Below are positions 1 through 64,000 of a DNA stretch of 64,000 nt, piece after piece; position 1 is the first letter of the stretch, and the number at the start of each line of letters is the position of its first letter. The stretch comes from an uncultured Bacteroidota bacterium (lineage in GTDB: Bacteria; Bacteroidota; Bacteroidia; 2-12-FULL-35-15). The notes beneath the pieces are model-generated. The model was not told the origin of the DNA. It worked only from the letters and a program-made list of their open reading frames with translations, and ran no database searches. The stretch spans positions 1,267 to 65,266 of the forward strand of contig CAINDA010000065.1 of the NCBI GenBank assembly GCA_903847205.1, in the 5' to 3' direction. The position numbers and the translations under genes are program-made.

Positions 1-1959
1 TTTGTTTCAGGAAATTTTATTGGCAACAACATCATATTTGGATCTTACACACTAACAAATCCAAATGCTGGCTCATGGGAGTTTTGTCTTGTGAAATACG
101 ATGTAACAGGTAATGTACTATGGGCAAAAAGCTCTATCGGGAAGAATAGTTGGATTAACAATATTACAACGGATGCTTTCGGGAACGTCTATGCAATAGG
201 CTCTTTTGACAGTACAATTATTTTGGGAAGTTTCACCTTAAATAGTTTAGGTGGAGACTTTTTTGTTGTAAAGTATAATCCATCCGGTGATGTACTTTGG
301 GCGAAGAGTTCTGGAGGAACAGGGCATGGCTCTGGCTCAAGTGTGGCAACCGATGCTTCAGGTGGTGTTTATGTAACAGGCAATTTTAATTCTCCTTCCA
401 TTTCCTTCGGTTCTAATACAATTATCAATAATAATCCGCCAGGTTATACAGATATTTTCCTTGCCAAGTATGATGTGTCTGGCAATGCCCTTTGGGCAAA
501 AAGCATGACGGGTGCTGGTTGGGCTAATCACGTTGCAATAGACGCTTCAGGAAATGCATATTTAGTCGGAAGTTTTTCATCTTCAAATATCACTTTCGGA
601 ACAACAACCCTTACTAATTCCGGAGGCGAAGATATTTTTCTTGTCAAATATAATTCATCTGGCAACGTACTTTGGGCGAAAAACATAGGTGGAACAGGTA
701 ATGATGAAGGGTGGAGTGTGGCTTCAGACAACTTTGGTAATTTTTATATGACAGGCATTTTTGATTCTCCTCTTATTTCTATTGACTCACATACATTAAC
801 CAATGCAGGATGCTTTGATATTTTTCTTGCCAAATATGATGCGACCGGAAATATACTTTGGGTGAAAAATGCCGGAGGCACAGGTAATGATCGCACGGGT
901 AGCGGTGGTTTGAGTATTGATGTAAGTGGTAATGCATATATGTCTGGCAGTTTCGGAGACTCTTGGTGCGGGTGGGATAGCATTACTTTTGGTTCTTATG
1001 TTTTAACAGAACCTGTTGGAACTTGGGATCCAATGTTTATTGTTAAGTATGATAAAAATGGTAATGTTCTGTGTGCTTCAGCATTAAAAAGTGGAGGAAA
1101 TGATGTTGATTTTCCAAATGCTGTTACAACAGACGCTTTTGGCAATGCTTACACTGGTGGAGATTTTGGACTTGATCCATTTGTTGTTGGTACAACAACT
1201 TTAGGGCTTTCCGGGGGAGGCGAAAATATTTTTGTTGCCAAATATACTTGCTGTGGCAATGTAACAGCTCAAATTAGCGGTAAGGATACCGTTTGCTCCG
1301 GCAGTAGTGTTGAATTAAATGCTTCAGGCGGTCTTCTTTATTCATGGAATACAGGAGCAAAGGGAGCAACTATAAATGTCATTCCAACTTCTACTACAAC
1401 CTATACATTAAATGTGACAGATAATTATGGATGTATTGGCAATGCAACTTATACTATTACTTTGAAACAATCTCCCAATGCAAGCATTTCTGGAAGCATA
1501 GATATTTTACCAGAACAAAGTACAATACTTACAGCAAACGGAGAAGGAAATTATTTGTGGAGTACAGGAGAAACTACAACTTCAATTTCGGTAACCCCTG
1601 TTGTAACATCCGATTATTGTGTAACTGTAAGCGATACAAACAAATGCTATGACAATGCTTGTGTAAGAGTTACCGTAGAAAATAAATTTGGCGTCCCAAA
1701 TGCTTTTTCGCCCAATGATGATGGGCATAATGACTTGTTCATATTACAAGGCTGGAAAAACTGCGTGTCAGAATTTACAATTATAATTTATGACCGTTGG
1801 GGAGAAAAAGTATTTGAAACTAATGACCCTACTATTGCTTGGAATGGAACCTACAATAGCAAGTTATTGGATGCTGGGGTATTTGCTTATTATATAAATG
1901 CCACTGTTATCAACGGTGAAAAAATAATTAAGAAAGGGAATATATCATTAATTCGCTAA
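1..1959 (+). CDS. 5'-truncated secreted beta-propeller (SBBP-like) repeat protein with T9SS type B C-terminal domain
   Basis: Frame 1 is open from base 1, so the gene continues upstream of the window. A ~45-aa 'SGNvLWAKssGG…G' repeat recurs about nine times, resembling SBBP beta-propeller repeats. The C-terminus ('FSPNDDGHNDLF…IYDRWGEKVFE…GNISLIR') matches the gliding-motility/T9SS type B CTD. Confidence 0.65.
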   Translation, partial: FVSGNFIGNNIIFGSYTLTNPNAGSWEFCLVKYDVTGNVLWAKSSIGKNSWINNITTDAFGNVYAIGSFDSTIILGSFTLNSLGGDFFVVKYNPSGDVLWAKSSGGTGHGSGSSVATDASGGVYVTGNFNSPSISFGSNTIINNNPPGYTDIFLAKYDVSGNALWAKSMTGAGWANHVAIDASGNAYLVGSFSSSNITFGTTTLTNSGGEDIFLVKYNSSGNVLWAKNIGGTGNDEGWSVASDNFGNFYMTGIFDSPLISIDSHTLTNAGCFDIFLAKYDATGNILWVKNAGGTGNDRTGSGGLSIDVSGNAYMSGSFGDSWCGWDSITFGSYVLTEPVGTWDPMFIVKYDKNGNVLCASALKSGGNDVDFPNAVTTDAFGNAYTGGDFGLDPFVVGTTTLGLSGGGENIFVAKYTCCGNVTAQISGKDTVCSGSSVELNASGGLLYSWNTGAKGATINVIPTSTTTYTLNVTDNYGCIGNATYTITLKQSPNASISGSIDILPEQSTILTANGEGNYLWSTGETTTSISVTPVVTSDYCVTVSDTNKCYDNACVRVTVENKFGVPNAFSPNDDGHNDLFILQGWKNCVSEFTIIIYDRWGEKVFETNDPTIAWNGTYNSKLLDAGVFAYYINATVINGEKIIKKGNISLIR

Positions 1960-2085
1960 GTTGTAGAATCACCATGAATTTCTATATTATGGTATTTTTT
2001 TTATTACGACCTTTGGTTAAAGGACTTTTAGACCGGTATACTTGGACTTTTCTCGAATTTGTAATTCGGCAGAAAAGTAAACATA

Positions 2086-2166
2086 CGCCCAACATAAAAT
2101 ATGCTATACCTTAGCCGACACGCAAAAAAGCCAACGCACGGCATCGCATATTTGACCGTTAGCGGT
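2086..2166 (+). repeat. attC-like imperfect palindrome 0 (cGCCCAAC…aaatatgc…gcatattt…GTTAGcgg)
   Basis: The 'cgcccaacat-aaaatatgc' arm pairs with the reverse complement of 'gcatatttgaccgttagcgg'. Bulged bases are present. The termini resemble the RYYYAAC / GTTRRRY attC core sites. The element is nearly identical to the one at 3712-3792. Confidence 0.55.
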
Positions 2167-2191
2167 AAGTTTAAACGACAATAGTAAATTT

Positions 2192-2944
2192 ATGGCAGAC
2201 AATAAACGAAATTGGAATCCTTTAGTTTTTTTAGTAAAACTACTTGCCAAATGCTTGCCGACAAATCAAATTGCATCGACATTTTTGATTTCATTTTTTT
2301 TGGTCTTCATTTTTTTTATTGCTATTCAACTTAAAAATCCAAACAGCTTTATTTTTAATCTTGAAATTTGTGGAGGATTATATATTCTTTTGACAGCATG
2401 TATGTTTATTAGTGCATTTTGGGGGCGAAGACAACACAAGAAAGCATTAGAAGGTAAAATATTAAGACAACTAAAAGACCTTGGTTTATCTATTGAGAAC
2501 ATTGGAGATTATTGGGGCTATGCTGGAATTATAAAAAAATATTATCTAAAAATATTCTACAATTGGTCGACAAATTTATCTGGAAGTAACAACACTAAAG
2601 AAATTTGTATTATGGTATATTATTCTTCTCCTAAGACAATAGAAAACAAACTTGATGTTAAATATTTAGACAGTTTAAATACTAAATACAAAAACCCCTG
2701 GTATGCTTCAGACAACTTTATATTAAAATTTGAAAGTGCACATATAGAAATTCATACTTGCTATAATTTGTTTACGACCTTTCAAATAATAAAAAGCAGA
2801 ATAGACCGAGCATTTGAAATATTAGAAATCGAAAAACTTTTACCAATAAGTGAAATTGAGATCAACAAATTAATAGAAAAAGACGTGTATAGGTACGGAC
2901 CTTCAATTGAAACTTTCTGGAAAGCGATGGATGCAAAGATATAA
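2192..2944 (+). CDS. Hypothetical polytopic membrane protein (putative cassette 1 ORF)
   Basis: ATG at 2192 follows a palindromic attC-like site. The N-terminus has 2-3 hydrophobic helices. I recognise no domain. Confidence 0.5.
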   Translation: MADNKRNWNPLVFLVKLLAKCLPTNQIASTFLISFFLVFIFFIAIQLKNPNSFIFNLEICGGLYILLTACMFISAFWGRRQHKKALEGKILRQLKDLGLSIENIGDYWGYAGIIKKYYLKIFYNWSTNLSGSNNTKEICIMVYYSSPKTIENKLDVKYLDSLNTKYKNPWYASDNFILKFESAHIEIHTCYNLFTTFQIIKSRIDRAFEILEIEKLLPISEIEINKLIEKDVYRYGPSIETFWKAMDAKI

Positions 2945-2954
2945 GAAAAACCTA

Positions 2955-3006
2955 CCGCTAACATTATGTAAGCGTGCGAAAAGCACGCCTACATACTCGT
3001 TAGTGG
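2955..3006 (+). repeat. attC-like imperfect palindrome 1 (ccgCTAAC…GTTAGtgg), 52 bp
   Basis: 'ccgctaacattatgtaagcgtgcg' pairs with the reverse complement 'ccactaacgagtatgtaggcgtgcg' except for one mismatch and an inserted 'g'. The loop is the short sequence 'aaaa'. Confidence 0.55.
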
Positions 3007-3081
3007 CAATAAAATCAATGGACAACAAGACATATAATAAACAGACGAGTTTAAATAAATTTCACTACAACAGAAAAAACA

Positions 3082-3675
3082 ATGAAAATGATTTACGCAA
3101 TAATCGGACTTTTACTAGTCGCTGGAGTTACTTTCTATTTAACAAGTTGCAAGAGCAAATCAACAACTGACGAGCAGACAGGACAATCGAATAAAGTTGA
3201 CCCTAAGAACAATCCATATAACGGTCTCCGGAATATGGCTTTCAGTGCGACTGCGGAGCAAATTGGAGTTCAGCTTCCTGTAGACCAAACTAAAATTTAC
3301 GGAGTAATTATGGACTGGGACGTAGGAAATGGCACAGCGACACTTGTTTCATTTCTATCAGGAGACGCAAGTTTATATTTAAGTTCAGGAGGTGGTTTTA
3401 TTGGTGGGGTGGGGCATGACAATGTAAAACAAGCAGGAGAAGCATTTATAAATAAGGCGGAAAAATATTTAGGCAAAGTAACAAAAACAGAAGAGAATCC
3501 TCTTCCTGACAAAGATGGTGTGAAATTTTATTTTCTTACTAATAAAGGAAAATTTGTTGCTCAAGAGAGTATTAAAAATTTTGAAAACAATTCTTCCGAG
3601 TGGCTTGACTTATTTGAAGAAGGGAACAAATTAATAACAGAAATTAGAATTAGTTCTGAGAAAAATGAAAAGTGA
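3082..3675 (+). CDS. Hypothetical lipoprotein (putative cassette 2 ORF)
   Basis: Signal peptide with lipobox 'YLTSC'. A polar, Gly-rich mature region follows. The ORF is bounded by attC-like palindromes. Confidence 0.5.
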   Translation: MKMIYAIIGLLLVAGVTFYLTSCKSKSTTDEQTGQSNKVDPKNNPYNGLRNMAFSATAEQIGVQLPVDQTKIYGVIMDWDVGNGTATLVSFLSGDASLYLSSGGGFIGGVGHDNVKQAGEAFINKAEKYLGKVTKTEENPLPDKDGVKFYFLTNKGKFVAQESIKNFENNSSEWLDLFEEGNKLITEIRISSEKNEK

Positions 3676-3711
3676 AATTGAGCGACCCGACAATAATAAT
3701 AAGGTTTACTG

Positions 3712-3792
3712 CCACTAACATTAAATATGCAATACCTTTGCCGACACGCTCAAAAGCCAAATGCGCGGCATCGCATATTTGATCGTTAGGTG
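3712..3792 (+). repeat. attC-like imperfect palindrome 2 (ccaCTAAC…GTTAGGTg)
   Basis: The arms 'ccactaacattaaatatgc' and 'gcatatttgatcgttaggtg' pair with each other. The internal sequence 'gccgacacgc…gcgcggcatcgca' is shared with the site at 2086-2166. The 3' end 'GTTAGGT' fits the GTTRRRY core. Confidence 0.55.
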
Positions 3793-3818
3793 TCATTTGT
3801 AAGACGACAGAATAAGAC

Positions 3819-4487
3819 ATGAATTTATACGACTGTATTTCAAAAGACGATATTAGTGGGGCGACAAAGTTGCTTGAAAAAGGTGACAACCCAAATCAAT
3901 TAGACGAACATGGACAGACTCCTCTTTTTAGAATAGTTTATAATAAAACTCCAAGACAAATGGAGTTACTAAAATTGTTTATTGACTCTGGAGCTAATGT
4001 TAATTTCGAAAGACCGGACGGAACAACACCCATCTTTCATGCAAAGGGAGAAATTGCTGAACTCTTACTTGACAATGGAGCGAAAATAGAAAAAAAATCA
4101 AAGAATGGTTCGACACCACTCCATTATTCGTTAGACGTAGACACTATAAAAATCTTTTTAAAGGCTGGACTTTCTATTAATGCCAAAGACGACTCACTTT
4201 CGACTCCATTGCATACGTATGTTTACTTTGGTAGCCAATTAGTTGAATTTGCAATTACAAATGGAGCGGACGTCAATGTCAAGGACAAATACGGTCGAAC
4301 GCCTCTTGTTTGTTTAGCAATGACAGAAGGTGCTGATGAAAATGACAATAATGATATAATCAAAACAGCTCAAATATTAATTGACGCGGGAGCCGACATT
4401 AATTCAATTGACTCGGAGAAAAAAGGAGCTATTGATCATGCTATTGAAAATGACAATTCAATGCTTGCAGACTGGTTGAGATTTTAA
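3819..4487 (+). CDS. Ankyrin-repeat protein (putative cassette 3 ORF)
   Basis: Six tandem ~33-aa repeats carry the canonical 'G.TPLH.A…G…V..LL..GA' ankyrin signature, e.g. 'DEHGQTPLFRIV', 'KNGSTPLHYS', 'KYGRTPLVCLA' and 'DAGADINSID'. Confidence 0.75.
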   Translation: MNLYDCISKDDISGATKLLEKGDNPNQLDEHGQTPLFRIVYNKTPRQMELLKLFIDSGANVNFERPDGTTPIFHAKGEIAELLLDNGAKIEKKSKNGSTPLHYSLDVDTIKIFLKAGLSINAKDDSLSTPLHTYVYFGSQLVEFAITNGADVNVKDKYGRTPLVCLAMTEGADENDNNDIIKTAQILIDAGADINSIDSEKKGAIDHAIENDNSMLADWLRF

Positions 4488-4502
4488 GGAACAAACAAAC
4501 GT

Positions 4503-4635
4503 CACCTAACAGCGCACTGGCGCTATTTGGGTATTTGAGTAAAATGATAATAGGAGTTTTTAAATTACATTTGTCTTACCGACAAATTTGATTTCAAAAA
4601 TCCCAAACAGCGCCAGTGCGCAAAACGTTAGCAGC
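4503..4635 (+). repeat. attC-like imperfect palindrome 3 (cacCTAACagcgcactggcgct…agcgccagtgcgcaaaacGTTAGcagc), ~133 bp
   Basis: The ~30-bp arms are reverse complements with bulges. The left arm 'ACCTAAC' fits RYYYAAC. The arm sequence is very similar to the site at 5296-5394 and is followed by the shared tail 'CAGCAAGGCAA'. Confidence 0.55.
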
Positions 4636-4661
4636 AAGGCAATCGCAGACCGACACATGAC

Positions 4662-5282
4662 ATGAAATATAGACCGACACCATTAAATATTGTTTGTGGA
4701 CTTGCAATCGGACTTGCAATTTATTCTGCCGTAAAACCTGGACCTGAAGGTTGGGGTTTCTTAATGACAATATATCTCATTCCTGTAATTGTTATCGGAC
4801 TGTTAGCTGACTTCATTTTACAAAAATTTCTTCCCAAATATCTTCTGACATTTGTAATTGAACTTTTGCTTTTAACAGTTATTTACTTTGCATATTGTTG
4901 GACACAGCGAGCTAAAACACTTATCATACCTGATAAACTGCAAAGCCAATATGTTGTGACAATCTATGGTGTAGAAAACTCAGCAAAACTTCCAGACGGT
5001 TGGAACTACGAAATTAAAGTGCCGACTAACGGTATTCTATTGACTTCCTCAACCTTTGACAGTGACTTATCTGAGACAAAAATGAAAACTTACTCAGGAA
5101 TTAACCTTAACTCAGACGAGACAGAATTAGGTTGGGTAAGAATAACACATGACAAGTTTGACTGCAATGGTAAGACTTATGAATATCAATTTTGGATGGT
5201 GGACAGTTCTTGTTGTACGTATTCCAATCACGACATTGACAGTTTTAAAATAACTTTACAAAAACAATTCTGTGGACGATAG
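4662..5282 (+). CDS. Hypothetical membrane protein (putative cassette 4 ORF)
   Basis: Three N-terminal hydrophobic helices precede a Cys-containing soluble C-terminal region. The ORF is flanked by the nearly identical attC-like sites 3 and 4. Confidence 0.45.
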   Translation: MKYRPTPLNIVCGLAIGLAIYSAVKPGPEGWGFLMTIYLIPVIVIGLLADFILQKFLPKYLLTFVIELLLLTVIYFAYCWTQRAKTLIIPDKLQSQYVVTIYGVENSAKLPDGWNYEIKVPTNGILLTSSTFDSDLSETKMKTYSGINLNSDETELGWVRITHDKFDCNGKTYEYQFWMVDSSCCTYSNHDIDSFKITLQKQFCGR

Positions 5283-5295
5283 ATTAACATGCCCA

Positions 5296-5394
5296 GCTGC
5301 TAACAGCACATTTGCAATAGGCGGGGTTTCGTGCTCCGCATAAACATTAGTGGTAAAAATCCCGCCCATCGCAAATCTGCAAAACGTTGGCAGC
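5296..5394 (+). repeat. attC-like imperfect palindrome 4 (gctgCTAACagcacatttgc…gcaaatctgcaaaacGTTGGcagc)
   Basis: The arms are reverse complements with a 'gtttt' bulge. The 3' end and tail 'aaaacgttggcagcaaggcaa' is nearly identical to that of site 3. Confidence 0.55.
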
Positions 5395-5416
5395 AAGGCA
5401 ACTAAAAAAAAACAAA

Positions 5417-6207
5417 TAATGAGACAATTATTATTACTTATTTTTTATTCCACATCGACCATTCAACTTTCAAATGCGCAAGACAATAAATTTTTATTAT
5501 CAGGAAATACTACCGACTGTAAGACACATAAAAATATCAAAGGAGTAGAATTAAAATTATTTTGCAGTGACGGGCGCACTCTTGAGACATTTTCGGACTC
5601 CTTGGGTAGTTATTACTTCGACAGCTTTTTACTAAAAAAAAATATGAAATATGTCGTAACCACTGAGGTAACACGAGATTTAGGATATATTAATAGCTCT
5701 GGTAGATACAAATTTGGAACCTTCGACAGCGTTTCAAATAAGAATATAAAACAAGATTTCTGTTTGGTGCGAATAGAGCCCTGTACACTTGGTACTTTTA
5801 GAATATATTTTAAAAAAAATAGTGAAGAAAAATATTATGTCGACACATTGAGTATGGATTTAGAATCATATATAATGTTTATGAATGATAACCCAAGTTT
5901 CGTTATTGAAATTAACTCCAATTGTAGCTTTGACGAAAAGAATCCAGATTCGCTTTCTAAGAAACGAGCTGAATATTTAAAAAATATATTAATCAAAAAA
6001 GGAATAAATAAAGACAGAGTAGTTATTAAAGCATTGGGAATTAAACACCCTTCAGTAACCAAAGACCAAATTAATAAATTCCAAAGTTTAAAAGAAAAGG
6101 AAGAAGCAAACAGGAGCAATAGAATAGTGTTTTTCCAAATTATTAGAAAGGACTTTCCTGTTGACAACAAATCACAAAAAATTATTGATACAAACGACAC
6201 AGAATGA
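5417..6207 (+). CDS. Secreted OmpA-like C-terminal domain protein (putative cassette 5 ORF)
   Basis: The start was moved from the ORF-track position 5350, which lies inside the palindrome, to the ATG at 5417. That ATG gives a signal peptide 'MRQLLLLIFYSTSTIQLSNAQ'. The C-terminal 'LSKKRAEYLKNILIKKGINKDRVVIKALGIKHP' resembles an OmpA peptidoglycan-binding domain that lacks the GHTD motif. Confidence 0.5.
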
Positions 6208-6506
6208 AGATGGAGTGTGTTACGACCGCAGGGTTATTAAAGTTTTCAGGCAAGACCTGTGAGTAATAAGACCGGAGCGTGTTACGACCGAAGGGTTTTT
6301 AAAGTTTCTCGCTACGGCCTGCGCGTATTAAGACCGGAGCGTATTACGACCGAAGTGTTTTTAAAATTTTTCGGTAAGACCTTTGTGTATTTAGACCGGA
6401 GCGTATTTCGACCGCAGGGTTTTAAGTTTTTCGTTAAGACCTATGTGTATTAAGACCGGAGCGTGTTGCGACCGAAATGTTTTAATGTGTTTCGTTAAGA
6501 CCCCGG
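6208..6506. repeat. Five tandem copies of a ~61-bp repeat (consensus ~TAAGACCGGAGCGTGTTACGACCGAAGGGTTTTTAAAGTTTTTCGGTAAGACCTGTGTGTAT)
   Basis: Direct reading shows five head-to-tail units at roughly 80-90% identity with no unique spacers. The array starts directly after the stop codon of the last cassette ORF. Confidence 0.8.
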
Positions 6507-6658
6507 TAGGCGCGAAGTTGAGGGTAGATAAGAGGGAAGATACTTCGTGTCATTAATAAAAGGTAAGCTGTGCTTACCATACACAGCGCGTACATTTCCC
6601 GTTAAGCAGTATATCCAACTCCGCTTAATTTAACCTGCATCCAGCCGAAACACTCAAA

Positions 6659-7189
6659 TTATATTTTTACTCCTTCTTTATTTCCAGGCATCACCCCATT
6701 CCCAATCCCGCAATTCTTTAAAGCCGGAAAAAGCATCGGAGCAATTTTCCCGATAGGCTTGTATAATAATGACTGCTCTTTCATTTTAAATGAAACAACA
6801 GGATAACTTTTTTCAGCTGCATCCATCACAAAAATAATTACACTCAGTACCAAAGCAAATTTTAATGCACCAAATAATGCACCTATTATTTTATTTATAA
6901 AACCCAAAGCCATCCCTTCAACCAGGCGCTGTAAAAGCTTCCCGATAAAATATACAGTGATAATAATTAGTAAAAATACAAGAGCAAATGAAATTATGGG
7001 CAGGTAAGGGGAAGTCCAGTTGAGCCATGCGCTTAACTTACGGGCAGTTAATTCAGATAAATGAATACCGCCCCAAATGCCCAGCCCGAATGCAATTAAT
7101 GAAGCAGCCTCTAAGATAAGTCCTTTTGTAAAGCCTTTATAAAGCCCCCAAACCAGAGGGATGCAGAGAAAGATATCGATGTAATTCAT
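6659..7189 (-). CDS. cvpA: CvpA family membrane protein (colicin V production protein homolog)
   Basis: Starting at the internal Met gives 'MNYIDIFLCIPLVWGLYKGFTKGLILEAASLIAFGLGIWGG', a typical CvpA N-terminus. The protein has four TM helices. Confidence 0.7.
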   Translation of the reverse strand: MNYIDIFLCIPLVWGLYKGFTKGLILEAASLIAFGLGIWGGIHLSELTARKLSAWLNWTSPYLPIISFALVFLLIIITVYFIGKLLQRLVEGMALGFINKIIGALFGALKFALVLSVIIFVMDAAEKSYPVVSFKMKEQSLLYKPIGKIAPMLFPALKNCGIGNGVMPGNKEGVKI

Positions 7190-7424
7190 ATTCAGCTTTT
7201 GTTCTGTTTTGCTTCCTGCTATATGCAAAGAAGGAAGAGGTGTTTTATTTTAAGTGCCTTCCGGTTACTGAATCAAAAATATATTCATTAAAATTTTATT
7301 TTGAAGCAACTAAATTGCTTCAGCAGGCATCAATAAAACAAAGAAAATAAATAACAGGTTCTGAATAACACAAACAACAAAAACTTATTAAAAACAAATT
7401 GTTGCTTATTAAAAAATATACTTT

Positions 7425-8525
7425 ATGCGCAGACTTCTTTTTTTTATTTTAATTTTTAGCAGCACATACAGCCATTCGCAGGTGTTTTGCACCGCATGTT
7501 ATAACCAGGTAAAAGTTCTTAATCCAAAAGCCGATAATATGATTGTTAACGGCAGTTTCGAAACTAATAACTGTTCTGTTGATAATACCCTGTCGTCGTT
7601 TGTTCCGCTCTCTTCTTTCTATAACTGCTCCATATCAGGCTGGACAGTTAACGGAGGCGGCACTGATACCCGCGCATGTACAATAGATACTTCCTTTAAT
7701 TCCGTGCCGGATGGAAATGTAATTGTTTACCTTGGAAATTCAATATGCAAAGCCTGTTCATCAGCAGATGATGATATTTCATGCATTAAATTCACCGGCT
7801 GCGAAATGCCTGCACTGCCGCAAGGCTTCCCTGTTAATACGCCCAATTACGGCGGAACAAAGGGCGTTACGCTGGAACAGATGATGACAGGATTAGTAAA
7901 AGGAAATGCTTACTCGTTAGAATTTTGGGCCGGCGGCGAATGTTTTTTTTCTGATCCCGGCCTGTTTGCAGTAGATGTAGGCTTTGGTAATATACTGCTG
8001 GAATGTGAGCAGTCATGCCCATCATCGTATTCAACAATGAATGGCAAGCGTTATATGGTCAGCTTTGTTGCTTCGGCTGCATCACAGAATTTAAAATTTA
8101 CCAGCTGGGGGCATGTATGTTCAACATGTACTGCTGTCTGCCTCGATGATGTTCACCTATATCCCATTATGCAGTCAGATACTGCAATTGTAAAATGTTT
8201 TATTCCCTGCTCAATAAAAATAGAAAAGAGTCCGGCAAATATTTTCTCGCCTAATAACGACGGCATCAACGATGTTTTTTTTCCTTTCGTAAATCTCAAC
8301 TATCAATATGAAAATTATGATTTTAAAAATTATGATCTGCAGATATTCGACCGCTGGGGAATTAAAGTATTTGAAACTTCTGACCTTGATTCTAAAGGCT
8401 GGAACGGGATTACGTTAAAAAATAAAAAAGCCGATGAAGGAATCTTTTATTGGATAGTAAAAGGAATAAGCAATTGTTCCGATGCTGCTATTGATGAAAA
8501 AGGTTTTGTGAGTTTGGTGAGATAA
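7425..8525 (+). CDS. Cys-rich secreted protein with T9SS type B C-terminal domain
   Basis: Signal peptide 'MRRLLFFILIFSSTYSHSQ'. The mature region has many cysteines. The C-terminus ('IFSPNNDGINDVFFP…IFDRWGIKVFE…GFVSLVR') is a type B CTD. Confidence 0.6.
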   Translation: MRRLLFFILIFSSTYSHSQVFCTACYNQVKVLNPKADNMIVNGSFETNNCSVDNTLSSFVPLSSFYNCSISGWTVNGGGTDTRACTIDTSFNSVPDGNVIVYLGNSICKACSSADDDISCIKFTGCEMPALPQGFPVNTPNYGGTKGVTLEQMMTGLVKGNAYSLEFWAGGECFFSDPGLFAVDVGFGNILLECEQSCPSSYSTMNGKRYMVSFVASAASQNLKFTSWGHVCSTCTAVCLDDVHLYPIMQSDTAIVKCFIPCSIKIEKSPANIFSPNNDGINDVFFPFVNLNYQYENYDFKNYDLQIFDRWGIKVFETSDLDSKGWNGITLKNKKADEGIFYWIVKGISNCSDAAIDEKGFVSLVR

Positions 8526-8611
8526 AATTTATTTATAATTTTTTTTTAATAAATTTTATAAATCGAAAAGTATGTTTAAATTTTATTCTGTAATAGTGTA
8601 TCCCTGCCCGC

Positions 8612-8785
8612 TTTCTCGACTCCGCTCGAAATGGCATCGCACGTTGGCAGGCAAAGGGGAAAAATGTCGAAGTGGGCAGGTCACACTGAGCTTGTCGAAG
8701 TGTTTGGGAAGCCGGCGCACATATTTCGACAAGCTCAATATGACAACACGTAATTCGTTTTCTCCATTTCGAGCGGAGTCGAGAA
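8612..8785. repeat. Nested palindromic element: perfect 23-bp inverted repeat (TTTCTCGACTCCGCTCGAAATGG / CCATTTCGAGCGGAGTCGAGAAA) around a ~128-bp core with an inner 12-bp IR
   Basis: Inverted repeats are visible at 8612-8634 and 8763-8785. An inner pair GAGCTTGTCGAA (8688) / TTCGACAAGCTC (8725) is also present, as is a direct repeat of TGTCGAAGTG. The element is intergenic and no plausible ORF spans it; the 82-aa and 106-aa ORFs in the track are artefacts of the palindrome. Confidence 0.6.
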
Positions 8786-8938
8786 ATGAAGGAAGGCAGA
8801 CCTGCAAATTTTTTAAATGAAATCTAAACTTTACTAAGATGAAAAACTGTTTTATAAAATAAATTAAATCATGCAACCTTTTGAATTCTCTTACATCTAA
8901 CAAAATAAATCAATAATATATATTCTAAAAAAAACACC

Positions 8939-10816
8939 ATGAAAAATAAAATATACATATCAATTTTAATTGCAGGTATGCTTCCGCTTTTATCTGTTAG
9001 AGCGCAGAACACAACCTTGGGCAATATTAATCTGCAGCAGATGCCGTTCTTTAACCATGACTCTACTCAATGTATGTCAGTTGGTGCAATGAATTATACT
9101 ATTACAATAGCTCATGCTTTTTTGGGGGACTCATTAAAAATAGTTAATACAGACTATGCTATGCTCATTGATACTGCTACAAATTATTTGGGCCAAAATC
9201 CATGGGTTATTAATTATTCTCTTCCTGCATCTCAGGTTTATGATCAAGATATGAATAATACCCCCGGCTGGGCGAATATTTACATCTTTGGTACTAAAAT
9301 TATTTTGCAGCAGCATGATTCTATCCAAACCCCTTTGGATACAATGTTTAATATCAATAATAGTGTCGGCGGCATTGTAAATAACCCCTGTATGTTTGGA
9401 AATATTTCAGGAAAAATTTATATCGACAATAACAGCAATTGTATATTCGACGGTACAGATGTTCCTCTGCAGGGAGTTAATGCAGCAGGTCTTGGAAATT
9501 TAGCTGCCCCCTCAGCTTTCCCAACAACCAGCCATAACGGATATACAGACGGCAGCGGAAATTATGTAATGGCAATGCAGCAGACTTATATGACAAATTT
9601 TACTGTTCAGATTCCATCTAACTATCAATTTATTTTTCCTTCCACATCCTGCTCTCCTGTGATGTACACGGGTACTTCACTGCCTCAGTTGAATTATAAT
9701 TTTTCGCTGCAGTGCACAAGCAATGTAGATGTGCAGTGTTATGCAAATTCACCAGGAATTGCACGGCCTAACAAAGCTTTTTTTATGTTCCCTTATGTGA
9801 GCAATACAGGTTGTGATTCAGTTTCGGGACAATTGAAAATGGTGTTAGATTCACGTGTTGTTTATAATGCCGGATTAAGTTCAAATCCAGCTTCATCAAT
9901 ACATGGTGATACCTTAATCTGGAATTACACCAATCTTACTAACTTAACTAACGGTGCATATTGGAATAGTTTTGGTTCCGCCATTCACTTAACTCCTAAC
10001 TTAAGCGTGCATCAGGGCGACACACTCTGTTTCAGAGTAATGACGAATATACCGTCCAATGATTTGGATCCAACAAATAATGATTATACTATCTGCCTGC
10101 CTGTAGTAAATTCGTACGACCCTAACGTAAAATCAGTTTCTCCGAAAGGCAGAGGCCCTCAAGGGGATATTCCGGTAACAACTGATGTACTTACTTATTC
10201 AGTCAGCTTTCAAAATACGGGAAATGCTCCTGCATTAAACATCAGTATAATTGATACTTTGGATTCTGATATTATGCCGCGCAGCTTGAAAATTTTAGGA
10301 TCAAGCCATAATGTTTCTCCTGAGTGGCTTGCTCCGGGTATTGTTAAATTTAATTTTTACAATATTAATTTAGCCGACAGCACAAGCAATGAAGCTGCAA
10401 GCCATGGCTCAATAAGGTTCAGTGTGAAATTAAATTCCGGATTGCTTTTAGGAACAAAAATAAAAAACACTGCGGATATTTATTTTGATTACAATGCTGC
10501 TGTTGTTACTAATACAACTTTGAATACTATTGCATCTGTTACCGGCATTGAAGAGCTTGCAGGTTCATCAGCTTCAGTAAAAGTGTATCCTAATCCATTC
10601 AGCGATAACACAACATTTGTAATGCAGAGTGATAAATTAAATGAAACATATTCATTTGAAATGTATGATCTGCTTGGTAAGCAAGTGAAATCGATAAAGC
10701 AGATAACAGGCAAAGAATTCCAAATTTCACGCAGCGGATTAGAAAATGGAGTTTACTTTTACAAAATTTATACCGCTGAAAATACTGTGAGCATTGGTAA
10801 ATTGGTAATACAATAA
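8939..10816 (+). CDS. Secreted protein with T9SS type A (Por_Secre_tail-like) C-terminal sorting domain
   Basis: Signal peptide. The C-terminal ~80 aa ('KVYPNPFSDNTTFVMQSD…YDLLGKQVKSI…GVYFYKIYT…GKLVIQ') matches the type A CTD. A CARDB/DUF11-like segment 'DPNVKSVSPKG…TYSVSFQNTGNAP' is present. Confidence 0.65.
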   Translation: MKNKIYISILIAGMLPLLSVRAQNTTLGNINLQQMPFFNHDSTQCMSVGAMNYTITIAHAFLGDSLKIVNTDYAMLIDTATNYLGQNPWVINYSLPASQVYDQDMNNTPGWANIYIFGTKIILQQHDSIQTPLDTMFNINNSVGGIVNNPCMFGNISGKIYIDNNSNCIFDGTDVPLQGVNAAGLGNLAAPSAFPTTSHNGYTDGSGNYVMAMQQTYMTNFTVQIPSNYQFIFPSTSCSPVMYTGTSLPQLNYNFSLQCTSNVDVQCYANSPGIARPNKAFFMFPYVSNTGCDSVSGQLKMVLDSRVVYNAGLSSNPASSIHGDTLIWNYTNLTNLTNGAYWNSFGSAIHLTPNLSVHQGDTLCFRVMTNIPSNDLDPTNNDYTICLPVVNSYDPNVKSVSPKGRGPQGDIPVTTDVLTYSVSFQNTGNAPALNISIIDTLDSDIMPRSLKILGSSHNVSPEWLAPGIVKFNFYNINLADSTSNEAASHGSIRFSVKLNSGLLLGTKIKNTADIYFDYNAAVVTNTTLNTIASVTGIEELAGSSASVKVYPNPFSDNTTFVMQSDKLNETYSFEMYDLLGKQVKSIKQITGKEFQISRSGLENGVYFYKIYTAENTVSIGKLVIQ

Positions 10817-10905
10817 AAGAACGCGTCAAATTCAGATTTGGTTTTTTAAGAGATGTTTTGGATGAAATGAATAATTAATCACTAATTTCACAGGTAATAA
10901 AAAAG

Positions 10906-10950
10906 ATTGTATGTTAAGGATCTAAAATTCCTTCATACAATTTTTTTTAT
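10906..10950 (+). terminator. Rho-independent terminator
   Basis: The hairpin 'attgtatgttaagga…tccttcatacaat' is followed by a T8 run. It lies 90 nt after the stop at 10816. Confidence 0.6.
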
Positions 10951-10978
10951 TTAATAATTTTACCAAAATTTTTTTATT

Positions 10979-11587
10979 ATGAGAAGTATATCCTGGGCCT
11001 TAACTGCTTTTTTTATTGTTATGCTTATGAGTTGTCAACAGCAGCCAAAAATAAATTCGGCTGCTGAAATCAAATCAGCTGCAGATTCAATTATCAATCT
11101 AAAGCTTGGTTCTTCTTTCTTATCAAAACACCCGCTGGCAGCATGGATGCGGAAAAGTCCTGTAGAGATAGGCTGTATGCTTGAATCTGAGTTTTCGTAT
11201 AAGGATTCTGTTTTTAACTGCGGCAAAAAAAGCTATGTTAATAAAGGCGATCCCTGCAAAAACACCACTGAATATTACGAAGGAATTAAGTTCCCGAATA
11301 ATCTTGCCTCAAAAGTGAATCCTCTTATCAAAGAAATAAATTTAGATTTTGAACATGGAAATTTGAGAGAAGTAACAATTACTTTTAGGGACAGTATTCT
11401 GAAAAATAAAGTAAGAGAGATTTTTAATTTACCGCAGTCTGGAAGTTCCATGCCTGAAAATGTTACAAACATTGGGTTTGGCGAAAATGTTTTTTCAAAA
11501 GAAAAACCTTTTGATGCAAATTATACCAGGTGGCTTTCAATTACAAGTTTCGACCACATGGGAGCGGGTGATGTAGATTGTGAATAA
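10979..11587 (+). CDS. Hypothetical lipoprotein
   Basis: Signal peptide with lipobox 'LMSC'. No domain recognised. Confidence 0.45.
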   Translation: MRSISWALTAFFIVMLMSCQQQPKINSAAEIKSAADSIINLKLGSSFLSKHPLAAWMRKSPVEIGCMLESEFSYKDSVFNCGKKSYVNKGDPCKNTTEYYEGIKFPNNLASKVNPLIKEINLDFEHGNLREVTITFRDSILKNKVREIFNLPQSGSSMPENVTNIGFGENVFSKEKPFDANYTRWLSITSFDHMGAGDVDCE

Positions 11588-11692
11588 TGGTTGAAGGAAC
11601 TTTAGAACCATTTATTTATAATTACCACGTTTAAAATGTACCTTAGCCTTATAAAAGCTGATCCCAATTTCAGCTTTATTAAAGGTTTTAAA

Positions 11693-12730
11693 ATGACCGC
11701 CAGAACACAAACTGCTGATTTATTAAAGGGAATTGCCGTACTCCTAATGATTCAGGTGCATATCATTGAATTATTTGCAAGCCAGGATATTTACAACAGC
11801 GGCTGGGGCAGTATATTGCTTTTCCTGGGAGGCCCGCCGGTAGCGCCCATCTTCACAATCATTTTCGGGTACTTTATTGCATCTTCAAAAAGATCAGCCC
11901 TTCAGTTGATAAGTCGCGGACTGAAAATTATCTGCATCGGATTTCTTTTAAACATTGCATTAAATTTTAATTTAATTATATCAGTAAGTAAAGGTGTATA
12001 TCAGATTGATCTGCTTCCTTATATTTTCGGTGTAGATATTTTACCCTTTGCAGGAATCAGCATTATTGTAATTGCTCTGTTAAAAAATATAATTGAAAAA
12101 AGTTTAATTTTTGTAATTGCCTGCATTATTGTTTCAGCATTTTTAGGACAGTTTCTTTTAGACTTTGTTCCTCAAAATATAAACCTGAAATATATTTCCG
12201 CTTTCTTTTACGGCAGTGCCAAATGGTCTTACTTCCCTTTATTTCCCTGGTTAGCCTATCCATTGGCGGGTATCGCATTTTATAAACTGAAGCAGCGTTA
12301 TGATTTCAACTTTTTACATACTGCAAAAATTAAAATTGCTGCGGCTATTTTATTTTTAATGTTTTTAATTTTTACAATTAATTATGCAGTTAATGTTTCA
12401 TCTGATCTGCCTTTGTATTATCACCACGGTATCCTCTTTGTTTTATGGGTGATTTTGTTTTTATGTTTTTACAGTTTTTTTATGTCAGGAATAGATAAAT
12501 TATTGGGAGAAACTTTTGTATTGAAATACATTAAATGGCTGGGTGAAAATGTTACTGCTGTTTATATTATTCAATGGATTATAATCGGCAATACAGCAAC
12601 GGAAATTTATAAAACTATTTCATCGCCGATGAATTTACTTTTTTCTTTCTTCTCTGCTTTGGTTTCTGCAAGCCTTGTCTGCTATCTATGGCTTTGGATA
12701 AAAGAAAAACTTAATAAGAAGCCTGCATAG
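11693..12730 (+). CDS. Polytopic membrane protein, HGSNAT/DUF1624-like acyltransferase family (tentative)
   Basis: Starting at the internal Met gives 'MTARTQTADLLKGIAVLLMIQVH', which resembles the R/DLLRGIA…H N-terminal motif of DUF1624 membrane acyltransferases. The protein has about ten TM helices. Confidence 0.4.
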   Translation: MTARTQTADLLKGIAVLLMIQVHIIELFASQDIYNSGWGSILLFLGGPPVAPIFTIIFGYFIASSKRSALQLISRGLKIICIGFLLNIALNFNLIISVSKGVYQIDLLPYIFGVDILPFAGISIIVIALLKNIIEKSLIFVIACIIVSAFLGQFLLDFVPQNINLKYISAFFYGSAKWSYFPLFPWLAYPLAGIAFYKLKQRYDFNFLHTAKIKIAAAILFLMFLIFTINYAVNVSSDLPLYYHHGILFVLWVILFLCFYSFFMSGIDKLLGETFVLKYIKWLGENVTAVYIIQWIIIGNTATEIYKTISSPMNLLFSFFSALVSASLVCYLWLWIKEKLNKKPA

Positions 12731-12798
12731 TTTTTAAAATTGGAGAGGAAATATTTTTCTTGTTTTTATTCTGATCCTGAATTTGTTTTTAATAACAT

Positions 12799-13566
12799 TT
12801 ATGTCGCTGCTCTCTCTGTAGTATTTTGGTAGGTTTCATCATATTTGGCGTGCATTGTTCCCATCATTCTATCCCAGATTGTGGTCCATAAGCCGTAATT
12901 TTTTACAAAATATTTATGATGCATATTGTGTGCAGTTGAGGTATTGAGCCATCTGCCGAACCAATGCAGATTAAATTTTTTTGGAAAAATTTCGAAACCT
13001 AGATGCCCGTAAACATTGTAAGTAATCTGAAACAGTGTGTAGATAATTATTGCAGAGCGGTGGGTTGGAATAGAAAAGGCAATGATAGGTACAATCAGAG
13101 CTTCCATTACCGCTTCAATCGGATGAAAGGCATATGAAGTCCAAGGCGATGGATTATTAGATTTATGATGAATGAGATGCACATATTTGAAAATTTTAGG
13201 ATGATGCATCAGGCGGTGTGCCCAATAAAAATACGCATCATGCAGAAAAAACATCCAGATAAATGTGAAGAAGTAATAGGGCATGCCGTAATCTGTGATC
13301 TTATCATACATGTTTGTGTATGGCTTTAAGATTGTGAATGTGCATACGGTAACACCTGCGAAAATTGCAACTGAAATACCGGAATAAAAAACATCACGCA
13401 GGTAATCTTTTATTTTGGGGAACTTGGGCTGCACTTTTCTGGACAGCATCACTTTTTTTAAAATGATGTAAAACAAAATAAACACAGTGCCTGCCATTAA
13501 AAAATAGCGTGAGCCAATTTTAAGATAAGCGGTCTGCCAGCTGGATAAAAATTCTTGTAAGGTCAT
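12799..13566 (-). CDS. Fatty acid hydroxylase superfamily protein (sterol desaturase-like)
   Basis: Three histidine boxes are present: 'HRLMHH', 'HLIHHKSNNPSPW' and 'HNMHH'. The N-terminus has several TM helices. Confidence 0.7.
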   Translation of the reverse strand: MTLQEFLSSWQTAYLKIGSRYFLMAGTVFILFYIILKKVMLSRKVQPKFPKIKDYLRDVFYSGISVAIFAGVTVCTFTILKPYTNMYDKITDYGMPYYFFTFIWMFFLHDAYFYWAHRLMHHPKIFKYVHLIHHKSNNPSPWTSYAFHPIEAVMEALIVPIIAFSIPTHRSAIIIYTLFQITYNVYGHLGFEIFPKKFNLHWFGRWLNTSTAHNMHHKYFVKNYGLWTTIWDRMMGTMHAKYDETYQNTTERAAT

Positions 13567-13680
13567 TTTGTTTTTATTTTTAGCAGGAAATGGAGATAGG
13601 CCGGACTCATTAAAATAATTTTTAATCTTGTTGCAGCTTAGAATGCAATTGTTATTTAGCTCCTGATAAATGGAAGGACT

Positions 13681-15162
13681 CTATAACATTTTAAATCCAA
13701 TATCTTCCATCAAATCTGCTTCAGTTAATAATCCTGCATCTATCATGTCTGCTTTGTATTGCGCACGAAGGGCTCTGATCCATCTTTTACCGCGCACCGA
13801 AAGCTCAAAATCATCAGACATTAAACGGCCTCGCATTACCAGAATTCCTAAGTCGGCGCCTTCATAAAAGTATCCGTCTTTTTGTGTAATCTGTAAATAA
13901 AAAGCTTCGTTATCACCTGCAACGGACTGCCTGTGTGCATTCATTTTTTTAAATTTTATTTTTCCGTTTTTTTTCATTTCCCAGATGCCGGACTCAGGTG
14001 CTTTGGTGACAAGCTCCAATGTTTTGCGTGTATGTTTAATTATCAGCTGACTCCAGCTGTCCATGTTTTCGCCCTTTGCCCAACGGTTGGTTAATTCCTG
14101 AACATTTATTTCATAAGGTACATCAAGCCATTCAAGCAGGTGAAATAAAAAAAGAGGAACATCAGTCATCGCAAACTTTGCGTGATTAGTGATTGAACTT
14201 GCTCCTGAAATTCTCGGGTTTAATTCGCCTAGATAAACTTCTCCGTTATCCTGATCAATTAAAAAGTCAAGTTCGAAATAGCCCTTGTATCCTTCCTTTC
14301 GGAGCTGATCGCCGAATAGCTGCGTATATTTCGTCGCTTTTTCTCTTATGTCATGAGTGAATGCATTTGGATAAATTTCATTTCCGCACCAGCCGCCTTT
14401 GTAGGGTGTTAATTCTTTGAAGCCTACTAATTCAGTCATTAACGGAGCTGCCAGCGTTCCGTGTTTAGTAACACATCCCTCAATTGCAGAACCGTGGCAG
14501 TTGATTCGTTTCATTATTTTTACTTCTTTCTCTTCAATGATTTGTGTTTTGTAAATATTAAAATCATCTTCGTTCGAAATAAAAAATGTGGTATGCCCTG
14601 AATCACCGAAAGGAGTCTGCACTACAAGGTGTTCGCCGAGTTTGTTAGAAACTTTTTGCAGATGAGAATAATTTTCAACCGGTGACAGCACATACGGAAC
14701 ACATGCTACGCCGGCCTTTTCAGCGATACGGTTGGTATTTACCTTGTTATCTAAAAAAGTTCTGAGTTTCGCTGAAGGAAAACAAACATCCAGTCCGATT
14801 GCCTTTGCAAGCTCTTCCGTTTTTTCATTAAACATTAAAAACAGCGCCTTTCCTGCTTTTCCGTTAACGCTTCTTGATTTTATATATTCAATTACTTCAG
14901 GATGCTGCAGCAGATAATTATTAATGTCTTCGATGCTTTGAAATTCTTCGTGAGGAACTTCTTCTTTGGGAGAAAATAAATTAGGATGTTTCCCCTCGAA
15001 ACAATCGATGTGGCTGATGTATTTGAAATTATTTATCCATTCATCTATGCCCAATAAATTAAAATTGGTTGCACTTATAAAATAGATAGGTGTTTCATTT
15101 GATTTGAAAAATTGTTTTATATCTGATAGACCAGCTAATGTTTTTTGTTCTTTAGAAGCCAT
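13681..15162 (-). CDS. ATP-grasp family ligase
   Basis: 'LGELNPRISGAS' matches the E(V/M)NPR(V/L)S motif of ATP-grasp enzymes such as CPSase and biotin carboxylase. A Gly-rich 'KGGWCGNE' segment is present. The gene sits 85 nt downstream of the decarboxylase on the same strand. Confidence 0.6.
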   Translation of the reverse strand: MASKEQKTLAGLSDIKQFFKSNETPIYFISATNFNLLGIDEWINNFKYISHIDCFEGKHPNLFSPKEEVPHEEFQSIEDINNYLLQHPEVIEYIKSRSVNGKAGKALFLMFNEKTEELAKAIGLDVCFPSAKLRTFLDNKVNTNRIAEKAGVACVPYVLSPVENYSHLQKVSNKLGEHLVVQTPFGDSGHTTFFISNEDDFNIYKTQIIEEKEVKIMKRINCHGSAIEGCVTKHGTLAAPLMTELVGFKELTPYKGGWCGNEIYPNAFTHDIREKATKYTQLFGDQLRKEGYKGYFELDFLIDQDNGEVYLGELNPRISGASSITNHAKFAMTDVPLFLFHLLEWLDVPYEINVQELTNRWAKGENMDSWSQLIIKHTRKTLELVTKAPESGIWEMKKNGKIKFKKMNAHRQSVAGDNEAFYLQITQKDGYFYEGADLGILVMRGRLMSDDFELSVRGKRWIRALRAQYKADMIDAGLLTEADLMEDIGFKML

Positions 15163-15247
15163 ATAAATTTAATTTGAAAATTTGAAAATGTTATAATTTG
15201 ACAATAATTTTTTAATCATGTAATTATCAAATTATCAAATTGATTAT

Positions 15248-17989
15248 TTATTTTTTAGTTTTGCCTTTATTCTCGCTAAACTGCATCATTGCACCCATTG
15301 CAGAGGTTGTGTTTTTACGGTTGAGCGCCTCTTCGGTAAATACTTTTAATCCAAGCTCAACACGGTAGCCGTGAATTTCTTTTACATCTAAAGCAATCAT
15401 AAATCGTATGATTTCTTCGCTCACAACCTGGCCTGGTACTAATATCGGGAAGCCGGGAGGGTAGGGGATTACAAAAGAAGTGGATACTAATTCTTTCTTT
15501 TTATTTAATTCGCCCAGGCATTCGCCCAAAGGAACATACTCACACATATCCTCATCATAAGCGAGAAAAAATGCTTCCCGGATATTACCTCCCGGAACTC
15601 CCGGTGAAGCCTGGAATGAGCGGTGAAAGTAACTGAAATCAGGCAGCGGAGGCACATCATTTATCAGTGAGTGAATTTGTTTTTTAGAAATTTCAGATTC
15701 TCTTTTATTTAATGAACGGTTGCTTTCGTCCAGCTCATCAGCAATCTGAAGCAATGCATTAATTAAAAATGTTACGCTGCCTCGTGTTGTGCCGATATTG
15801 GTCATCAGTAAAACAGTGTTGCGTGATGTTTTATTTACCTGGATATTGAAGCGGTCCATCAGGTAGGAGTTTTTGAATACATCGCCTGTTATTCCTGCCT
15901 TTCCGACTGAGAGTGTAATTTTTGTCGGATCCAAAACAAACTCGTCTTTCTCCCATGATTCTTCCATCCGGTCCCATCCGTCTTCCACAGAGTAATATTC
16001 GCTTCTGCCGAATTCGCGGTAAGCTTCAGGAATAATATCTTTTACGGTAAGCACATGAAAGTACTTGCTTAATTTTGGATGATCCTGAATTTTAGACCGC
16101 AGCACCATCGCCATTTCTATACTCTTTTCAACTAATTCATATCCCTCTAACTCCACCTGTCTGCGACCTGCGTCCATTGATGCAAGAATTTGATAATTTG
16201 CAGAAGTAGTAGTATGCGTCATATAGGATTCCTGAAAATTATCAGCAACCCTGCGGCTGTATTCTTCATCCCAAACCTGAATCATCGATCCCTGGCGGAA
16301 GCAGGAAAGAGTTTTATGCGTGCTCTGTGTTGCATATACTCTTATTTTAACTTTCTCAGGATCGGGGAGAGAAGGCATTTCATTCGGCTTTAAGCCTGCT
16401 ATATGTTCTTTGTATTTAATTTTATATTCTTCGCTTCTGTATTTGTGAAATAATTTCTGAGCGACATACATGCCCGTGCGCTGCTTGTAGGTGTAAGTGA
16501 AACTCGCAAAAGCAAACCATGCCTCATCCCATAAAAAAACCATATCTGGTTTAATTGCAAGTACCGTTTCCATTACCTTTTCTACGTTGTAAACCAGGCC
16601 GTCAAACGTGCAGTTGGTGAGCAGCAGCATTTTTACTTTATCTAATCTGCCTGCTGAATTTAATGCAATCAGCTTCTCTTTAATGACCCTTAGCGGGACA
16701 GCACCATACATCGAATACTCCTCAATAGGATAAGAATCTAAATATGCTGGGAAAGCACCTGCTAATACAAGTCCGTAGTGGTGCGACTTGTGGCAGTCTC
16801 TATCTACAAGCACTACATCACCCGGACGAATTAATGCCTGCTGCACAATTTTATTTGCGGTTGATGTACCGTTGGTAACAAAAAATGTATGCTCAGCTCC
16901 GTAAGCTTTCGCCGCTTTTTCCTGAGCCTTTTTTAAAGATCCTTTTGGCTGCAAAAGAGAATCGAGCCCGCCGTTAGTGGCAGATGTTTCGGCTAAAAAA
17001 ACATTTCTGCCGTAAAAATCTCCCAGGTCAGAAATCCAGCGCGACTTAAAAACAGAATTTCCTCTGGATATCGGCATCGCGTGAAAAACGCTTGTTGGTC
17101 TTTTGCTGTATTCCGTTAACGCAGTAAAGAAAGGTGTTTCATAGCGATCATTGATGCCGCTGATAATTGTTAAGTGCAGTTCCTGGATATCTTCCATGCG
17201 GTAAAATATCCGTCTGAAGGCTTTAAGAGTTGAGTCTTCTAAATGAGTTAATGATGTGTCAGTGATGTAATAAATGTCTAATTCAGGCCTGAACTGATGA
17301 ATATATTTTCCTAAAAGAGGCCCCAACTCAGCATCTGTTACATTTGTTAAATCGATTTTTAAAACGTTTTGAATAAACGGTTTTATATATTTTGTAAGGT
17401 TTGTTGAGGCATGCAGCGGTGCATACCTTATGCAGGCTGCCTGTATGTTGTAATTAAAAAAAAGACATATTAACGCATCTTGAAACGAATGCTGTACAAC
17501 AATATCATACGTAAGTTTGCTGTATGGATTTATGAGTTCTTTAAATTTACTTTTAAGTGCGGCCTCTTCTTTAGACGACATATCTTCGACATAAAGCACT
17601 TCAAAATAATTTTTTTTAGAACGGCCTGGTTGTTTCTCTTTTTTACTATCGCTGGGAAAACTGCCGTCTATATATTCGCCGAGCATTTCCGGATGTGTTC
17701 TGTAATTATCACTTACCAATAAATAAACTATTTCTGTAACCTGGTTGCTGACTGCTTTTAACTCCCCTTTCTTTACGGATTTAATTATTCTGCTCACGAG
17801 TGATGAGCCGGGAAATGAAAAGTACTGCTCTATGCTCAGCAAGTTCTGAAGCACCTCATTTAACTCAGATAAACGTTCATCAAATATTTTTTCGTCCGAC
17901 TGAACGCGGGTTATTAAATTGCTTTTTTCTTTAAGCTCATTCCACAAATCAATTCTTAATTGATTGATATTATAATGTTTTGAATTCAT
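15248..17989 (-). CDS. Large fold-I Orn/Lys/Arg decarboxylase (PLP-dependent), 913 aa
   Basis: 'YATQSTHKTLSCFRQGSMIQV' closely matches the PLP-lysine region 'TQSTHKLLAAFSQASMIHV' of E. coli LdcI/AdiA-type decarboxylases. The N-terminal extension is longer than in the 715-755-aa enterobacterial enzymes. Confidence 0.8.
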   Translation of the reverse strand: MNSKHYNINQLRIDLWNELKEKSNLITRVQSDEKIFDERLSELNEVLQNLLSIEQYFSFPGSSLVSRIIKSVKKGELKAVSNQVTEIVYLLVSDNYRTHPEMLGEYIDGSFPSDSKKEKQPGRSKKNYFEVLYVEDMSSKEEAALKSKFKELINPYSKLTYDIVVQHSFQDALICLFFNYNIQAACIRYAPLHASTNLTKYIKPFIQNVLKIDLTNVTDAELGPLLGKYIHQFRPELDIYYITDTSLTHLEDSTLKAFRRIFYRMEDIQELHLTIISGINDRYETPFFTALTEYSKRPTSVFHAMPISRGNSVFKSRWISDLGDFYGRNVFLAETSATNGGLDSLLQPKGSLKKAQEKAAKAYGAEHTFFVTNGTSTANKIVQQALIRPGDVVLVDRDCHKSHHYGLVLAGAFPAYLDSYPIEEYSMYGAVPLRVIKEKLIALNSAGRLDKVKMLLLTNCTFDGLVYNVEKVMETVLAIKPDMVFLWDEAWFAFASFTYTYKQRTGMYVAQKLFHKYRSEEYKIKYKEHIAGLKPNEMPSLPDPEKVKIRVYATQSTHKTLSCFRQGSMIQVWDEEYSRRVADNFQESYMTHTTTSANYQILASMDAGRRQVELEGYELVEKSIEMAMVLRSKIQDHPKLSKYFHVLTVKDIIPEAYREFGRSEYYSVEDGWDRMEESWEKDEFVLDPTKITLSVGKAGITGDVFKNSYLMDRFNIQVNKTSRNTVLLMTNIGTTRGSVTFLINALLQIADELDESNRSLNKRESEISKKQIHSLINDVPPLPDFSYFHRSFQASPGVPGGNIREAFFLAYDEDMCEYVPLGECLGELNKKKELVSTSFVIPYPPGFPILVPGQVVSEEIIRFMIALDVKEIHGYRVELGLKVFTEEALNRKNTTSAMGAMMQFSENKGKTKK

Positions 17990-18078
17990 GTTGGATATTG
18001 GATGTTAGATAATGGAAGTTGGATGTTAAATACAGGATGTTGGATTATTCAAATATCTATCTAACATCCAACATCTAT
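17990..18078 (-). promoter_or_regulatory. Upstream region of the decarboxylase operon with five direct TGGATGTT repeats (plus strand) and an inverted repeat (TGGATGTTAGATA / TATCTAACATCCA)
   Basis: Direct reading shows 'gttggatattggatgttagataatggaagttggatgttaaatacaggatgttggat…tatctaacatccaacatc'. The region lies between the stop of the VOC-family gene and the start of the decarboxylase gene. Confidence 0.4.
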
Positions 18079-18516
18079 TTAATGCTTAGAATGCAGCGCC
18101 AGCCTGTTTCCTTCGGAGTCAATAAATAAAGCAAAATAGCCGGCTGTATCACTGAGGTAGGTTTTTTCCATTACAACTCTGCCTCCTGCTTCATTTACTT
18201 TTGCAAGCACATTATTTAAATCATCACCGCCGTTTAAATAAATTAAGGGGCCTATTTCGCTGGGAACACAGCCATGACCGGTAACTATTGCTCCTCCTAT
18301 GCCGCTTTCAGCAGGAAAAAATCCCATAGCAAAGCCATTCAGTTCAACAGTTGTCATTTCAATGCCGTAGATATAATTAAAAAAAGCAACTGATCTGTAA
18401 TGGTTATAGGCAGGGATTTCGAACCAGGTTACAAAATTTTTAAACACCGACTCCTCCTTCAATTTCAGTAAATTGGCTTCTTTTATTTTGTTTTTTAAAT
18501 TAACCGTTGACCCCAT
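18079..18516 (-). CDS. VOC (glyoxalase/bleomycin resistance-like) family protein
   Basis: The fold pattern 'FFPAESGIGGAIV…YLNGGDDLNNVLAKVNEAGGRVV…FIDSEGNRLALHS' is typical of VOC-family proteins. Confidence 0.5.
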   Translation of the reverse strand: MGSTVNLKNKIKEANLLKLKEESVFKNFVTWFEIPAYNHYRSVAFFNYIYGIEMTTVELNGFAMGFFPAESGIGGAIVTGHGCVPSEIGPLIYLNGGDDLNNVLAKVNEAGGRVVMEKTYLSDTAGYFALFIDSEGNRLALHSKH

Positions 18517-18792
18517 AGCTGTTTACAATTGATTGGTTTTTAAGCTTAAATTTATTTTATAACCCGAAATCATTTTAATATTTACAAACAAATATAATAT
18601 TTTATAGATTAAGTAAATGTCATTCTTCTTAATTAAAACACATGACAAATTCCGTAATTTTTTTATAATGAATTTTGTGCACAATTAGTTCAAATAAAAC
18701 TCTAATTTTATCGCCTTATTATTAAAAAAGGAACGTCTCTTTTAAGGGAAGCGCTTCATCAGGCTATTACAAGAAAATTTTAACAGTATATT

Positions 18793-21003
18793 TTGGAAAC
18801 CTTACTCGAAAAAGCAAAAACAAATTATTGTGTTCAATGTATTTTGAACAGCTACAGCCTGATGTTTTTTTCATTGAATAATGTTTTTGCGGCTATTATT
18901 TTAATAGTTACATTTTTTTCTCCTTTCGTTGGATTGTGCGGATTTACTGCAATAGTTTTAATAAATCTATTGGCATTCATTATCGGCTTCAACAGGGATG
19001 AAATATTAAAGGGGATTTTCGGATTCAATGCACTATTCCTGGGTTTGGCTTTGGGGTATGAATTTTCTTTCAGCACAGCCTTTGTAATTTTATTTATAAC
19101 TGCGGTTTTAATTCTGCTTTTGATTACCGTATGGCTGAAAGGATTGTTATCCATCTATAATTTACCATTTTTATCATTTCCCTTTATAATCGCATACTGG
19201 ATTATTTCATTGGCATCATCTAACCTTACAAGCGTTCATCTTGATGAAAATCATTTTTACACCGTTAATGAATTAGCACGCAATCAGGCTTCTTTATTTT
19301 ATCAATTTGTTCATGCGGCCGATAGCATAAATATTTTTCCTTTGGCGCTTATCTATTTCAAAACACTTGCCGGAACTTTTTTTCAAACGAGTGTTTTAGG
19401 CGGAATGTTAATTGCTTTAGGTTTAATTTATTTTTCGCGGATTGCTTTTTCGCTGAGCCTTATCGGCTTTTCCTCTGCCTATTTTTTTTATTCGCTGTTT
19501 GGGGCTGATGTAAATGATTTAAACTATTATTTACTCGGTTCTAATTTCATTTTTCTTGCAATAGCAGTAGGCTGTTTTTTTATAATTCCCAATACATACA
19601 GTTACCTCACTGTTATTATACTAACGCCTGTATTAATGCTGGTACTGCTCTCTTTTGGCAAAATACTTTCGGTGTTTCAGCTGAAGGCTTATTCGTTTTC
19701 ATTTAGTGTTGTATGCTGCGCTTTTCTCTTTTCGCTTAACCAGCGCTGGTTTCAAAAGTATTTGCAGGTTGTTACAATTCAGTATTTTTCAGCTGAAAAA
19801 ACTATTTATAAATTCCTTAACTCAATACAGCGTTTCAAAAACGAACATCTTTATAAAATAGCTCTTCCATTTTATGGTGAATGGAATGTAAGCCAGGGTT
19901 ATAACGGCAAGGTGACACATCTGGGCGACTGGAGCAAAGCTTTAGATTTTGTAATTGTCGATTCAAAATCCAACACATATCGCGACCCTGCAAGCTATAA
20001 TGAAAGTTTTTCTCGCGAAAATTTTTACTGTTATAATAAAGAAATTCTTGCACCTTACGACGGTTATGTATATGACATTATAAATACCGTTGAAGAAAAT
20101 GATGTTGGCGATGTGAATACGGATCACAACTGGGGAAATACGGTTATTCTGAATCATCTTAACGGATTATTTTCTCAGATAAGCCATATTAAAAAAGATT
20201 CGTTTTATGTTTTTATAGGTCAGTATATAACTAAAGGAACTTATATAGGGGCTTGCGGAAACTCCGGCCGTTCTCCGGAACCGCATATTCATTTTCAATT
20301 GCAGACTATTCCAAAGGTTGGTGCAAAAACAATAGAATACCCGATTTCTTATTTTATTGAACGTGATGGAAAAGAAAAAGTGTTGAAAATTTCGGAGGTT
20401 CCAAAAGAAGGTTCTTTCATCAGTAATGTTCAGGTAAATGAATTATTAATTCTAGGTTTTTCATTTCTGCCCGGGCAGAAAATTACTTTTCAAAAAGAAA
20501 ACACTTCCATTAATATCAATTGGGAAGTTTTTACTGACGCTTGGAACAGGACTTATATTTACTGTGCTGAAAGTAAGTCATACGCCTACTTTATCAATGA
20601 CGGCATAATGTTATATTTTACTGATTTTGAAGGTGACCGTAAATCATTATTGTTTAATTTTTATCTTGCTGCATACCGTCAGCTGCTTGGCTATTATGAA
20701 AATATTAAAATAAAAGACAATGTTCCATTGATTCACTTCAACAGTATGCTGCCTCAGTTTTTTCAGGATTTTGCTGCCCCTTTTTACCTGTTTACAAAAG
20801 CTAATTATACGGCCTCATTCACTTATGCCGACAATATTTATGCTCCTCAGAAATTAATTATTAAAACTGAAATCGAAACTAAACTTATAAATTATACCTT
20901 TAAAAAAGTTAATTTTGAATTCGAATTAAAGGATAATAAAATACATCGGTTTACTATTCATAATAAGAATAAAACAGAAACGTATATTTACATTGCTCAG
21001 TAA
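18793..21003 (+). CDS. Fusion protein: N-terminal polytopic membrane domain (possibly urea-transporter-like) + C-terminal M23 metallopeptidase
   Basis: Residues ~1-330 form about ten TM helices. The C-terminal half carries M23 signatures 'HLGDWSKALDFV', 'GNTVILNH…SQISHI' and 'GNSGRSPEPHIHFQLQ' (the HxxxD and HxH motifs). Confidence 0.6.
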   Translation: METLLEKAKTNYCVQCILNSYSLMFFSLNNVFAAIILIVTFFSPFVGLCGFTAIVLINLLAFIIGFNRDEILKGIFGFNALFLGLALGYEFSFSTAFVILFITAVLILLLITVWLKGLLSIYNLPFLSFPFIIAYWIISLASSNLTSVHLDENHFYTVNELARNQASLFYQFVHAADSINIFPLALIYFKTLAGTFFQTSVLGGMLIALGLIYFSRIAFSLSLIGFSSAYFFYSLFGADVNDLNYYLLGSNFIFLAIAVGCFFIIPNTYSYLTVIILTPVLMLVLLSFGKILSVFQLKAYSFSFSVVCCAFLFSLNQRWFQKYLQVVTIQYFSAEKTIYKFLNSIQRFKNEHLYKIALPFYGEWNVSQGYNGKVTHLGDWSKALDFVIVDSKSNTYRDPASYNESFSRENFYCYNKEILAPYDGYVYDIINTVEENDVGDVNTDHNWGNTVILNHLNGLFSQISHIKKDSFYVFIGQYITKGTYIGACGNSGRSPEPHIHFQLQTIPKVGAKTIEYPISYFIERDGKEKVLKISEVPKEGSFISNVQVNELLILGFSFLPGQKITFQKENTSININWEVFTDAWNRTYIYCAESKSYAYFINDGIMLYFTDFEGDRKSLLFNFYLAAYRQLLGYYENIKIKDNVPLIHFNSMLPQFFQDFAAPFYLFTKANYTASFTYADNIYAPQKLIIKTEIETKLINYTFKKVNFEFELKDNKIHRFTIHNKNKTETYIYIAQ

Positions 21004-21051
21004 TTTTATACAATTATTTAAATAATAAATACAATTAATAAAATCTCTCAA

Positions 21052-21666
21052 ATGAAACTTTTAAAAAAATCAATCGCCGCTATCATTATCGTAACCTCCT
21101 TAAACGCGCACGGACAGGACAAAGCGCTGATGACTGCTTTCAGTCAATCTTACGACTACGAAGCAATTCAAAAATACGATGCGGGGCTGGCGGCTCTCAA
21201 TGCAGTTTATAATGCATCATCTTATGAAATAAATGTAAGGATGGGCTGGTTAAATTATCTTGCCGGAAAATATAAAGAATCAGTAACATATTATCAAAAA
21301 GCAATTGCCTTAATGCCTGCAGCCACTGAGCCTTTGTGGGCAATTGTTAACCCGCTTACTAAATTAGATAACTGGAAAGAAATAGAAAAGACGTATCTGG
21401 CAATTTTGAAATTAGACCCCAAAAATGCTTCCGCAAATTACAGTCTTGCGTCAATTTATTATTACCGCAAAGATTATTTGAATGCAAAAAAATATTTTGA
21501 TATTTCTTTAAACCTATACCCCTTCGGTTATAACAATATGTTGATGAGTGCCTGGACCAATTATTTTCTTGGAAATAAGAATGAAGCAAAAACTTTATTC
21601 AACAAAACTCTCCTTTACAGCCCGAATGATAAATCTGCTTTAGAAGGCTTAAGTTTGATTAAATAA
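21052..21666 (+). CDS. Secreted TPR-repeat protein (paralog A)
   Basis: Signal peptide with TPR-like helical repeats. The C-terminus '…SDKSALEGLSLIK' is identical to that of the ORF at 23066-23686. Confidence 0.55.
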   Translation: MKLLKKSIAAIIIVTSLNAHGQDKALMTAFSQSYDYEAIQKYDAGLAALNAVYNASSYEINVRMGWLNYLAGKYKESVTYYQKAIALMPAATEPLWAIVNPLTKLDNWKEIEKTYLAILKLDPKNASANYSLASIYYYRKDYLNAKKYFDISLNLYPFGYNNMLMSAWTNYFLGNKNEAKTLFNKTLLYSPNDKSALEGLSLIK

Positions 21667-21755
21667 TAAATTTAATTCGAAATTAATTATTTGAAATTTT
21701 AAAAATCAAATGGGTATGTTTCAAATCCGCATATCACATTAGTATCAGGATACGT

Positions 21756-23078
21756 ATGTATAAAGCAATTATTTTTATTTTTTTTCTTTTTCGTATATCC
21801 GTGTGCACCGCTTCAGCTATCACGAATTCAGCAGCTGTAGAGCAAAAAATTACAGAACTTTATTTGAATAAGAGCTGGGCAGATCTTGTTAAATACGGTA
21901 ATCAGGCGATTCATGAGGGCTACGATTACTTTTATCTGCGCATGAGAATAGGTATTGCCTATTACTCCCAAAAGAAATATATGAAGGCTGTCGCTCATTT
22001 TGAGAAAGCAGTAAAATTTAATTCGGATGACAAAACTGCTCTTGAATATCTTTATTACAGCTATGTTTTTTCAGGCCGAAGCAGCGAAGCAAGAGCTTTA
22101 ACTTTGATGTTCTCATTGGAACTTAATGAAAGTATAAAGCCGGCCGAAAATAAATATATTCAGAGTGTCAACGTCGAAGGAGGCATCGCGCTCAGTAGCT
22201 TGAATGATAATTTTGCGAACATTGATATTGATGGATCAGCCAATATTTATGGAGAAGCGGTAATTACAAAAAATATGCAGTATCTGAATGCCGGGCTCAA
22301 TCATGAGTTAGGCAGGAGACTCTCGGTTTATCAGGCCTATAGCAATATCCAAATTAATTTAACCAAGGACATCAAAAGAAATAATAAGGATACTTCTGAT
22401 AATTATCTTCTCACCCAGCATGATTATTACGTAAGCCCCTCTATTCAATTCAAAGGGTTTTCTGTTTCTCCTGCCTTTCATTTAATCAATGTAAATTTTG
22501 GACAAATGAGTGCATCTTATGACAAACTGCACTACAAATATATTTTCACAAAAAAGGATACTTCATTTATAAATTATGCAGCATCATTTTCCATTGCAAA
22601 AAACATTGGAATTTATATTTATAATTTTACCGGCGGCTATTCGCAGCTAAATGGCTTAACCCAATTGCAGACGGGACTTTCTCTCACTTACTTCCCTCTA
22701 ACAAATCTTAATTTTTACGGTACATCATCGCTGGTTTATTTAAATGAAAATAGTACAAACCGTGTTATAGTATTACAGAAAGTCGGATTTAAAATACTAT
22801 CAAAGCTCTGGGCTGATGCAGGAATTACTTACGGGAACCTTCAAAACTATTGTGAAAACAATGCTTTTGTGGTTTACAATACCGGCGATAAAATTTTGTA
22901 CAAATGCGGATTTTCGGTTACATCGCCCTTGTTTAAACATTTTGAATTTTCCCTCCGTTACGATTTTTACAATAGGGAAAATACTTACTATACAGTGAAT
23001 GATAAATTAGCAACCGAATCACTTACTGTAAATTATAAAACGCATTCAATAATTGGAGGGATAAAATGGAAACTATAA
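21756..23078 (+). CDS. Hypothetical secreted protein, N-terminal TPR-like region + probable beta-barrel
   Basis: Signal peptide 'ISVCTASA'. An N-terminal TPR-like segment is followed by a Y/N/S/T-rich region with alternating hydrophobic residues, suggesting an outer-membrane beta-barrel. Confidence 0.45.
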   Translation: MYKAIIFIFFLFRISVCTASAITNSAAVEQKITELYLNKSWADLVKYGNQAIHEGYDYFYLRMRIGIAYYSQKKYMKAVAHFEKAVKFNSDDKTALEYLYYSYVFSGRSSEARALTLMFSLELNESIKPAENKYIQSVNVEGGIALSSLNDNFANIDIDGSANIYGEAVITKNMQYLNAGLNHELGRRLSVYQAYSNIQINLTKDIKRNNKDTSDNYLLTQHDYYVSPSIQFKGFSVSPAFHLINVNFGQMSASYDKLHYKYIFTKKDTSFINYAASFSIAKNIGIYIYNFTGGYSQLNGLTQLQTGLSLTYFPLTNLNFYGTSSLVYLNENSTNRVIVLQKVGFKILSKLWADAGITYGNLQNYCENNAFVVYNTGDKILYKCGFSVTSPLFKHFEFSLRYDFYNRENTYYTVNDKLATESLTVNYKTHSIIGGIKWKL

Positions 23079-23686
23079 AAAAAATGATGGCAGCTGCTTT
23101 AATCGCAGTTTCATCTTTGGTTCCTGTTTACGGGCAGAATGTTAAGGAGCAGGAGGCTTTTTACAACAGTTATACACTAGAATACAAGGGTGAATATCTG
23201 AAAGCGGCCGAAGCACTCAAAAAAGGATATGATGAAAAATCGTATGAAATAAATATACGGTCAGGCTGGGTTAACTATGAGGCTGCGCTATATACCGAAT
23301 CCCAAAAATTTTATCAAAAAGCAATTGACTTACAACCGAATTCTATTGAAGCAAAACTCGGTTACATTTATCCTGCTGCCGCTTTGGGAAATAAAAATCA
23401 GGTAACGGCCCAATACATCGATATTCTGAAAATAGATCCGCAGAATTCATCCGCAAATTATCAGCTTGGACTGATTTATTATTATAAAAAAGATAATAAA
23501 GCAGCATTCAAATATTTTGAAAAAGTTGTAAGTCTTTACCCTTTTGGTTATGATGCCCTTCTAATGTTCGCCTGGACAAATTTCCAGCTTGGCAGAACAA
23601 TTGAAGCAACTGATTTATTTAACAAAGTATTACTGCTTGCACCGTCCGATAAATCAGCACTTGAAGGCTTGAGTTTAATAAAATAA
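23066..23686 (+). CDS. Secreted TPR-repeat protein (paralog B)
   Basis: It aligns with the ORF at 21052-21666, sharing 'YEINIRSGWVNY', 'ILKIDPQNSSANYQLGLIYYYKKD', 'LYPFGY' and 'SDKSALEGLSLIK'. It overlaps the upstream ORF by 13 nt. Confidence 0.55.
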   Translation: METIKKMMAAALIAVSSLVPVYGQNVKEQEAFYNSYTLEYKGEYLKAAEALKKGYDEKSYEINIRSGWVNYEAALYTESQKFYQKAIDLQPNSIEAKLGYIYPAAALGNKNQVTAQYIDILKIDPQNSSANYQLGLIYYYKKDNKAAFKYFEKVVSLYPFGYDALLMFAWTNFQLGRTIEATDLFNKVLLLAPSDKSALEGLSLIK

Positions 23687-23720
23687 CAGTTTACATTACC
23701 GTTTTAAAATTATTGAAAAA

Positions 23721-24179
23721 ATGAAAAAGCCCAGCTTTGATGAAATTTATATGGAATTGGCAGAAAACCTTGCCATGCGCTCTCACTGTGTAAAAGCGCA
23801 GGTAGGAGCGGTGCTTACTAAAGATACGCGCATTATTTCATTAGGTTATAACGGCCCGCCGGCAGGTACACACAATTGCGATGAAGTATGGCCGGAAGTC
23901 GGCTGTCCGCGCGATAGTAAAGGCAGCTGTTCTCTCGCGCTTCATGCCGAACAAAATGCAATTTTGTATGCTGCAAAAAGTAATATCTCCATTGAAGGCT
24001 GTACCCTTTATGTAACGCTTTCTCCATGTATATCCTGCGCCAGAGTTATATTTACATTAGGAATTAAAAAAGTATATTATTTAAATTCTTACGCAGATTA
24101 TAAAAAACTTCCCTGCGATGAAGGTGTTGATTTTCTTGAGAAATTTGGTGTAGAAGTAGTACGGTATAATAAAAAATAA
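23721..24179 (+). CDS. Deoxycytidylate (dCMP) deaminase / CMP-dCMP deaminase zinc-binding protein
   Basis: Contains 'HAEQNAI' and 'SPCISCA', the H(A)E…PCxxC zinc-binding motifs. Its ~150-aa size is typical of ComEB-like dCMP deaminase. Confidence 0.75.
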   Translation: MKKPSFDEIYMELAENLAMRSHCVKAQVGAVLTKDTRIISLGYNGPPAGTHNCDEVWPEVGCPRDSKGSCSLALHAEQNAILYAAKSNISIEGCTLYVTLSPCISCARVIFTLGIKKVYYLNSYADYKKLPCDEGVDFLEKFGVEVVRYNKK

Positions 24180-24402
24180 TTTTATATTTTTTTCAGCGTC
24201 AATAAATCAGAAGGCCATTATTCGGCTGACCGTTTAATCAATTGGCACCTCGCTTCACGAAAACCATTCATGCCAGCCACGGAATTCTAATGGTTGTTTA
24301 GTCCCGCACCTGCAGGATAGAAATTCGGATATTGAATTTATTTCGGTATAATTCAATTATCTTTGTCTATTGTAAAAATTGCCAAATTGTAAAATTGCAA
24401 AT

Positions 24403-26004
24403 ATGAACCGTCCTAAGTTTTATGTTTATTTACCCATTGTAATTGCACTTGTTTTAATTCTTGGAATTTTTATCGGCACTACTTTTAATCTTAACAACAG
24501 CCAGGGAACTATTTCTGTTGATGCCGGTAACAAGTATAATAAAATAGAAGAAATATTGCGTTACGTACAGCAGGAATATGTTGATACAATTAGTCCGGAT
24601 AAGTTAGTTGAAAAAACTATTGTGTCCATGCTTCAAAACCTCGATCCTCACTCTACCTACATAACCGCTGAAGAATTGCAGGCCACCAACGAGCCTTTAA
24701 AAGGTAACTTTGAAGGTGTAGGTATTGAATTTAATATTGTAGAAGATACTATATGCATCATTGCTGCTATTCCCGGAGGCCCTGCAGAGGCTGTGGGAGT
24801 GCAGGCTGGAGATAAAATAATAAAAGTTGAAGATAAAAAAGTTGCTGGGGTTAAAATCACAAACAAAGGCGTGATGGAAAAACTCAAAGGAAAAGGGCGT
24901 ACTAAAGTTAAAGTAAGTATCCTCCGCAGAGGAAAAGCGCAATTGCTTGATTTCACAATAACACGCGGTATCATTCCTATTTACAGTATAGACGCATCTT
25001 ATATGGTAAATTCAAAAATCGGGTATATTAAAATAAGCCGTTTTGCTGCTACAACCTATGATGAGTATATGAATGCTTTTAACAAATTACGAAAACAAGG
25101 AATGGAACAGTTAGTAATCGATTTGCGGGGAAACGGCGGCGGATACTTAAACACAGCTGTTGATATTGCTGATGAATTTTTAAGTGATGGTAAAGAAATT
25201 GTTTATACCCAGGGAAAAGCCCGCCCGAGGAAAAGCTATAAAGCCAGCCGGAAAGGAAGTTTTGAAAATGGAAAATTAACTGTTTTAATAGATGACGGTT
25301 CGGCCTCAGCAAGCGAAATTTTAGCAGGTGCCATTCAGGATAATGATAGAGGAACTATTATAGGCAGGCGCTCATTCGGCAAAGGCCTGGTGCAGGAGCA
25401 GAGTGAATTTTCCGACGGCTCTGCAATGCGCTTAACCATTGCCCGCTACTACACGCCGACTGGCCGCTGCATCCAGAAGCCCTATACAGATGGCCTTGAT
25501 GCTTATTATGAAGAAGAGTATAAGCGGTACAAAAGCGGGGAGCTCGAAAATGCCGACAGCATGAAGGTTTCCTCATCTCTGAAGTTTAAAACTCCTGCCG
25601 GAAAAATTGTTTACGGCGGCGGGGGTATAAGTCCCGATGTTTTTGTTCCGCTTGATACAGCAGGCCGTACACATTTTTTAAGCGAGGTGGTTTACAGCGG
25701 TTTAGTTAATGAATTTGCGTTTGGCTATGCCGATAGAAATAGAAAAAAGTTAAAGGCATTCAAATCATTTGATGATTTTAATAAATCATTTACAATAACC
25801 CCGGAAATTTTTAATGACTTTGTCAGCATTGCACAAAAAAACAAGGCAGTTAAAAACGACAAACAAATTAAAATTTCAGAAGAAATAATAGAAACACAGT
25901 TGAAAGCGCTGATTGCACGCAATATTTGGAATAACGAAGGTTATTATCAAGTAATTCAAAGCCGCGACAATGTTCTTAGGAAAGCAGTTGAATCAATGAA
26001 GTAA
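24403..26004 (+). CDS. S41 family C-terminal processing peptidase (Ctp/Prc-like)
   Basis: TM/signal anchor 'YVYLPIVIALVLILGIFIG'. A PDZ segment 'GVQAGDKIIKV' is present. S41 motifs 'DLRGNGGGYL' and 'DDGSASASEILAGA…RSFGKG' are present. Confidence 0.85.
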   Translation: MNRPKFYVYLPIVIALVLILGIFIGTTFNLNNSQGTISVDAGNKYNKIEEILRYVQQEYVDTISPDKLVEKTIVSMLQNLDPHSTYITAEELQATNEPLKGNFEGVGIEFNIVEDTICIIAAIPGGPAEAVGVQAGDKIIKVEDKKVAGVKITNKGVMEKLKGKGRTKVKVSILRRGKAQLLDFTITRGIIPIYSIDASYMVNSKIGYIKISRFAATTYDEYMNAFNKLRKQGMEQLVIDLRGNGGGYLNTAVDIADEFLSDGKEIVYTQGKARPRKSYKASRKGSFENGKLTVLIDDGSASASEILAGAIQDNDRGTIIGRRSFGKGLVQEQSEFSDGSAMRLTIARYYTPTGRCIQKPYTDGLDAYYEEEYKRYKSGELENADSMKVSSSLKFKTPAGKIVYGGGGISPDVFVPLDTAGRTHFLSEVVYSGLVNEFAFGYADRNRKKLKAFKSFDDFNKSFTITPEIFNDFVSIAQKNKAVKNDKQIKISEEIIETQLKALIARNIWNNEGYYQVIQSRDNVLRKAVESMK

Positions 26005-26020
26005 AAAAACAAAAGAAAAA

Positions 26021-26054
26021 CCCCATTCTTAGATAAGAATGGGGTTTTTCTTTT
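26021..26054. terminator. Bidirectional Rho-independent terminator between convergent genes
   Basis: 'ccccattctt-agat-aagaatgggg' forms a perfect 10-bp stem, flanked by an A-run upstream and a T-run downstream. Confidence 0.8.
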
Positions 26055-26072
26055 GCCTTTGTTTCAATAAAA

Positions 26073-26300
26073 TTATTTTTTCTCTTCTGCTTTAGCTGGT
26101 TCAGCAGGTTTTGCAGTTTCTACAGCTGTTTTAGCAACTGAATCCAATGCAGTACTCATACTTTGACTTGCAGCCTTAAATATAGAATCCATTTTTGCTG
26201 TTTCTGCTGCTTTTCTTTTTGCCTCTTCTGCTGCATTTGGTCCGCATGCAGTAATACTCAACATAGTTACCGCGAATAATAAGGTCAATAGTCTTTTCAT
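26073..26300 (-). CDS. Small lipoprotein (Ala/Lys/Glu-rich)
   Basis: Starting at the internal Met gives 'MKRLLTLLFAVTMLSITAC', a lipobox. The mature region is low-complexity and A/K/E-rich. Confidence 0.45.
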   Translation of the reverse strand: MKRLLTLLFAVTMLSITACGPNAAEEAKRKAAETAKMDSIFKAASQSMSTALDSVAKTAVETAKPAEPAKAEEKK

Positions 26301-26751
26301 TTCGTTTGTTCGTTTTATTTGATTAATTAATTTTTGTATGTGATTGCAAAGGTAATAATAAATCAATAGCAGCATAATTCATTACTCGATTTATTACAAG
26401 ACAAATGAATCGAAACTAAATTTTGAAAATACACCTGTTTATTTGAAATCGGTTCGTTTAATTGGAATCCTTGTTTATGAAAGAGATATATATTAAATTG
26501 TTAATTTTATTTATCTAAAAATAAAAAAAATGGAGCGCATAAGTTTAGTTTCATTTAGAGTTTAAACCTGCAGCGGAACTTTATTTCTCAAAAATTAAAA
26601 ACGAAAATATTGATGCTGAAAAAGTATTTTCAAAAAGGGATTTTTTCTTTTTTGCAGTATGAATAAAAGCCCAAAAGCAGAACATGAACAAATATTAATA
26701 TTATTATTTCAAATTTTATTATATCTTCGCACAATACTAAATGCGGATACT

Positions 26752-27225
26752 ATGAATAAAAACTTACAACTTTTTATTTTACTTTTTGTCCTGTTTTTTT
26801 CTTCTCCTGCTAAAGTCAATGCCCAAAATAATTCTGATTGGCAGCCTATTTATTTAACACCTGGGGGAGGAAATATGGTTGACAGCGTTGAAGCTTTTTT
26901 TCAGGTAAATTCCTGTAATGGCGATGGCGTTGTTTTTATTAAATTTATTAATCATTCTTCCCACCTTGTGAAAATTGAATGGTATGATGGATTGTTCACA
27001 CAGGAACTTAAATGGATCAAGAAAGAACTTCCTGCCGATGAAAAATCATTAACTCTTCCTCCTAAAACAACTGCCGAAGGAGGATGCATTAATTCTGCTA
27101 ATGTTGCTGGCAATGCTGGAACTGTTTATCCGCAGCTCCTTGTCTCATTAAAAAATTTTTCTGTTGATAAAAATGAAATCAAACGATATTCGGCTTCCCG
27201 GATAAATATCATCGCCTCGCGTTAA
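26752..27225 (+). CDS. Small secreted protein, paralog 1 of a two-member family, located upstream of the first giant adhesin gene
   Basis: Starting at the internal Met gives the signal peptide 'MNKNLQLFILLFVLFFSSPAKVNAQ'. It aligns with the ORF at 32598-33062, sharing 'EAFFQ', 'FIKFINH', 'EWYD', 'FTQE.KWIKKE' and 'KRYSAS'. Confidence 0.55.
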   Translation: MNKNLQLFILLFVLFFSSPAKVNAQNNSDWQPIYLTPGGGNMVDSVEAFFQVNSCNGDGVVFIKFINHSSHLVKIEWYDGLFTQELKWIKKELPADEKSLTLPPKTTAEGGCINSANVAGNAGTVYPQLLVSLKNFSVDKNEIKRYSASRINIIASR

Positions 27226-27241
27226 TAAAAAAATATAGGAT

Positions 27242-30200
27242 ATGAAAACTAAAATTTTTACAGCACTATTCCTTATATTTATTTTAAGCTCTTCGGTTTT
27301 TTCCCAGACTGTTAATGTTACCATTGTTTATAACGGCGCTCAGGGATTGGGGTGCTGCGATGTATGCGGTACGGATTATACATGTATAAACAATATCGGG
27401 GGATGCGGGACTAATGCTCCTTGTTTGAACAGAACTTTTTCTGACCCGGTGCCGGCAGGAAACATAATTACCGGAGTAACTGTTTCTGATTTTGCCGTTT
27501 GCGGAGGATCAAGCCCGGTTTCCAATGTGTCTTCGTCCATCAATGGTGTAGCAATTGGTACAACAGCTGTTCAGGGTGGCTGCCAGTGCGGCGGATGTAA
27601 TAATCAGGTTATGGCAAATACTTTTCCTTGCCCAACGGGACTTTCAAGTTATAATTACGGAGGCAACAATACATTCAGACTTTGCCCTAACGGCGATTAT
27701 TGTATTCAAAGAGCAGTTATAACTTTTACTTATACCCCTGTTTCTATTGCACCTACCGCAGCAACTGCAAACCCTAATCCATCATGCGGAGGCGCTGTAA
27801 CGTTAAATAAGGTTGGCGGTTCTCTGGGTTTTGGTGCAGTCTGGAAATGGTACTCAGGATCTTGCGGAGGCGTACTAGAGGGAACAGGCGCATCCATTGT
27901 TGTTACGCCATCGGCAACAACTACTTATTTTATTAGAGCTGAAGGCGGTGGCTGTGGTACCACACCCTGCGTCAGCGTTACTGTTACAATGAATACTCCT
28001 TCAACTGCGCCAGTCTCCGCCACAGCAACGCCAGCCGTAACATGCGGCGGTGCAACAACATTAAATGTAACCGGCGGTTCATTAGGAACCGGTGCATCAT
28101 GGAAATGGTATTCCGGGTCTTGTGGCGGGGTGTTTGAAGGAACAGGTTCTACTTTGTCTGTGTCGCCCTCAGTAAATACAACTTATTACGTAAGGGCCGA
28201 AGGTACCTGCAATACCACTCTTTGTGTTTCGGTTGCAGTAACTGTAAATCCGGTTCCTTTTGCTATTGCTACACCATCCAGCGCCGCATTTTGTTCTGGT
28301 GGAACCACCGCAATTGCATTAAGCAGTTTTACTCCTGGTACAACTTTTGCCTGGACTATTTCTCCATCAGGAATCACAGGAGCATCGGCCGGTTCAGGAG
28401 CATCAATAGCGCAGACATTAACAAATTCAGGAGCATCTCCCGATTCTGTTGTTTATACTATTACTCCTACAGCGAACAGCTGTATTGGAACCCCGATAAA
28501 CGTTAGAGTGGTTGTAAATCCCGTTCCAGTGGCATCTATTACACCGGCCGGTGCCCAAACAATCTGCGCCGGAATAGTTCTTGGCCTTGCTTTAAACAGC
28601 AACGCGGCAGGAACAACCTTCACCTGGACTGTTGTATTAACAAATGCCGCAGGAGGGCATAATGGCTCAGGAACTGCAATTACTGATACTTTAACTGCTA
28701 CTGGTGGAGGGAGCGGTACTGCAATCTATACCATAACTCCAACTGCTAACGGATGTCCGGGCATTCCAATTTCGGATACAATAACAGTTAACCCCGACCC
28801 AGGTGCTACAGCTGCTGCCAGTCCCATTGTATCAACGATTTGTTCTGGAACAACAACTTCAATATCCTTAACCAGTGTTGCGATAGGTACAATATTTACA
28901 TGGACTGTAACTCAAACTGGAGCTAACGGAGCAACTCCAGGTACTGGAGCAACTATTGCGCAGACATTAACAACCGGGACAATACCATCAACAGTTGTTT
29001 ATACAATTACTGCGACTGCAAACGGCTGTACAGGAAATCAAATAACTTCCACATTAACTGTAAATCCAATTCCGGTTCTTACTGCAACTCCTGCATCGCA
29101 GACATTTTGTTCAGGAGGTACTACCGGAATTGCTTTATCAAGCAATACTGCGGGCACTACTTACTTTTGGTCAGCCAGTGAAACTGGTGTTACAGGTGCT
29201 GTTTTCGGGTCAGATACTTCTATTGTTCAGACATTATCCACAACCGGAATCACGGGCGGTACTGCAGTTTATACAATTACTCCAACAGCAAATGGATGTT
29301 CAGGGAATGCAGTCAATGTTACTATCACTGTAAATCACAGGGATAATGCATCTTTTGTTTATTCATCGGCAACTTACTGTCTGTCGGGAAATAATCCTAC
29401 TCCAATAATTACCGGACTCCCTGGTGGTGTTTTTTCAGCGGTTCCAGCTGGCTTGTTGATTAATTCTGCAACAGGGACAATCAACCTTGCCGGAAGTTCA
29501 CTTGGATCATATACATTAACTTATAGAACTAATGGCATTTGTCCTGATTCAAGCAGTATTACAATGACTATTGATAATTCTACTCCATTTGCGAATTTCA
29601 CTTATCCTGCTTCACCTTACTGCCAGAATGGAACTGATCCGTTCCCGGTTTTTGGTACTGGTGCAAGCGCAGGTGTTTTTACAGTGACCCCAATCGGCCT
29701 GGTATTTGATCATATTAATACCGGACAGATTGATTTATCAGCGAGCGCACCCGGCACCTATACTGTTACAAACCACATCCCTGCAAGCGGTAATTGCGAC
29801 CCGGTAGTTGCATCCTCAACAGTTACTATAACAGTTGCTGATAATGCTTCTTTTGTTTATACATCAGCAACCTATTGTCAGTCTGGAACGCCCCAGACAC
29901 CGGTTGTTACAGGGATTCCCGGCGGTGTGTTTTCAGCTGTGCCGGCAGGTCTTGCAATTAATCCATCAACCGGAACTATCACTTTATCAGGAAGTGCCTG
30001 GGGTTCTTACACGCTGTCTTATCTCACAAATGGTCCTTGTCCCAACACGAGTTCAATAACTATGACAATTGACAGCATAACACCTTCCGCAATTTTTACT
30101 TATGGAGCTGCTTCTTATTGTCAAAACGCAAATGATCCTTCGCCGATTTTTGGTTCTGGAGCAAGTGCAGGGATCTATTCCGCAACTCCGGCTGGTTTGG

Positions 30201-32395
30201 TATTTGTCCATGTTAATACCGGACAGATTGATTTATCTGCGAGTGCGCCTGGAACATACACAGTTACCAATACAATCCCGGCAAGCGGTTCATGTCTCGC
30301 ATTAACGGCAACAACAACTGTTGTTATCAGTCCATCCGATAATGCCTCATTTTCCTATACTTCAGCAACCTATTGCCAGTCTGGAACTAATCAAACACCT
30401 TCTATTACCGGTTTGCCGGGAGGAGTTTTTTCTGCTGTTCCGCCGGGCCTGGTAATTAACTCTGCCACAGGCATCATTAATCTGGCTGCAAGTGCCGTAG
30501 GATCATATACTCTTACCTATACAACAAACGGTTCCTGCTCTAATTCGAGCTCAATTATAATGACAATTGATAATACTACCCCATTTGCGAATTTCAGTTA
30601 TGCAGGCTCTCCCTTCTGTCAGAACACAGGTAACCCTTATCCTAGTTTTGGCCCGGGTGCAAGTGCCGGAATATTTTCAGCTGTCCCTGCCGGTTTAGTT
30701 TTTGTTCACGTTAATACGGGACAGATCAATTTATCAGCCAGTGCTCCGGGTACATATACTGTTACAAATACCATCCCTGCAAGCGGTTCCTGCCAGGCGG
30801 TAATTGCAACCACAACAATTGTGATAAATCCTGCGGATAATGCCTCTTTCTTTTATCCTTCTGCAACCTATTGCATATCAGGAACGCCTCAAACGCCCAC
30901 TATTACTGGTTTGCCGGGTGGTGTTTTCTCAGCGGTGCCGGCAGGATTATCAATTAATCCGGCAACCGGCACAATTACTTTGTCCACTTGCACTTTGGGG
31001 GCATATACGCTTTCTTATACAACTAACGGTAACTGTCCTGATACTAGTTCCATTACAATGACCATTACAAATACTACACCTTTACCTGATTTTACTTATT
31101 CGGGTTCGCCTTTCTGCCAGTCTGGGATTGATCCATATCCAATTTTTAGTGCTGGTGCCAGCGCAGGAATATTTTCAGCTGTTCCTTCAGGTTTGGTTTT
31201 TGATCATGTTAATACCGGGCAGATTGATTTATCATTAAGTGCCCCTGGCACATACACGGTAACTAATAACATTCCTGCGAGCGGTACATGCAGTGCAGTT
31301 AGTCATACGTATACTGTAATTATTAATCAGGCGCCTACAGCGATCGCCACACCTTCCTCTCAATCATTTTGCACCATCGGAACAACACCTGTCCCGCTGA
31401 CTATTGCGCTCACAAGTAATATACCTGGTACAACTTTTTCGTGGACAGTTACTCATTCTGGACTTAATGGAGTAACGCCAGGTTCTGGGTCTTCAATTAC
31501 CCAGACAATCTCGCTTACAGGAGCAGGTCAAGGTACAGCTTCATATACTATAACACCTAATGCGAATGGCTGTGTCGGTGCACCTACAATTATAACCGTA
31601 ACAGTTAACCCAAAACCTGTAATTGATACTGTGGCTTTAGTAATTCTGCCTGCAAACTGCGGCACCGCAACCGGCGCCATAACCGGTATAACGAATGTTT
31701 CAGGGCAGGCGCCTTTAACCTATCAATGGAAAGATTCGCTAGGTAATCCGGTCGGAAACAGTATTGATTTAAACAATGTAATTCCAGGCCGATATACTTT
31801 AACTGTTACCGATGGAAATAATTGCACAGTTTCTGCCGGCCCTGTGATCCTGCCTTCAACAACGGCGGTATTTGCTGCATTTACTCCAAATCCTTCCACC
31901 GGTGAAACTCCGCTTACCGTTAACTTTACTAATAACAGCTCCGGAGCAACTCATTATATCTGGCAGTTTGGTGATGGCCTTAATGATACATCATCTGCTT
32001 TAAATCCATCTCATGTTTATCTTCCGCTTGGGAAATTTACTGTTTGTTTGACTGCGATAAGTGCTGCTAATTGTATAGATACAGCTTGTTCAAAAATTGA
32101 TATTTATCTTAATTCAGTATTTGTGATCCCTAATATTTTTACTCCTAATGGCGATAATATTAATGATATGTTTACCGTGAAGGCAATAGGTCTGAAAACA
32201 ATGGATGCACAGATATTTAACCGCTGGGGCGAAAAAATGTACGAATGGCACACGACTAACGGAGGCTGGGATGGCTATACAGCCAGCGGTGTTGCTGCCT
32301 CGGAAGGGACTTATTATTTTATTATAAAAGCAAGCGGAATTGATGGGAAAGAATATTTTGAAAAAGGAAATTTCTCTCTTATCCGCGGCAAGTAA
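27242..32395 (+). CDS. Giant SprB-like cell-surface adhesin with T9SS type B C-terminal domain (1717 aa)
   Basis: Signal peptide, then a Cys-rich N-terminal head and more than 15 Ig-like ~80-aa modules of two alternating types ('…TITPTANGC.G.P…VTVNP' and 'DNASF.YSSATYC…GLPGGVFSAVPAGL'). An SprB-type repeat 'CGTATGAITGI…PLTYQWKD…TLTVTDGNNC' and a PKD-like segment follow. The CTD reads 'IPNIFTPNGDNINDMF…FNRWGEKMYEW…GNFSLIR'. Confidence 0.8.
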   Translation: MKTKIFTALFLIFILSSSVFSQTVNVTIVYNGAQGLGCCDVCGTDYTCINNIGGCGTNAPCLNRTFSDPVPAGNIITGVTVSDFAVCGGSSPVSNVSSSINGVAIGTTAVQGGCQCGGCNNQVMANTFPCPTGLSSYNYGGNNTFRLCPNGDYCIQRAVITFTYTPVSIAPTAATANPNPSCGGAVTLNKVGGSLGFGAVWKWYSGSCGGVLEGTGASIVVTPSATTTYFIRAEGGGCGTTPCVSVTVTMNTPSTAPVSATATPAVTCGGATTLNVTGGSLGTGASWKWYSGSCGGVFEGTGSTLSVSPSVNTTYYVRAEGTCNTTLCVSVAVTVNPVPFAIATPSSAAFCSGGTTAIALSSFTPGTTFAWTISPSGITGASAGSGASIAQTLTNSGASPDSVVYTITPTANSCIGTPINVRVVVNPVPVASITPAGAQTICAGIVLGLALNSNAAGTTFTWTVVLTNAAGGHNGSGTAITDTLTATGGGSGTAIYTITPTANGCPGIPISDTITVNPDPGATAAASPIVSTICSGTTTSISLTSVAIGTIFTWTVTQTGANGATPGTGATIAQTLTTGTIPSTVVYTITATANGCTGNQITSTLTVNPIPVLTATPASQTFCSGGTTGIALSSNTAGTTYFWSASETGVTGAVFGSDTSIVQTLSTTGITGGTAVYTITPTANGCSGNAVNVTITVNHRDNASFVYSSATYCLSGNNPTPIITGLPGGVFSAVPAGLLINSATGTINLAGSSLGSYTLTYRTNGICPDSSSITMTIDNSTPFANFTYPASPYCQNGTDPFPVFGTGASAGVFTVTPIGLVFDHINTGQIDLSASAPGTYTVTNHIPASGNCDPVVASSTVTITVADNASFVYTSATYCQSGTPQTPVVTGIPGGVFSAVPAGLAINPSTGTITLSGSAWGSYTLSYLTNGPCPNTSSITMTIDSITPSAIFTYGAASYCQNANDPSPIFGSGASAGIYSATPAGLVFVHVNTGQIDLSASAPGTYTVTNTIPASGSCLALTATTTVVISPSDNASFSYTSATYCQSGTNQTPSITGLPGGVFSAVPPGLVINSATGIINLAASAVGSYTLTYTTNGSCSNSSSIIMTIDNTTPFANFSYAGSPFCQNTGNPYPSFGPGASAGIFSAVPAGLVFVHVNTGQINLSASAPGTYTVTNTIPASGSCQAVIATTTIVINPADNASFFYPSATYCISGTPQTPTITGLPGGVFSAVPAGLSINPATGTITLSTCTLGAYTLSYTTNGNCPDTSSITMTITNTTPLPDFTYSGSPFCQSGIDPYPIFSAGASAGIFSAVPSGLVFDHVNTGQIDLSLSAPGTYTVTNNIPASGTCSAVSHTYTVIINQAPTAIATPSSQSFCTIGTTPVPLTIALTSNIPGTTFSWTVTHSGLNGVTPGSGSSITQTISLTGAGQGTASYTITPNANGCVGAPTIITVTVNPKPVIDTVALVILPANCGTATGAITGITNVSGQAPLTYQWKDSLGNPVGNSIDLNNVIPGRYTLTVTDGNNCTVSAGPVILPSTTAVFAAFTPNPSTGETPLTVNFTNNSSGATHYIWQFGDGLNDTSSALNPSHVYLPLGKFTVCLTAISAANCIDTACSKIDIYLNSVFVIPNIFTPNGDNINDMFTVKAIGLKTMDAQIFNRWGEKMYEWHTTNGGWDGYTASGVAASEGTYYFIIKASGIDGKEYFEKGNFSLIRGK

Positions 32396-32597
32396 TCTAA
32401 TACGCAGAAACTTTAATGGAAGCCATTAAAGCACTTTAAAATCATTATTTCGAAAATACAGCCTCTTTTCTGCAACCTTTTAGTTTCTTTTAGCGTCCTA
32501 AGTCAACAAGTGTGTTGATAAAATCGTAAGCGAGCGTGCAGGCTGTAATTTGTTTGTTTTGTATTTTGCCGTCTTACTAGTGCTAAATCTGTCTGCT

Positions 32598-33062
32598 ATG
32601 AAAAATAAATTACAACTTTTATTTTTATTCTTTATTCTGATCTTCTCTTCTGCCAATAGGATTTGCTCTCAAACAAATTCTAATTCTGAATGGCAGCTGA
32701 TAGGTCTTACCCTCGGTGGCAATAATATCTTGGATGGTGTTGAAGCTTTTTTTCAACTCGGAACCTGCAGCGGGGAAGATGTGATTTACATAAAATTCAT
32801 CAATCATACTGCAGCTCCTGTAAAATTAGAATGGTACGATGCCGTATTTACCCAAGAACAAAAATGGATAAAGAAAGAGCAGGAAGCTGATAAAAAATCA
32901 CTTAAGATTGCAGCCAATAAAGAAGATAAGGGAGCGTGTTCTGTTTCCTCGTCAGACAGCTATTCTTCAGAACTAATCGTTAAACTGAAAGATTTTGTTT
33001 CGGATAAAAAAAATTTCAAACGTTATTCGGCTTCTAATTTAACAGTTACTGCAGTTCAATAA
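32598..33062 (+). CDS. Small secreted protein, paralog 2, located upstream of the second giant adhesin gene
   Basis: Starting at the internal Met gives the signal peptide 'MKNKLQLLFLFFILIFSSANRICSQ'. It is a paralog of the ORF at 26752-27225. Confidence 0.55.
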   Translation: MKNKLQLLFLFFILIFSSANRICSQTNSNSEWQLIGLTLGGNNILDGVEAFFQLGTCSGEDVIYIKFINHTAAPVKLEWYDAVFTQEQKWIKKEQEADKKSLKIAANKEDKGACSVSSSDSYSSELIVKLKDFVSDKKNFKRYSASNLTVTAVQ

Positions 33063-33072
33063 CCCTAAACTA

Positions 33073-36000
33073 TTGAATATGAAAAATAAAATTTTTATAA
33101 GCCTATTTTTGTTAGTTGCTGCAAGCTGTTCGGTTTTTTCACAAACAGCAAACACCACAATCACTTATGGAGGCTTTCAAGCTTGCGGAGGCTGTGACCT
33201 TTGCGGAGCAGACTATTGGTGTGTTAACTCTCAGCCCAGTTACTGCGGTAATACTGCGGCCTGCAGAACGGACAACTTTTTTGACCCTGTACCGGCAGGT
33301 AATATAATTACTGGTGTAAGCATAGTATTCTGGGCTGAAGATGGATGGCCGGGGGCATGTTCAAGTGTAAATACGTCAATAAATTCTGCAGTAATCGGAA
33401 ACGGGGCAGTGTCTTCCTTCAGTCAGTGTTCTACCTGTACCAGTCTCACATTGAGTAATTCTTATTCCTGTCCTACAGGTTTGCCAGGTTACAATTACGG
33501 AGGTAATAATGGATTTACACTCTGCCCTAATGGCTCTTTTTGTATTCAAAGAGCTGTTATTACTTTTACTTATACTGTGGCATCAGTAGCTCCGACAGGA
33601 GCAACAGCAAGCCCTAACCCGATTTGCTCAGGGGCTGTTACATTGAACAGGATTGGCGGTTCACTTGGTACCGGTTCATCATGGAATTGGTACTCCGGCT
33701 CTTGCGGAGGAACATTCGTAGGAACTGGTTCTTCTATTAGCGTTTCGCCCGCATCAACCACAACTTATTATGTTAGAGCTTCCGGCGGATGCGGTACCAC
33801 TGCATGTGCGAGTGTGACTGTTACAGTGAATACACCTTCTTTACCACCTACATCTGCAACAGCAAGCCCAAATCCAACATGCGGGGGTGCAACTACCTTG
33901 ACGGAAGTGGGCGGGACACTTGGTTCTGGTGCAGTTTATAACTGGTACACTGGAAGCTGCGGCGGTTCTTTAGTCGGTACTGGAGCCAGTATTAGTGTGT
34001 CTCCATCATCTACAACTATCTATTATGTATTAGCGTCAGGCACATGTAATATAACTCCATGCGCAACGGTTACGGTAACAGTTAATTCTTTTTCAACGGC
34101 CCCTTCTTCAGCATCTGCAAGTCCAAGCACTGTGTGTGCAGGAGTTGCTACAACCTTAACTGAAACTGGCGGTTCCTTAGGTGCGGGAGCCATTTATAAT
34201 TGGTACTCGGGAAGCTGCGGGGGGACCTTAGTTGGAACTGGGCCCTCCATTTCGGTTAGCCCGTCATCTACTACAAACTATTATGTAAGGGCGCAGGGAA
34301 CATGCAATACTACTGCTTGTGCTATGGTTACAGTAACTGCAAACCAAGTTCCTTTTGCAACTGCAACGCCGTCGGCTCCCACTATATGTTCCGGAAATGC
34401 TACTGCCATTGTTTTGAATAGTTTTACACCGGGCACTTCATTTTCCTGGACTGTTACTCAGTCAGGGGTTACGGGTGCTGTGGCAGGTAATGGTGCTACT
34501 ATAGCCCAAACATTGTCGGTTTTAGGAACAACTCCAGGTACTGCCACATATACTGTTACCCCTGTCGCTGCAGGCTGTATAGGTTTTCCAATTACCGTTG
34601 TAGTTACTGTCAATCCAATTCCCGTTGCCACGGCGACTCCTGCAACTCAAACAATTTGTTCTGGGGCTGCCCCTGCTATAGTATTAACAAGCAATATTAC
34701 AGGTACATTATTTAATTGGACTGTTGTTCAGACAGGAGTGTCAGGAGCCAGCACTTCAAGCGGTTCGACAATTGCGGATGTGTTAACAGCGACGGGAGTA
34801 ACTGCAGGAACTGCTGTTTATTCGGTTACGCCCGTAGCGGGCGGATGTCCGGGAATTCCGATTACGGTTACTATTACTGTTAATCCTTCTCCAATAGCAA
34901 TTGCAACACCATCATCACAGACATTTTGTTCAGGGAGCACAACCGGCATAGTTTTAACAAGCAATGTTGCAGGTGCATCGTTTACTTGGACGGTGGTTCA
35001 AACTGGCGTTTCAGGCGGAGCTCCAGGAACTGGCCTCACAATTGCGGATGTTTTAAACACTACCGGCTCATCTGCAGGTACTGCAGTTTATACTATAACA
35101 CCATCAGCAAATACCTGCCCAGGAACACCAATTACAGTTACCATAAATGTGAATAAAATGGATTCAACTTCATTTTCTTATTCAGCAACTACTTTTTGCC
35201 AGACTGGAGTTGATCCTGCACCCACAATCACTGGTTTACCCGGAGGAGTATTTTCCTCAACAGCAGGTTTAGTTTTTATTAGTACTGCAACCGGATTAGT
35301 CGATTTAAGTTTGAGCACACTTGGTACCTATATTATCACTTACGCAACAAATGGTATTTGTCCTAATACCGGAACTCAGACTTTAACTATTACTGGTGCT
35401 CCTGCGGCGGGCTTCAGTTATCCAGCTTCACCTTTCTGCCAATTCGCAGCAAATCCTTCTCCGACTTTTGCGGCTGGTGCATTTGGCGGTGTTTTTTCAT
35501 CATTGCCTGCGGGTTTATCTTTTGTAAATACAAATACTGGAGTAATAAATTTATTAACAAGCCTTCCTGGAACGTATACTATAAAAAATGTAATTGCAGC
35601 AAGCGGGGGCTGTGCAGCTGACAGCGCTACTTCAACTGTTACAATAAATCCCACTCCCATTGCGACTGCCACTCTTTCTCCAGATACTATCTGTTCAGGT
35701 ACTGCGACTTCAATTGTTTTAGGCAGTTCTTTAGCCGGTACAAGCTACGGCTGGACTGTTGTTCAGACTAATGCTGTTGGAGGTGCAACAGGAGGCGGTC
35801 CGACAATAATTCAAACTCTCACAACTACTGGAGCTGGGGCCGGAACTGTGGTATATTCCATCACACCGACTGTCGGAACCTGTATAGGAAGCCCAATCAA
35901 AGATACGGTTACGGTTAACGCTATTACAATTGCTACAGCAACACCTCCTACTCAGGCGTTTTGTTCGGGCGGTACTACAGCTATTGCATTAACGGGGAAT

Positions 36001-39000
36001 ATTCCAGGAACAACTTTTACCTGGGCAGCCAGTGAGTCTGGAGTTACAGGTGCATTGTTTGGTTTCGGCAATACAATAGCGCAAACTTTAACAGCGGCCG
36101 GGACCAGCCCTGGAACTGCGGTTTATACGGTAACACCATCTTCAAACGGATGTTTAGGAAACGGTATAAATGTTACAATTACTGTAAATCCAGCTGACAA
36201 CTCTTCATTCAATTACACTTCAGCGACCTACTGCCAGTCCGGAAGTCCTCAATCACCTTCAATTACTGGTTTACCCGGGGGAGTTTTTTCTTCAGTACCT
36301 GCAGGCTTGTCAATTAATGCTTCTACTGGAACTATTAATTTATCGACTAGTGCTTTAAATGCATATACACTTACCTATACAACAAATGGAATCTGCCCGA
36401 GTTCGACTTCCATTATTATGACAATTACCAATAGTAATCCGAGTGCTAACTTCAGTTATCCTGGTTCTCCTTTCTGCCAAAATGGAACCAATCCTCACCC
36501 AGTTTATACAGCAGGATCGAGTGCAGGAATTTTTTCTGCGGTTCCAGCAGGTTTGACATTTGTTAACCTGAACACCGGCGAAATTAACTTGGGATTAAGT
36601 GCACCTGGGGTTTATACCGTTACAAATACGATACCTGCGAGCGGGACATGCCTCGGGACAAGTGCTGTAACAACAGTTACCATTACACCTTCGGATAATG
36701 CGGCTTTTTCTTATACTTCAGCAACCTACTGTATTTCCGGACCAAATCAGAGTCCGACAATTTCTGGGCTGCACGGCGGAACTTTTCATTCAAGCCCTGC
36801 AGGTCTGGCTATTGATACAACCACCGGGGTTATTAGTCTTTCAACGAGTGTTTTGGGCACATACGTACTTAGTTATTCTACACACGGACCCTGCCCGAAT
36901 ACAAGTTCAATACTTATGACAATTGACAGCGTATCTCCATCAGGTGATTTTCATTTTTCTAACGTTTCTTATTGTCAAAATGCAAGCAATCCTTCTCCTG
37001 TTTTTAATTCAGGTTCAAGTGCAGGTTCATTTTCTTCAACTCCGTCAGGCTTGGTTTTTGTACAAATCAATACAGGGCAGATTGATTTAGCAGCCAGCGG
37101 TCCCGGCACCTATATCGTTACAAATACTATTCCAGCCAGCGGTAACTGTTCAGCATCCGTTACTACAGCTACTGTAACCATAACACGTTTGGATAATGCA
37201 TCATTTGTGTATTCTTCAGCTACCTACTGCACAACCGGCCCAAATGAAACACCAACAATCACTGGTCTTCCAGGCGGCGTATTTACATCAACGCCTGTCG
37301 GGTTATTGATCAATCCGGCAACAGGAACAATAAATTTAGCCGGAAGCGCTGTTGGTTCATACATCCTTTCTTATACTACAAATGGAGCCTGCCACAATAC
37401 TAGCCATATAACAATGACTATTACAACCAATACGGTTTTTGCAAGTTTCAGTTATCCCAGCTCTACGTATTGCCAGAATGGAACTAATCCTTTCCCGATT
37501 TTTGCTGCCGGAGCAAGTGCTGGTGTATTTACAGTTACACCTATCGGTTTGGCATTTGTTCATATTAATACAGGACAGGTTGATTTGGCAGGAAGTACGC
37601 CAGGTACCTATACTGTTACGAATACAATTCCGGCCAGCGGGGGCTGTGCAGCAGTGGTTGCTACCAGCACTATTACTATTTCTCCTTCGGATAATGCATC
37701 GTTTTTCTATCCTTCTGCAACCTACTGTACCACAGGAACACCTCAAACCCCTACAATTACGGGACTTGCGGGAGGTACGTTTTCATCAACACCGGCAGGC
37801 TTAAACATTAATCCGGCAACGGGAGTGATTACTTTAACGTCGAGTGCATTGGGAGTATATACTTTAACCTATACAACAAACGGCTCTTGTCCGAATTCAA
37901 CTTCAATAACGATGACCATTACCAATACTACACCATTTGCTAATTTTGGTTATCCGGCTTCTCCATTCTGCCAGAATGGAGGAAATCCTTTTCCGACTTT
38001 CGGACCGGGAGCAAGTGCGGGGATATTTACATCCGCTCCGGCAGGATTAGTATTTGTGCAGGTTAATACGGGTGAGATAGATTTGACTGCTTGTACTCCC
38101 GGCACATACACTGTTACCAATACTATACCTGCAAGCGGTACCTGCGGTGCTGTAACAGCAACAACTACGGTTGTTATCGGTGCGTCCGACAATGCATCAT
38201 TTGTATATTCTTCTGCAACTTATTGTTTAACGGGCCCCAATCAGACGCCTGTAATTACTGGTTTGCCGGGTGGTGTTTTTTCATCAATTCCTCCGGGCTT
38301 ATCTGTTAATCCGGCAACCGGAGCTATTGATTTAACAACAAGTTCAGTGGGAGCCTATACTCTCAGGTATTCAACAAACGGTGCCTGCCCAAATACCAGC
38401 TCCATTGTAATGACAATTACCAACAGCCCTAATTTGGCAGGATTCAGCTATGCGGGTTCGCCATACTGCCAAAATGCGGCTAACCCTTATCCGACATTTG
38501 TTTCCGGTGCAAGCGCTGGATTCTTTACAGCTTCGCCTGCAGGGCTGGTATTTATACATGTGAATACGGGACAGCTTAATTTATCTGCAAGCACACCCGG
38601 AACTTATACGGTTACTAATACAATTCCCGCTGGCGGCGGATGTGCTGCAGTTACCGCAACAAGTACTGTTACTATAACAGCTGCAGATAATGCTGCCTTT
38701 ACCTACCCATCGGCAACCTACTGTACTTCAGGTAACCCTCAGACACCAACAATTACCGGCTTGCTGGGAGGTACGTTCTCAGCAATACCTATCGGCTTAG
38801 CGCTTAATCCGTCTACCGGAACTATTAATTTAGCACTAAGCGCCCTTGGTGCGTATACGCTTACTTACACAACTAACGGTGTATGCCCGAATTCAAGTTC
38901 GATAACGATGACAATTACAAATACAACACCGTTTGCAAGTTTCAGCTATCCTGCATCACCTTTCTGCCAGCTTGGAAATAACCCTTTCCCGACTTTTGGT

Positions 39001-40239
39001 CCGGGAGCAAGCGCAGGAACATATACTGCAGCGCCGGCAGGGTTAGTATTTGTAAATGTTAATACCGGCCAGATTAACTTAGCATTAAGTGCACCTGGCA
39101 CTTACACCGTTACTAATACTATTCCGGTAAGCGGAACCTGCGGTGCAGTGAGTGCAACATCAACTGTAATTATACATGGAGCGCCAACTGCTATTGCAAC
39201 TATTGTATCGCATAATATCTGCACAGGATCATCTGCTTCAATTGCTTTAACAAGTTCAACAAGCGGAGCAAATTTTACATGGACAGTGATTGAAACAGGA
39301 TTGACTGGTGCTTCATCAGGAACAGGGGCAAGTATTTCGCAGGTATTAACATTAACTCCTCCCGGTACTGTTACCGGCAGTGCAGTTTACACTATTACTC
39401 CTTCGGCTAACGGATGCATAGGCTTACCGATAACTGTGCCTGTAACCCTTCATCCGATACCCAAAGTGGATACTTCTGCAGTTGTTATAACACCTGCAAA
39501 TTGCGGAAGTGAAACGGGTAAGATATCTGGTATTTCTATGTCCATCGGGCAGAGTCCTTTTCATTATGTCTGGAAAGATTCGGCGGGTACAGTTGTCGGC
39601 GACAGCGCTGTTTTAAGGAATGTTGCTCAGGGAAAATATACGCTGACTGTTACTGATTCAAGCGGCTGTTCAATTTCTACCGGTATATTTGTTGTAACTT
39701 CTACCGCCCCTGTAGTTGCTGCGTTTACTTCAAATCCTATAACCGGCGAAACTCCTTTAACGGTTAATTTTACCAACGCCAGCTCAAACAGTGCAGTTAA
39801 TTATATATGGCATTTTGGTACAGGTGATTCATCTATAGCTGTGAACCCAACTTATACTTATGTTCCTTTGGGCAATTTTATTGTCTGCCTGAAAGCTGAT
39901 AACGGTTTTGGATGCTGGGATACAGCCTGTGCTAAAATTGATGTGTTTATAAATTCGGTGTTTATAATTCCAAATGTATTTACTCCTAATGGCGACGGTG
40001 TTAATGACGTATTTACTGTACATGCTGTGGGGTTGAAAACTTTAGACGCAGAAGTATATAACCGCTGGGGAGAAAAGGAATTCGAATGGCATTCAACTAA
40101 TGGGGGATGGGATGGTTATACTGCAAGCGGGGTGCCTGCGCCTGCCGGCACATATTATTACATAATAAGCGCAACAGGAATAGATGCTAAGAAATACGCT
40201 GAAAAAGGTGCATTTACTTTGATAAGGGCAGGTAAATAA
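33073..40239 (+). CDS. Giant SprB-like cell-surface adhesin with T9SS type B C-terminal domain (2388 aa), paralog of the gene at 27242-32395
   Basis: It has the same architecture as the first adhesin: a Cys-rich head, about 25 Ig-like modules of the same two types, an SprB-type repeat 'CGSETGKISGI…PFHYVWKD…TLTVTDSSGC', a PKD-like segment and the CTD 'IPNVFTPNGDGVNDVF…YNRWGEKEFEW…GAFTLIR'. Confidence 0.8.
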   Translation: MNMKNKIFISLFLLVAASCSVFSQTANTTITYGGFQACGGCDLCGADYWCVNSQPSYCGNTAACRTDNFFDPVPAGNIITGVSIVFWAEDGWPGACSSVNTSINSAVIGNGAVSSFSQCSTCTSLTLSNSYSCPTGLPGYNYGGNNGFTLCPNGSFCIQRAVITFTYTVASVAPTGATASPNPICSGAVTLNRIGGSLGTGSSWNWYSGSCGGTFVGTGSSISVSPASTTTYYVRASGGCGTTACASVTVTVNTPSLPPTSATASPNPTCGGATTLTEVGGTLGSGAVYNWYTGSCGGSLVGTGASISVSPSSTTIYYVLASGTCNITPCATVTVTVNSFSTAPSSASASPSTVCAGVATTLTETGGSLGAGAIYNWYSGSCGGTLVGTGPSISVSPSSTTNYYVRAQGTCNTTACAMVTVTANQVPFATATPSAPTICSGNATAIVLNSFTPGTSFSWTVTQSGVTGAVAGNGATIAQTLSVLGTTPGTATYTVTPVAAGCIGFPITVVVTVNPIPVATATPATQTICSGAAPAIVLTSNITGTLFNWTVVQTGVSGASTSSGSTIADVLTATGVTAGTAVYSVTPVAGGCPGIPITVTITVNPSPIAIATPSSQTFCSGSTTGIVLTSNVAGASFTWTVVQTGVSGGAPGTGLTIADVLNTTGSSAGTAVYTITPSANTCPGTPITVTINVNKMDSTSFSYSATTFCQTGVDPAPTITGLPGGVFSSTAGLVFISTATGLVDLSLSTLGTYIITYATNGICPNTGTQTLTITGAPAAGFSYPASPFCQFAANPSPTFAAGAFGGVFSSLPAGLSFVNTNTGVINLLTSLPGTYTIKNVIAASGGCAADSATSTVTINPTPIATATLSPDTICSGTATSIVLGSSLAGTSYGWTVVQTNAVGGATGGGPTIIQTLTTTGAGAGTVVYSITPTVGTCIGSPIKDTVTVNAITIATATPPTQAFCSGGTTAIALTGNIPGTTFTWAASESGVTGALFGFGNTIAQTLTAAGTSPGTAVYTVTPSSNGCLGNGINVTITVNPADNSSFNYTSATYCQSGSPQSPSITGLPGGVFSSVPAGLSINASTGTINLSTSALNAYTLTYTTNGICPSSTSIIMTITNSNPSANFSYPGSPFCQNGTNPHPVYTAGSSAGIFSAVPAGLTFVNLNTGEINLGLSAPGVYTVTNTIPASGTCLGTSAVTTVTITPSDNAAFSYTSATYCISGPNQSPTISGLHGGTFHSSPAGLAIDTTTGVISLSTSVLGTYVLSYSTHGPCPNTSSILMTIDSVSPSGDFHFSNVSYCQNASNPSPVFNSGSSAGSFSSTPSGLVFVQINTGQIDLAASGPGTYIVTNTIPASGNCSASVTTATVTITRLDNASFVYSSATYCTTGPNETPTITGLPGGVFTSTPVGLLINPATGTINLAGSAVGSYILSYTTNGACHNTSHITMTITTNTVFASFSYPSSTYCQNGTNPFPIFAAGASAGVFTVTPIGLAFVHINTGQVDLAGSTPGTYTVTNTIPASGGCAAVVATSTITISPSDNASFFYPSATYCTTGTPQTPTITGLAGGTFSSTPAGLNINPATGVITLTSSALGVYTLTYTTNGSCPNSTSITMTITNTTPFANFGYPASPFCQNGGNPFPTFGPGASAGIFTSAPAGLVFVQVNTGEIDLTACTPGTYTVTNTIPASGTCGAVTATTTVVIGASDNASFVYSSATYCLTGPNQTPVITGLPGGVFSSIPPGLSVNPATGAIDLTTSSVGAYTLRYSTNGACPNTSSIVMTITNSPNLAGFSYAGSPYCQNAANPYPTFVSGASAGFFTASPAGLVFIHVNTGQLNLSASTPGTYTVTNTIPAGGGCAAVTATSTVTITAADNAAFTYPSATYCTSGNPQTPTITGLLGGTFSAIPIGLALNPSTGTINLALSALGAYTLTYTTNGVCPNSSSITMTITNTTPFASFSYPASPFCQLGNNPFPTFGPGASAGTYTAAPAGLVFVNVNTGQINLALSAPGTYTVTNTIPVSGTCGAVSATSTVIIHGAPTAIATIVSHNICTGSSASIALTSSTSGANFTWTVIETGLTGASSGTGASISQVLTLTPPGTVTGSAVYTITPSANGCIGLPITVPVTLHPIPKVDTSAVVITPANCGSETGKISGISMSIGQSPFHYVWKDSAGTVVGDSAVLRNVAQGKYTLTVTDSSGCSISTGIFVVTSTAPVVAAFTSNPITGETPLTVNFTNASSNSAVNYIWHFGTGDSSIAVNPTYTYVPLGNFIVCLKADNGFGCWDTACAKIDVFINSVFIIPNVFTPNGDGVNDVFTVHAVGLKTLDAEVYNRWGEKEFEWHSTNGGWDGYTASGVPAPAGTYYYIISATGIDAKKYAEKGAFTLIRAGK

Positions 40240-40261
40240 AATTTAATATTTGTTTGAAAAG

Positions 40262-40298
40262 AAAACATCAGCAGTTTATACTGCTGATGTTTTTTTGT
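40262..40298 (+). terminator. Rho-independent terminator
   Basis: 'aacatcagcag-tttata-ctgctgatgtt' is followed by a T-run, 20 nt after the stop of the giant gene. Confidence 0.8.
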
Positions 40299-40360
40299 TT
40301 TAAAATACTTCTGGAGAAATTCGATTTTTTTTTGTGCAGCCTGGTTTAAAACGGATTTTA

Positions 40361-40906
40361 TTATTTCCAATTATTTAATTTTTTCAATTGTGTTATATGT
40401 GCCAGATGATGCTCACAATGCCAGGAATAAAATCCCATAATTTCCTGCAGTGAAATTTCTCTTTCATATTCGGGATGGAAAAAATTTCTTTCAAGTTCTT
40501 TTTTTGTCAGCGCGTTTAATAAAACTGTCCAGCGATTATGAAGCCCTTCGAGAAGCATTAAACTTGGTTCAATAGCCATATTGAGGGAATCTGGCAGTTC
40601 TGCCCATTTAGCTTCCTGGTATGGTTTTATTGTTGGATTATCTTCGGTTAGCGCGAGCTTAAATCTTACGAAACTGTTTATATGGCTGTCGGCACAATGA
40701 TGTACCACTTGTTTTATAGTCCAGCCTTGAGGCCTGTAGGGGGTGTTTAATTGTTTTTCATTTAAATGAGAAGTTTCTGTTTTTAACTTGGCGGGGAAGT
40801 GAGAAATAATTTGAATATATTTTTCTATAATTTCTTTTGAATATTTTTCTGGTTTTTCAAAAGGGCCGATTGGGAAACGTAATTTGTTTAGTTCTTTTTT
40901 TGTCAT
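40361..40906 (-). CDS. DinB/YfiT-like putative metal-dependent hydrolase (DinB_2 family)
   Basis: Contains 'VVHHCADSHINSFVRFKLAL' and the C-terminal 'WHCEHHLAHI', giving the His triad pattern of the DinB_2/YfiT family. Confidence 0.65.
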   Translation of the reverse strand: MTKKELNKLRFPIGPFEKPEKYSKEIIEKYIQIISHFPAKLKTETSHLNEKQLNTPYRPQGWTIKQVVHHCADSHINSFVRFKLALTEDNPTIKPYQEAKWAELPDSLNMAIEPSLMLLEGLHNRWTVLLNALTKKELERNFFHPEYEREISLQEIMGFYSWHCEHHLAHITQLKKLNNWK

Positions 40907-41233
40907 TGGGGTATTTATTTTATGTTCAAGGTTTTGTTGTTTTTGATTTAACGCCTGAGAAACACTCTTGGGTTTGAACTTATGTTTGATGAGGAATTGA
41001 TTTTATCATAAGTTTATTTTCAATATTTGAGATTTTTCCAGAAAAATCTTCGACTTATAAAATTCTGCATAGAATGAAATTGTGCCAGATGAGCCATTGA
41101 GTAATTATGAAATGTATCGAGAATTAAATCCCTTTTATTTTTTGTTACTTATCATAATAGAATATGATAGATGTCATGTTTTTAAATTATATTTGCTTCG
41201 ATTAATCCTCTGAAATTATAGATAGAATTAAAT

Positions 41234-42835
41234 ATGAAACAAAGGTACTTCAAATTTTATTTATTTGTCATTCTTTCCGGATGCTTGGTAAACGGTTCTT
41301 ACAGCCAATGCGCCACTACTAATTTTGCCGGGAATTTCACTCAAAATACTTCTGCATTTCTTTCGGGAATCTATATTGTTGCCGGTACATTTTATGTTCC
41401 GGCAGGAGTAACAATATTTGTTCAGCCCTTTGCAACGGGTAGCTGCGGTAAATTTGAAGTGCATGCAAACAAAATAATTATTGAAGGGATAATAAACGGT
41501 GATTTTGCCGGATATTCCGGAGGTGCAGGCGGGAGCGGAGGCATAGCTGTTACCAGCTTAACAGGCGATGTTGTTGCGCTTAATACCTGCAGCAATGCTG
41601 ATTTAACTGGTCAGGTAACTGTGCAGGGAGGTAAAGGAGGAATTACTGGAAATGGTGTAGGAGGTGGTATTTGCGGAGGAAATGGATCAGATGGTTCTGG
41701 GCCCAAACAGCAATGTTTATCAACTGATGAAGCTGGAATGATAGGTAGCGGCGGCGGCGGCGGAGGTGGAGGAGGAGGGAGTTACGGCGGTATTGCATCT
41801 TACGGCGGCGACGGCGGCGACGGCACTGATTTTTATCAGGCAACAACTGTTAATGTTTCAACTGGATTTGTTGTAGTTGCTGGCCCCGGCGGTTTGGGCG
41901 GAGTCGCCGGTCTGCCATACGGGACAGCTGCGGGCACCGATATTGAATTAGGTGCAGGAGGTGCAGGAGGCGGAGGGGGAGCACGTTCATTTGATGTAGG
42001 ATTAACTGGAAATGAAGGAGGCGCGGGTGGCGGAATGGTTAAACTTTTTGCAACTGATACAATAAAAGTGAGCGGAACAGTCACCGTCAACGGGAAAAAT
42101 GGGCAGACTGGCGGAGATGGAGGAAACGGAGGCCAATCTCCAAAATGCTGCACCGACCCCTGTGATGATTGTGGTGAGACAACTCTTTCATGCGGTGCAG
42201 GCGGTGGCGGAGGAGCAGGCGGAGGTTCTGGAGGCGGGATATATATAGAAACACAGAACTATGCTTCTATTACCGGAACACTCAGTTCAAAAGGAGGTAA
42301 CGGAGGAGTAGGCGGATTGAAAGGCATGGGAGCCAGCTGTGCATATACTGGGGGTGTTTTCTGCGGCAACGATCAAACAATTGTCAGCGGTGACGGAGAT
42401 GCCGGCAAAAAAGGCGGAGGAGGAAGCGGCGGACGCATTAAAATATTTTCTCCGGACTGCTTCAACTCAATTATAACCCCCGTTAATATTATTTCAGGCG
42501 GCACAGGAGTGGATTCTGCTTCAGCAGGCACCTATTTTTTAGGCTGTCTTACAACAACAATTGATGAGCTCTCTTATCATACTTTCGACCTTGTAGTTTA
42601 TCCAAACCCGGCACAAAATGAAATAGTGCTTAAATTTAAAAACAATATATTGGCCAATAGCGTAGGCTGTTTTATCATTTATGATATCAGCGGACGTGAA
42701 ATTAAACAAGTGGTGTGTAAATTAAATCAGGATTCAGAGCAGACAATTATTATTTCTGATTTAAGCAAAGGCATCTACACCATTTATCTTACTGCTGAAG
42801 GAAAAAAACTTCATCAAAAATTCATAAAAAACTAA
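41234..42835 (+). CDS. Glycine-rich secreted protein with T9SS type A C-terminal sorting domain
   Basis: Signal peptide. Long GGxGG tracts run through the mature region. The CTD reads 'LVVYPNPAQNEIVLKF…IYDISGREIKQV…GIYTIYLTAEGKKLHQKFIKN'. Confidence 0.65.
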   Translation: MKQRYFKFYLFVILSGCLVNGSYSQCATTNFAGNFTQNTSAFLSGIYIVAGTFYVPAGVTIFVQPFATGSCGKFEVHANKIIIEGIINGDFAGYSGGAGGSGGIAVTSLTGDVVALNTCSNADLTGQVTVQGGKGGITGNGVGGGICGGNGSDGSGPKQQCLSTDEAGMIGSGGGGGGGGGGSYGGIASYGGDGGDGTDFYQATTVNVSTGFVVVAGPGGLGGVAGLPYGTAAGTDIELGAGGAGGGGGARSFDVGLTGNEGGAGGGMVKLFATDTIKVSGTVTVNGKNGQTGGDGGNGGQSPKCCTDPCDDCGETTLSCGAGGGGGAGGGSGGGIYIETQNYASITGTLSSKGGNGGVGGLKGMGASCAYTGGVFCGNDQTIVSGDGDAGKKGGGGSGGRIKIFSPDCFNSIITPVNIISGGTGVDSASAGTYFLGCLTTTIDELSYHTFDLVVYPNPAQNEIVLKFKNNILANSVGCFIIYDISGREIKQVVCKLNQDSEQTIIISDLSKGIYTIYLTAEGKKLHQKFIKN

Positions 42836-42841
42836 TTTCTG

Positions 42842-44707
42842 GTGATGCGAAAACTGATTGTTTTTCTTAGTGTGATTTTTTATTCTTTCTTCTGTCCGGA
42901 CATTTTCAGCCAGGGCAGGTCTGTTCCTACTATAACACCCTGCCTGAAACCTTTTTACCATGGTGTTGCTTCAGGGGATCCATTAACTGACCGGGTAATT
43001 CTCTGGACCAGAGTAACACCTGATATTAATCAAAACGGACCCATCATAGTTTATTGGAAAATAGCAACAGATACTAATATGATTAATCTCGTTGGGGACG
43101 GAACTGTAATTGCAGAATCCACCTCGGATTATACAGTTAAAATAGATGCTATAGGATTATTACCCAACACATTTTATTTTTATCAATTCTCAACTGGGGG
43201 GTATTCCTCCGTAATAGGGCGCACGAAAACCGCACCAACAGGCAATGTTGACAGCCTGCGTTTTGCAGTTGTATCATGTGCTAATTATGAATCAGGGTTT
43301 TTCAATGTTTATAAAAGTTTAAGGCTCCGAAACGATTTTGATGCGGTTCTTGCTCTGGGAGATTATATTTATGAATATGAATCAGGTGAATATGGTCCTA
43401 ATCCTGTTGCAGACAGACAATGGCTGCCGACGAATGAAATTTTAACTTTAGCTGATTACCGTGCTCGTTATTCGACTTACCGGTTAGATGATGATTTAAG
43501 AAATTTGCACCAGCAGTTTCCTTTTATTATAGTTTGGGATGATCATGAATTCGCTGATAATGCCTGGATGAATGGTGCCGCAAATCATCAGCCATGGGAA
43601 GGCAGCTGGGCTGTGCGTAAGGCAAGTGCTAAGGAAGCTTTTTTTGAGTGGCTGCCAATACGTGTTACCGGTACAAATGATCCTTACCAGGTTTTTAGAG
43701 ACATTAAGTATGGAAACCTCGCAGAATTTATAGTGTTGGATACGCGTATTCACGGGCGTGATGAGCAGGATGGAACAACAGGTGCTACTGTAAATGATCC
43801 AAACCGCCAAATGCTGGGCACAGACCAGTTTACCTGGTTAGGAGATAGGCTCGATCAAAGCACTGCCCGCTGGAAAATGCTTGTTCAGGAGGTAATGATG
43901 GCGCCATTGACAGTAGGGGGCTACGCCGTTAATGAGGATCAGTGGGATGGATACCCTGCAGAAAGAGAAAGAGTTTTTAATCATATACTTTCTCATAATA
44001 TCAAAAATGTTGTTGTTCTCACTGGCGACATTCATACATCCTGGGCAAATGACCTGCCCACGGCAACCTATAACAGCTCTAACGGTGCTGGATCTGCCGG
44101 TGTTGAGTTTGTTGGGCCGAGTGTTACTGCCCCGCCCGAACATTTTATTACCGGCACTGCAACAGCAATTATGGCTGTGAACGGGCATATCAAATATGCT
44201 GAGTTATATCACCATGGTTATATGATTTTGGATATTAGAAGAACCCGCACTCAGTGTGATTGGTATTATGTGAACACAGTTGATTCGGCTTCTTCATCAT
44301 TTTATTACGGCGCTTCGTTTTATACAAATTATCTTACCAGATTTTTAGTGGAAGGCAACGCTGCGGCCGTTCCGCGCGCCTCGGTTTTTAAATATCAAAC
44401 ATCCACTTGCCCCCATTACATAACGACGGGGACTAAAAGCAGTGATGAGCTGCCTGTTTTTTTAAGTATTTATCCCAATCCTGCTTCTGACAGAATATTT
44501 ATGCAATACTATACAGCTGATAAGGGAATAGTTGATATTAAATTATATGATATGGGTGGAAAGGTAGTGCAGTCTTTTGATCAGGGGGAAAAAGATAAAG
44601 GAGTTTATCAAACTATACTGTGCATCGCTGCTTTGCCGAATCAAACATATTACGTTGAAATAAATTCTCCTGGAGGATCGTCAAGAACAAAAATTGTAAA
44701 AAATTAA
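42842..44707 (+). CDS. PhoD-like phosphatase (metallophosphatase) with T9SS type A C-terminal sorting domain
   Basis: Contains 'FRFAVVSCANYESGFFNVYKSL', 'ALGDYIYEYE' and 'VWDDHEFADN', which are PhoD-family signatures. The CTD reads 'LSIYPNPASDRIFMQYY…IKLYDMGGKVV…YYVEINSPGG…KIVKN'. Confidence 0.75.
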   Translation: MMRKLIVFLSVIFYSFFCPDIFSQGRSVPTITPCLKPFYHGVASGDPLTDRVILWTRVTPDINQNGPIIVYWKIATDTNMINLVGDGTVIAESTSDYTVKIDAIGLLPNTFYFYQFSTGGYSSVIGRTKTAPTGNVDSLRFAVVSCANYESGFFNVYKSLRLRNDFDAVLALGDYIYEYESGEYGPNPVADRQWLPTNEILTLADYRARYSTYRLDDDLRNLHQQFPFIIVWDDHEFADNAWMNGAANHQPWEGSWAVRKASAKEAFFEWLPIRVTGTNDPYQVFRDIKYGNLAEFIVLDTRIHGRDEQDGTTGATVNDPNRQMLGTDQFTWLGDRLDQSTARWKMLVQEVMMAPLTVGGYAVNEDQWDGYPAERERVFNHILSHNIKNVVVLTGDIHTSWANDLPTATYNSSNGAGSAGVEFVGPSVTAPPEHFITGTATAIMAVNGHIKYAELYHHGYMILDIRRTRTQCDWYYVNTVDSASSSFYYGASFYTNYLTRFLVEGNAAAVPRASVFKYQTSTCPHYITTGTKSSDELPVFLSIYPNPASDRIFMQYYTADKGIVDIKLYDMGGKVVQSFDQGEKDKGVYQTILCIAALPNQTYYVEINSPGGSSRTKIVKN

Positions 44708-44736
44708 TTTCTAATTTGAAAAAAGGTAAGCGGGTT

Positions 44737-45273
44737 CTAAGTTTTAATTTTTTTTATTAACCTCATCAATAAAATAAAGGCTGCACTTGGTATTCCAATC
44801 CAGATGAGCTCGCTTTTAATAACTCTCAAGCCCCATTCACTGAAAAATTTACCGGCACCTATAGGTGATACCTGTATTGGTCTCCAAGGGAAAAAGAATC
44901 TCGTATTATTGAATGGTGAGAAGAAAGCTACACCCAAACCCCCGCTGGTCATAGCATCCAGAATACCATGAGAGGCTGCGCAAAAGCTGAAAAATAAAAT
45001 ATACGTCCATCCTTTCAGCGTTAAAAAAGATTGTTTGTAAAATAATAAATTTATGATAATCCCCAGAAGTACTGCAAACACTATTGAATGTGTGAAACCT
45101 CTATGCCCCCAGAAACTTTGATAAGCTACCCCGAATTTGAATCCCAGTACATCGGCATCAGGGATAATGGAGCAGAAGATGCCAAGCATAAAAAATTTAA
45201 AGTCGGCAGTTTTTTTGGAATAGCCGTTTCCTATTGCTGCTGCTGCAATTGCATGACCGAATGCTGATGCCAT
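44737..45273 (-). CDS. Membrane-bound metal-dependent hydrolase (YdjM/DUF457-like)
   Basis: The N-terminus 'MASAFGHAIAAAAIG…IIPDADVLGF…GHRGFTHS' is typical of the DUF457 inner-membrane hydrolase family. Confidence 0.55.
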   Translation of the reverse strand: MASAFGHAIAAAAIGNGYSKKTADFKFFMLGIFCSIIPDADVLGFKFGVAYQSFWGHRGFTHSIVFAVLLGIIINLLFYKQSFLTLKGWTYILFFSFCAASHGILDAMTSGGLGVAFFSPFNNTRFFFPWRPIQVSPIGAGKFFSEWGLRVIKSELIWIGIPSAAFILLMRLIKKIKT

Positions 45274-45369
45274 TTTTTTAGGGATAGAAAATCAAATGTT
45301 TAAATGAGTTTTATAACTCACCTTCTGATTGAAATAGAGAACCGGTATCTATAGTCTGGTTAGGCTTAA

Positions 45370-45879
45370 TCATTGCTTCCGCCTGACGGCATAAACTAAT
45401 TCATCAATGTATTCTCCATTTTTGAATAAGGATTTTTCGAAACGTGCTTCCAGCTTAAAACCTGCTTTCTCAAGCACTCTCTGAGATGCTTTATTTGTTC
45501 CGAAAGGTCTGGCAAAAATTCTGTTTATTTCAAAATTCTTAAAACCATAATCAACTATCTGCAGTACTGCTTTTGTTATTATGCCATGTCCCCAAAATGG
45601 CTCTGCCAGCCAGTATCCCAGCTCTGCGTTTTTACGGTGAATGTCTGTCTGAGGGTGTATTCCGATGCCTCCGGCAGCCTGACCGTTAATATCAATTGCA
45701 AAAATGTGAAGCGGGGAACCTTTAGAAGCAGCAGCAATAAAAGCTTTGCCGTTTTCAGAAGTGTAGGGATGAGGAAACTGATCGGTCATAAATTTTGCAA
45801 TTTCAGTATTATCTGCAAATGTTACGAGGCTGTTTAAATCAGCAGTAGTCCATGGTCTGAGGGTGAAATTATATTTCAT
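45370..45879 (-). CDS. GNAT family N-acetyltransferase (RimJ/RimL-like)
   Basis: Contains 'AELGYWLAEPFWGHGIITKAV' and 'RIFARPFGTNKASQRVLEKAGF', the GNAT A and B motifs. Confidence 0.75.
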   Translation of the reverse strand: MKYNFTLRPWTTADLNSLVTFADNTEIAKFMTDQFPHPYTSENGKAFIAAASKGSPLHIFAIDINGQAAGGIGIHPQTDIHRKNAELGYWLAEPFWGHGIITKAVLQIVDYGFKNFEINRIFARPFGTNKASQRVLEKAGFKLEARFEKSLFKNGEYIDELVYAVRRKQ

Positions 45880-46278
45880 TTATTGAACCCTTTGGCCGGT
45901 TTTATCCATAAAATATTCCTGGCCGTTTATTCTCACTTTAGCAATGCCGTTCTTAAATTCATAAATCCAATCGAAGGCGGGTTTAATAATTATGGAGCCG
46001 TTTGAACTCATCAAACCCCATTTTTGATCCATCCTGACACGTGCTATTCCGTCCGAAAAATTTTCTACTTCATTATATCTCAAAGGTATTACTTCTGTTC
46101 CGGCAGTATCAATATAACCCCACTTCTGCTTCAGTTTTACTTTTGCAAGGCCGTTACAGTAAGGCCCCATAAAATCGTATTTACCTTTTTTCTGAGCTTT
46201 GTATTTCTGTGCATCGCATACTTGAATAGAAATTGCAAATACACAAAAAAGTAAAAAACATTTGTGTGCGAGTTTCAT
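45880..46278 (-). CDS. WG-repeat containing secreted protein
   Basis: Signal peptide. Repeats 'KWGYID..G', 'KWGLMSSNG' and 'NGIAKV' are present. It directly abuts the GNAT gene. Confidence 0.6.
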   Translation of the reverse strand: MKLAHKCFLLFCVFAISIQVCDAQKYKAQKKGKYDFMGPYCNGLAKVKLKQKWGYIDTAGTEVIPLRYNEVENFSDGIARVRMDQKWGLMSSNGSIIIKPAFDWIYEFKNGIAKVRINGQEYFMDKTGQRVQ

Positions 46279-46350
46279 TGTTAATTTTTTTGTTTTCTGT
46301 ATTTTTCTTTAATGGTGGTGAGGATGGCGCAGGCCATCCCCGGAAATAAA

Positions 46351-48579
46351 CTATTTCAGTAATTCCCCCAAAGCACTGTCAAATAAAGCCTTTGCATCAG
46401 CAACTGTTCCAAATGATTCACCGTCAATAATCATTTCTTTTCCTGTTACATCGCCGAGGTATTCAAACTCCGCGCGGGAAGCCATCATCAGGTCAATAAA
46501 TTTATCTTCATCTTTTTTGGTAACAGAAACAATTACACGGCTCTGTGCTTCGCCGAATAAAAATGCATCTTTTCGGATGTCATCGTCTGAACTGATATCA
46601 AAACCTAAACCATTTGTCATTGAACTTTCAAGGAGGGTAATGAATAAACCGCCGTCGGAACAATCGTGTGCAGATTGAATTACACGTTCCTTAATGATTG
46701 TTTTAACTGCTTTCTGAACTTCAAATTCTTCATCTAAATTAAATGCAGGAGGAGGTGTGTTTTTTATTTTATGGTAAGAATATAAATATTCGGATGATGC
46801 GATATCATTTTTTGAATAGCCGATTAAATAAATTGAATCGCCTTCATTTTTAAAATTCAAAGTCATTCGGTTTGTTTTATCTTTCAATACACCCAGCATG
46901 CCGATTGCAGGAGTTGGGAACACCGGCCCTTCATAGGACGACTGATTGTAGAAGCTGACATTACCGCCGGTTACAGGAGTCTGGAATTTAATGCAGGCTG
47001 TGCCCATTCCTTTTATAGTATTCACAAACTGCCAGTAAACTTCAGGGTTATAAGGGTTGCCGAAATTTAAACAGTTGGTAATTGCAGAAGGTTCCCCTCC
47101 GCTGCACACTATATTTCTTGCCGCTTCCGAAACAGCAATAGAACAGCCTATTTCAGGATCGGCATTTACATAGCGGGAATTGCAGTCAACTTTTAACGCA
47201 ATTGCTTTTGAAGTTCCTTTGATGTTTACAATAGCTGCATCGGAAGGTGCATTGGTACTCATATTCACAGTGCCTACCATTGAATCGTATTGATTATATA
47301 CCCACTGTTTGGATGCAATATTCGGGTGCGCAATTAAAAATTTTGAAACTGCAACAAGGTCTTTCGGCTCTTCAACAGTATCGATGTTGAATTTTTTTGA
47401 TTCAGCATAATATGCCGGCTCTTTGTAATCGCGGTGATACACGGGTGCTCCGCCTCCAAGTACTAAATCAAAAGCAGGAACATCAGCAGCTAATTCATCG
47501 CCGACATAAAATTTAATACGTTTGGTATCAGTTACCACGCCTATCATTGCGCAGTTTAAATCCCATTTCTGGAAAACTTTTTCTACTTCTTTTTCTCTTC
47601 CTTTTTTCACAACAATAAGCATGCGCTCCTGTGATTCGGAAAGTAAAATTTCAAAGGGCTGCATATTCTGCTGACGTGTAGGAACGCGGTCTAACCAAAT
47701 ATCCATGCCATGTTCACCTTTGGCGCTCATTTCGGAAGTAGAACAGGTAATGCCGGCAGCACCCATATCCTGCATGCCGATAACAGCGCCGGTTTTAATA
47801 ACTTCTAATGTTGCTTCTAATAATAATTTTTCCTGAAAAGGGTCGCCGACCTGAACTGCAGGAAGATCTTTTGCAGAGTCTTTTGTAATATCTGCGGAAG
47901 CAAATGTTGCTCCGTGAATGCCGTCTTTGCCGGTGGCTGAACCAACTATGAACACAGGGTTTCCAACGCCGTATGACGTTGCAGAAACAGTTTCTCCTGC
48001 TTTCACAATTCCGGCACTCATTGCATTTACCAATGGATTCACATTGTAGCACTCATCAAAAAATACTTCGCCGCCAACGGTAGGAATGCCGAAAGCATTG
48101 CCGTAATCGCCGATTCCTTTTACAACTCCTTTTACAAGCCATTTGGTGCGCTCTAATTTTAAGTCGCCGAAACGCAGTGAATTTAGCTGAGCTATCGGGC
48201 GTGCGCCCATTGTAAAAATGTCGCGGTTGATGCCTCCCACGCCTGTTGCAGCTCCCTGGTATGGCTCTAATGCCGAGGGGTGATTGTGAGATTCTATTTT
48301 AAATGCACAGCCTAAACCGTCGCCGATATCAACTAATCCGGCATTTTCTTCGCCTGCTTCAGCAAGAATATAAGGACCTTTTTTAGGAAGTTTTTTCAAC
48401 CATACAATGGAATTTTTGTAGGAACAGTGTTCGCTCCACATCACTGAGAAAATACTAAGCTCGGTAAAATTGGGTGTACGGCCCAAAATCACTTTAATCT
48501 TTTCATATTCATCTGGCAACAGTCCTAATTTTTGTGCTGTTTCAACGGTAGTTAATTGTTCTTGTGCTGCTGTAGGCAT
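46351..48579 (-). CDS. purL: Phosphoribosylformylglycinamidine synthase subunit PurL
   Basis: Contains '[13 protein letters not shown]' and '[18 protein letters not shown]'. Both duplicated AIRS-like halves are present. At 742 aa it has the typical PurL length. Confidence 0.9.
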
Positions 48580-48860
48580 AATATTTATTTTACGATTTTA
48601 GATTTTTAATTGAATTCAATACTGTTTTTTCGAATTTGATTTCCTCTTTTAATAAATCAGCTGTATAGTAATGCCTGCGGTTTTGCAGGATTTCAAATTT
48701 AAGCAAATCCGTTTGAAGGATGAGTAAATATTTTTTTTAAAATTTTTCAACAAATCTTCTGGCATGGAAGTGTGGGATAAGTTCTAAAAGCTAAGATTGC
48801 GGAAACAGTTAATAAACGGATAATTTTTCTATTTTTGTTTGCATATCTATAAAACAGCGC

Positions 48861-50804
48861 ATGGGTTTCAGCAGTTTATTTCGGAAGAAATCAGTAGAAG
48901 ACATTTTAAAGCAGGTTGAAAAAAATAATGCTGACGGGCATAACGCTCTGGGCAAACACCTTCGTGTGCGTGACTTAACCGCATTCGGCATTGCAGCAAT
49001 TGTAGGGGCTGGTATTTTCAGCACCATCGGTAAGGCAAGTTTCGACGGCGGCCCTGCTGTTATTTTTCTTTTTTTATTCACTGCGGTGGCATGCGGCTTT
49101 GCAGCTTTTGCTTATGCTGAATTTGCTTCCATGGTGCCTGTTTCCGGGAGCGCCTATACTTATTCTTATGTTGCCTTTGGGGAGCTGGTGGCCTGGATTA
49201 TCGGCTGGGCGCTGATTATGGAATATGCGATTGGGAATATTACTGTTGCCATTTCATGGAGTGATTATTTTACCGGCCTGCTTGATAATATGGGAATTCA
49301 CCTGCCTCAATGGATTCAAATGGATTATCTGACTGCATCAAACGGGTATCATCAGGCGGAAGCACTCATGCACAGCGGAAAGGCATTTGCCAATCTTGAT
49401 TCATGGATGCAGAGCGCTTATACAGCATGGACAACTTCTCCCGCTATAGGCCCGCTGCACATCATTGCTGATATACCTGCACTGTTTATAATTGTGGCCA
49501 TTACAGCATTGGTTTACCGCGGTATGAAGGAATCAAGAAATGCAAGCAACTTAATGGTTGTAGTTAAACTCTGCATTATTTTATTGGTTATTGCAGTAGG
49601 TGTTTTTTATGTGGATACAAAAAACTGGCACCCGTTTGCGCCAAACGGCATCGGCGGTATTTTAAAAGGAGTTTCTGCTGTATTCTTTGCCTATATTGGT
49701 TTTGATGCCATCTCAACCACAGCTGAAGAATGTCAGAACCCGCAGCGCGATTTACCGCGAGGCATGATGTGGGCAATAATTATCTGCACCATTTTATATA
49801 TTATCATTGCTTTAATTTTAACAGGAATGATTAATTATTCTCAGTTGAGCGTAGGTGATCCGCTGGCATTTGTATTTGAAAAATTAAATTTAAAATGGAT
49901 GTCGGGTATTATTGCAGTAAGCGCTGTAATCGCTATGGCAAGCGTTCTGCTTGTGTTTCAGATGGGACAGCCCCGCATCTGGATGAGCATGAGCCGCGAC
50001 GGTCTGCTGCCGAAAGCTTTTTCGCGGGTTCATCCTAAATACAGAACTCCTTCTTTTGCAACCATTGTAACCGGCTTTGTTGTTGCTGTTCCGGCATTGT
50101 TTCTGAATCTTACTATGGTTACCGATTTGTGCAGCATAGGAACTTTATTTGCTTTTGTATTGGTGTGCGCAGGGGTTTTGGTGCTTCAGAACAAACCTAA
50201 TATCCCAAGAGGGAAATTTAAAACACCATATATCAATTCGAAATTTATTATGCCGGTGCTGCTGGCGCTGACAATCTTTCTTTCATTCAATTATAATAAG
50301 CAGGCAACATTGGCATTTCTTACAAATGAGAAACAAATCAATACTGCGTCGGCTTTGGTAACATCATTAAATGACAGCCAGATTGCGGAACTCAAGCATC
50401 GTTTAACGAGCTCTGACAGTGCGTCATTTGTAGCAAAGAACAATGATGTTGAAATGTATTTGAGCAGCATGGATGAAAAGGCTTATGCAGCAATGGTAAC
50501 AGCACTGCCGATTGCTGAAGATTTAAAATTTGAATCGGGATTAAGTTTATTTAAACATAAAATTCCCATGTGGATTTTTATATTTATTTCATTTGGATTA
50601 ACTGTATGGGCCTTCCGTCAGAACCTATCATTGATACCAATGCTGGGATTAGTATGCTGCTTATACATGATGGCTGAATTGGGTATTTCAAACTGGATTG
50701 GTTTCGGAATTTGGCTGTGTGTAGGATTATTAATATACTTCGGATACAGCCGCAAAAAAAGCAAACTGAATAAGGTAAGTGCCGGGGCTGATGTTTCTCA
50801 ATAA
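48861..50804 (+). CDS. APC superfamily amino acid permease (cationic amino acid transporter-like)
   Basis: About 12-14 TM helices. The N-terminal 'LGKHLRVRDLTAFGIAAIVGAGIFSTIG' matches the APC consensus. The C-terminal extension carries two further TM helices. Confidence 0.8.
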   Translation: MGFSSLFRKKSVEDILKQVEKNNADGHNALGKHLRVRDLTAFGIAAIVGAGIFSTIGKASFDGGPAVIFLFLFTAVACGFAAFAYAEFASMVPVSGSAYTYSYVAFGELVAWIIGWALIMEYAIGNITVAISWSDYFTGLLDNMGIHLPQWIQMDYLTASNGYHQAEALMHSGKAFANLDSWMQSAYTAWTTSPAIGPLHIIADIPALFIIVAITALVYRGMKESRNASNLMVVVKLCIILLVIAVGVFYVDTKNWHPFAPNGIGGILKGVSAVFFAYIGFDAISTTAEECQNPQRDLPRGMMWAIIICTILYIIIALILTGMINYSQLSVGDPLAFVFEKLNLKWMSGIIAVSAVIAMASVLLVFQMGQPRIWMSMSRDGLLPKAFSRVHPKYRTPSFATIVTGFVVAVPALFLNLTMVTDLCSIGTLFAFVLVCAGVLVLQNKPNIPRGKFKTPYINSKFIMPVLLALTIFLSFNYNKQATLAFLTNEKQINTASALVTSLNDSQIAELKHRLTSSDSASFVAKNNDVEMYLSSMDEKAYAAMVTALPIAEDLKFESGLSLFKHKIPMWIFIFISFGLTVWAFRQNLSLIPMLGLVCCLYMMAELGISNWIGFGIWLCVGLLIYFGYSRKKSKLNKVSAGADVSQ

Positions 50805-50926
50805 GATTAACATTTTGAATTACGCATAAAAAAGCAGCACAAACGTTAGATATATGTATTTTTGTGCGGCATTGCTGAAGATGCAGCATGCATTTTGTTT
50901 TCATTCGGATTAATTAGATTATAAAT

Positions 50927-51709
50927 TTGGTGCCGGCAGTAAAAAAAATAACCGCAGTAGTTTTATTTATCTGGTCCTTTCTTCCGATAAGTGCCCAGGA
51001 TACTTACAGCTATCACAAAGGCAAGATAAAACACCGAATCAGTGCAGGTCCTGTACTTTCGTTTTACAAGAATCATCCGCAGCATACCGTTAATACGCAG
51101 GCAGAGACAGGCTTTTGCGCTTCCTATAAAATGGAAATTGCGATAGAAAGAAAAACGGGGCTTTTAGTAGGATTAGAATATCTGAGCCACGGTTTAACAT
51201 TTCAAGGCTATTACTCTGCACCAGGCAATACTTATCTCTTCGACAGAACATTTGCATATACGCATGAAATAAGGGTTCAGGAAATACAACTTCCGATTGC
51301 GTATAAAAAAGCTTTCAATCTTGAAAAAGATAATTTTTATACTCCATATTTCTTTCTCGGTGTAGGTGCGCGTTATATCATAGGTTCCTATTATGTGATT
51401 ACAAATGATTCAACAGGAGATGTTGTTTATGACGGAAAAGGAAGTATGGATTTTGAGCACCAGGCTGCAACACAGATTGTCAATAAGCTTTTTAAAGGTG
51501 TTCATCAAACAATAACAAGAGAGTACAACGCTTTTTTTCAAGGCGGGCTTGGTACGCAGTATAATTTCAGAAACTCGGCAAAATCTATTTTCTTTGAAAT
51601 AACCTATAAATACGGCATTTCACGGCTTCATTACGAAGGTTATCAAAATTCTAATGATCTAAACATTAAAGATTCACATTGGGGATTTACCGTCGGTGTG
51701 AAATTTTAA
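50927..51709 (+). CDS. Hypothetical outer-membrane beta-barrel protein
   Basis: Signal peptide. Amphipathic strands alternate through the protein, which ends with a terminal aromatic '…WGFTVGVKF'. Confidence 0.45.
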   Translation: MVPAVKKITAVVLFIWSFLPISAQDTYSYHKGKIKHRISAGPVLSFYKNHPQHTVNTQAETGFCASYKMEIAIERKTGLLVGLEYLSHGLTFQGYYSAPGNTYLFDRTFAYTHEIRVQEIQLPIAYKKAFNLEKDNFYTPYFFLGVGARYIIGSYYVITNDSTGDVVYDGKGSMDFEHQAATQIVNKLFKGVHQTITREYNAFFQGGLGTQYNFRNSAKSIFFEITYKYGISRLHYEGYQNSNDLNIKDSHWGFTVGVKF

Positions 51710-51749
51710 GAAAGGAATACAGTCCTGCTTTTTTAATCCTCTTTTCGAA

Positions 51750-52379
51750 ATGCGATTATCAGCCCAATTATATTTTATACTCCTGTTTAATATCAGCATA
51801 TTTATTTCAGCATCTGCTCAAAAAAAGTGGAAGAAAGTAACCCTTGAAAAAGCAAATACAGCCAAAGATGCAGATTATATGACTGCAGAAGAAAAAGGAG
51901 TTATTTTCTATTATAATTTAGTAAGACTAGAGCCGGAATTATTTATGGAAACTTATGCCAAAAAATATATTGATTCAACAGGAGAAAAAAGCGGTTATGT
52001 TAAGTCTTTAAATAAAACTCTTAAATCATTAAAAAGCGAGGAAGTACTTATGCCCTCCGAAAAATTATACCTCACAGCAGAAGCACATGCCCTGGACTTT
52101 GGAAAGAGCGGGCAGATTGGACATGGAAATTTTGCAAAACGTTTTCAAAAATATGTAAAAGACTGTGAGTGTGAAGCAGGCGAAAACTGCGATTACGGCA
52201 ATGATCAAGCATTAATTATTGTGATGCGTTTGTTGATTGACGAAGACATCAGCAATCTCTCTCACCGAAATAATATACTTAATCCTTCATTTAAAAATAT
52301 CGGTGTTTCAATAAGTCCGCACAAAAAATATGTTTGGAACTGTGTGATGGATTTAGGTGCTGCACCGCGGATTCATTAA
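51750..52379 (+). CDS. CAP/SCP domain protein (YkwD-like)
   Basis: Signal peptide. The pattern 'NLVRLEP…GHGNF…GENCDYGNDQALIIVMRLL…HRNNILNPSFKNIGVSI' matches the CAP-domain consensus (GEN…HR.NIL…IGV). Confidence 0.55.
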   Translation: MRLSAQLYFILLFNISIFISASAQKKWKKVTLEKANTAKDADYMTAEEKGVIFYYNLVRLEPELFMETYAKKYIDSTGEKSGYVKSLNKTLKSLKSEEVLMPSEKLYLTAEAHALDFGKSGQIGHGNFAKRFQKYVKDCECEAGENCDYGNDQALIIVMRLLIDEDISNLSHRNNILNPSFKNIGVSISPHKKYVWNCVMDLGAAPRIH

Positions 52380-52735
52380 TTAAGTTCCCCTATAATCTTC
52401 CTCCTGAATGACTGCTTAATTTTCTCTCATTCTTTTATTAAATAAATTTTGAGAATTAAATTATAATTGTACCTTGCTGCCATAATATTCAAAAAAAGAT
52501 GGCAGTAAACCACTCATATATAAATACAGATGATGTGCTGTCTTTAATTGCCCCCCCCATTTGCTTTTGTGCTGTTACAGCCCGTTTCCGGCCTTATGTG
52601 AGAAAAAACAGCAAAACATATATTTACTTAATATAAACCCTGTAATACCGCATTTGCGGGATTGCTGGGCTTTTTTGTTTTTTAAACGGAACGTGCCTGA
52701 AATCCGATAAAGAGAAGGCAGAAAAAAATATATTT

Positions 52736-54694
52736 ATGAAAAAATCAATACTATTTTTTACGGCGGGGCTTAGTTTGAGCCTTGGATTTATAACTAATAA
52801 GTCCTATGCCCAAGCGAGTTTTTCACCTCCAACTAACTTTTCTGGAGTCAGTGGCCCACAATCAATAACAAGCGCAGATTTTAATTTAGATGGGAAAGCG
52901 GATTTAGCTGTAGCTGATGGACAAGCCGGTGTAGGTTCAAATAGCGTTTCAGTGTTACTGGGTAATGGATTAGGGAGCTTTGCTCCTGCCGTTAGTTTTG
53001 GAAACACCGTCCTTGCACATTTTATCATCAGTGCAGATTTTAATGGTGATGGGAAACCTGATTTAGCAACCGCAAATCCAGGTTCAAATACAATATCGGT
53101 ATTTTTGGGTAATGGCGATGGAACCTTTAATTCTGCTCTTATCGATTCGGCTGGCAATTCTCCTATATCATTGGTAAGCGGAGATTTTAATGGAGACGGC
53201 AAAGCGGATATCGCTACAGCTAATACTGGCGGAAATTCTGGAAGTGTATCAGTATTAATTGGTGATGGAACAGGTCATTTCACTCTCAGTACGTTCCCGG
53301 CTGGCTACACCCCTTATTCAATAACAAGCGGCGATTATAATGGAGATGGTAAAGCCGATTTAGCAGTAGCTTGTCAGGATATTAGTAATAACTTATGGAT
53401 CTTTTTAAGCAACGGCACTGGTGGTTTTGCAACTCCAATTACAACATCAATAAGTGGTTATCCACATACAATAATTACTACGGACTTTAATAATGACGGC
53501 AAAGCCGATTTGGCTGTTGGTACACATATAAACAGTGTTAACAAAGTAATGGCATTAATAGGCAATGGAACTGGCAATTTTACTTCAGCTGCAGCTTCTG
53601 TAATTATTGATGCTCCTTATGTGGTTACCAGCGCAGATTTTAATTCAGATGGCAAACCCGATTTAGCAGTAACCGTTTATAGTAATAATAGTATATCTGT
53701 GCTGCTTGGCGATGGAACAGGTGCATTTGGCACACCGGCTGTATTTAACTTAGGAAACGGCCCATATTCTCTTACCAGCAAGGATTTTAATGGAGACGGT
53801 ACAGCCGATTTGGCTGTAACCAATTATTTGGATAATAATATATCAATATTGCTAAATAATACTGCCCCTCCTACACCTTCTATCTGCTTAGTTACAGTTG
53901 ATTCTACTCATACTCATAATTTTTTAGTGTGGGAAAAAACAGGCTTAAATATGCCGGCTATCGATAGCTTTGTAGTTTACCGTGAAATAACAACCAATAA
54001 TTATCAGCGTGTTGGTGCTGTATCAAAAGATTCCATGAGTACTTTTGATGATTTCGGCGCTAATCCTGCTTCAACGGGCTATCGTTATAAATTAAAAAGT
54101 AAAAAGCAGGGAATAGAATCTGCATTCAGCAATTACCACAATACCATTTACCTTACTAATACAGGCGCAAATTTCAGCTGGACTCCTTATCAAATTGAAA
54201 ATAACCCAACACCGGTAGCAGCTTATTATATTTACAGGGATGATAATTCAACCGGTAATTTTCAAACAATCGGCTTTACAACCGGCAACCAGTTTGGATA
54301 TACCGATGTAAACTTTGCAACGTATCCCAACGCAAGTTATTATGTTGAAGCAATGATGTCGGGCGGTACCTGCCTTCCTACACGCTCCGGTTATGGCTCT
54401 TCCAGATCCAATGTAAAACATTTTGGTACTACAGGAGTTCAGCGATTGAATAATAGTACAGCGGTAAATATTTATCCCAATCCTTTTGATTCTCAAACCA
54501 CTATTGGCTTTTCAGAAGAACAAAAAAATATCACACTAAAAATAATGGATGTGGTAGGTAAAGAAATAAAAACAATAAACTTTTCGGGCAGACAATTAAT
54601 AATAGAAAAAGGAGAAATGCCTGCAGGCATTTACTTCCTGCAAATACAAACCGAGCAGGGAATAACATCAAAAAAACTAATCATAAATAAATAA
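52736..54694 (+). CDS. FG-GAP repeat protein with T9SS type A C-terminal sorting domain
   Basis: More than eight repeats of 'DFNGDGKADLAV'. The C-terminus reads 'VNIYPNPFDSQTTIGF…IMDVVGKEIKTI…GIYFLQIQTEQGITSKKLIINK'. Confidence 0.75.
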   Translation: MKKSILFFTAGLSLSLGFITNKSYAQASFSPPTNFSGVSGPQSITSADFNLDGKADLAVADGQAGVGSNSVSVLLGNGLGSFAPAVSFGNTVLAHFIISADFNGDGKPDLATANPGSNTISVFLGNGDGTFNSALIDSAGNSPISLVSGDFNGDGKADIATANTGGNSGSVSVLIGDGTGHFTLSTFPAGYTPYSITSGDYNGDGKADLAVACQDISNNLWIFLSNGTGGFATPITTSISGYPHTIITTDFNNDGKADLAVGTHINSVNKVMALIGNGTGNFTSAAASVIIDAPYVVTSADFNSDGKPDLAVTVYSNNSISVLLGDGTGAFGTPAVFNLGNGPYSLTSKDFNGDGTADLAVTNYLDNNISILLNNTAPPTPSICLVTVDSTHTHNFLVWEKTGLNMPAIDSFVVYREITTNNYQRVGAVSKDSMSTFDDFGANPASTGYRYKLKSKKQGIESAFSNYHNTIYLTNTGANFSWTPYQIENNPTPVAAYYIYRDDNSTGNFQTIGFTTGNQFGYTDVNFATYPNASYYVEAMMSGGTCLPTRSGYGSSRSNVKHFGTTGVQRLNNSTAVNIYPNPFDSQTTIGFSEEQKNITLKIMDVVGKEIKTINFSGRQLIIEKGEMPAGIYFLQIQTEQGITSKKLIINK

Positions 54695-54725
54695 ATAAAA
54701 ACAATAACCTAAAACAAACGAAAAA

Positions 54726-55214
54726 ATGGCAGCAAACAACTTTAGCAGTGACATCCCTGATGCAGTAATTGCCCAAATAACTGCATTATTGGTGCAAATT
54801 GAAACGGCAATAGCGCCTTATGCAGTTTCACTTACAGAGGATCAAAAAAAACACCTGGCAAAAATTTCGGATAAAACACTTCCCTTTGCCGAAAAAACGG
54901 ATGCTTACTTAGACAGCAATCCTCAATTCAGTCCGCCCTATATTGATGTTGCGGAAACCCATAAGGATTTTAAAAATTATCAGAAAATACATCCGATAAT
55001 GATAAAAACAGACGGCCTTAAAAAAACAATGAACGATATTGGTATTGCTGCCGGCAGTGATGCTTATGTTCAGTTTCAGGCATATTACAGTTCGGTACAA
55101 AAAGCCAGTCAGCAAGGCGTTACAGGCGCTAAAACAATTTTTGATGAATTGGCTAAACGCTATCCGGGACATAAAAAAACGGTTCCGCCTGTGGTGCCGC
55201 CTGTAAAACCGTAG
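54726..55214 (+). CDS. Hypothetical protein
   Basis: The ORF has a good start context, 30 nt after the upstream stop. It is followed by a hairpin terminator. No domain recognised. Confidence 0.4.
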   Translation: MAANNFSSDIPDAVIAQITALLVQIETAIAPYAVSLTEDQKKHLAKISDKTLPFAEKTDAYLDSNPQFSPPYIDVAETHKDFKNYQKIHPIMIKTDGLKKTMNDIGIAAGSDAYVQFQAYYSSVQKASQQGVTGAKTIFDELAKRYPGHKKTVPPVVPPVKP

Positions 55215-55251
55215 AGGCAGCAGCTTTCCGAAAATCCTATACTCTAAATTC

Positions 55252-55290
55252 AAAATCCTATCCAGCATATGCGGGATAGGATTTTGAATT
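55252..55290 (+). terminator. Rho-independent terminator
   Basis: 'aaaatcctatcc-agcatatgcg-ggataggatttt' forms a 12-bp perfect stem. Confidence 0.7.
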
Positions 55291-55346
55291 TATTATGGGC
55301 TTTTGTAAAACCAGATCCTAGCTTCTGCCAAAAGTCCCCGCCTTGG

Positions 55347-55552
55347 TCAAATTTGACCAGCTCCGGCCAAATACGACCAGCGTCCTGCCAAAATTGCCTG
55401 GCTCCGAGTGAAAATTGACCAGCTCCGAACGCAAATTGACCAGCTCCGAATGAAAAATGTCCGGCTCCAAATGAAAATTGACGGGCTCCGAGTGAAAATT
55501 GACCTGCTCCGAATGAAAATTGTCTGGGTCTGAATGAAAATTGACCGGCTTC
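55347..55552. repeat. ~10 tandem degenerate copies of a 21-bp repeat (consensus ~TGAAAATTGACCAGCTCCGAA)
   Basis: Direct reading shows the units 'caaattgaccagctccgaatg', 'aaaattgacgggctccgagtg', 'aaaattgacctgctccgaatg' and so on. The array abuts the stop of the minus-strand AAA gene. Confidence 0.8.
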
Positions 55553-55554
55553 TA

Positions 55555-58161
55555 TTAATTCCCAAACTGAAAGCCTAAACTTCCTCCTGCTGATCGGCTG
55601 CTTACCGTTTCAAATTCTTTTACATCGCTGAATAGTAATGTTTCCAAATCTTTTTTTGTACGAAGCGAAGAAGCAATTTCGGATAAGCGCAGATTTTGAT
55701 TTTTAATTGCTTCTTCTATTGTCTGCCTGACTGTGCGCGCGTTGCCAAAATATTTATCGCGGGTATTATACAAATGAGTAAAATATTTCTGCAGATGCGC
55801 AGCAGCCTCCTCATCAGGAGTGATTTTTTCTTTTGCTAAAATTGCAACCCCAATCAAATACATTTCTTCAGGTGAATAATCTTTGAAAATAAAAGTCCTG
55901 TCGAAACGTGATTTTAAGCCGGGATTAGAATCCAAAAACTCATTCATTTTATCGGGATAACCAGCTGCAATAATTCCAAACTGACCGCGCATATCTTCCA
56001 TCCGTTTCAAAATTATCTGCACGGCTTCCTGTCCGAAATCATTGTCTCCAGACCTTCCTGACAAGGCATACGCTTCATCAATAAATAAAATACCGCCGAT
56101 TGCTGCATCAATTTTTTCTGCAGTTTTAATGGCTGTCTGCCCAACAAAGCCCGCCACAAGCCCTTCTCTGTCAACTTCAACAACATGGCCTTTTTCCAAT
56201 AGTCCCAGCCCCTTATATATTTTAGCAATTATCCGTGCCATGGTTGTTTTGCCGGTTCCCGGATTGCCTGTAAATATGCTGTGCAGCGAAAACTTATTGA
56301 GCACATCCCTTCCTGTTTCTTTATAAAAACGAACCAGTTTTACAAGTTCATTTATTTCTTCCTTAATGTTATTCATGCCTGTAAGGGCATTCAATTCAGC
56401 TAATCCTTCCTTCAGAAGTTTTTCATTAATGTCTAATTTTAATTTCTTTTTGCCTCGTCCTTCAAATACTTTTTCGAAATCGACAAGCTCAACAGTAGAA
56501 AGCACTTCATTCGAAAGCTCAGCTACGTCAGCTTGATTCATTAAACGAAGGCCAAGGTTCATTTTTGCTTCATCAATAACAGAATATACATAGCGGGCAT
56601 TTCCGAAAGCATTGTCGCGAATGCGGTAGGCTTCAACAAACATCTCGTCCATGTATGTTTTTGCCTCGCTGGTAATTGTTATATCCTTTTTCCTGCCCGC
56701 GAGTTCAGCTATCAATGACAGCTCCTCAGGAAGGTAATCTTCAAAATTAAAATAATGGCTGAACCTCGATTTTAATCCTGGGTTTGATTCAATAAAATTG
56801 GCCATTTGTTTTGGATAGCCGGCACACATAATTGCGATATCACCTGTTCCGTCCGACATTTCTTTCAGCAGAATTTCCAGCACCTCATGCCCGAAATCAT
56901 TCGAATCTTCTTTTGTTCTTGTGAGCGAATAAGCTTCATCAATAAATAAAATACCGCCTTTAGCTTCTTCAATTACCTTTTTAACTTTTGGCGCGGTTTG
57001 CCCGATGTATGACGCAACAAGGTCGGAGCGGTCAACTTCTTTTACATGGCCCTTTGAGAGGAGTCCCATTTTTTTATAAAGCCGTCCTAGCATATTTACA
57101 ACGGTGGTTTTTCCTGTTCCGGGATTGCCGGTGAAAATACTGTGAAGGCTTAATTTTCCTCCATCTTCAAAGCCTTTCTCTTTTCGCAGTTTAATAAAAT
57201 TAATATAATTAATATGGTTGCGGATATTTTTTTTCACTTCATCCAAACCAATTAATTCATCTAATTTCACAAGCAGCTGTTCGATGGTTTCTTCACTGCC
57301 GGAGTCAGGGGCGGGGATAGTTGAATGAGCCTGTTCGGCAATAGTGAAGGGCTGCACAACACCTTCCTCACTTACATCTCCCATTTCAAAAGGAACAAGA
57401 GCAACAAGGGTATCCATAAACACAATCTCTATGGTATATTTATCATCTTTCCATGATCCGGAAAGTTCACTTCCCCAGCCGGCATCAAATGTATAAATCA
57501 AATCCTGCTTTCCTTTTTCTATAAAGCCAGTGCGGGTTGTCTGGCCTTTCGGCTGGCCCGCATCATCATAAAAATTAAAGAAAAATTCATAATTCCAATC
57601 AACGGCAGTTTTTGTTTTCAGCTTAAATTCTACCCATAAATAAGGCGTTTCATTGCGGTTGAGTTTCTTAAAATAGGTTCTTTCTTTTATTGCCCATCCG
57701 TCGGATTTACCGGAAAATAATTTTACTGATTCAACAGAAAAATATAGATTTGAGGAGACAGTTACTTTTCCGGCATCTTCAATAAAAAAATTTCTGGAAC
57801 CGACAACTTCATCGTCAATATATGCTTCCCAGCAGTAATCGCCTTTAGTCCAAAATGTGCCTTCCGTCGCATTTCCCCATCCATCACGCATATACACAAT
57901 GTTGTCTTCTGTTTTTACGGCAACAGGCAGGTCAATACTGCATAGTTCAGTGCGTTTTCCGGCGAGTAAAGAAAAAGCTTTAAGAGTAACTTTTGCACTC
58001 CAGTCCTGTTCATCAAACAATTTATTATAAAAAGAAAACTCAGCGCGTATGTACGTAGTTTCCATTCTGTCAAATACTGTCCTGTATTTTTTTGTAGCAT
58101 TGGCCATCCATTCATCGGATGAAAATATTTTTATCTCTTTGAACTTATAATTTTTCGGCAT
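55555..58161 (-). CDS. Tandem AAA+ ATPase (two CbbX/SpoVK-type AAA modules) with ~290-aa N-terminal domain of unknown function
   Basis: Two near-identical modules are present: 'LHSIFTGNPGTGKTTV…LGLLSKGHVKEVDRSDLVA.YIGQTA.K…GGILFIDEAY.L' and 'LHSIFTGNPGTGKTTMARIIAKIYKGLGLLEKGHVVEVDREGLVAGFVGQTAIK…GGILFIDEAYAL'. Confidence 0.8.
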   Translation of the reverse strand: MPKNYKFKEIKIFSSDEWMANATKKYRTVFDRMETTYIRAEFSFYNKLFDEQDWSAKVTLKAFSLLAGKRTELCSIDLPVAVKTEDNIVYMRDGWGNATEGTFWTKGDYCWEAYIDDEVVGSRNFFIEDAGKVTVSSNLYFSVESVKLFSGKSDGWAIKERTYFKKLNRNETPYLWVEFKLKTKTAVDWNYEFFFNFYDDAGQPKGQTTRTGFIEKGKQDLIYTFDAGWGSELSGSWKDDKYTIEIVFMDTLVALVPFEMGDVSEEGVVQPFTIAEQAHSTIPAPDSGSEETIEQLLVKLDELIGLDEVKKNIRNHINYINFIKLRKEKGFEDGGKLSLHSIFTGNPGTGKTTVVNMLGRLYKKMGLLSKGHVKEVDRSDLVASYIGQTAPKVKKVIEEAKGGILFIDEAYSLTRTKEDSNDFGHEVLEILLKEMSDGTGDIAIMCAGYPKQMANFIESNPGLKSRFSHYFNFEDYLPEELSLIAELAGRKKDITITSEAKTYMDEMFVEAYRIRDNAFGNARYVYSVIDEAKMNLGLRLMNQADVAELSNEVLSTVELVDFEKVFEGRGKKKLKLDINEKLLKEGLAELNALTGMNNIKEEINELVKLVRFYKETGRDVLNKFSLHSIFTGNPGTGKTTMARIIAKIYKGLGLLEKGHVVEVDREGLVAGFVGQTAIKTAEKIDAAIGGILFIDEAYALSGRSGDNDFGQEAVQIILKRMEDMRGQFGIIAAGYPDKMNEFLDSNPGLKSRFDRTFIFKDYSPEEMYLIGVAILAKEKITPDEEAAAHLQKYFTHLYNTRDKYFGNARTVRQTIEEAIKNQNLRLSEIASSLRTKKDLETLLFSDVKEFETVSSRSAGGSLGFQFGN

Positions 58162-58479
58162 AACAAAATCTGTTTTATTGATATAGCTAAATTAAAAAAA
58201 ATATAATTGATACAAGGATTTGCCGGCATTAATAAACGAAAGAGGAACATGTATGTAATGCAGGAATCAAACCGAAATTCAGATTTTTGCGGTTTGTGGA
58301 AAATTGTTTCTTTTTGCATAAATGCCTTCACATTTCAGAAAGTGGAAGTTTAAGGAAGAGAGAGGTACAGAAATTTTTAGCGCAGAAATAGTACTCACAT
58401 TTCAAAAAAAGGAGCGGATTTTAAGAATAAATTCAGGCTTAAAAACGAAGGGCAGGCAGATTTTTTTAAAGTTATAAAT

Positions 58480-59481
58480 TTATTGAATCATAGTTTGTAA
58501 ATCCGTATACGCCTGCTGTGTTTCTTTTTCAATTCTTTCTACTATCACTTTGCAGGGAAGAATATCTTCAATCAGTTCAACGCTTTGTCCGGCGCACCAC
58601 AGTGTATTATAGTTGCCGGGTTTAACCGACTTTTCAAGTTTTTTCATCCCGCTCAGCTGCACCCACATCTTAAAATATTTTTTTGTTCTGGAATTATTTG
58701 ATAATGATCTCTCCATCCAATTTTGTTTGTAACCGATTTTTTTTGCAAAGGGTGTATTGATGATTGTGCAGGGTGTTCCGGATATTTTTTCAGTAAGAAC
58801 TATGTCATGCATTTTTGAATCTACAATTGCTTTTTTATAATCATCGCTTACTGAAGCCTCTGTACATGCTATAAAGCGCGTGCCCATTGAAACGCCGGCA
58901 GCACCTAAGGCAAGCATTGATAATATTCCCGCGCCGTTCGCAACTCCGCCGGCAGCAATAACAGGAGTATTTGGAAATTTATGCTGTAATGAAGGAACCA
59001 ATATCTGCAGCGGATTGGGGCCAGCATGTCCGCCGGCACCCTGTCCTACAGCTATGAAGCCGTCACAGCCTAACTCAAAACATTTTTGTGCATGTGCAAG
59101 ATTTGTAACATCGCAAAATACCTTAGCGCCGTAGCTATGTGCCTGCTCAATTACTTCTTTTGGGCTTCCCAAAGAAGTAATATAAAAAGGTACTTTTTTT
59201 GCAACACAAATTTTTAAATGTTTTTCGAAAAGAGGATTTGTTTTTTGAACGATTAAATTTATACCGTAAGTTCCCTTGACAGTCAATTTGCTTTTTTCGA
59301 TATTCAATTTATCCAGCAGTTCCTCCAGTTCACTGTCCTTTCTGTAATTTAAACTCGGAAAAGAGCCTGCAATACCGCTCTTCATGCCGGCCGTAACCAT
59401 TGCTTCATTACTTACCAAAAACATGGGTGCCATTATCAGCGGGAAATCAATGTTTAACAGCTCTGTAAGTTTTGTCTTCAT
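58480..59481 (-). CDS. NAD(P)H-dependent flavin oxidoreductase, nitronate monooxygenase/FabK-like (enoyl-ACP reductase II family)
   Basis: Starting at the internal Met 'MKTKLTELLNIDFPLIMAPM' gives a typical NMO N-terminus ('I..PII.APM'). The segment 'GQGAGGHAG' is present. Confidence 0.7.
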   Translation of the reverse strand: MKTKLTELLNIDFPLIMAPMFLVSNEAMVTAGMKSGIAGSFPSLNYRKDSELEELLDKLNIEKSKLTVKGTYGINLIVQKTNPLFEKHLKICVAKKVPFYITSLGSPKEVIEQAHSYGAKVFCDVTNLAHAQKCFELGCDGFIAVGQGAGGHAGPNPLQILVPSLQHKFPNTPVIAAGGVANGAGILSMLALGAAGVSMGTRFIACTEASVSDDYKKAIVDSKMHDIVLTEKISGTPCTIINTPFAKKIGYKQNWMERSLSNNSRTKKYFKMWVQLSGMKKLEKSVKPGNYNTLWCAGQSVELIEDILPCKVIVERIEKETQQAYTDLQTMIQ

Positions 59482-59593
59482 TTTCGAAAAATTATTGTGA
59501 TGAATTAGTAAAAATAGTTTATTTTTGGATAGTTTCAAAAGTACAAAATTTAGTACAGCAGAGTATTAATTAAATATTTAAAACAATTCAATT

Positions 59594-61360
59594 ATGGCAG
59601 TTACTCGGGTATTCGACATCATTCCTCAATTACTTGAAAAGTATAATAAACCAAACGCATTGGCTGCAAAAGAAAATAACCAGTGGGTAACTTATTCAAC
59701 GCAGCAATTTGCTGATTCAGTAAATTATCTCAGTTACGGCTTGTTTGGTATGGGTATCGAGCGCGAAGAAAAAATTGCCATTATTTCAAACAACCGCCCC
59801 GAGTGGAATTTTGCGGATTATGCAATCCAGCAGTGCGGCGCAGTGAGTGTGCCTATTTATCCTACGATCAGCGAAAGTGATTTGAATTTTATTTTACACG
59901 ATGCTAAAATAAAATACATTTTTGTTTCAAGTGCTGAAATTTATAAAAAAGTAAAAGCTTCAGCGGCAAATGCTCCCAGTGTTAAAGAAATTTATACGTT
60001 TAATAAAATTGAAGGTGCAAAGCACTGGACAGAATTAGTTGAATCGGGCAAAAAAAATCCCAAAGTTTCCGAAATTGAAGCAATTAAAAATTCGATTAAA
60101 CCAAACGATTTATTAACTATACTTTATACTTCCGGCACTACAGGAAACCCCAAAGGAGTAATGCTTTCGCATAATAATTTATTGAGCAATTCTTTTGCCT
60201 CACAGTATCTCTGCCCTTTTCAAAGTTCATGGAAAGCTTTAAGTTTTTTACCCTTGAATCACGTATATGAGCGGATGCTTACTACCTTATATTTGTATTT
60301 GGGTATTTCTATTTATTATGCCGAAAGTATTGATACAATTGGTGCTAATTTAAAAGAAGTAAAGCCGGAAGTGTTTTCGACGGTTCCCCGCTTACTTGAA
60401 AAAGTTTATGATAAAATTGTTACAGCAGGTGCTGATTTAACCGGTCTGAAAAAGAAATTATTTTTCTGGGCTTTAAACCTAGGACTGCGTTATGAGCTGA
60501 ATGGCGCTAATGGATGGTGGTATGAGCTGCAGTTGAAAATTGCAAGGAATCTGATATTCTCCAAATGGAAAGAAGCATTGGGCGGAAATATTGTAGCAGC
60601 AGTATCAGGCGGTGCAGCTTTGCAGCCAAGGTTATCACGCGTATTCAACGCGGCGGGTATCCCTGTATTGGAAGGTTACGGCCTTACAGAAACATCCCCC
60701 GTTATTGCTGTTAACAGCTTTCAACCCAATGGCATCCGCTTTGGAACTGTAGGTGCTGTGATTGACGGCGTTACCGTTAAAATTGCTGAAGACGGGGAAA
60801 TATTAGTAAAAGGTCCGAACGTAATGCTTGGTTATTATAACCGTCCGGATGCAACAGCAGAGGCTATTGACGGCGAAGGCTGGTTTCATTCAGGCGATAT
60901 TGGTATGTTTGAGGAAGGACGTTTTTTAAAAATAACCGACCGCAAAAAAGAAATTTTTAAAACGTCGGGAGGCAAATATATTGCACCGATGATGATAGAA
61001 AATAAACTTCAGGAATCACCTTTTATTGAGCAGGCAATGGTTATTGGTGAAAACCAAAAATTTGCATCAGCTCTTATTGTTCCTTCTTTTGCATTATTAA
61101 AAGACTGGTGTTCAAAAAACGGCATCACCTGCACAAGCAATGAAGCAATGATAAAAAATGAGGCTGTGAGAAAACGTATTGCCGAAGAAGTTGAAAACAC
61201 AAATAAGGAATTGGCTCAATACGAAAAAATTAAACGTCCGCAATTACTGCCCCGCGAATGGTCGATTGAAAGAGGTGAGATGACTCCTAAACTTTCGTTT
61301 AAACGCAAAGTGATAATGGGAGCTAACAAAGAATTAATAGATAAAATTTACGGAGAATAA
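59594..61360 (+). CDS. Long-chain fatty acid--CoA ligase (AMP-dependent synthetase)
   Basis: AMP-binding motif 'ILYTSGTTGNPKGVMLSHNN'. 'GYGLTETS' and 'WFHSGDIG' are also present. Confidence 0.85.
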   Translation: MAVTRVFDIIPQLLEKYNKPNALAAKENNQWVTYSTQQFADSVNYLSYGLFGMGIEREEKIAIISNNRPEWNFADYAIQQCGAVSVPIYPTISESDLNFILHDAKIKYIFVSSAEIYKKVKASAANAPSVKEIYTFNKIEGAKHWTELVESGKKNPKVSEIEAIKNSIKPNDLLTILYTSGTTGNPKGVMLSHNNLLSNSFASQYLCPFQSSWKALSFLPLNHVYERMLTTLYLYLGISIYYAESIDTIGANLKEVKPEVFSTVPRLLEKVYDKIVTAGADLTGLKKKLFFWALNLGLRYELNGANGWWYELQLKIARNLIFSKWKEALGGNIVAAVSGGAALQPRLSRVFNAAGIPVLEGYGLTETSPVIAVNSFQPNGIRFGTVGAVIDGVTVKIAEDGEILVKGPNVMLGYYNRPDATAEAIDGEGWFHSGDIGMFEEGRFLKITDRKKEIFKTSGGKYIAPMMIENKLQESPFIEQAMVIGENQKFASALIVPSFALLKDWCSKNGITCTSNEAMIKNEAVRKRIAEEVENTNKELAQYEKIKRPQLLPREWSIERGEMTPKLSFKRKVIMGANKELIDKIYGE

Positions 61361-61400
61361 AAGAGATGCCTGAAACGTAATTCAATTGATCAAGATTAAA

Positions 61401-62366
61401 TCAATAATATTTTTTTTCTGTTAAATAATTCTGAACATAATCCTTTACGCCTTCTTCCAAAGAATAAAATTGGGCTGAATAGCCGATTGCTTTCAGCTTA
61501 CTCATATTGGCTTCTGTGAAATATTGATATTTTTCGCGGATGTCAGCTGGTGTATCTATAAATTCAATATTTGGTTCAATATTAAGCGAGGCAAAAGTGT
61601 TTGTTGCCAAATCTAAAAACGTCCTTGCTCTCCCTGATCCCAGATTATAAATGCCCGAATCTTTGCGGTGATGCAGTAAAAAATAACATACTGATGTTAC
61701 ATCTTTTACATATACAAAATCGCGCAGCTGCCCGCCATCCTTATAATTTGGATTGTGTGACCGAAATAATTTGACAAGTCCTTTTTCCTGAATCTGATTA
61801 TAGGCGTGAAGAATAACTGATGCCATTCGTCCTTTATGATATTCATTAGGACCGTAAACATTAAAGAATTTTAGACCTGTCCAGAAATACGGTTTCTTTT
61901 CTTGCAGCAATGCCCATTTATCAAAATCATTTTTTGAATCGCCGTAAGGATTCAGCGGTTTTAATTTTGCGATTATTTCTTCTTTATCGTCATAGCCGAA
62001 TTCTCCCATACCATATGTTGCAGCGGAGGATGCATACACTAAAGGGAGTCCGAATTCGACACATAATTTCCAAACATCTTTTGAATAATTCAAATTGAGT
62101 TTATCAAAAATTTCTTTATTGAACTCGGTTGTATCTGTGCGGGCACCAAGGTGGAAAACAAATTGAACAAGGCGCTGGTTTACATGCAGCCACTGAATAA
62201 AATCATCGCGATGAATTTTCTGCGAATATTTTTTACCCTCCAGATTTTTCATCTTTTGCAAATCAGAAAAATCATCAACAAGAATAATGTCGGTAAAACC
62301 TTCCTGGTTAAGCCTGCTTACTAAACAGCTTCCGATAAAGCCTGCAGCACCTGTTACTATAATCAT
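61401..62366 (-). CDS. hldD: ADP-L-glycero-D-manno-heptose 6-epimerase
   Basis: Starts 'MIIVTGAAGFIGSCLVSRLNQEGFTDIILVDDF', the HldD-type Rossmann N-terminus. Its 321-aa length is typical of HldD. Confidence 0.75.
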   Translation of the reverse strand: MIIVTGAAGFIGSCLVSRLNQEGFTDIILVDDFSDLQKMKNLEGKKYSQKIHRDDFIQWLHVNQRLVQFVFHLGARTDTTEFNKEIFDKLNLNYSKDVWKLCVEFGLPLVYASSAATYGMGEFGYDDKEEIIAKLKPLNPYGDSKNDFDKWALLQEKKPYFWTGLKFFNVYGPNEYHKGRMASVILHAYNQIQEKGLVKLFRSHNPNYKDGGQLRDFVYVKDVTSVCYFLLHHRKDSGIYNLGSGRARTFLDLATNTFASLNIEPNIEFIDTPADIREKYQYFTEANMSKLKAIGYSAQFYSLEEGVKDYVQNYLTEKKYY

Positions 62367-62439
62367 ACTTTATGAATTGCGAATTTTTACGAATTATGAA
62401 TCTTTGTCTTATCTTTTATGATTTTTTTATCTGCCTGAG

Positions 62440-63303
62440 TCATAGTTCTGTCCCTGCTGATATATCAGGAGAGATAAATATTTCCTCCTCAATTTTATTA
62501 ATCACACCAAGCTCCTGTGCTTTGCCAAATAATAATTTTATCGCACGTTTACCTTCCTCACCAAGGTCAACAGAATAATTATTTACATATAAATTAATAT
62601 GTTTATACATTATCTCCTCGCTCATTTCCTGCGCATGGGCTTTTACAAAGCTAAGGCTTGATTCAGGGTTTGCAAATGCATACTCAACGCTTTTGCGGAT
62701 AACACGATTTACTTTTTGTTTCATTTCATCAGGAAAGCTTCGCTTGATTACAATACCTCCTAATGGAATAGGCAGTTTTGTCAGCGTTTCCCAATATTCA
62801 CCGAGATCAATTATTTTTTGCAGCCCTTTTTGTTCGTATGTAAAACGATTTTCGTGAATGATTAATCCGGCATCTGCAATTCCGTCTAAAACTGAATTTT
62901 CAATATCAGAAAAAAGCATTACTATTTTATTTTCAGCATCCGGAAAAGCCAGCGACAAAAGGAAGTTAGCGGTTGTATATTTTCCTGGAATTGCAATAAC
63001 TGCAGTATCTAAATCAGCAGTCTTAAACCCCGGATTAGAAATCAATAATGGCCCGCATCCGTTCCCTAGTGCACTTCCCGCATGCAGCAACTGGTAGTAT
63101 TTTGTGAGATAGGCATAAGCATGATAACTCAATTTCGTAATATCCAGTTCAGAGCGAAATGCCTTTTGATTAAGACTTTCCACATCTTCCATTACCATTT
63201 CAAACTGCAGGTCTTCGGTATCAATTTTGCCGTGGATTAATGCATCAAAAATAAAGCAGTCATTTGGGCAGGGGCTGAAACCTAAAGTTAGTTTGGAGTT
63301 CAA
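62440..63303 (-). CDS. mqnD: 1,4-dihydroxy-6-naphthoate synthase (futalosine pathway MqnD)
   Basis: N-terminal 'LTLGFSPCPNDCFIFDAL' gives the MqnD 'SPCPND' signature rather than the MqnA pattern. The start codon is TTG. The gene is adjacent to mqnB. Confidence 0.65.
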   Translation of the reverse strand: MNSKLTLGFSPCPNDCFIFDALIHGKIDTEDLQFEMVMEDVESLNQKAFRSELDITKLSYHAYAYLTKYYQLLHAGSALGNGCGPLLISNPGFKTADLDTAVIAIPGKYTTANFLLSLAFPDAENKIVMLFSDIENSVLDGIADAGLIIHENRFTYEQKGLQKIIDLGEYWETLTKLPIPLGGIVIKRSFPDEMKQKVNRVIRKSVEYAFANPESSLSFVKAHAQEMSEEIMYKHINLYVNNYSVDLGEEGKRAIKLLFGKAQELGVINKIEEEIFISPDISAGTEL

Positions 63304-63403
63304 AGTTCAGAGTTTAAAGTTCAAAGTTTGGAGTTGGTGTTCATTCTTTAATCAATTCTGGAATTTGAAGAGAAGTTTATTTCATTTTCAAATCAGAACA
63401 GTA

Positions 63404-64000
63404 TCAAATTATCAAATCGTCTAGTATTTCTAAAACCTTTTTATTCAAATTTTCAATTGCCAAAGGAATATTCCAGCTTTCTTTATTTCTGCGCTCTACA
63501 TAATTAGATACAGCGCGTATCTGTGCGTAAGGCACTCTCTCTTGTTCACAGGCAAACATAAATGCTGCGCCTTCCATGCTTTCAACAATCGGATGAAATT
63601 TGTGAACTGCTTTTTCAATGCTGTTCTCATTTCCATGAACTGTATTTACAGTTATCCCGTTAACTTTTGGCAGCAACTCAATCAAATGTTTGGAAAAAAA
63701 ATCACGACGGCTGTGTGAACCATTATTTATAACCGTTGGAGCGCCTTTTAAATTTAATTCATCCAGGGTCAAAAAAGTATCTCCGTCTTCAGCGCCTAAT
63801 TCCGAAAAGCAGTCGGAAGTTATATTAACAACATCCCCGATTTCGAGATTTGCATTGAAGCTTCCGCAGATTCCGGTATTTAAAGCAAAATCGTAGGAAG
63901 CATTTAATTTTTTTCCAACATAATAAGCTGTTGGAACCATGCCCATTCCTGTAATCAAAATATCTATTTCTGAATTTTTATACTTTAAGCTTATGAAGTG
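63404..64000 (-). CDS. mqnB: Futalosine hydrolase (MqnB), 5' end runs off the window
   Basis: Shows the PNP/MTA-nucleosidase fold motifs 'ILITGMGMV' and 'SMEGAAFMFACEQERVPYAQIRAVSNYV'. The frame stays open through base 64000. The gene sits next to mqnD. Confidence 0.6.
   Translation of the reverse strand, partial: HFISLKYKNSEIDILITGMGMVPTAYYVGKKLNASYDFALNTGICGSFNANLEIGDVVNITSDCFSELGAEDGDTFLTLDELNLKGAPTVINNGSHSRRDFFSKHLIELLPKVNGITVNTVHGNENSIEKAVHKFHPIVESMEGAAFMFACEQERVPYAQIRAVSNYVERRNKESWNIPLAIENLNKKVLEILDDLII

Follow-up and report, generated by a model that had tools for sequence, protein, structure and literature searches.

A probable integrase-less array of integron-type gene cassettes with atypical sites in an uncultured freshwater Bacteroidota bacterium

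Do the co-oriented genes that alternate with long imperfect palindromes on a Bacteroidota scaffold form an array of mobile gene cassettes and, if so, of what kind? The question arises from 64,000 nucleotides of DNA (the whole stretch analysed, referred to as the window) from an uncultured freshwater Bacteroidia (Flavobacteriales-like) bacterium, in which a first-pass annotation had read an integron-like cassette array lacking a visible integrase. We read the window together with the 6.2 kb upstream of it (70 kb, ~21% of the 338-kb source scaffold, whose coordinates are prefixed L002). The proposal is upheld by complementarity that chains neighbouring sites, by the absence of the island from relatives, and by the presence of a cassette gene in other contexts. 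We judge it probable, at about 0.78, that the locus is an array of integron-type gene cassettes that is integrase-less (CALIN-like), has atypical sites and makes up most of a 10.7-kb island between atpG and cvpA. The main interest of the array is that its kind is reported to be rare in this phylum and that its sites are built unlike textbook attC.

The island between atpG and cvpA

The array holds at least eight cassettes with nine ORFs, all on the plus strand, and seven sites (B, C and S0 to S4). Its start had been placed at position 1960 of the window, but its left end lies 2.26 kb upstream of window position 1, and the upstream DNA contains two more sites (B and C) and a first junction that lacks a palindrome. 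The features within the window are listed below; site coordinates are the AAC..GTT span in window numbering, and z is the hairpin strength, expressed as the minus-strand fold z-score against shuffled sequence.

1..1959, plus strand: 3' part of a T9SS cargo gene, 693 aa (Pfam CHU_C, E=1e-17)
2091-2160 (feature 2087..2164), plus strand: S0, attC-like site, GCCCAAC...GTTAGCG; weak hairpin (z -1.05) with a 6-nt bulge
2159..2999, plus strand: cassette, 841 nt; ORF 2192-2944, 250 aa, predicted membrane protein, no Pfam family
2960-3001 (feature 2956..3005), plus strand: S1, shortest site (42 nt from AAC to GTT), CGCTAAC...GTTAGTG; z -5.6
3000..3785, plus strand: cassette, 786 nt; ORF 3082-3675, 197 aa, lipoprotein-like, no Pfam family
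3717-3787 (feature 3713..3791), plus strand: S2, site, CACTAAC...GTTAGGT; weak hairpin (z -2.1) with a 6-nt bulge
3786..4627, plus strand: cassette, 842 nt; ORF 3819-4487, 222 aa, ankyrin repeats (Pfam Ank_2, E=6.5e-36)
4508-4629 (feature 4504..4633), plus strand: S3, site (122 nt from AAC to GTT), ACCTAAC...GTTAGCA; z -7.25
4628..5386, plus strand: cassette, 759 nt; ORF 4662-5282, 206 aa, predicted membrane protein, no Pfam family
5302-5388 (feature 5298..5392), plus strand: S4, site, TGCTAAC...GTTGGCA; z -5.7
5387..6207, plus strand: last cassette-like unit; ORF 5419-6207, 262 aa, signal peptide, weak OmpA-like match
6212..6502: tandem repeat, 62-nt unit, 4.7 copies, at the expected place of the last attC
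6503-6658: right island boundary, between the tandem repeat and cvpA
6659-7228, minus strand: cvpA, core gene (Pfam Colicin_V, E=1.5e-25)

Cassettes with both ends defined measure 640-1171 nt, apart from a single one of 2607 nt. All five small ORFs of the first-pass annotation are present, four with the boundaries given there; the fifth starts at 5419 and not at 5417, because 5417 is out of frame and 5419-6207 translates cleanly. As to their predicted products, the ankyrin assignment is well supported, the OmpA-like match stays below the Pfam cut-off (24.9 versus 27.2 bits), and the remaining three match no Pfam family, their membrane and lipoprotein labels having been read from the protein sequences. 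The nine cassette ORFs all lack the Bacteroidetes -7 promoter motif TAnnTTTG in their own 5' leaders; in the 200 nt that precede them the motif has two matches, which fall inside S2 and S3.

In the two closest relatives (L005 and L007; AtpG 84-86% identical), cvpA adjoins atpG at a distance of ~180-200 nt, and in the alignment with L005 homology ends at L002 2152 and picks up again at 12920. The island is thus an insertion that is missing from both. Synteny in related species had been suggested as a check, and the cassette ORFs are not conserved there; across the atpG loci of 80 related genomes no close homologs of the cassette genes were found, the only matches being weak ones to T9SS domains.

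Site anatomy and the complementarity of neighbours

The palindromes had been described as starting with CTAAC or CCAAC and ending with GTTAG or GTTGG, and indeed the layout YAAC...GTTRG is present in 7/7 sites, together with an inverse core R'' (RYYYAAC) and a core R' (GTTRRRY). From AAC to GTT the sites span 42-170 nt, with stems of 14-28 positions that contain 1-4 mismatches and with internal imperfect inverted repeats; the stem of S3, for example, has 20 positions, one of them an A.C mismatch, and closes on a large terminal loop. Hairpins are strong in four sites (z -5.5 to -7.25), intermediate in C (-2.9) and weak in S0 and S2. The described resemblance of S0 to S2 is real (87% identity), but S3 and S4, which had also been called near-identical, agree at 51% overall and at 81% across 47 nt at the R' end; pairwise identity of the array sites other than S0/S2 is 23-56%. 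The predicted canonical attC details are likewise absent: the sites lack the two or three bottom-strand extrahelical bases and the ~5-nt unpaired spacer on each side, their spacers being short and asymmetric (0-3 nt after AAC, 1-6 nt before GTT). The bulged bases that had been reported come down to the 6-nt bulge of S0 and S2; single-base extrahelical bulges were found in none of the sites, which carry mismatches instead. All nine stem mismatches of the A/C type on the plus strand turn into G.T wobbles on the minus strand, where the hairpins are equally or more stable, and for these reasons the folded substrate is probably the minus strand.

What ties the sites together is their relation to their neighbours. 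In each site, the 14 nt that follow GTT complement the 14 nt preceding the AAC of the next, such that the seven consecutive junctions in the complementarity matrix score 10-12/14, whereas scores of 2-9 (mean 5.7) were obtained for the remaining 43 pairs of sites. Between the first junction (L002 3922, GTTATCAGCAATAAT) and the R'' side of site B, 11/14 positions pair, and the start and end of the cassette at 2159-2999 match equally well (11/14). At site C, whose GTT lies at L002 5733-5735, the following 14 nt pair with those before the S0 AAC at 12/14. The T9SS cargo gene, which had been regarded as the flank of the array, was rejected as such, as it sits within a 2.6-kb cassette between C and S0 which begins 448 nt before the window and ends at position 2158. 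Class 1 arrays served as a control, and in these 8-12 nt at the start of a cassette complement the R'' side of the attC that belongs to it. On sequence grounds, the neighbour complementarity is the mark left when cassettes insert through a crossover at the core triplet. A simple site scanner combined with the chain test returned a six-link chain in this array only. The palindromes might have been REP-like elements scattered at large, yet no multi-link chains were found in the window's other 57 kb or in 1.3 Mb around atpG from the 80 related genomes.

If the array works as integrons do, the palindrome would be recognised as a single-stranded hairpin by a tyrosine recombinase whose gene lies at another place in the genome or has been lost, and this enzyme would exchange strands at the conserved triplet, between G and TT. 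Exchange at this point would leave each inserted cassette with both halves of its own hairpin-stem base, one where the cassette begins and the other ahead of the site.

The recombinase search and the ends of the array

The statement that no tyrosine recombinase or attI is visible holds for the larger region as well. A tblastn search with a query 100% identical to plasmid intI1 gave no match at E<=1 in the 70 kb, and Pfam recombinase domains were found in 0 of 27 ORFs scanned, a set that covers few of the window ORFs beyond ~23 kb; none is present in the ORFs that precede the first junction. No attI or Pc was identified beside the first cassette, and the locus is accordingly not a complete integron. 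Left of the first junction there is neither a hairpin (z +0.99) nor an integrase remnant; the place where intI and attI are expected is occupied by three ORFs on the minus strand, which are unexplained, and by 415 nt of non-coding DNA, and because of this filling an intI may once have been present and lost.

The first junction, a GTT half without a palindrome, appears to fit insertion at an attI-like site or at a genomic secondary attG-like site. Read in this way, it gives the array the canonical orientation that had been claimed, each ORF being followed by its own site. We think it possible, though on the whole unlikely, that the array was never part of an integron platform here, and that the first cassette instead entered an attG site (5'-GWT-3') by means of an integrase acting in trans, with later cassettes added beside it. 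The pairing of the first junction with site B and the bare left side are both in keeping with such an origin, as is a related array (L089) whose first junction, 130 nt beyond bamA, also lacks a palindrome; moreover, the attG route is known to yield isolated cassettes and small CALINs (bioRxiv 10.1101/2022.09.11.507474). However, eight cassettes are many for this route, the intact distal site that it leads one to expect is missing, and the possible loss of an intI offers a different account of the left end.

At the right end, the ORF-then-site layout does not extend to the fifth ORF as had been proposed, since no palindrome site lies downstream of ORF 5419-6207. The R'' sequence expected for this last unit, GTTGCCTTGCTGCCAAC, is absent downstream (the best match, 12/17, is far away), and the position in question is taken by the 62-nt tandem repeat, which occurs nowhere else in the window and in none of the comparison loci. 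As the last cassette lacks a site, we infer that the distal end of the array has eroded, and the array is probably now sedentary.

Recurrence of a cassette gene and comparison with known systems

Homologs of the 197-aa lipoprotein-like protein (ORF 3082-3675) number 463 in Bacteroidota metagenomes, and several occur in other, unrelated cassette contexts; at ~20 homolog loci none of the present array's other cassette genes adjoins the homolog. Five homolog loci have complementary GTT.../...AAC ends at 10-11/12, a score reached by at most 1 of 200 shuffles. One homolog sits in an array of 25 same-strand ORFs, and one lies 8.6 kb downstream of a tyrosine recombinase of 415 aa that is encoded on the same strand as the cassettes and has Pfam domains as in IntI; the related arrays are mostly without an integrase within 10 kb. 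Two contigs, L097 and L098, have in common a unit that is 99.5-99.7% identical, is bounded exactly by GTT and AAC and stands in different surroundings. The palindromes on both sides of the unit are unrelated, and it stops at AAC without carrying the downstream palindrome, so that its ends do not fit canonical bottom-strand-only recombination. Since the same cassette is present in different arrays, these cassettes are, as judged by sequence comparison, mobile.

How far such sites resemble known attC was gauged with a surrogate covariance model, rough and narrow, built from five class 1 sites. It scored 46.2 and 21.6 bits on canonical attCs that had not been used in training, and gave 13.9 bits to the full-length version of a site whose trimmed form had been. 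Narrow as it is, with default filters and a limit of E<=10 it found no match in the window, and with filters off it recovered only S1 of the seven sites (9.3 bits, E=2.8). The five class 1 sites read here all have R'' (7 nt), a spacer (5 nt), 3 bp, a bulge, 6 bp and a second bulge.

The failure of this model on 6/7 sites and the architecture unlike class 1 attC could be taken as signs of a distinct, undescribed Bacteroidota cassette system, without extrahelical bases, recombining on either strand, served by a recombinase other than a canonical IntI and missed by standard tools, an idea that we hold to be quite improbable. The exact GTT-to-AAC unit of L097/L098, the usual absence of an integrase nearby and the single adjacent recombinase also speak for it, and few integrons have been reported in Bacteroidetes complete genomes, with no Bacteroidota model among the 11 published taxon attC models. 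Against this, IntI-type recombination yields just such AAC/GTT triplets, hairpins, chimeric ends and cassette sizes, attC sites are known to vary from taxon to taxon (PMC8352920), the surrogate model is narrow, exchange at both ends was seen in one contig pair only, and the 415-aa recombinase carries domains also present in IntI. A related conjecture, to which we give rather little credence, is that Bacteroidota have their own lineage of integron-like arrays, with bulge-less hairpins, exchange at GTT or AAC (either strand) and usually no adjacent integrase, possibly using a non-canonical or trans-acting tyrosine recombinase and possibly largely invisible to attC models. If true, it would explain the reported near-absence of integrons from a phylum that was named among the clades earlier found without them. 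That the locus is ordinary chromosome with terminators or REP-like repeats between genes is almost certainly wrong, even though S0 and S2 fold no better than shuffles and no recombinase was found, because it is already contradicted by the neighbour-specific chain, which is lacking elsewhere in the window and in the related loci, by the island missing in relatives, and by a cassette gene that recurs elsewhere with the same complementary ends.

The reading as an integrase-less array of integron-type cassettes therefore has to be set against what counts against it, namely that no integrase, attI or Pc was found, that the class 1 attC architecture is absent, that the surrogate model scores only S1, that the last cassette has no site, that the L097/L098 unit has ends at odds with canonical bottom-strand-only recombination and that most of the related arrays are likewise without an integrase within 10 kb. 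As in SALIN formation by attG insertion (Loot et al.), chromosomal cassettes lie apart from any integrase and the first junction is a GTT half-site without a palindrome; unlike there, the cassettes number eight rather than one and no intact terminal site is present. Compared with class 1 cassettes (aacA4, blaVIM-2, arr-3, dfrA27 and aadA16, read from plasmids), the stems begin 0-3 nt after AAC, end 1-6 nt before GTT and have mismatches in place of bulges, but the cassette start likewise complements the R'' side of its own site, and the R'-proximal spacer of aacA4, TCAAAC before GTTAG, resembles the CAAAC or AAAAC before GTTRG in B, C, S3 and S4. A CALIN, as defined by IntegronFinder (2016), consists of two or more attC sites spaced by at most 4 kb, with no integrase within 4 kb; the spacing and the lack of an integrase both hold here, for sites recognised by sequence anatomy, and the row of short ORFs of one orientation that alternate with imperfect palindromes RYYYAAC...GTTRRRY, with chimeric junctions, is also CALIN-like. 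The array departs from a CALIN in its missing single-base bulges and 5-nt/5-6-nt unpaired spacers, its distal cassette without a site, and its host in a phylum with few reported integrons. Finally, sedentary chromosomal integrons have an intI, attI and Pc, none of which was found here, and the present array has only eight cassettes and heterogeneous sites (23-56%); like the Vibrio superintegron and the Xanthomonas integrons next to ilvD, however, it lies between core genes, its cassettes are mostly of unknown function, and related site subfamilies, such as S0/S2, occur within it.

Extent and setting of the cassette array

The window was mapped by exact-protein look-up to a 338-kb metagenome scaffold, from which 6.2 kb of upstream DNA was recovered (the extended locus is referred to as L002; subtracting 6182 from an L002 coordinate gives the window coordinate, with 100% identity across the overlap). 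The first-pass annotation had described a putative CALIN, i.e. an attC cluster without an integrase, comprising five ORFs and five attC-like sites at window 1960-6510. The finding is real and its reading as a cassette array is right in substance, but its extent was under-called and its textbook features were over-called. All five plus-strand ORFs are present, four exactly as annotated; the fifth starts at 5419, as the proposed start at 5417 is out of frame. Pfam clearly recognizes only the ankyrin protein among them, with a weak OmpA-like domain in the last ORF. The inter-ORF palindromes are also present; they are imperfect, start with YAAC and end with GTTRG. Upstream of the window there are two further sites (B and C) with small plus-strand ORFs between them, and the T9SS cargo gene that had been taken as the flank of the array actually lies between site C and S0, inside it. 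The first junction is located at L002 3922 (GTTATCAGCAATAAT), where the left side lacks a palindrome (z +0.99). Including this upstream part, the array contains at least eight cassettes.

attC-like sites of the array
Site B: L002 4955-5095, upstream of the window
Site C: L002 5566-5735, upstream of the window
S0: AAC to GTT, window 2091-2160, minus-strand fold z-score -1.05
S1: AAC to GTT, window 2960-3001, minus-strand fold z-score -5.6
S2: AAC to GTT, window 3717-3787, minus-strand fold z-score -2.1
S3: AAC to GTT, window 4508-4629, minus-strand fold z-score -7.25
S4: AAC to GTT, window 5302-5388, minus-strand fold z-score -5.7

Judged by the minus-strand z-scores of the five window sites, S1, S3 and S4 are far more stable than shuffled sequence, whereas S0 and S2 are not. 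Two near-identical site pairs had been proposed: S0 and S2 are indeed alike (87% identical), but S3 and S4 share only 51% overall, their likeness being confined to 47 nt (81% identical; window 4596-4642 versus 5355-5401) that comprise the right site halves and the first 13 nt of the next cassettes and reach across the point where crossover is presumed. At its start, the cassette at 4628-5386 is more like the start of the next cassette (14/16 positions) than like its own R'' side in complement (10/14). Searches of the window with Rfam at gathering thresholds and for tRNA/tmRNA genes returned zero matches. Elsewhere in the window, a 21-nt tandem repeat (7.7 copies, AAAATTGACCGGCTCCGAATG) occupies intergenic DNA at 55390-55550, before the gene at 55555-58161, and there are two very large plus-strand ORFs at 27242-32395 (1717 aa) and 33073-40239 (2388 aa).

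AtpG, encoded just upstream of the cassette-bearing region, was used as bait to collect 80 loci from species-representative genomes. The nearest are freshwater "Bacteroidia" MAGs (84-86% identity), with more remote loci from Vicingaceae, Crocinitomicaceae and other Flavobacteriales. Among relatives whose loci extend far enough, the two nearest (L005 and L007) have cvpA within ~200 nt after atpG, and nucleotide homology to L005 ends at L002 2152 and picks up again at 12920; the intervening ~10.7 kb is therefore an insertion. Close homologs of the cassette genes are absent from the 80 atpG loci, which contain only weak T9SS-domain matches.

Components of the island between atpG and cvpA
Three minus-strand ORFs (204, 134 and 83 aa), without informative Pfam match
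415 nt of non-coding DNA
Eight cassettes
A 62-nt tandem repeat

Upstream of the window, at L002 3300-3480, 41-42-nt tandem repeats lie within the 83-aa minus-strand ORF, between the 204- and 134-aa ORFs (without known domain) and the first cassette junction; this is the position that intI and attI would occupy in an integron. Insertions may recur just downstream of atpG. A tyrosine recombinase is encoded 1.6 kb downstream of atpG in another Flavobacteriales MAG (L037 11089-12177), and two large ORFs (438 and 613 aa) come after it. The recombinase was rejected as an integrase, being XerA-like and without adjoining cassettes; it scores 222.6 bits with NF040815 and 211.8 bits with TIGR02249, under the latter's cut-off of 265.

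Chimeric cassette ends

In integrons, crossover takes place in the 3' core, after the G of GTT, and the start of a cassette therefore carries the partner of the sequence preceding that cassette's own site. In the chain test, each 14-nt stretch following a GTT was matched, across every pair of sites, to the reverse-complemented 14 nt that precede an AAC. Seven consecutive junctions are complementary at 10-12 of 14 positions, as compared to 2-9 (mean 5.7) in the remaining 43 combinations, and class 1 integron arrays from plasmids, used as a control, display like complementarity over 8-12 nt. The top score (12/14) belongs to the junction across the T9SS gene, so this 2.6-kb segment is itself a cassette. 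The chain test provides the decisive support for reading these segments as cassettes.

The palindromes could alternatively have been REP-like elements scattered between arbitrary genes. A scanner combining an AAC...GTT hairpin search with the chain test recovered a six-link chain in the array; across the window's other 57 kb and 1.3 Mb of related loci, it yielded no more than isolated pairs attributable to chance. As chains are absent there, the palindromes are not dispersed repeats.

Site architecture, strand choice and exchange points

The sites depart from the textbook attC details first ascribed to them. The five class 1 attC sites that were read share the layout R'' (7), spacer (5), 3 bp, bulge, 6 bp, bulge, whereas in the array the stem begins 0-3 nt past AAC and stops 1-6 nt before GTT, and mismatches take the place of single-base bulges. 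A rough covariance model built on the class 1 layout found canonical sites from outside its training set at 46.2 and 21.6 bits and, with filters off, only S1 in the array (9.3 bits); the model is narrow, and the result thus shows a difference from class 1 only, not rejection by IntegronFinder.

The canonical orientation is favoured, with every ORF preceding the site that belongs to it and the minus strand as the probable folded substrate. The orientation is preferred because the first junction retains the GTT half but lacks a palindrome, which is what an attI-like or attG-like (genomic secondary site) insertion point should leave. The minus strand is preferred because, read on the plus strand, all A/C-type stem mismatches (9/9) place the A in the left arm and the C in the right, and each corresponds to a G.T wobble on the minus strand. 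In 5/5 window sites the minus-strand fold is of equal or greater stability.

Co-conservation of gene and site across loci was also used as an orientation test, and here the conserved unit ends at both GTT and AAC. Two fetched loci (L097 3263-4016 and L098 2405-3157) have in common a 745-754-nt unit, 99.5-99.7% identical, that is bounded by an exact GTT at its start and an exact AAC at its end; the flanking palindromes are unrelated on both sides, and the downstream site has not travelled with the gene. Canonical bottom-strand recombination would leave the downstream site attached to the gene. The double-end exchange in this one contig pair could arise from sites without extrahelical bases recombining on either strand. 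A rearrangement between L106 and L107 has breakpoints at neither AAC nor GTT and gives no guidance on exchange points.

Related arrays, the integrase and known integrons

Among metagenomes, the lipoprotein-like cassette protein of 197 aa has 463 homologs; those with names come from Chitinophagales, Saprospiraceae, Fluviicola and Pedobacter, and one is labelled Nitrososphaerales archaeon. Across ~20 distinct loci the homolog has no neighbour from among the other cassette genes of the present array, and several of them are themselves cassette contexts. Complementary GTT.../...AAC ends are kept around the homolog in five loci (10-11/12; at most 1 in 200 shuffles reaches that). In L089 (3570-19360) the homolog belongs to a run of ~25 ORFs, all on one strand, lying between bamA and truB; the long sites of this run read YAAC...ACGTTRG with the common internal motif AAAATTCGTTTCTTTAAC; the first junction is palindrome-less, the final site is truncated and adjoins truB, and an integrase is absent within 10 kb. 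Saprospiraceae arrays with the homolog contain toxin-antitoxin, acetyltransferase and Fic genes with ~220-nt repeats between them, and the two assemblies listed below differ in one cassette block. At one locus the homolog is 8.6 kb downstream of a same-strand 415-aa tyrosine recombinase, an arrangement that recalls the known inverted-integrase integrons. Locus L119, where a run of ORFs on one strand begins with a serine recombinase, was set aside, as its intergenic regions lack attC-like features.

Homogeneous ~220-nt repeats between cassette-like ORFs of two Saprospiraceae assemblies
L087: 7181-7398, 9711-9932
L088: 3033-3252, 4265-4484, 9604-9823, 10986-11211

The present array is not a complete integron. 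An IntI1 query (100% identical to plasmid intI1) gave no tblastn match (E<=1) over the 70 kb of sequence covered, and no recombinase domain occurs in the 27 ORFs scanned with Pfam, a set that includes few of the window ORFs beyond ~23 kb. In the Saprospiraceae array of L087, an IntI1-like match at 13192-13317 (52% identical to IntI1 residues 274-315) was rejected as an integrase; it is a 42-aa degenerate C-terminal tyrosine recombinase fragment with an in-frame stop, situated immediately after the last cassette-like ORF, ahead of type III CRISPR-Cas genes. At the distal end of our array, there is no site after the last cassette and the expected partner sequence is absent downstream. The expected attC position is occupied by the 62-nt tandem repeat (window 6212-6502; 4.7 copies, 82% matches), directly 3' of the last cassette ORF, each unit of which contains a small inverted repeat (ACCGAA...TTCGGT). 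Further copies were found neither in the rest of the window nor in any fetched locus, and a likeness to short motifs flanking the T9SS gene was discarded as under BLAST significance. The array may descend from an integron that decayed, or may have grown from a secondary-site insertion (the attG route; bioRxiv 10.1101/2022.09.11.507474).

Detection by the standard attC model aside, the structure matches the CALIN definition on all points. None of the 11 published taxon-specific attC models is for Bacteroidota. This phylum is a named example of clades previously found without integrons; in complete Bacteroidetes genomes integrons are rare, with at first In0 elements only and one complete integron in Salinibacter ruber. 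The present Flavobacteriales-like genome, of a phylum surveyed as nearly integron-free, carries a clear cassette array; the cargo of this array includes a 693-aa T9SS-secreted protein that is unusually large for a cassette, and one cassette ties it to cassette contexts in Saprospiraceae-labelled (Bacteroidota) and unlabelled metagenome contigs. Should arrays of this kind, with their atypical sites, prove common, gene exchange by cassettes would be under-counted in an ecologically dominant phylum. In textbook integrons, extrahelical bases enforce strand choice and cassette orientation (PMC5027507); as the array sites lack such bases, this rule is directly testable on natural sites.

Follow-up and report, generated by a model that had tools for sequence, protein, structure and literature searches.

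The array described here lies at the distal end of an attC cluster near the left edge of the window, by which we mean the whole 64-kb stretch of DNA (64,000 nucleotides) that was analysed. The cluster is carried on a 338-kb metagenome scaffold, which the T9SS C-terminal sorting domains encoded on it mark as Bacteroidota. We identified five attC sites on the plus strand with a heuristic that looks for hairpins with R'' (RYYYAAC) and R' (GTTRRRY) cores, namely attC0 at 2087-2164, behind a CHU_C/T9SS gene, and the sites at 2956-3005, 3713-3791, 4504-4633 and 5298-5392, the last of which runs from R'' TGCTAAC to R' GTTGGCA. At these sites R'' (..CTAAC or CCAAC) and R' (GTTAG or GTTGG) close an imperfect palindrome, and the bottom strands of four of the five fold far better than shuffled sequences (z -2.5 to -7.2; in order of position -4.8, -2.5, -7.15 and -4.9). 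The fold of attC0 itself is weak (z = -0.9); this site shares 79-89% identity with its paralogue at 3713-3791 (repeat families D6/D7) and is homologous to the attC at 1773-1851 of a related contig, L001. With a relaxed length limit the heuristic returned many false positives in coding regions, and only intergenic sites confirmed by folding were used as attC sites. A sixth attC is located just left of the window, at 3960-4140 of the population assembly L003. The cassette ORFs are all on the plus strand and encode an ankyrin-repeat protein, an OmpA-like protein and several unknowns. No Phage_integrase match was found in the flanking genes or in the mid-sized ORFs of the window, a set that stops short of the largest. 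Since no integrase lies beside the cluster or among these ORFs, the host structure is a CALIN, the IntegronFinder term for a cluster of attC sites lacking an integron integrase (PMC9024848), here understood as two or more attCs of the same orientation, spaced over a few kb, without intI close by. With five such attCs, the sixth upstream and no integrase within several kb, the window fits this description, although the term covers the host structure and not the tandem array, and the distal cassette here is without an attC.

This last cassette carries an OmpA-like cargo ORF of 262 aa at 5419-6207 on the plus strand (Pfam OmpA, E=2.9e-5), a gene call that was confirmed in three assemblies of the same population (L003-L005). 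The ORF joins the array with no attC between them, the array beginning 4 nt past its TGA (6205-6207). As originally predicted, the array is distal to the last cassette, and it closes the cluster of five attC sites. Beyond it, unique DNA (6503-6658) holds the minus-strand terminator of cvpA, with a stem at 6578-6562 followed by a T-run, and cvpA itself (colicin V production protein family; Pfam PF02674, E=1.5e-25) occupies 6659-7189 on the minus strand as the native chromosomal neighbour. We found 582 cvpA homologues in Bacteroidota-type contigs and used their synteny to look for an empty site; the closest relatives are ~72-75% identical and differ in downstream gene order. A tRNA scan was empty, and there is therefore no tRNA-linked integration site. 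Further to the right, in the intergenic interval 8600-8800, we observed a nested hairpin with outer arms of 23 nt that are 100% complementary (8612-8634 and 8764-8786) and inner arms at 8680-8706 and 8718-8744. Its RNA fold reaches -91 kcal/mol (z = -7.3), its Rfam matches are weak and sub-threshold, and a MITE, an sRNA or a terminator cluster are candidates for it.

The array occupies 6212-6502 on the plus strand, as delimited by TRF, a unit HMM and a register-preserving alignment to positions 473-843 of the related contig L012. TRF reports a period of 62, 4.7 copies, 82% matches, 1% indels and a score of 351. The original prediction of five 61-bp repeats was right about the tandem array, and its period and copy number are corrected to 62 and 4.7. 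Four units (u1 6212-6273, u2 6274-6335, u3 6336-6397 and u4 6398-6457) measure 62, 62, 62 and 60 bp, and a partial fifth (u5 6458-6502; 45 bp) is cut at unit column 46. The unit HMM matches all five (E 1e-11 to 5e-18), on the strand shared with all cassette ORFs. Of the submotifs proposed earlier, which are approximately right, GTAAGACC is exact in a single unit only; TAAGACCGGAGCG was seen 4 times against 0.48 expected from shuffled sequence, and a 26-mer submotif, allowing up to 2 mismatches, occurs 3 times against 0 expected. The units run head to tail without spacers, in agreement with the earlier statement that this is not a CRISPR array. The 64-aa ORF at 6259-6453 on the plus strand is likewise an artefact, as had been proposed: 62 is not divisible by 3, none of the six frames is free of stops, and L012 does not preserve the ORF, which is interrupted differently in its orthologous array. 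Nor is any open frame kept among the homologous arrays that would make this a protein-coding repeat (period 62, stops in all six frames).

A profile HMM found no other significant copy of the unit in the 64-kb window, and BLAST found no match to the array in plasmid and phage collections. A genome-wide search for the unit had been proposed; the unit does exist elsewhere, always in association with attC, and has no further significant copy in the window. The proposed variation in copy number was borne out between loci, where the number of copies ranges from about 1 to 6.3. Within the population, the assemblies L003 and L005 are the same as the window over the compared array and flanks, with no visible variation in copy number. 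L004, a 6223-bp contig from an independent assembly of the same population, ends in unit 2, 79 nt past the stop of the OmpA-like ORF. The repeat breaks short-read assemblies, as at L004, and for annotation purposes the array accounts both for this assembly break and for the spurious ORF call. A second, intergenic tandem array is present at 55390-55550 (period 21, 7.7 copies, TRF score 203, consensus AAAATTGACCGGCTCCGAATG), with about 10 copies if degenerate ones from about 55330 are counted; apart from a GACC core, its sequence is unrelated to the 62-bp family.

We considered whether the array is itself a degenerate or expanded attC built of tandem partial sites, as had been suggested. In favour of this, it fills the slot in which homologous cassettes carry their attC: the OmpA-like homologues of two other contigs, L091 and L092, have an R''-type attC start right past their stop, and the earlier remark that the array sits where an attC would be expected is correct. 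However, the hairpin heuristic that recovers the five true attCs found nothing in 6208-6660, and the units, which hold GTT(A/T)CGACC without a complementary partner, have no paired R''/R' cores. When single units were folded as ssDNA, neither strand went beyond shuffled controls (z -1.2 to +1.5), which also settles negatively the per-unit structure check put forward earlier, whereas control attCs elsewhere and in the window gave z -2.0 to -7.2, with attC0 at -0.9 as the exception. Moreover, each intact array elsewhere has its own, separate attC behind it. We therefore regard the array as a distinct module that normally precedes an attC, and the degenerate-site reading as extremely improbable. 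The module does resemble attC sites (59-base elements, VCR-type) in being repeated, cassette-associated DNA whose place is the 3' end and whose orientation is fixed relative to the cargo. It differs from them in lacking inverted R''/R' and L''/L' boxes and a bottom-strand hairpin, in its head-to-tail units, and in being followed by a true attC in intact copies.

The unit family was found in eight other low-GC Bacteroidota-type loci. A scan of GTDB species genomes with a motif common to all four unit junctions returned two Bacteroidota MAG contigs (L001 and L002), and a tandem-aware pattern run on a metagenome collection returned eight loci, five of them true members (L008-L012); the remaining three (L006, L007 and L013; GC 62-71%) were rejected as chance matches. 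A scan of viral contigs with a 14-base pattern gave 76 loci, of which only the IMG/VR contigs L045 and L080 are real, with a single unit each. In both, the cassette (L045 1352-2075, L080 2184-2900) consists of a 175-aa ORF, one unit, the linker and a short attC, on contigs classed as viral, and it adjoins genes for a DnaB helicase and a C5 cytosine methylase. The related loci are all metagenomic and, because they were retrieved with patterns derived from the window array, they are ascertained for similarity; arrays that share descent are also non-independent observations of orientation and position.

The intact order on the cassette top strand is a cargo ORF or an ORF-less leader, 1-7 units, a linker of ~40 nt and the R'' of an attC. 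All nine arrays uncut by contig ends are cassette-oriented and have a folding attC behind them (z -2.0 to -6.8). The linker, conserved in 7-8 of the nine, starts as a diverged unit and ends ...CGAAAGAAAATTTGCYCTGCTGCCAAC, and in seven of the nine arrays 39-43 nt separate the last box from R'' (counted by eye). L012 holds two array-bearing cassettes in succession. The cargo ORFs are mutually unrelated (OmpA-like, AAA ATPase, T9SS-sorted protein and several unknowns), and ORF-less cassettes made of leader, array and attC occur in L001, in L010 and at the end of L002. Those at L001 1-650 and L010 1200-750 (minus strand) are homologous, although they come from two different metagenomes; their conserved leader of ~190 nt has AGACNGTCT palindromes and begins directly at an R' site. 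The same slot holds sister arrays with a period of 30/62 bp in L001 (TRF) and, determined by eye, of ~31 bp in L009 (a related repeat), 30 bp in L011, 49 bp in L010 and ~98 bp in L003, where the repeat is degenerate; all reuse (G)TT(A/T)CGA(A/C)C and GACC-type boxes. At L011 1-250, about eight copies of the 30-bp GTTAGGTGACGGCAGGCGTGGAAACGAGGA stand just upstream of an attC. This repeat opens with 7 nt that fit GTTRRRY, the consensus for R', and over its first 10 nt it agrees at 9 with the R' region of the attC at 3713-3791 in the window.

No integrase was found at any of the related loci scanned; a divergent ORF beside the L008 array was considered as a candidate and discarded, having no Pfam match. 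The module is an optional but recurrent non-coding part of integron cassettes in low-GC environmental Bacteroidota, present in MAGs and metagenome contigs of at least five separate projects with unrelated cargo. To our knowledge, Bacteroidota integrons are almost unstudied. The repeat module is apparently previously undescribed: neither full-text literature searches nor the two key papers on gene-less cassettes yielded a mention of tandem repeats in cassettes.

Alignment with L012 reveals how the window copy departs from this order. The first L012 array is its orthologue, collinear with the window from ~6162 and in register for units 1-5. Unit-by-unit identity is 0.92, 0.84, 0.90 and 0.92, with the diagonal highest for u1, u3 and u4, compared to 0.69-0.88 between paralogous units within the window. 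A co-inherited flank at 6162-6211 on the plus strand, comprising the last ~45 bp of the OmpA-like ORF and 4 nt, also precedes the L012 array, where it stands behind a different ORF; invariant columns begin at ~6162. Homology to L012 stops in the middle of unit 5, at a breakpoint between 6502 and 6503 (...AAGACC|CCGGTAGG...). Past this point L012 continues with 1.5 further units, the linker and a 190-nt attC (z -5.6), and alignment, folding and similarity all failed to find a linker or attC after 6502 in the window. No attC-like hairpin was detected in 6500-6660 (z -0.7 to -1.7), and candidate attC remnants in 6503-6660 (e.g. CCCGTTAAGCAG) were dismissed, having no significant similarity to any cassette DNA. 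The window array is a right-truncated copy of what we call the GACC-box repeat module, and it has lost its own attC. With the linker and attC missing and native chromosome behind it, the array marks the decayed distal end of the attC cluster.

The other end of the array bears on how it came to follow the OmpA-like ORF. The OmpA-like homologues of L091 and L092 (48-58% identity) reside in array-free cassettes with an R''-type attC start directly past the stop; these attC-type sites fold weakly, and the one in L092 is cut by the end of its contig. In L010, the ORF and the array are separated by what is left of an attC, one half of the site; a full attC at this position was rejected, the half site having lost its fold. 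In the window the array is fused directly to the OmpA-like ORF, since the attC that homologous cassettes carry there is gone. The simplest history has three steps. The array, linker and attC would have existed as, or within, an ORF-less cassette; this cassette would then have fused behind the OmpA-like cassette on loss of the intervening attC; and a later deletion would have taken the distal part of the array plus the attC. The series from intact attC (L091, L092) through half attC (L010) to none (window) documents the merging of cassettes and the distal decay of cassette arrays. We hold this anatomical account of the array to be very probable. The window copy itself, being without linker, attC or downstream cassette, is most likely a functionless relic.

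Within the units, conservation is concentrated in short boxes, namely GTGTTnCGACCG, further GACC boxes at +30 and +46 and a T-tract, and the spacers vary. Across 11 array consensuses, GGAGCGTRTTnCGACCG, a T-run and GACC at columns 43-46 and 59-62 are near-invariant. Along the unit, departures from the consensus show strong over-dispersion (index of dispersion 4.5, a value reached in 0 of 10,000 simulations), and this persists when each array is counted once. In the extended window, box 1 occurs 17 times on the plus and 3 times on the minus strand, and 10 of the 17 plus-strand copies fall into three clusters, all within the cassette array. Purifying selection on whole units is not evident, because orthologous units (90-92% identical) diverge at a pace similar to or faster than that of the adjoining flank (~95%). 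Conserved boxes, free spacers, re-assorted periods and the lack of structure together suggest that the array is a set of repeated protein-binding sites on duplex DNA, made of boxes and phased T-tracts, a role predicted here from sequence features and in line with the protein-binding array that was among the options of the original prediction. Plasmid oriV iterons and parC-type sites are tandem arrays of binding sites. The module shares with such iteron and centromere-like arrays its tandem direct repeats, invariant short boxes and variable spacers; here, however, no Rep or Par gene lies alongside and the context is a chromosomal cassette.

Box motifs also occur outside the array. We found a possible relic of one unit upstream of attC0, at 2000-2036 on the plus strand (ATTACGACCTTTGGTTAAAGGACTTTTAGAC), with a weak HMM match (E=1.6 window-wide, 0.0096 when only pre-attC regions are searched) and box clustering. 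The idea that a unit copy at ~2004 brackets the whole cassette array was abandoned, and this copy is rated a possible relic only, because it is not significant window-wide (E=1.6-9). The interval 2000-2036 is nearly identical to L003 4318-4352, which lies upstream of the CHU_C gene. There, at L003 3960-4460 (window about -622 to -122), the sixth attC is followed by ~200 bp dense in boxes (TTTTACGAACTGTG twice, ATACGACCG and GTTACGACCGTATTTAAAGGACTTTTAGAC), directly upstream of the CHU_C/T9SS gene. As a near-identical 35-bp copy follows its stop, the 2-kb CHU_C gene lies, inside a cassette, between direct repeats of the unit family. Past the array cassettes of L012, at 3204-4906, we observed genes for a histidine-kinase-like protein, a DUF7793 protein and a stand-alone LytTR DNA-binding protein. 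Direct repeats are the usual target of LytTR domains, and this last protein is a candidate binder of the boxes; as a single co-occurrence, it is only a lead.

Under the reading we favour, the boxes would bind a sequence-specific protein, and the array, placed at the attC-proximal end of the cassette, would provide activator or promoter sites by which transcription across the attC and into the following cassette is driven or modulated. By analogy, gene-less cassettes are known to carry sense-strand promoters in Treponema oral integrons (PMC6557892) and in Vibrionaceae superintegrons (PMC11014356). Like the module, these cassettes hold non-coding content upstream of attC, in the sense direction toward the next cassette, and the module, too, occurs without an ORF (L001, L010 and the end of L002). 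Unlike them, the module is often fused behind a cargo ORF, has a promoter consensus in one subfamily only, and is built of tandem box repeats, which the two papers do not mention. In that subfamily, TAAGTTTG (-7-like) is present in the units and TTTG-N21-22-AAAATTTG in the linker. The degenerate array directly upstream of the CHU_C gene also counts toward a regulatory role. The Bacteroidota sigma-A-type motif (TTTG N19-21 TAnnTTTG) was found in 4 of 14 array and linker regions, none of them from the subfamily of the window; a sigma-A promoter was discarded as a defining feature, as the motif is not conserved across subfamilies. The fixed distance of 39-43 nt between the last box and R'' fits a recombination role at least as well. 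We consider the specific regulatory function tentative and less likely than not. For the explanation as a whole, a right-truncated cassette module with predicted binding boxes that would have a cis-regulatory role, we estimate a probability of roughly 0.5.

The main alternative to cis-regulation is an accessory role in attC recombination, in which the boxes would serve as sites for the lineage's integron integrase or for a host architectural protein, aiding folding or synapsis of the adjacent attC. This likens them to DR1/DR2 of attI1 or to the arm-type sites of other tyrosine recombinases, which are direct repeats beside the recombination core site; the direct repeats of attI1 are GTTACGC and GTTATGG. 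As in those systems, GTT-core direct repeats stand 5' of the recombination core in fixed orientation: the arrays are always on the R'' side of attC, similarly oriented and with the last box at its 39-43 nt in 7 of 9. The units open with GTT(A/T)CGA, and the 30-bp sister array of L011, with GTTAGGT, fits the R' consensus GTTRRRY. However, the module adjoins attC instead of attI, has many more copies, and its CGACC core is unlike GTTRRRY. CGACC is invariant, and of all columns in the box the one just after GTT is conserved least; set against the GTTRRRY-like core of attI-type accessory repeats, the conserved core (T)TnCGACCG departs from RRRY at positions 4-7. The degenerate array upstream of the CHU_C gene does not adjoin an R'', and most attCs at the same loci work without arrays. 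An accessory function is on this evidence improbable, though one to be kept in mind. Neither a regulatory nor a recombination role is established, because the promoter motif is unconserved and the core mismatches GTTRRRY.

The non-coding content of integron cassettes is poorly understood, promoters and one sRNA being all that is documented. A broader conjecture, to which we assign a still lower probability than to the accessory role, is that the GACC-box arrays could be a cis-acting part of Bacteroidota integrons that has so far gone unrecognised. At a fixed ~40 nt from R'', they would offer binding sites to the integrase or a partner protein and would control how the attC folds and recombines, or how the next cassette is expressed. 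Array, linker and attC would also form an ORF-less cassette in its own right, one that fuses time and again behind genes unrelated to each other. If true, genes could gain their attC in this way, which would bear on the open question of how cassettes arise. A module of this kind would offer a handle on the expression or recombination of Bacteroidota cassettes that are far from any Pc promoter.

A serious rival to our favoured cis-regulatory reading is a neutral satellite made beside the attC hairpin, for example by replication slippage, that spread with the cassettes and has no function. A satellite had been among the options of the original prediction. It is consistent with the strong hairpins adjacent to the arrays, with several array families of different periods in one slot, and with the variation in copy number between loci. 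Orthologous units are no more conserved than their flank, as a satellite would have it, and the arrays are dispensable, homologous cassettes being found without them. Against this stand the strongly box-like conservation across subfamilies and the stably inherited order of units between the window and L012, which have been neither homogenised nor hypervariable. Arrays of unrelated period furthermore reuse the boxes, as do ORF-less cassettes whose leaders are conserved, and the literature searched reports no such repeats for the well-studied cassette arrays of Vibrio, Xanthomonas and Treponema. We treat the satellite as the weaker explanation, with a minor yet real share of the probability, larger than that of the accessory role.

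Finally, the array might act at the RNA level, as the 3'UTR of the cargo or the body of an ORF-less transcript whose motifs bind an RNA-binding protein or an sRNA, with the repeated GGAGCG, AGGACU and CGACC serving as a sponge or stability element. The orientation of the arrays is constant relative to cassette transcription, the ORF-less cassettes have a conserved ~190-nt leader ahead of the array, and there is a precedent in the sRNA of a Xanthomonas integron cassette, as cited in PMC6557892. However, linkage to attC explains the constant orientation equally well, and neither a conserved structure nor an Rfam family was detected. Folded as RNA, the whole array gave z +0.1 and +0.4, and neither units nor array went beyond shuffles as DNA or RNA on either strand; in alifold runs on dimers of nine array consensuses, the plus strand was equalled by 14 of 100 column shuffles and the minus strand by 83 of 100; and the arrays had no Rfam match in the window region or at seven related loci. 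An RNA-level function is on these grounds unlikely, and ranks slightly below the conjecture of a cis-acting integron component. On L009, which is also array-bearing, we observed a DUF805 RNA motif (RF03081) at 4771-4836 on the minus strand, scoring 78 bits and above the gathering threshold.

Follow-up and report, generated by a model that had tools for sequence, protein, structure and literature searches.

We propose that the GC-rich palindrome found between two genes for T9SS cargo proteins is the center of a non-autonomous IS5-lineage MITE that inserted between these genes in this lineage, a reading in which we place good confidence. The MITE-like interpretation, one of several raised in the initial annotation, is supported because the ends of the element match both an IS5-family insertion sequence (IS) and a multi-copy family of related elements, the orthologous loci lack the element, and it has no coding capacity. 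Within the window (the whole 64-kb stretch of DNA that was analyzed), the element occupies positions 8568–8835 (about 268 nt) and forms a long imperfect palindrome with IS5-type ends (AAGTATGTTTAAATTTTATT ... AATGAAATCTAAACTTTACT) and a GC-rich center; these ends align with those of the MITE family and of an IS at locus L166, both of which are described below. The interval 8612–8785, which had been taken for the entire element, is its GC-rich core only, the true ends lying at ~8568 and ~8835. Pfam domains in both neighbors agree with the location between two T9SS cargo genes that had been assigned from the sequence. The upstream gene (7425–8525, + strand) encodes a protein with a CHU_C sorting domain (Pfam: PF13585, E 4e-15) that has orthologs at loci L146 and L148, and its stop codon lies 42 nt ahead of the element. 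The downstream gene (8939–10816, + strand) begins 103 nt past the element and encodes a protein with DUF7619 and Por_Secre_tail domains (Pfam: PF24595, 1e-39; PF18962, 3.5e-12) for which we found 665 homologs. The element itself contains overlapping ORFs of 82 and 106 aa without a Pfam match, and gene callers give spurious small ORFs over it.

The nested repeats on which attention was originally focused are present in the DNA. The outer inverted repeat (8612–8634 and 8764–8786) has 23-nt arms that are 100% complementary; the earlier coordinates captured this repeat but ended 1 base short, and the repeat search places 129 nt rather than ~128 between the arms. Within the 64-kb window the 23-mer of these arms occurs as this pair only, and none of 100 dinucleotide shuffles contains it. 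The inner 12-nt inverted repeat (GAGCTTGTCGAA at 8688–8699 and TTCGACAAGCTC at 8725–8736) is likewise present and lengthens to imperfect 27-nt arms (8680–8706 and 8718–8744) with 81% complementarity, and the direct repeat TGTCGAAGTG was found twice, at 8665–8674 and 8693–8702. The further pairing proposed for the flanks is also borne out, as CCCTGCC (8602–8608) and GGCAG (8795–8799) are both paired in the minimum-free-energy fold, for which the predicted energy is -92.4 kcal/mol on the + strand (z -7.2) and -90.0 kcal/mol on the - strand, with z about -7 on both.

One hairpin module accounts for all of these arms: its four copies, the two 23-nt arms and the two inner arms, form two inverted pairs, one nested in the other. 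A covariance model of this module (R1) detects exactly four modules in the window, all of them within the element. The left 23-nt arm (8612–8634, + strand) is the reverse complement of module A (match at 8606–8637, - strand, 33.8 bits, E 2.9e-8) and the right arm (8764–8786, + strand) is module A' (match at 8761–8792, + strand, 31.4 bits, E 1.8e-7). Module B (8678–8708, + strand; GTCACA-CTGAGCTTGTCGAAG-TGT; 16.6 bits, E 0.01) forms the inner inverted repeat with its partner B' (8716–8746, - strand; GTCATATTGAGCTTGTCGAAATATG on its own strand; 17.0 bits, E 0.0078), and the copy of TGTCGAAGTG at 8665–8674 (+ strand; direct repeat D2) is a partial third copy that corresponds to the 3' half of module B. 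Two copies of the pentanucleotide CACGT, read directly from the sequence at 8640–8644 and 8747–8751 (both + strand), bracket an extra 107 nt in the center of the element where family members have only a 10–13-nt GCGCAC-like loop. This pair of pentanucleotides may, as a weak indication, mark the site at which a secondary insertion joined the element.

The left terminal inverted repeat, AAGTATGTTTAAATTTTATTC (8568–8588, + strand), includes GTTTAAATTTTATTC, a sequence found without change at the right end of the L166 IS (read inward) and at the ends of the MITE family; its sole exact copy in the window is the left end of the element. The right terminal inverted repeat (8815–8835, - strand), which reads AAATGAAATCTAAACTTTACT on the + strand, aligns with the family right end TTGAATGAAATTTAAACAGRCTC. 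The two ends of the element are inverted partners with 3 mismatches in 15, a 15-mer relationship that alone is not significant, and the right end by itself is not statistically distinctive within the AT-rich spacer. Alignment of positions 8550–8850 with six other loci (L028, L032, L071, L104, L122, and L128) reveals common ends around a common core. The family is composed of palindromic elements of 150–190 nt in other Bacteroidota MAGs. Its consensus left end is GTTTAAATTTTATT and its consensus right end is AATRAAATTTAAAC; in the window copy the right end reads AATGAAATCTAAAC. Family members are bordered by 3-bp target duplications (TTA for L071 and L104a, TAA for L032 and L077b, and TAT for L104b). 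Loci L104, L122, and L077 contain two elements apiece, and loci L028 and L032 hold two near-identical copies from one MAG on different contigs with different flanks.

Locus L166 contains an 857-bp IS5-family IS (positions 946–1802) that is flanked by TAA on both sides and extends from GAGCGTGTTTAAATTT to AAATTTAAACAGGCTC (the right end also given as TTGAATAAAATTTAAACAGGCTC). In this copy the transposase is encoded by two ORFs, one of 146 aa (PF13340 DUF4096 and DDE) and one of 97 aa (PF01609), and the IS does not contain the hairpin module. The ends of the MITE family are the ends of this IS: the two agree fully or almost fully over at least 15–26 nt at each end, the number of identical nt reaching 26 at the right end of the L122 copy, and the TAA duplication is the same. 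For the window copy, the left end matches exactly over GTTTAAATTTTATTC and the right end at 12 of 14 positions (AATGAAATCTAAAC vs. AATAAAATTTAAAC). The conservation of AATAAAATTTAAAC in the MITEs is explained by the position of the transposase stop codon, which sits inside the right terminal repeat of the IS (..LLNKI and stop). The L166 IS may fit the IS1031/IS427-type subgroups, in which elements are 800–1050 bp long, generate a 2–4-bp duplication, and have ends beginning with GAG or Ga/g. Related sequences occur elsewhere. Loci L154, L157, and L161 have IS ends together with a transposase C-terminus, the peptide matching PF13586 at 29.7 bits; the IS in L163 has a TTA/TTA duplication; a B. 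fragilis plasmid carries a related intact IS with a TTA duplication and a transposase assigned to NF033580 transpos_IS5_3 (232 bits); and an Emticicia plasmid carries a remnant that has the same end. Transposase fragments such as P0121 (L164) are truncated copies.

Neither of the two closest orthologous loci that we found to retain this gene order contains the element. There, the spacer between the CHU_C gene and the DUF7619 gene measures 107 nt (L146/L147) or 127 nt (L148/L149); here it measures 413 nt, of which 145 nt remain when the element is taken out. The nearest orthologs are only 64–68% identical in protein and the spacers do not align base by base, so that loss of the element in the relatives is conceivable. 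A motif upstream of the downstream gene and outside the element, ATGCAACCTTTT (8871–8882, + strand), recurs in the L146/L147 spacer as AAATGCAACCTTTTTTTT.

A copy count had been proposed as a check of the mobile-element interpretation, and its outcome is divided: the element is a member of a dispersed repeat family, but the 64-kb window contains one copy, both by 23-mer count and by the covariance model. The accompanying rule, that a single copy without an Rfam match would leave only a terminator or regulatory hairpin, is too narrow given this family membership. A blastn search with the element against plasmids and phages gave no match at E <= 0.01, and a scan of metagenomes with the interior 20-mer CGCACGTTGGCAGGCAAAGG returned two chance matches only, in unrelated coding DNA. 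A tblastn search with the IS5 transposase detected none in the window, and the putative parent IS comes from other organisms. The flanks of the window copy are GAA on the left and AAG on the right, with no clean duplication, and its outermost hexamers (AAGTAT and AGTAAA) differ from the GAGYCY of the family. Given the diverged hexamers, the lack of a clean duplication, outer arms of 59% complementarity, and the lack of a transposase within 64 kb, we conclude that the window copy is now probably immobile.

We envision that the element arrived by cut-and-paste transposition, in which an IS5-family transposase acting in trans would bind the terminal repeats and integrate the DNA at a T-W-A/T trinucleotide. 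The extra ~107 nt with the second pair of modules would have been gained later, either by insertion of a ready-made module-pair palindrome into the apical loop or by duplication of a half-element in inverted orientation. Effects on the host, if any, would be secondary, for example a predicted -90 kcal/mol hairpin in read-through transcripts or the breakage of short-read assemblies. The core modules have been kept at the cross-genome consensus while the rest of the element decayed, a pattern suggesting that constraint or homogenization acts on the module rather than on the MITE frame. As a MITE the element is ordinary, and the interest that remains lies in the module.

The module consists of a 5'-GTCA, a covarying stem of 4–5 bp, and a conserved loop of 11–12 nt (GAGC-N2-3-GTCGA). 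It is present at at least 120 genome loci, mostly in Bacteroidota but including some other phyla, and on phage contigs; an identical 19-mer is shared by at least 120 loci that span many orders of Bacteroidota and several further phyla, and a palindrome of the module-B type in 16 viral contigs. In 63 units on which no search pattern had been imposed, pairing was seen in 84.4% of cells, compared with 55.2% in shuffles (0/500), and the covariation score is 0.828, compared with 0.286 in shuffles (0/500) and 0.12–0.21 in slid controls. Modules are found singly, as head-to-head pairs (21 cases), and, in many cases, as tail-to-tail pairs. The same core occurs in differing outer frames (the IS5-type frame GAGYCYGTTTAAA, the frames GTCGTTTAGTT / GTCGTTTTTTAAG, or the frame GTCTAAAAAGT) or in none, and one outer frame bears different cores. 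Modules are overrepresented between genes in convergent or tandem arrangement and show no strand bias, and their orientation relative to genes shows no preference (30 co-oriented vs. 22 anti-oriented). We did not identify an Rfam family for the module or a description of it in the literature searched with the module sequences and encoded peptide strings; work on REPIN/RAYT and on MITEs offered analogies only. Clustering of 349 ORFs beside units in 120 loci revealed no recurrent neighboring protein family. Hairpins of the "LSLSKH/FDKLR" type may flank small GIY-YIG or four-helix-bundle genes; a link of the module to such genes is unsupported in this sample, in which no recurrent family was detected in the 120 loci and the few inverted pairs spaced 60–600 nt apart enclose no GIY-YIG or four-helix-bundle gene. 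RAYTs are single-copy, and a six-frame scan for ORFs with the HUH/Y1 motif ([ND]H.H ... Y[IV]..[NE][PQ]) found none in the ~1.1 Mb of loci that it covered.

These properties bear on whether the hairpin module is the active entity, with the IS5-type frame being incidental and the nesting resulting from the insertion of module pairs as in BIME clusters. This explanation, which we consider rather unlikely, is compatible with the MITE reading and concerns what keeps the 23-nt arms perfect. It draws on the contrast between a core that is complementary at 23 of 23 positions and outer arms at 59%, on the occurrence of one core in several frames or without a frame, and on a resemblance to the REP/BIME/REPIN elements of RAYT (TnpA_REP) (PMC6006769, PMC3116915): the module also has a 5' tetranucleotide and a short hairpin with a variable, strongly covarying stem, and it too is intergenic and occurs singly or as inverted doublets in both orientations, between convergent or tandem genes without strand bias. 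However, the tetranucleotide is GTCA and not GT[AG]G, the conserved loop of 11–12 nt is unlike the 2–5-nt loops of REPs, and the module is near-identical over orders and phyla whereas REPs are species-specific. Neither a Y1 transposase nor a recurrent neighboring protein family was detected in the loci, and the Bacteroidetes subclass-2.6 REPs in part 6 of 8 of the published supplement (PMC6006769) differ from the module, so that we do not favor a link to RAYTs. We can suggest only tentatively that the module is an uncharacterized cross-phylum element, possibly a mobile unit with a trans-acting enzyme that lands in apical loops or the binding site of a conserved hairpin-recognizing protein. Preferential landing in the apical loops of existing hairpins would account for the nesting in the window element, which on this view would preserve a natural "two-generation" record of hairpin insertion.

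Other readings of the palindrome compete with the MITE itself. The initial annotation pointed to motifs shared with attC-like sites, and an attC-type integron site or a derivative of one would tie the element to the cassette-like array at 2–5.4 kb, where five upstream spacers are attC-like (..CTAAC ... CGTTAGY). The strings do recur, GGCATCGCA at 8633, 2140, and 3767 and CGTTGGCAG at 8642 and 5385, but the sharing is near the chance level (p = 0.14, 0.048, and 0.077 for 7-, 8-, and 9-mers shared between the element interior and the five spacers, from dinucleotide shuffles), and CGCACG is part of the GCGCAC-like central loop of family members from unrelated genomes. The left boundary (..GTTTAAAT) and the right boundary (..CTAAAC) have a GTT/AAC polarity that is the reverse of attC and no R''/R' core sites (RYYYAAC / GTTRRRY), the sole GTTGGCA being inside the element. 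Together with the match of the ends to an IS5-family IS and a position 3 kb past the last attC-like site, beyond a CvpA gene of opposite orientation and a block of tandem repeats, this makes an attC origin exceedingly improbable. A structured RNA, acting as a 3'-UTR stabilizer, an RNase III substrate, or a cis-regulatory RNA of the flanking T9SS genes, is improbable to a lesser degree. The predicted fold is very stable and the module stem covaries, and ERIC and Correia MITEs act as RNA hairpins once transcribed; however, the element is a symmetric DNA palindrome of which both strands fold equally well, it is absent at the orthologous locus, and the module has neither an orientation preference nor a link to a gene family. 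At the gathering score, the Rfam scan proposed earlier left the window without a match; in 19 related loci it detected tRNAs only, and nothing at the element. The inner hairpin is weakly similar to part of the RNA-seq-defined sRNA family RF02901 (AaHKsRNA41, Aggregatibacter sRNA 41), the stem of which (CUGAGCUUGYCGAAG...UUCGRCAAGCUCA) is almost the same as the inner palindrome, but this match (8680–8744, 88/187 model positions, E 7.7e-5) scores only 29.8 bits compared with a gathering score of 97 and reflects a shared palindrome, not membership. No promoter or terminator signal stands out. An intrinsic terminator or regulatory hairpin of the upstream gene would be in keeping with a strong hairpin 42 nt past the stop codon, but we regard it as very improbable: no T-run follows the stem (the nearest T6 run is ~24 nt after it), positions 8300–9100 contain 0 terminator-like sites, the orthologs do without the element, and a 268-nt sequence that has four conserved modules and IS-type ends greatly exceeds the requirements of a terminator. 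A retron msr/msd region, suggested by repeats flanking a long hairpin, was discarded, as the downstream ORF encodes a T9SS protein and not a reverse transcriptase.

The IS5-lineage MITE that we favor has counterparts in other bacteria. ERIC/IRU and Correia/NEMIS elements are imperfect palindromes of 100–170 nt that are inserted between genes with short AT-rich target duplications and form long hairpins upon co-transcription; they belong to other phyla and have other terminal repeats and no conserved apical module. A closer parallel is provided by BrickBuilt and MITEPgRS/MITE464 of Porphyromonas gingivalis (PMC4596501), the repeats of which are known to be of the GAGACYKTTGCA type that ISPg elements of the IS5 family also carry. 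In both cases the MITEs are small, non-coding, and intergenic, have terminal repeats that begin with GAG.C.GTT and match resident IS5-family elements (compare ISPg4, GAGACTGTTGCA), and carry a middle cargo that is unrelated to the transposase gene; both would be mobilized in trans. The terminal repeat sequence here is different (GAGYCYGTTTAAATTTTAT), the element in its entirety is a foldback palindrome with a pair of conserved hairpin modules at its center instead of a minisatellite, and the family described here has clean 3-bp TWA/TAT duplications, unlike the irregular duplications of BrickBuilt.

If this reading is correct, the GC-rich palindrome is a decayed transposon insertion and not a regulator of T9SS cargo genes, and it belongs to an apparently undescribed IS5-type MITE family of Bacteroidota for which a parent IS can be named. 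The module, for which we found no Rfam family, paper, or partner protein, combines unusually clear covariation with a conserved loop; should it have an enzyme or binding protein of its own, this would constitute a new system of hairpin-DNA or hairpin-RNA recognition with a broad host range, and otherwise the module still needs to be masked in screens for ncRNAs and small ORFs. Short-read assemblies break at the palindrome, with contigs L017 to L021 ending within or beside it, and a transposon insertion accounts for these breaks.

The palindromic element lies, as the initial annotation held, between two T9SS cargo genes, an upstream CHU_C gene (7425–8525) and a downstream gene encoding DUF7619 and Por_Secre_tail domains (8939–10816; both Pfam), and no Pfam family matched the 82-aa and 106-aa ORFs that cross it. 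A repeat search recovers its outer inverted repeat, TTTCTCGACTCCGCTCGAAATGG / CCATTTCGAGCGGAGTCGAGAAA, whose perfectly paired 23-nt arms are 129 nt apart (8612–8786); this repeat has no further copy in the window and appears in 0 of 100 shuffles. The inner inverted repeat (8680–8706 / 8718–8744) has 27-nt arms matching at 81% that contain the perfect stretch GAGCTTGTCGAA / TTCGACAAGCTC, and TGTCGAAGTG is directly repeated at 8665 and 8693. All three repeats had been described initially, but the palindrome is only the core of a larger element that extends from 8568 to 8835 and has IS5-type ends. The G+C content of the palindrome (8612–8786) is ~55% versus 34% in the surrounding spacer and 38.6% in the window, and single strands of both orientations fold at ~-90 kcal/mol (z ~-7).

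Both arm pairs are built from a small hairpin module. We collected 63 distinct units from loci containing the outer-arm 19-mer TCTCGACTCCGCTCGAAAT, fixing them by no search pattern as a guard against circularity; each unit comprises the core GAGC-NNN-GTCGA and 10 nt on each side. The five positions on each side of the 12-nt core are paired in 84.4% of cells versus 55.2% in shuffles (0/500), and the covariation score is 0.828 versus 0.286 in shuffles and 0.12–0.21 when the partner is slid by 1–3 columns. Given this pairing and covariation, the many stem variants (TTTC/GAAA, GTTC/GAAC, CATT/AATG, GGCT/AGCC, CCCT/AGGG, ATGTC/GACAT, and others), and a GTCA upstream of the stem that is conserved and unpaired, the module consists of 5'-GTCA, a variable stem of 4–5 bp, the loop GAGC(G[GA]A/TT)GTCGA, and the complementary stem strand; the helix could extend into the "loop" via G.A/A.G juxtapositions. 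A covariance model built from the 63 units and run on the 64-kb window identifies exactly four modules, all inside the element (next best E > 1): A in the left arm (8606–8637, minus strand, 33.8 bits), B (8678–8708, plus, 16.6 bits), B' (8716–8746, minus, 17.0 bits), and A' in the right arm (8761–8792, plus, 31.4 bits). They are arranged as two nested inverted pairs, A-reversed, B, B-reversed, A. In outline the module resembles REP/REPIN sequences in its foot tetranucleotide, covarying hairpin, and inverted doublets; however, of the defining REP features it lacks GT[AG]G, a short loop, and specificity to a species, and no RAYT partner was found in the loci scanned; we do not class it with them.

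The 19-mer TCTCGACTCCGCTCGAAAT occurs at at least 120 loci (designated L) in the species-representative genome collection. Among the matches listed, most are from Bacteroidota, including Flavobacterium, Aquimarina, Winogradskyella, Chitinophaga, and Bacteroidales, and some contigs are binned as Chloroflexota, Acidobacteriota, Verrucomicrobiota, Armatimonadota, or Firmicutes, of which single cases may be bin contamination; the extended context AGATTTCTCGACTCCGCTCGAAATGACA is the same at nearly all listed loci. A head-to-head pair, TTTCTCGACTCCGCTCGAAATGAC - 10–13 nt - GTCATTTCGAGCGGAGTCGAGAAA, is present in 17 of the listed loci, and at several of these the palindrome continues for ~45–60 nt per side, ending in GAGYCYGTTTAAATTTTAT ... 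ATAAAATTTAAACRGRCTC. Five of these 150–190-nt family elements are bordered by perfect 3-bp duplications: TTA/TTA in L071 and the first L104 element, TAA/TAA in L032 and the second L077 element, and TAT/TAT in the second L104 element. The flanks of L028 are TAA versus TGA, and L028 and L032 are near-identical copies in one MAG with different flanks. Other cores also occur between these family ends: L077 has a tail-to-tail pair there, and L104 a head-to-head pair of the inner type. The family core is also found within other outer frames or without a frame. The window element can be aligned with the family at both ends: its left end, AAGTATGTTTAAATTTTATTC from 8568, includes the 15-mer GTTTAAATTTTATTC, which matches the family exactly and is unique in the window, and its right end, ..TTTTTTAAATGAAATCTAAACTTTACT, runs to 8835. 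Only the outermost hexamers depart from the family, and these resemble each other (AAGTAT vs AGTAAA).

Using the family terminal repeat as query against viral contigs, we found three contigs that end in GAGCCTGTTTAAATTTTATTTAATAAC...; read on the opposite strand, this sequence holds the final codons of a transposase (..IRMLLNKI, then stop), and the peptide matches PF13586 (DDE_Tnp_1_2) and plasmid features annotated as IS5-family transposase. A complete IS of 857 bp is located at L166 (946–1802; TAA-GAGCGTGTTTAAATTTAC ... TTGAATAAAATTTAAACAGGCTC-TAA), a locus also seen in L165, L167, and L168, with a DDE domain split over two ORFs, one of 146 aa (DUF4096 and the first part of DDE) and one of 97 aa (the remainder). 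A more distant intact relative of the same architecture is present on a B. fragilis plasmid (TTA-GAAACTGTTTTGAATTG ... AAATCAAAACAGCTTC-TTA), where the 257-aa transposase matches NF033580 (transpos_IS5_3, 232 bits), and an Emticicia plasmid carries an IS remnant with the end ..GAATAAAATTTAAACAGCCTC-TTA. The 850–1000-bp size, GAG ends, and 3-bp duplication presumably fit the IS1031/IS427-type subgroups of the ISfinder table. The L166 IS lacks the hairpin module, and the L122 MITE matches the IS end perfectly over 26 nt at its right end; the MITEs are therefore foreign cargo framed by IS ends and not mere internal-deletion derivatives. Among Bacteroidota, P. gingivalis is already known to carry IS5-family MITEs whose repeats are of the GAGAC.GTT type (PMC4596501). 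In the 38-kb contig L164, a truncated IS5-family transposase C-terminus (1158–2321) directly follows a gene of the phage integrase family. Several viral contigs (L154, L157, L161) also terminate in the same IS end; the lineage is therefore carried by phage or integrative elements.

Orthologous spacers were taken from contigs that carry homologues of the downstream protein. The CHU_C gene precedes the DUF7619 gene in the relatives L146/L147 (64% identity; spacer 107 nt) and L148/L149 (68% identity; spacer 127 nt), and neither module nor IS-type end was found in these two spacers; the window spacer is 145 nt once 8568–8835 is taken out, and the promoter-proximal motif ATGCAACCTTTT (window 8871–8882) also occurs in L146. 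This absence from orthologous sites provides evidence that the element arrived as an insertion between the cargo genes. The upstream neighbor differs in other relatives (L142, L144, L150). Where the CHU_C gene is lacking, the DUF7619 orthologue is preceded by a 320–390-nt spacer (L144 2818, L145 547, L150) that contains AAGCATGTTTAATTTT, whose weak likeness to the left end of the window element could be chance in AT-rich DNA or a trace left by a different insertion into this spacer.

The MITE-like option of the initial annotation is thus borne out at the family level by IS-matching ends, small size, lack of a transposase, duplications, copy number, and presence/absence at orthologous sites; the palindrome is explained by an ordinary mechanism, and the attC and structured ncRNA readings proposed alongside it are set aside. 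We reject an Rfam RNA identity: nowhere in the window does an Rfam family score at its gathering threshold, and under permissive settings the inner hairpin gives only a partial match to RF02901, below threshold (29.8 bits vs a gathering score of 97), which reflects the common palindrome CUGAGCUUGYCGAAG...UUCGRCAAGCUCA. Terminator identity is likewise rejected on an empty terminator scan at the element. Short strings echoing the attC-like sites are indeed shared, but the 7-, 8-, and 9-mers common to the element and the attC-like spacers are near chance (p = 0.14, 0.048, and 0.077), and the GTT/AAC polarity at the element boundaries is the reverse of attC, which argues against an attC identity.

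The window copy is probably old and immobile, given that its outer arms are 59% complementary versus 23/23 in the core, its flanking trinucleotides (GAA and AAG) form no clean duplication, and no IS5 transposase was found within the 64-kb window. Relative to the family, the core arms have compensatory changes (ATGAC/GTCAT to ATGGC/(T)CCAT), so the 23 nt stay perfectly paired. The family loop is 10–13 nt and GCGCAC-like, and the window copy has 129 nt at the same place; the start of this interior, ATCGCACG, resembles the family loop (cf. L061 AACGCACG and L104 TTGGCACGTTG). The additional ~107 nt lie between 5-nt direct repeats CACGT (8640, 8747) and hold a tail-to-tail module pair of the same kind as the free-standing pairs in phage contigs, together with a partial third module copy at 8665. 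We favor a scenario in which a palindrome like these phage pairs would have inserted secondarily into the apical loop of a MITE; the same symmetry would also arise if a half-element (end - A - spacer - B) had been duplicated in inverted orientation, a less favored possibility.

Metagenome contigs with identical flanking proteins stop inside or beside the element, as a long palindrome or repeat would lead one to expect. In independent short-read assemblies with identical flanking genes, L017 ends near window position 8702 and L021 starts near 8737; L018–L020 end 39–62 nt past the stop codon of the upstream gene, and a 43-aa "gene" is called across the left half of the element (L017 2016–2144). 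Assemblies break at this palindrome, which also gives rise to spurious small ORFs.

Beyond the MITE family, the inner palindrome motif (gap 5–35 nt) occurs in 16 viral contigs of 39–69% G+C, often in several intergenic copies each. Module units have no orientation preference relative to neighboring ORFs (30 co-oriented tandem, 22 anti-oriented tandem, 24 convergent, 13 divergent) and no recurrent gene family beside them; Rfam scans of 19 loci found no family that covers them, and a literature search with module sequence strings gave no match. This small conserved-loop hairpin is very widely shared and recurs at the apex of several palindromic elements that are otherwise unrelated, and it merits a study of its own. 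A second palindromic frame in Flavobacteriia (L042, L048, L055, L062, L067, L075, L080, L086, L098, L118, L139) is a distinct repeat family of ~130 nt, composed of a tail-to-tail module pair, GTCACATTGAGCG.AGTCGAAATG - ~22 nt - TTTCTCGACTCCGCTCGAAATGACA, and an inverted repeat, GTCTAAAAAGT ... ACTTTTTAGAC, ~10–20 nt outside it. In some non-Bacteroidota or gut-MAG contigs (L113 at ~7467 on the minus strand, L132/L038, L116, L102), the 3' part of the module, ..CGCTCGAAATGACAGATGT, is repeated in tandem 6–8 times after it, which suggests module-seeded slippage or minisatellite formation.

Elsewhere in the window, the strongest G+C island (41234–42835, to 72% G+C over 41477–42483) corresponds to the glycine-rich central part of a secreted-type protein of 533 aa; poly-Gly/GGxGG repeats account for its composition, and we reject foreign DNA as its source. 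The attC-like array is a finding separate from the element: five consecutive intergenic spacers (1960–2191, 2945–3081, 3676–3818, 4488–4661, and 5283–5420) each form an imperfect palindrome with ..C[CT]AAC (..CTAAC) on the left and CGTTAG[CGT]/CGTTGGC (CGTTAGY) on the right. The ORFs of the array are small and share one strand; those at 2192–2944, 3082–3675, and 4662–5282 have no Pfam match, that at 3819–4487 encodes ankyrin repeats, and that at 5350–6207 is weakly OmpA-like (24.8 bits, cutoff 27.2). The region 1960–5420 looks like a candidate integron-type cassette array or CALIN in a Bacteroidota genome. A tandem array (6212–6502) of 4.7 copies of the 62-nt unit GGAGCGTGTTACGACCGAAGGGTTTTTAAAGTTTTTCGGTAAGACCTGTGTGTATTAAGACC, with 82% matches, separates the OmpA-like ORF from an oppositely oriented CvpA gene.

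Follow-up and report, generated by a model that had tools for sequence, protein, structure and literature searches.

A family of small secreted proteins encoded directly upstream of giant T9SS type B cargo in Bacteroidota follows the N-terminal head type of its partners

Introduction

[quoted passage not shown] PorP/SprF, the cargo-specific helpers known so far, recognise the C-terminal signal only. SkpA is essential for the export of SprB, i.e., giant T9SS adhesins need periplasmic chaperoning (PMC10994853). Small cargo-specific partners that are encoded directly upstream have been described in the potempins of T9SS KLIKK peptidases (PMC9890683) and in SadB, the partner of the adhesin SadA (PMC3953254). 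Both questions are raised by a locus in DNA from an uncultured Bacteroidota bacterium (the window, i.e., the whole stretch of 64,000 nucleotides that was analysed). An earlier note, made from the letters alone, had described there a duplicated pair of genes for a small secreted protein and a giant SprB-like adhesin, and had suggested that the small proteins may be chaperones, anchors or specificity factors for the adhesins.

Results

Two paralogous modules lie in tandem in the window

All four open reading frames of the earlier note are present (Table 1), and the tandemly duplicated two-gene module is borne out as two adjoining paralogous pairs of a small secreted protein gene and a giant gene. 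The gap between the small gene and the giant gene is 16 nt in the first pair, as had been noted. The 10-nt gap given for the second pair holds only if giant 2 starts at TTG 33073; from ATG 33079 (MKNKIF...), which aligns with the start of giant 1, this gap is also 16 nt. Giant 1 is followed by small gene 2, and giant 2 by a convergent DinB gene. A conserved third gene in the module was considered and rejected, the flanks being unrelated housekeeping genes.

The inverted repeat behind giant 1 may weakly terminate transcription between the modules, and a second promoter could lie in the ~200-nt spacer that follows it. The repeat was not called by the consensus scan, in which the sigma-70-type promoters, 45 sites against 37 expected, were uninformative. 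The hairpin behind giant 2 marks the end of the two-module unit.

Table 1. Features of the tandem locus in the window (a slash marks the signal peptide cleavage site).
Feature	Coordinates	Strand	Description
Small secreted protein copy 1	26752..27225	+	157 aa; signal peptide MNKNLQLFILLFVLFFSSPAKVNA/Q, then ~130-aa predicted beta-sandwich with conserved C55, C112
Giant T9SS type B cargo 1	27242..32395	+	1717 aa; signal peptide, Cys-rich head, Ig_7 x4, PKD_5 x5, unannotated ~95-aa repeats, PKD, CHU_C/type B CTD
Cys-rich head domain, giant 1	27305..27760 (approximate bounds)	+	~150 aa, unannotated, directly behind signal peptide (..VFS/QT)
Perfect 9-bp inverted repeat CTTTAATGG-AAG-CCATTAAAG	32411..32431	+	16 nt past giant 1 stop; read directly from sequence
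Small secreted protein copy 2	32598..33062	+	154 aa
Giant T9SS type B cargo 2	33079..40239	+	2386 aa from ATG 33079; alternative TTG start 33073
Cys-rich head domain, giant 2	33142..33610 (approximate bounds)	+	57% identical to giant 1 head
Intrinsic-terminator-like hairpin CATCAGCAG..CTGCTGATG + T run	40264..40296	+	25 nt past giant 2 stop; read directly from sequence

The two small proteins are, as proposed, paralogs: they align over their full length with 48% identity and 66% similarity (E 4e-45), and each carries the expected signal peptide at the N-terminus. The motifs VEAFFQ, IKFINH, EWYD, FTQE.KWIKKE and KRYSAS are common to both, as had been listed, apart from the exact FIKFINH, which is found in copy 1 only and reads YIKFINH in copy 2. 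Homologues back ATG 26752 as the start of copy 1; the 188-aa version in the database, which begins at 26659, is overextended. Comparison of the two copies gave a dN/dS of 0.12 with saturated dS, which indicates an old duplication and constraint on both.

The giants are type B cargo without an adjoining PorP/SprF gene

The giants are likewise paralogous: their C-terminal 1038 aa are 65% identical and their N-terminal parts 50% identical. Giant 2 has the architecture of giant 1 plus additional Ig_7/PKD_5 domains and repeats; at the DNA level, the giant genes showed no tandem repeats. Both translations begin with a Sec signal peptide (MKTKIFTALFLIFILSSSVFS/QT and MKNKIFISLFLLVAASCSVFS/QT), and in both the C-terminal ~85 aa form a type B sorting domain: CHU_C scored 64.4 and 63.9 bits for giants 1 and 2 (cut-off 27), and TIGR04131, the model for T9SS type B sorting domains, gave 50.8 and 44.9 bits (curated cut-off 35). 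This agrees with the proposal that the giants are T9SS CTD cargo and assigns them to type B. The label "SprB-like" fits their secretion class and their giant fibre of Ig-like repeats; it does not extend to the SprB repeat itself, since PF13573 is absent from the Pfam matches at E<=0.1 for both window giants. PF13573 repeats are present in some partner giants at other loci.

No open reading frame of at least 100 aa in the window matched PorP_SprF, which makes the window giants type B "orphans" as PMC12618676 uses the word. Nor was a PorP/SprF gene found to adjoin any partner giant at the loci analysed.

The small proteins belong to a standalone family without annotation

Neither window small protein matches any Pfam or NCBIfam family. 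A word-indexed homologue search with one sequence returned 4 proteins, and the family became visible only by exhaustive profile search, which yielded 236 cluster representatives; among the best 150 of these, every one is a standalone protein of 81-206 aa and none is fused to a giant. Both window copies match the family profile (E 2e-46 and 1e-50). Run against Pfam and NCBIfam, 89 members gave scattered single matches only, all at E>0.002, with no CTD or OMP family among them, in line with the earlier view that the small proteins are unlike PorP/SprF, SprC or SprD, and the same holds for PorD and any annotated family. A profile search of the PDB gave nothing below E 0.3. Searches of plasmids by tblastn with the small protein and with the giants' head gave no match; the metagenome scan with the distant small clade gave 1 locus, and the viral-contig scan no loci.

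Members are typically ~140-aa precursors with an SPI signal ending in Q and a core of W...G.N...GVEA...C...KF.N.N...W...C. The cleavage site is [A/S/G]-Q in 87/89 members, and a lipobox-like Cys lies near it in 8/89. The most conserved residues are W30, E47, N67, N69 and W77 (N67 in 89/89 members, W77 in 88/89, W30 in 87/89), and C55 and C112 are each kept in 86/89. Values of dN/dS are 0.12-0.30, orphan copies included, which indicates purifying selection.

AF2 modelling with 5 sequences was poor (pLDDT 63.6) and was replaced by a run on the 89-sequence alignment (pLDDT 90.2), in which the small protein is predicted to be a beta-sandwich without a close solved analogue. Foldseek with this model gave no PDB match at E<=1e-3, and TM-scores were 0.3-0.4 to generic folds. 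The weak matches include SadB (4c47) and SPOP MATH domains (E 0.017-0.08, TM ~0.3) and the Bacillus subtilis proteinase inhibitor BsuPI (3isy, E 0.04); no potempin structure is among the 50 best matches.

The order small gene, then giant gene recurs in other Bacteroidota

The earlier note had proposed to look for this family upstream of giant genes across Bacteroidota, and the outcome was strongly positive. In about 24/27 family genes with a visible downstream neighbour, the next gene encodes a large CHU_C/type B CTD protein (the cases counted are window x2; L001; L008 x2; L009 x2; L010 x2; L011 x2; L013; L014; L015; L024 x2; L026; L027; L017; L018; L022; and two JGI contigs), this count including giants cut by a contig end so that the CTD is not visible, e.g., L018, L022, L015 and the second giants of L008-L011 and L024. 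The distance from small gene to giant is usually 8-40 nt, with outliers of 62 and 268 nt. The flanking genes differ between loci, giving at least 10 distinct genomic contexts, and the order is kept across members down to 22% identity. The arrangement is thus not due to chance: many further contigs from Bacteroidota show it.

Neither partner is strictly tied to the other. A single distant family member adjoins recR on three contigs, orphan small copies exist without a downstream giant, and at locus L028 a head-bearing giant has no family gene upstream. A family unlinked to giant CTD proteins, which the earlier note had named as the finding that would speak against it, is therefore seen in a minority of cases, alongside the pairing that prevails elsewhere. 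The L028 head was also considered as a free-standing protein; this was rejected, as a frameshift at a homopolymer lies inside one gene.

The small family follows the head type of the giant and not its CTD type

Directly after the signal peptide, the giants of the window's clade carry a novel domain, the Cys-rich head, with about 14 conserved Cys in the alignment of heads, no Pfam match at E<=10 and no PDB match. At the loci analysed it is present in 17/17 giants that follow a clade-I small gene; the head of giant 2 is a "GFQACGGC" variant that also occurs at L014, L015 and L027. The partner giants of the distant small-protein clade carry a Gly-rich head instead, and the giant behind the second small gene of L008 has an N-terminus that is different again. 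Residues invariant in the Cys-rich head are Cys, Gly, Tyr, Pro, Asn and one Asp, with no invariant His, Ser or Glu, and the domain therefore looks structural or lectin-like. No enzyme, toxin or peptidase family was detected in the head or in the rest of the giants. The small protein is not itself a homologue of the head (hhalign probability 0.3%).

Comparison of heads, stalks and CTDs showed that the small family follows the N-terminal head type of the giant, not the CTD type. In the partner giants of L014, L026 and L027 the Cys-rich head is kept (E 1e-29 to 1e-36) while the stalks differ, with PKD_6 or SprB repeats; their CTDs are only 28-41% identical to those of the window giants and so no closer to them than the window's own unlinked type B CTDs (35-44%). 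Tracking of a CTD subclade by the small protein was rejected on these identities. At L017, two giants have 88% identical CTDs and a family member precedes only the one with the Gly-rich head. The other giant has an unrelated small ORF in front of it, and the second 140-aa ORF of this locus was considered as a family member and rejected. Distance-matrix (mirror-tree) correlations, r 0.85 for small protein versus head and r 0.90 for small protein versus CTD, do not discriminate between the two. The closest relatives of small protein 1 of the window are not the partners of the giants with the most similar heads, so that strict co-divergence of small protein and head is not seen.

Discussion

We tentatively favour a reading in which the small protein acts in the periplasm as a partner of its cognate giant adhesin, escorting or masking specifically the head. 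The module would be expressed as a bicistronic unit, with the small gene first and the giant 16 nt downstream. Sec would export the small protein, signal peptidase I would process it, and it would remain in the periplasm as a disulfide-stabilised beta-sandwich of ~120 aa. The giant fibre would cross the periplasm and leave through the T9SS by its type B CTD, with the N-terminal head at the distal tip. Having been made first, the small protein would bind the head in the periplasm, the Cys-rich one or, in other clades, the Gly-rich one. The head would so stay soluble, correctly oxidised or non-adhesive up to the moment at which the fibre is handed to the translocon, and the small protein would itself stay behind. 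We infer that the small protein resides in the periplasm, binds the head physically and acts as a chaperone or mask. Of the three roles suggested in the earlier note, chaperone or specificity factor may apply, and anchor is unlikely, since the small protein is soluble, of ~120 aa and without lipobox or CTD, and the head, not the CTD, is the element that goes with it.

The evidence of linkage and head-tracking would be the same if the small protein were a co-exported tip subunit that binds the folded head in the periplasm, piggybacks through the T9SS and joins the distal adhesive tip. Apart from its Sec signal peptide it carries nothing that would direct its export, and its most conserved residues, W30, E47, N67, N69 and W77, are of the aromatic and polar kinds that may form ligand- or sugar-binding faces. 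We consider this reading unlikely: we know of no piggyback export through the T9SS, fusion to the giant, a simple route to a permanent tip, is absent from the best 150 of 236 representatives, and orphan copies persist without a giant.

Improbable, too, is a potempin-like inhibitor or immunity function, in which the small protein would neutralise a head activity harmful to the producer (enzymatic, lytic or self-glycan binding) in the periplasm or at the surface. Gene order and size match the potempin/KLIKK-peptidase pairs, in which the partner is upstream, co-transcribed and cargo-specific (PMC9890683), the small gene together with the head-coding 5' end occurs on different stalks in the manner of a cassette, orphan small genes are under purifying selection like orphan immunity genes, and BsuPI is among the weak Foldseek matches. 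Against this, the giants gave no match to an enzyme or toxin family, the head invariants without His, Ser or Glu point to a structural or lectin-like domain, and potempins are outer-membrane lipoproteins with OB folds or eight-stranded barrels, whereas the small family has no lipobox and found no potempin among its 50 best Foldseek matches.

As the partners with a visible C-terminus are all type B CTD proteins and adjoin no PorP/SprF gene, in contrast to Flavobacterium johnsoniae, where 9/12 type B substrates have one directly downstream (PMC12618676), the small protein could instead be a T9SS targeting accessory for orphan type B cargo that replaces the cognate downstream porP/sprF, acting in CTD recognition or in hand-over to a shared PorP/SprF-type shuttle. 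The small family does not follow CTD relatedness, however, at L017 an unrelated small ORF stands before the giant that shares the 88% identical CTD, other type B cargo of the window (91-1959, 7425-8525) has no small-family neighbour, and the orphan substrates of F. johnsoniae need only the shared shuttle Fjoh_1677 (PMC12618676), all of which makes this reading very unlikely. It is also highly improbable that the two proteins have no direct functional coupling, i.e., that the small protein has an independent periplasmic role, e.g., glycan binding, and is co-transcribed or hitch-hikes with giants. The member beside recR, the orphan copies under selection and the head-bearing giant of L028 are consistent with such independence, but recurrence of the order in at least 10 unrelated contexts, with gaps mostly of 8-40 nt and down to 22% identity, is very unlikely without selection for pairing. 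Even less likely, finally, is a mobile cassette of small gene and head-coding 5' end resembling a toxin-immunity pair, with heads as contact-dependent effector or recognition modules on T9SS fibre tips, small proteins as cognate neutralisers and orphans as protection against neighbours; if true, head-specific immunity or self-recognition would for the first time be linked to type IX secretion.

With the escort or masking reading in mind, the pairing suggests a previously undescribed dedicated helper for giant T9SS fibres. An unannotated family spread across uncultured Bacteroidota (236 representative clusters), almost always encoded just upstream of giants and following their head type, is a concrete candidate for a second class of T9SS cargo partner, one specific for the head, and the two unannotated head domains, Cys-rich and Gly-rich, are flagged as likely functional tips.

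Among known systems, the potempins PotA-E of Tannerella forsythia (PMC9890683) are likewise small secreted beta-proteins (98-132 residues) encoded immediately upstream of, and co-transcribed with, specific T9SS cargo, and like the small family they occur as several tandem pairs per genome and as orphan copies. They differ in being lipobox-bearing outer-membrane lipoproteins with OB or eight-stranded barrel folds that inhibit peptidases with type A-like KLIKK CTDs; the small family has no lipobox (a Cys near the cleavage site in 8/89), a predicted beta-sandwich and no match to potempins in sequence or among the top 50 folds, and no peptidase was detected in its partners, which are giant repeat fibres carrying type B CTDs. 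The PorP/SprF genes and the sprC-sprD-sprB-sprF operon of F. johnsoniae (PMC12618676; PMC9143113) are also cargo-specific accessory genes beside type B giants, with cognate pairs duplicated many times per genome, as in the small-giant pairs. PorP/SprF are outer-membrane beta-barrels that are encoded downstream and recognise the CTD, whereas the small proteins are probably soluble, of ~120 aa, encoded upstream, without a PorP_SprF Pfam match and without CTD tracking.

SadB of Salmonella (PMC3953254) is again a small protein of the envelope whose gene directly precedes that of a very large adhesin; it has a MATH-like beta-sandwich and is needed for efficient surface display of the trimeric autotransporter adhesin SadA. 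Unlike the small family, SadB forms inner-membrane lipoprotein trimers, contains a coiled coil and serves type Vc secretion in Proteobacteria, and the resemblance between the two is a weak structural similarity (TM ~0.3) with no similarity in sequence. SkpA is a general periplasmic chaperone, a helical trimer homologous to Skp, and belongs to the core of the extended T9SS translocon; it is not linked to a cargo and is unrelated in fold to the small family; the likeness lies in its being a periplasmic factor specifically important for exporting the giant type B adhesin SprB (PMC10994853).

Two tandem pairs of small secreted proteins and giant T9SS cargo proteins

The tandem modules described in the earlier note, each a small secreted-protein gene followed by a giant adhesin gene, were recovered as four ORFs (see table). 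The two small proteins are paralogous (48% identity over the full length, E 4e-45), and the conserved motifs named for them are common to both copies. The giants are paralogous as well: their last 1038 residues are 65% identical and their N-terminal parts 50%. In pair 1, 16 nt separate the small gene from the giant; in pair 2, the gap is 10 nt with TTG 33073 as start and 16 nt with ATG 33079. The giant 1 gene is followed by a 9-bp hairpin, and the giant 2 gene by a classic hairpin with a T-run. Public gene calls start small protein 1 at 26659 (database protein P0001, 188 aa, 26659-27225); judged by its homologues and signal peptide, the true start is ATG 26752.

Genes and other features of the window
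Feature	Position	Strand	Description
Small protein 1	26752-27225	+	ORF, 157 aa
Giant 1	27242-32395	+	ORF, 1717 aa
Small protein 2	32598-33062	+	ORF, 154 aa
Giant 2	33073/33079-40239	+	ORF, 2388/2386 aa by start
Further T9SS cargo	91-1959		type B (CHU_C)
Further T9SS cargo	7425-8525		type B (CHU_C)
Further T9SS cargo	8939-10816		type A (Por_Secre_tail)
Further T9SS cargo	41234-42835		type A (Por_Secre_tail)
Further T9SS cargo	42842-44707		type A (Por_Secre_tail)
Further T9SS cargo	52736-54694		type A (Por_Secre_tail)
Hairpin	26009-26056		perfect 20-bp stem, T runs flanking on both strands
Convergent ORF	26073-26375		100 aa
Two-domain ORF	18793-21003		736 aa; urea-transporter domain (residues 15-314), M23 peptidase domain (residues 415-504)
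AAA+ protein	55555-58161	-	868 aa; two AAA+ modules and AAA_lid_6 domains (CbbX/EccA-like architecture)

Both giants contain Ig_7, PKD_5 and PKD domains and, at the C-terminus, a CHU_C domain scoring above the cut-off of NCBIfam TIGR04131 ('T9SS type B sorting domain'), which places them in the type B class of T9SS cargo. The description 'SprB-like' holds at the level of this class; by the repeat criterion (SprB repeats), the giants fall outside the SprB family. No PorP/SprF gene lies in the window or beside the giants at any collected locus, and the giants are therefore 'orphan' type B substrates in the terminology of PMC12618676.

T9SS cargo genes are densely packed in the window. A PhoD phosphatase and an FG-GAP protein are among the products of the six additional ones, none of which has a small-family or PorP/SprF neighbour. 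The G+C content of the giant genes (28000-40000) is 43-46%, relative to ~36-38% upstream and 39% just downstream, which probably reflects their Gly/Ala/Thr/Ser/Pro-rich composition, with foreign origin as a possible alternative source. The hairpin listed in the table, located between an S41 peptidase gene and the convergent ORF, looks like a bidirectional terminator, and the combination of urea-transporter and M23 domains is an unusual fusion.

The small proteins form an unannotated family

The small proteins are a real, unannotated family. No Pfam or NCBIfam model matched either window copy or any of 89 relatives, and nothing was found among PDB sequences searched with the family profile. A word-indexed homologue search gave four relatives only; when 1.84 billion cluster representatives were searched exhaustively with a profile, 236 matched at E<=1e-3, of which 97 reached E<=1e-10. 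The best 150 of these 236 are all 81-206 aa long, so that in each of them the domain stands alone, without fusion to a larger protein. In the alignment of 89 members, the signal peptide ends in [A/S/G]-Q in 87, a lipobox-like Cys occurs in eight, and the median mature length is 121 aa; the conserved residues are N67 (89/89), W77 (88/89), W30 (87/89), and C55 and C112 (86/89). AlphaFold2 with this alignment returned a confident beta-sandwich (pLDDT 90.2, pTM 0.78), for which Foldseek found no match in the PDB at E<=1e-3; generic sandwiches aligned at TM 0.3-0.4 (DUF1425/YcfL, Cj0090, ApaG, SadB, MATH domains, transglutaminase domains and BsuPI). We read the small protein as a soluble, Sec/SPI-exported protein, presumably periplasmic and with one putative disulfide.

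The small gene recurs upstream of type B giants

Loci on other Bacteroidota contigs (L001-L028) came from a genome-collection scan, exact-sequence look-ups and one metagenome match, and were annotated with the family HMM and BLAST probes made from the first ~155 and last 95 residues of the giants. A large type B CTD (C-terminal sorting domain) gene lies directly 3' of the small gene in both window pairs, once each in L001, L013, L014, L015, L017, L018, L022, L026 and L027, twice each in L008, L009, L010, L011 and L024, and on two JGI contigs, with some giants cut by the contig end so that the CTD is not visible (e.g., L018, L022, L015 and the second giants of L008-L011 and L024). For the JGI contigs, available without DNA, the next protein is 1418 aa (SprB-repeat/PKD/CHU_C) after P0067 and 1129 aa (CHU_C) after P0166. 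The second pair of L008 has a 268-nt gap, and giant-linked members are as little as 22% identical to the window protein. Tandem small-giant-small-giant arrays appear again in L009, L010, L011 and L024. Flanking genes vary between loci, so the order represents at least 10 independent contexts. The co-occurrence check proposed in the earlier note thus had a strongly positive outcome.

Linkage holds for most copies and not for all, which partly goes against that note: the last small gene of L001 and that of L012 are orphans followed by a convergent MORN-repeat gene, and family protein P0097 adjoins recR on three contigs. The two orphans are 83% identical with a dN/dS of 0.23, so these copies are still under selection. 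In several MAGs the first small gene is itself immediately preceded by a type B giant of 5.5 kaa (L001:3-9836 and L024:1-9736, and also L008, L010 and L011), of which the DNA analysed covers the part 3' of the N-terminus.

The family goes with the head of the giant

At the loci analysed, every giant following a window-clade small gene has the same ~150-aa domain right after its signal peptide. This Cys-rich head has ~14 conserved Cys, in the pattern ...GCCxVCGxDYWC...DPVPAGN...ING...YxYGGxN...C.QR...TY (head alignment A5), and matched nothing in Pfam, even at E<=10, or in the PDB. The head is kept in the giants of L014, L015, L026 and L027 (E 1e-29 to 1e-36), whose stalks differ, being PKD_6 or SprB repeats. 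Their visible CTDs (L014, L026 and L027; that of L015 is cut off) are only 28-41% identical to those of the window giants; the window's two unlinked type B CTDs are 35-44% identical, the linked CTDs thus being no closer. In a distant branch of the family, the A4 clade (L017, L018 and L022), the partner giants have another, Gly-rich head in common. L017 holds two giants whose CTDs share 88% identity; the second (4587-8111, CHU_C) has a different head, and 12 nt 5' of it is a 140-aa secreted ORF (4152-4574) unrelated to the family. Because the head is kept despite differing stalks and CTDs, and given the contrast within L017, the small family follows the head and not the secretion signal. The L017 pair also suggests a wider grammar of small secreted protein plus giant type B cargo, served by several unrelated small families.

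Correlations of identity matrices did not separate head and CTD. The giant of the second L008 module has a third kind of N-terminus, and in L028 a Cys-rich-head giant (SprB repeats and CHU_C) has no small-family gene upstream; it is split into ORFs of 190 and 1593 aa by a frameshift at C6/G6 homopolymers (L028:2130-2190), probably an assembly error. Direct comparison showed the Cys-rich head and the small family to be unrelated.

A candidate periplasmic partner and its relation to known systems

The best-supported reading, which we advance tentatively, is that the small protein is a dedicated periplasmic partner and candidate binder of the giant's head. Translated first, from a transcript shared with the giant, it would bind the head while the fibre of 1700-2400 residues is still in the periplasm, would hold the head in a soluble, properly oxidised or non-adhesive state, and would itself remain behind when the fibre is exported. 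Such a role is plausible because the periplasmic chaperone SkpA is required for SprB export (PMC10994853), the genes of T9SS KLIKK peptidases are immediately preceded by those of cognate small proteins (PMC9890683), and the adhesin SadA depends on SadB, encoded upstream (PMC3953254). As rivals to this reading, the small protein might be a co-exported tip subunit or a potempin-like neutraliser of an activity of the head. A putative CTD-targeting accessory is disfavoured, since the comparison of CTD identities counts against it. Also disfavoured is the lack of any direct coupling between the two proteins, given the recurring small-to-giant gene order.

An incomplete literature search found no description of the small family or of a head-specific type B cargo partner. 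The family is distinct from PorP/SprF, in line with the earlier note, and also from PorD and the potempins: no model matches it, and it lacks a lipobox. Functionally, the arrangement most resembles the potempin/KLIKK and SadB/SadA pairs, in which the partner is encoded upstream; the small family differs from both in its unrelated fold, compartment signal and cargo class. We rate the protein family and the head domain as new, within a known kind of arrangement in which the gene of a secreted protein has that of a cargo-specific accessory upstream.
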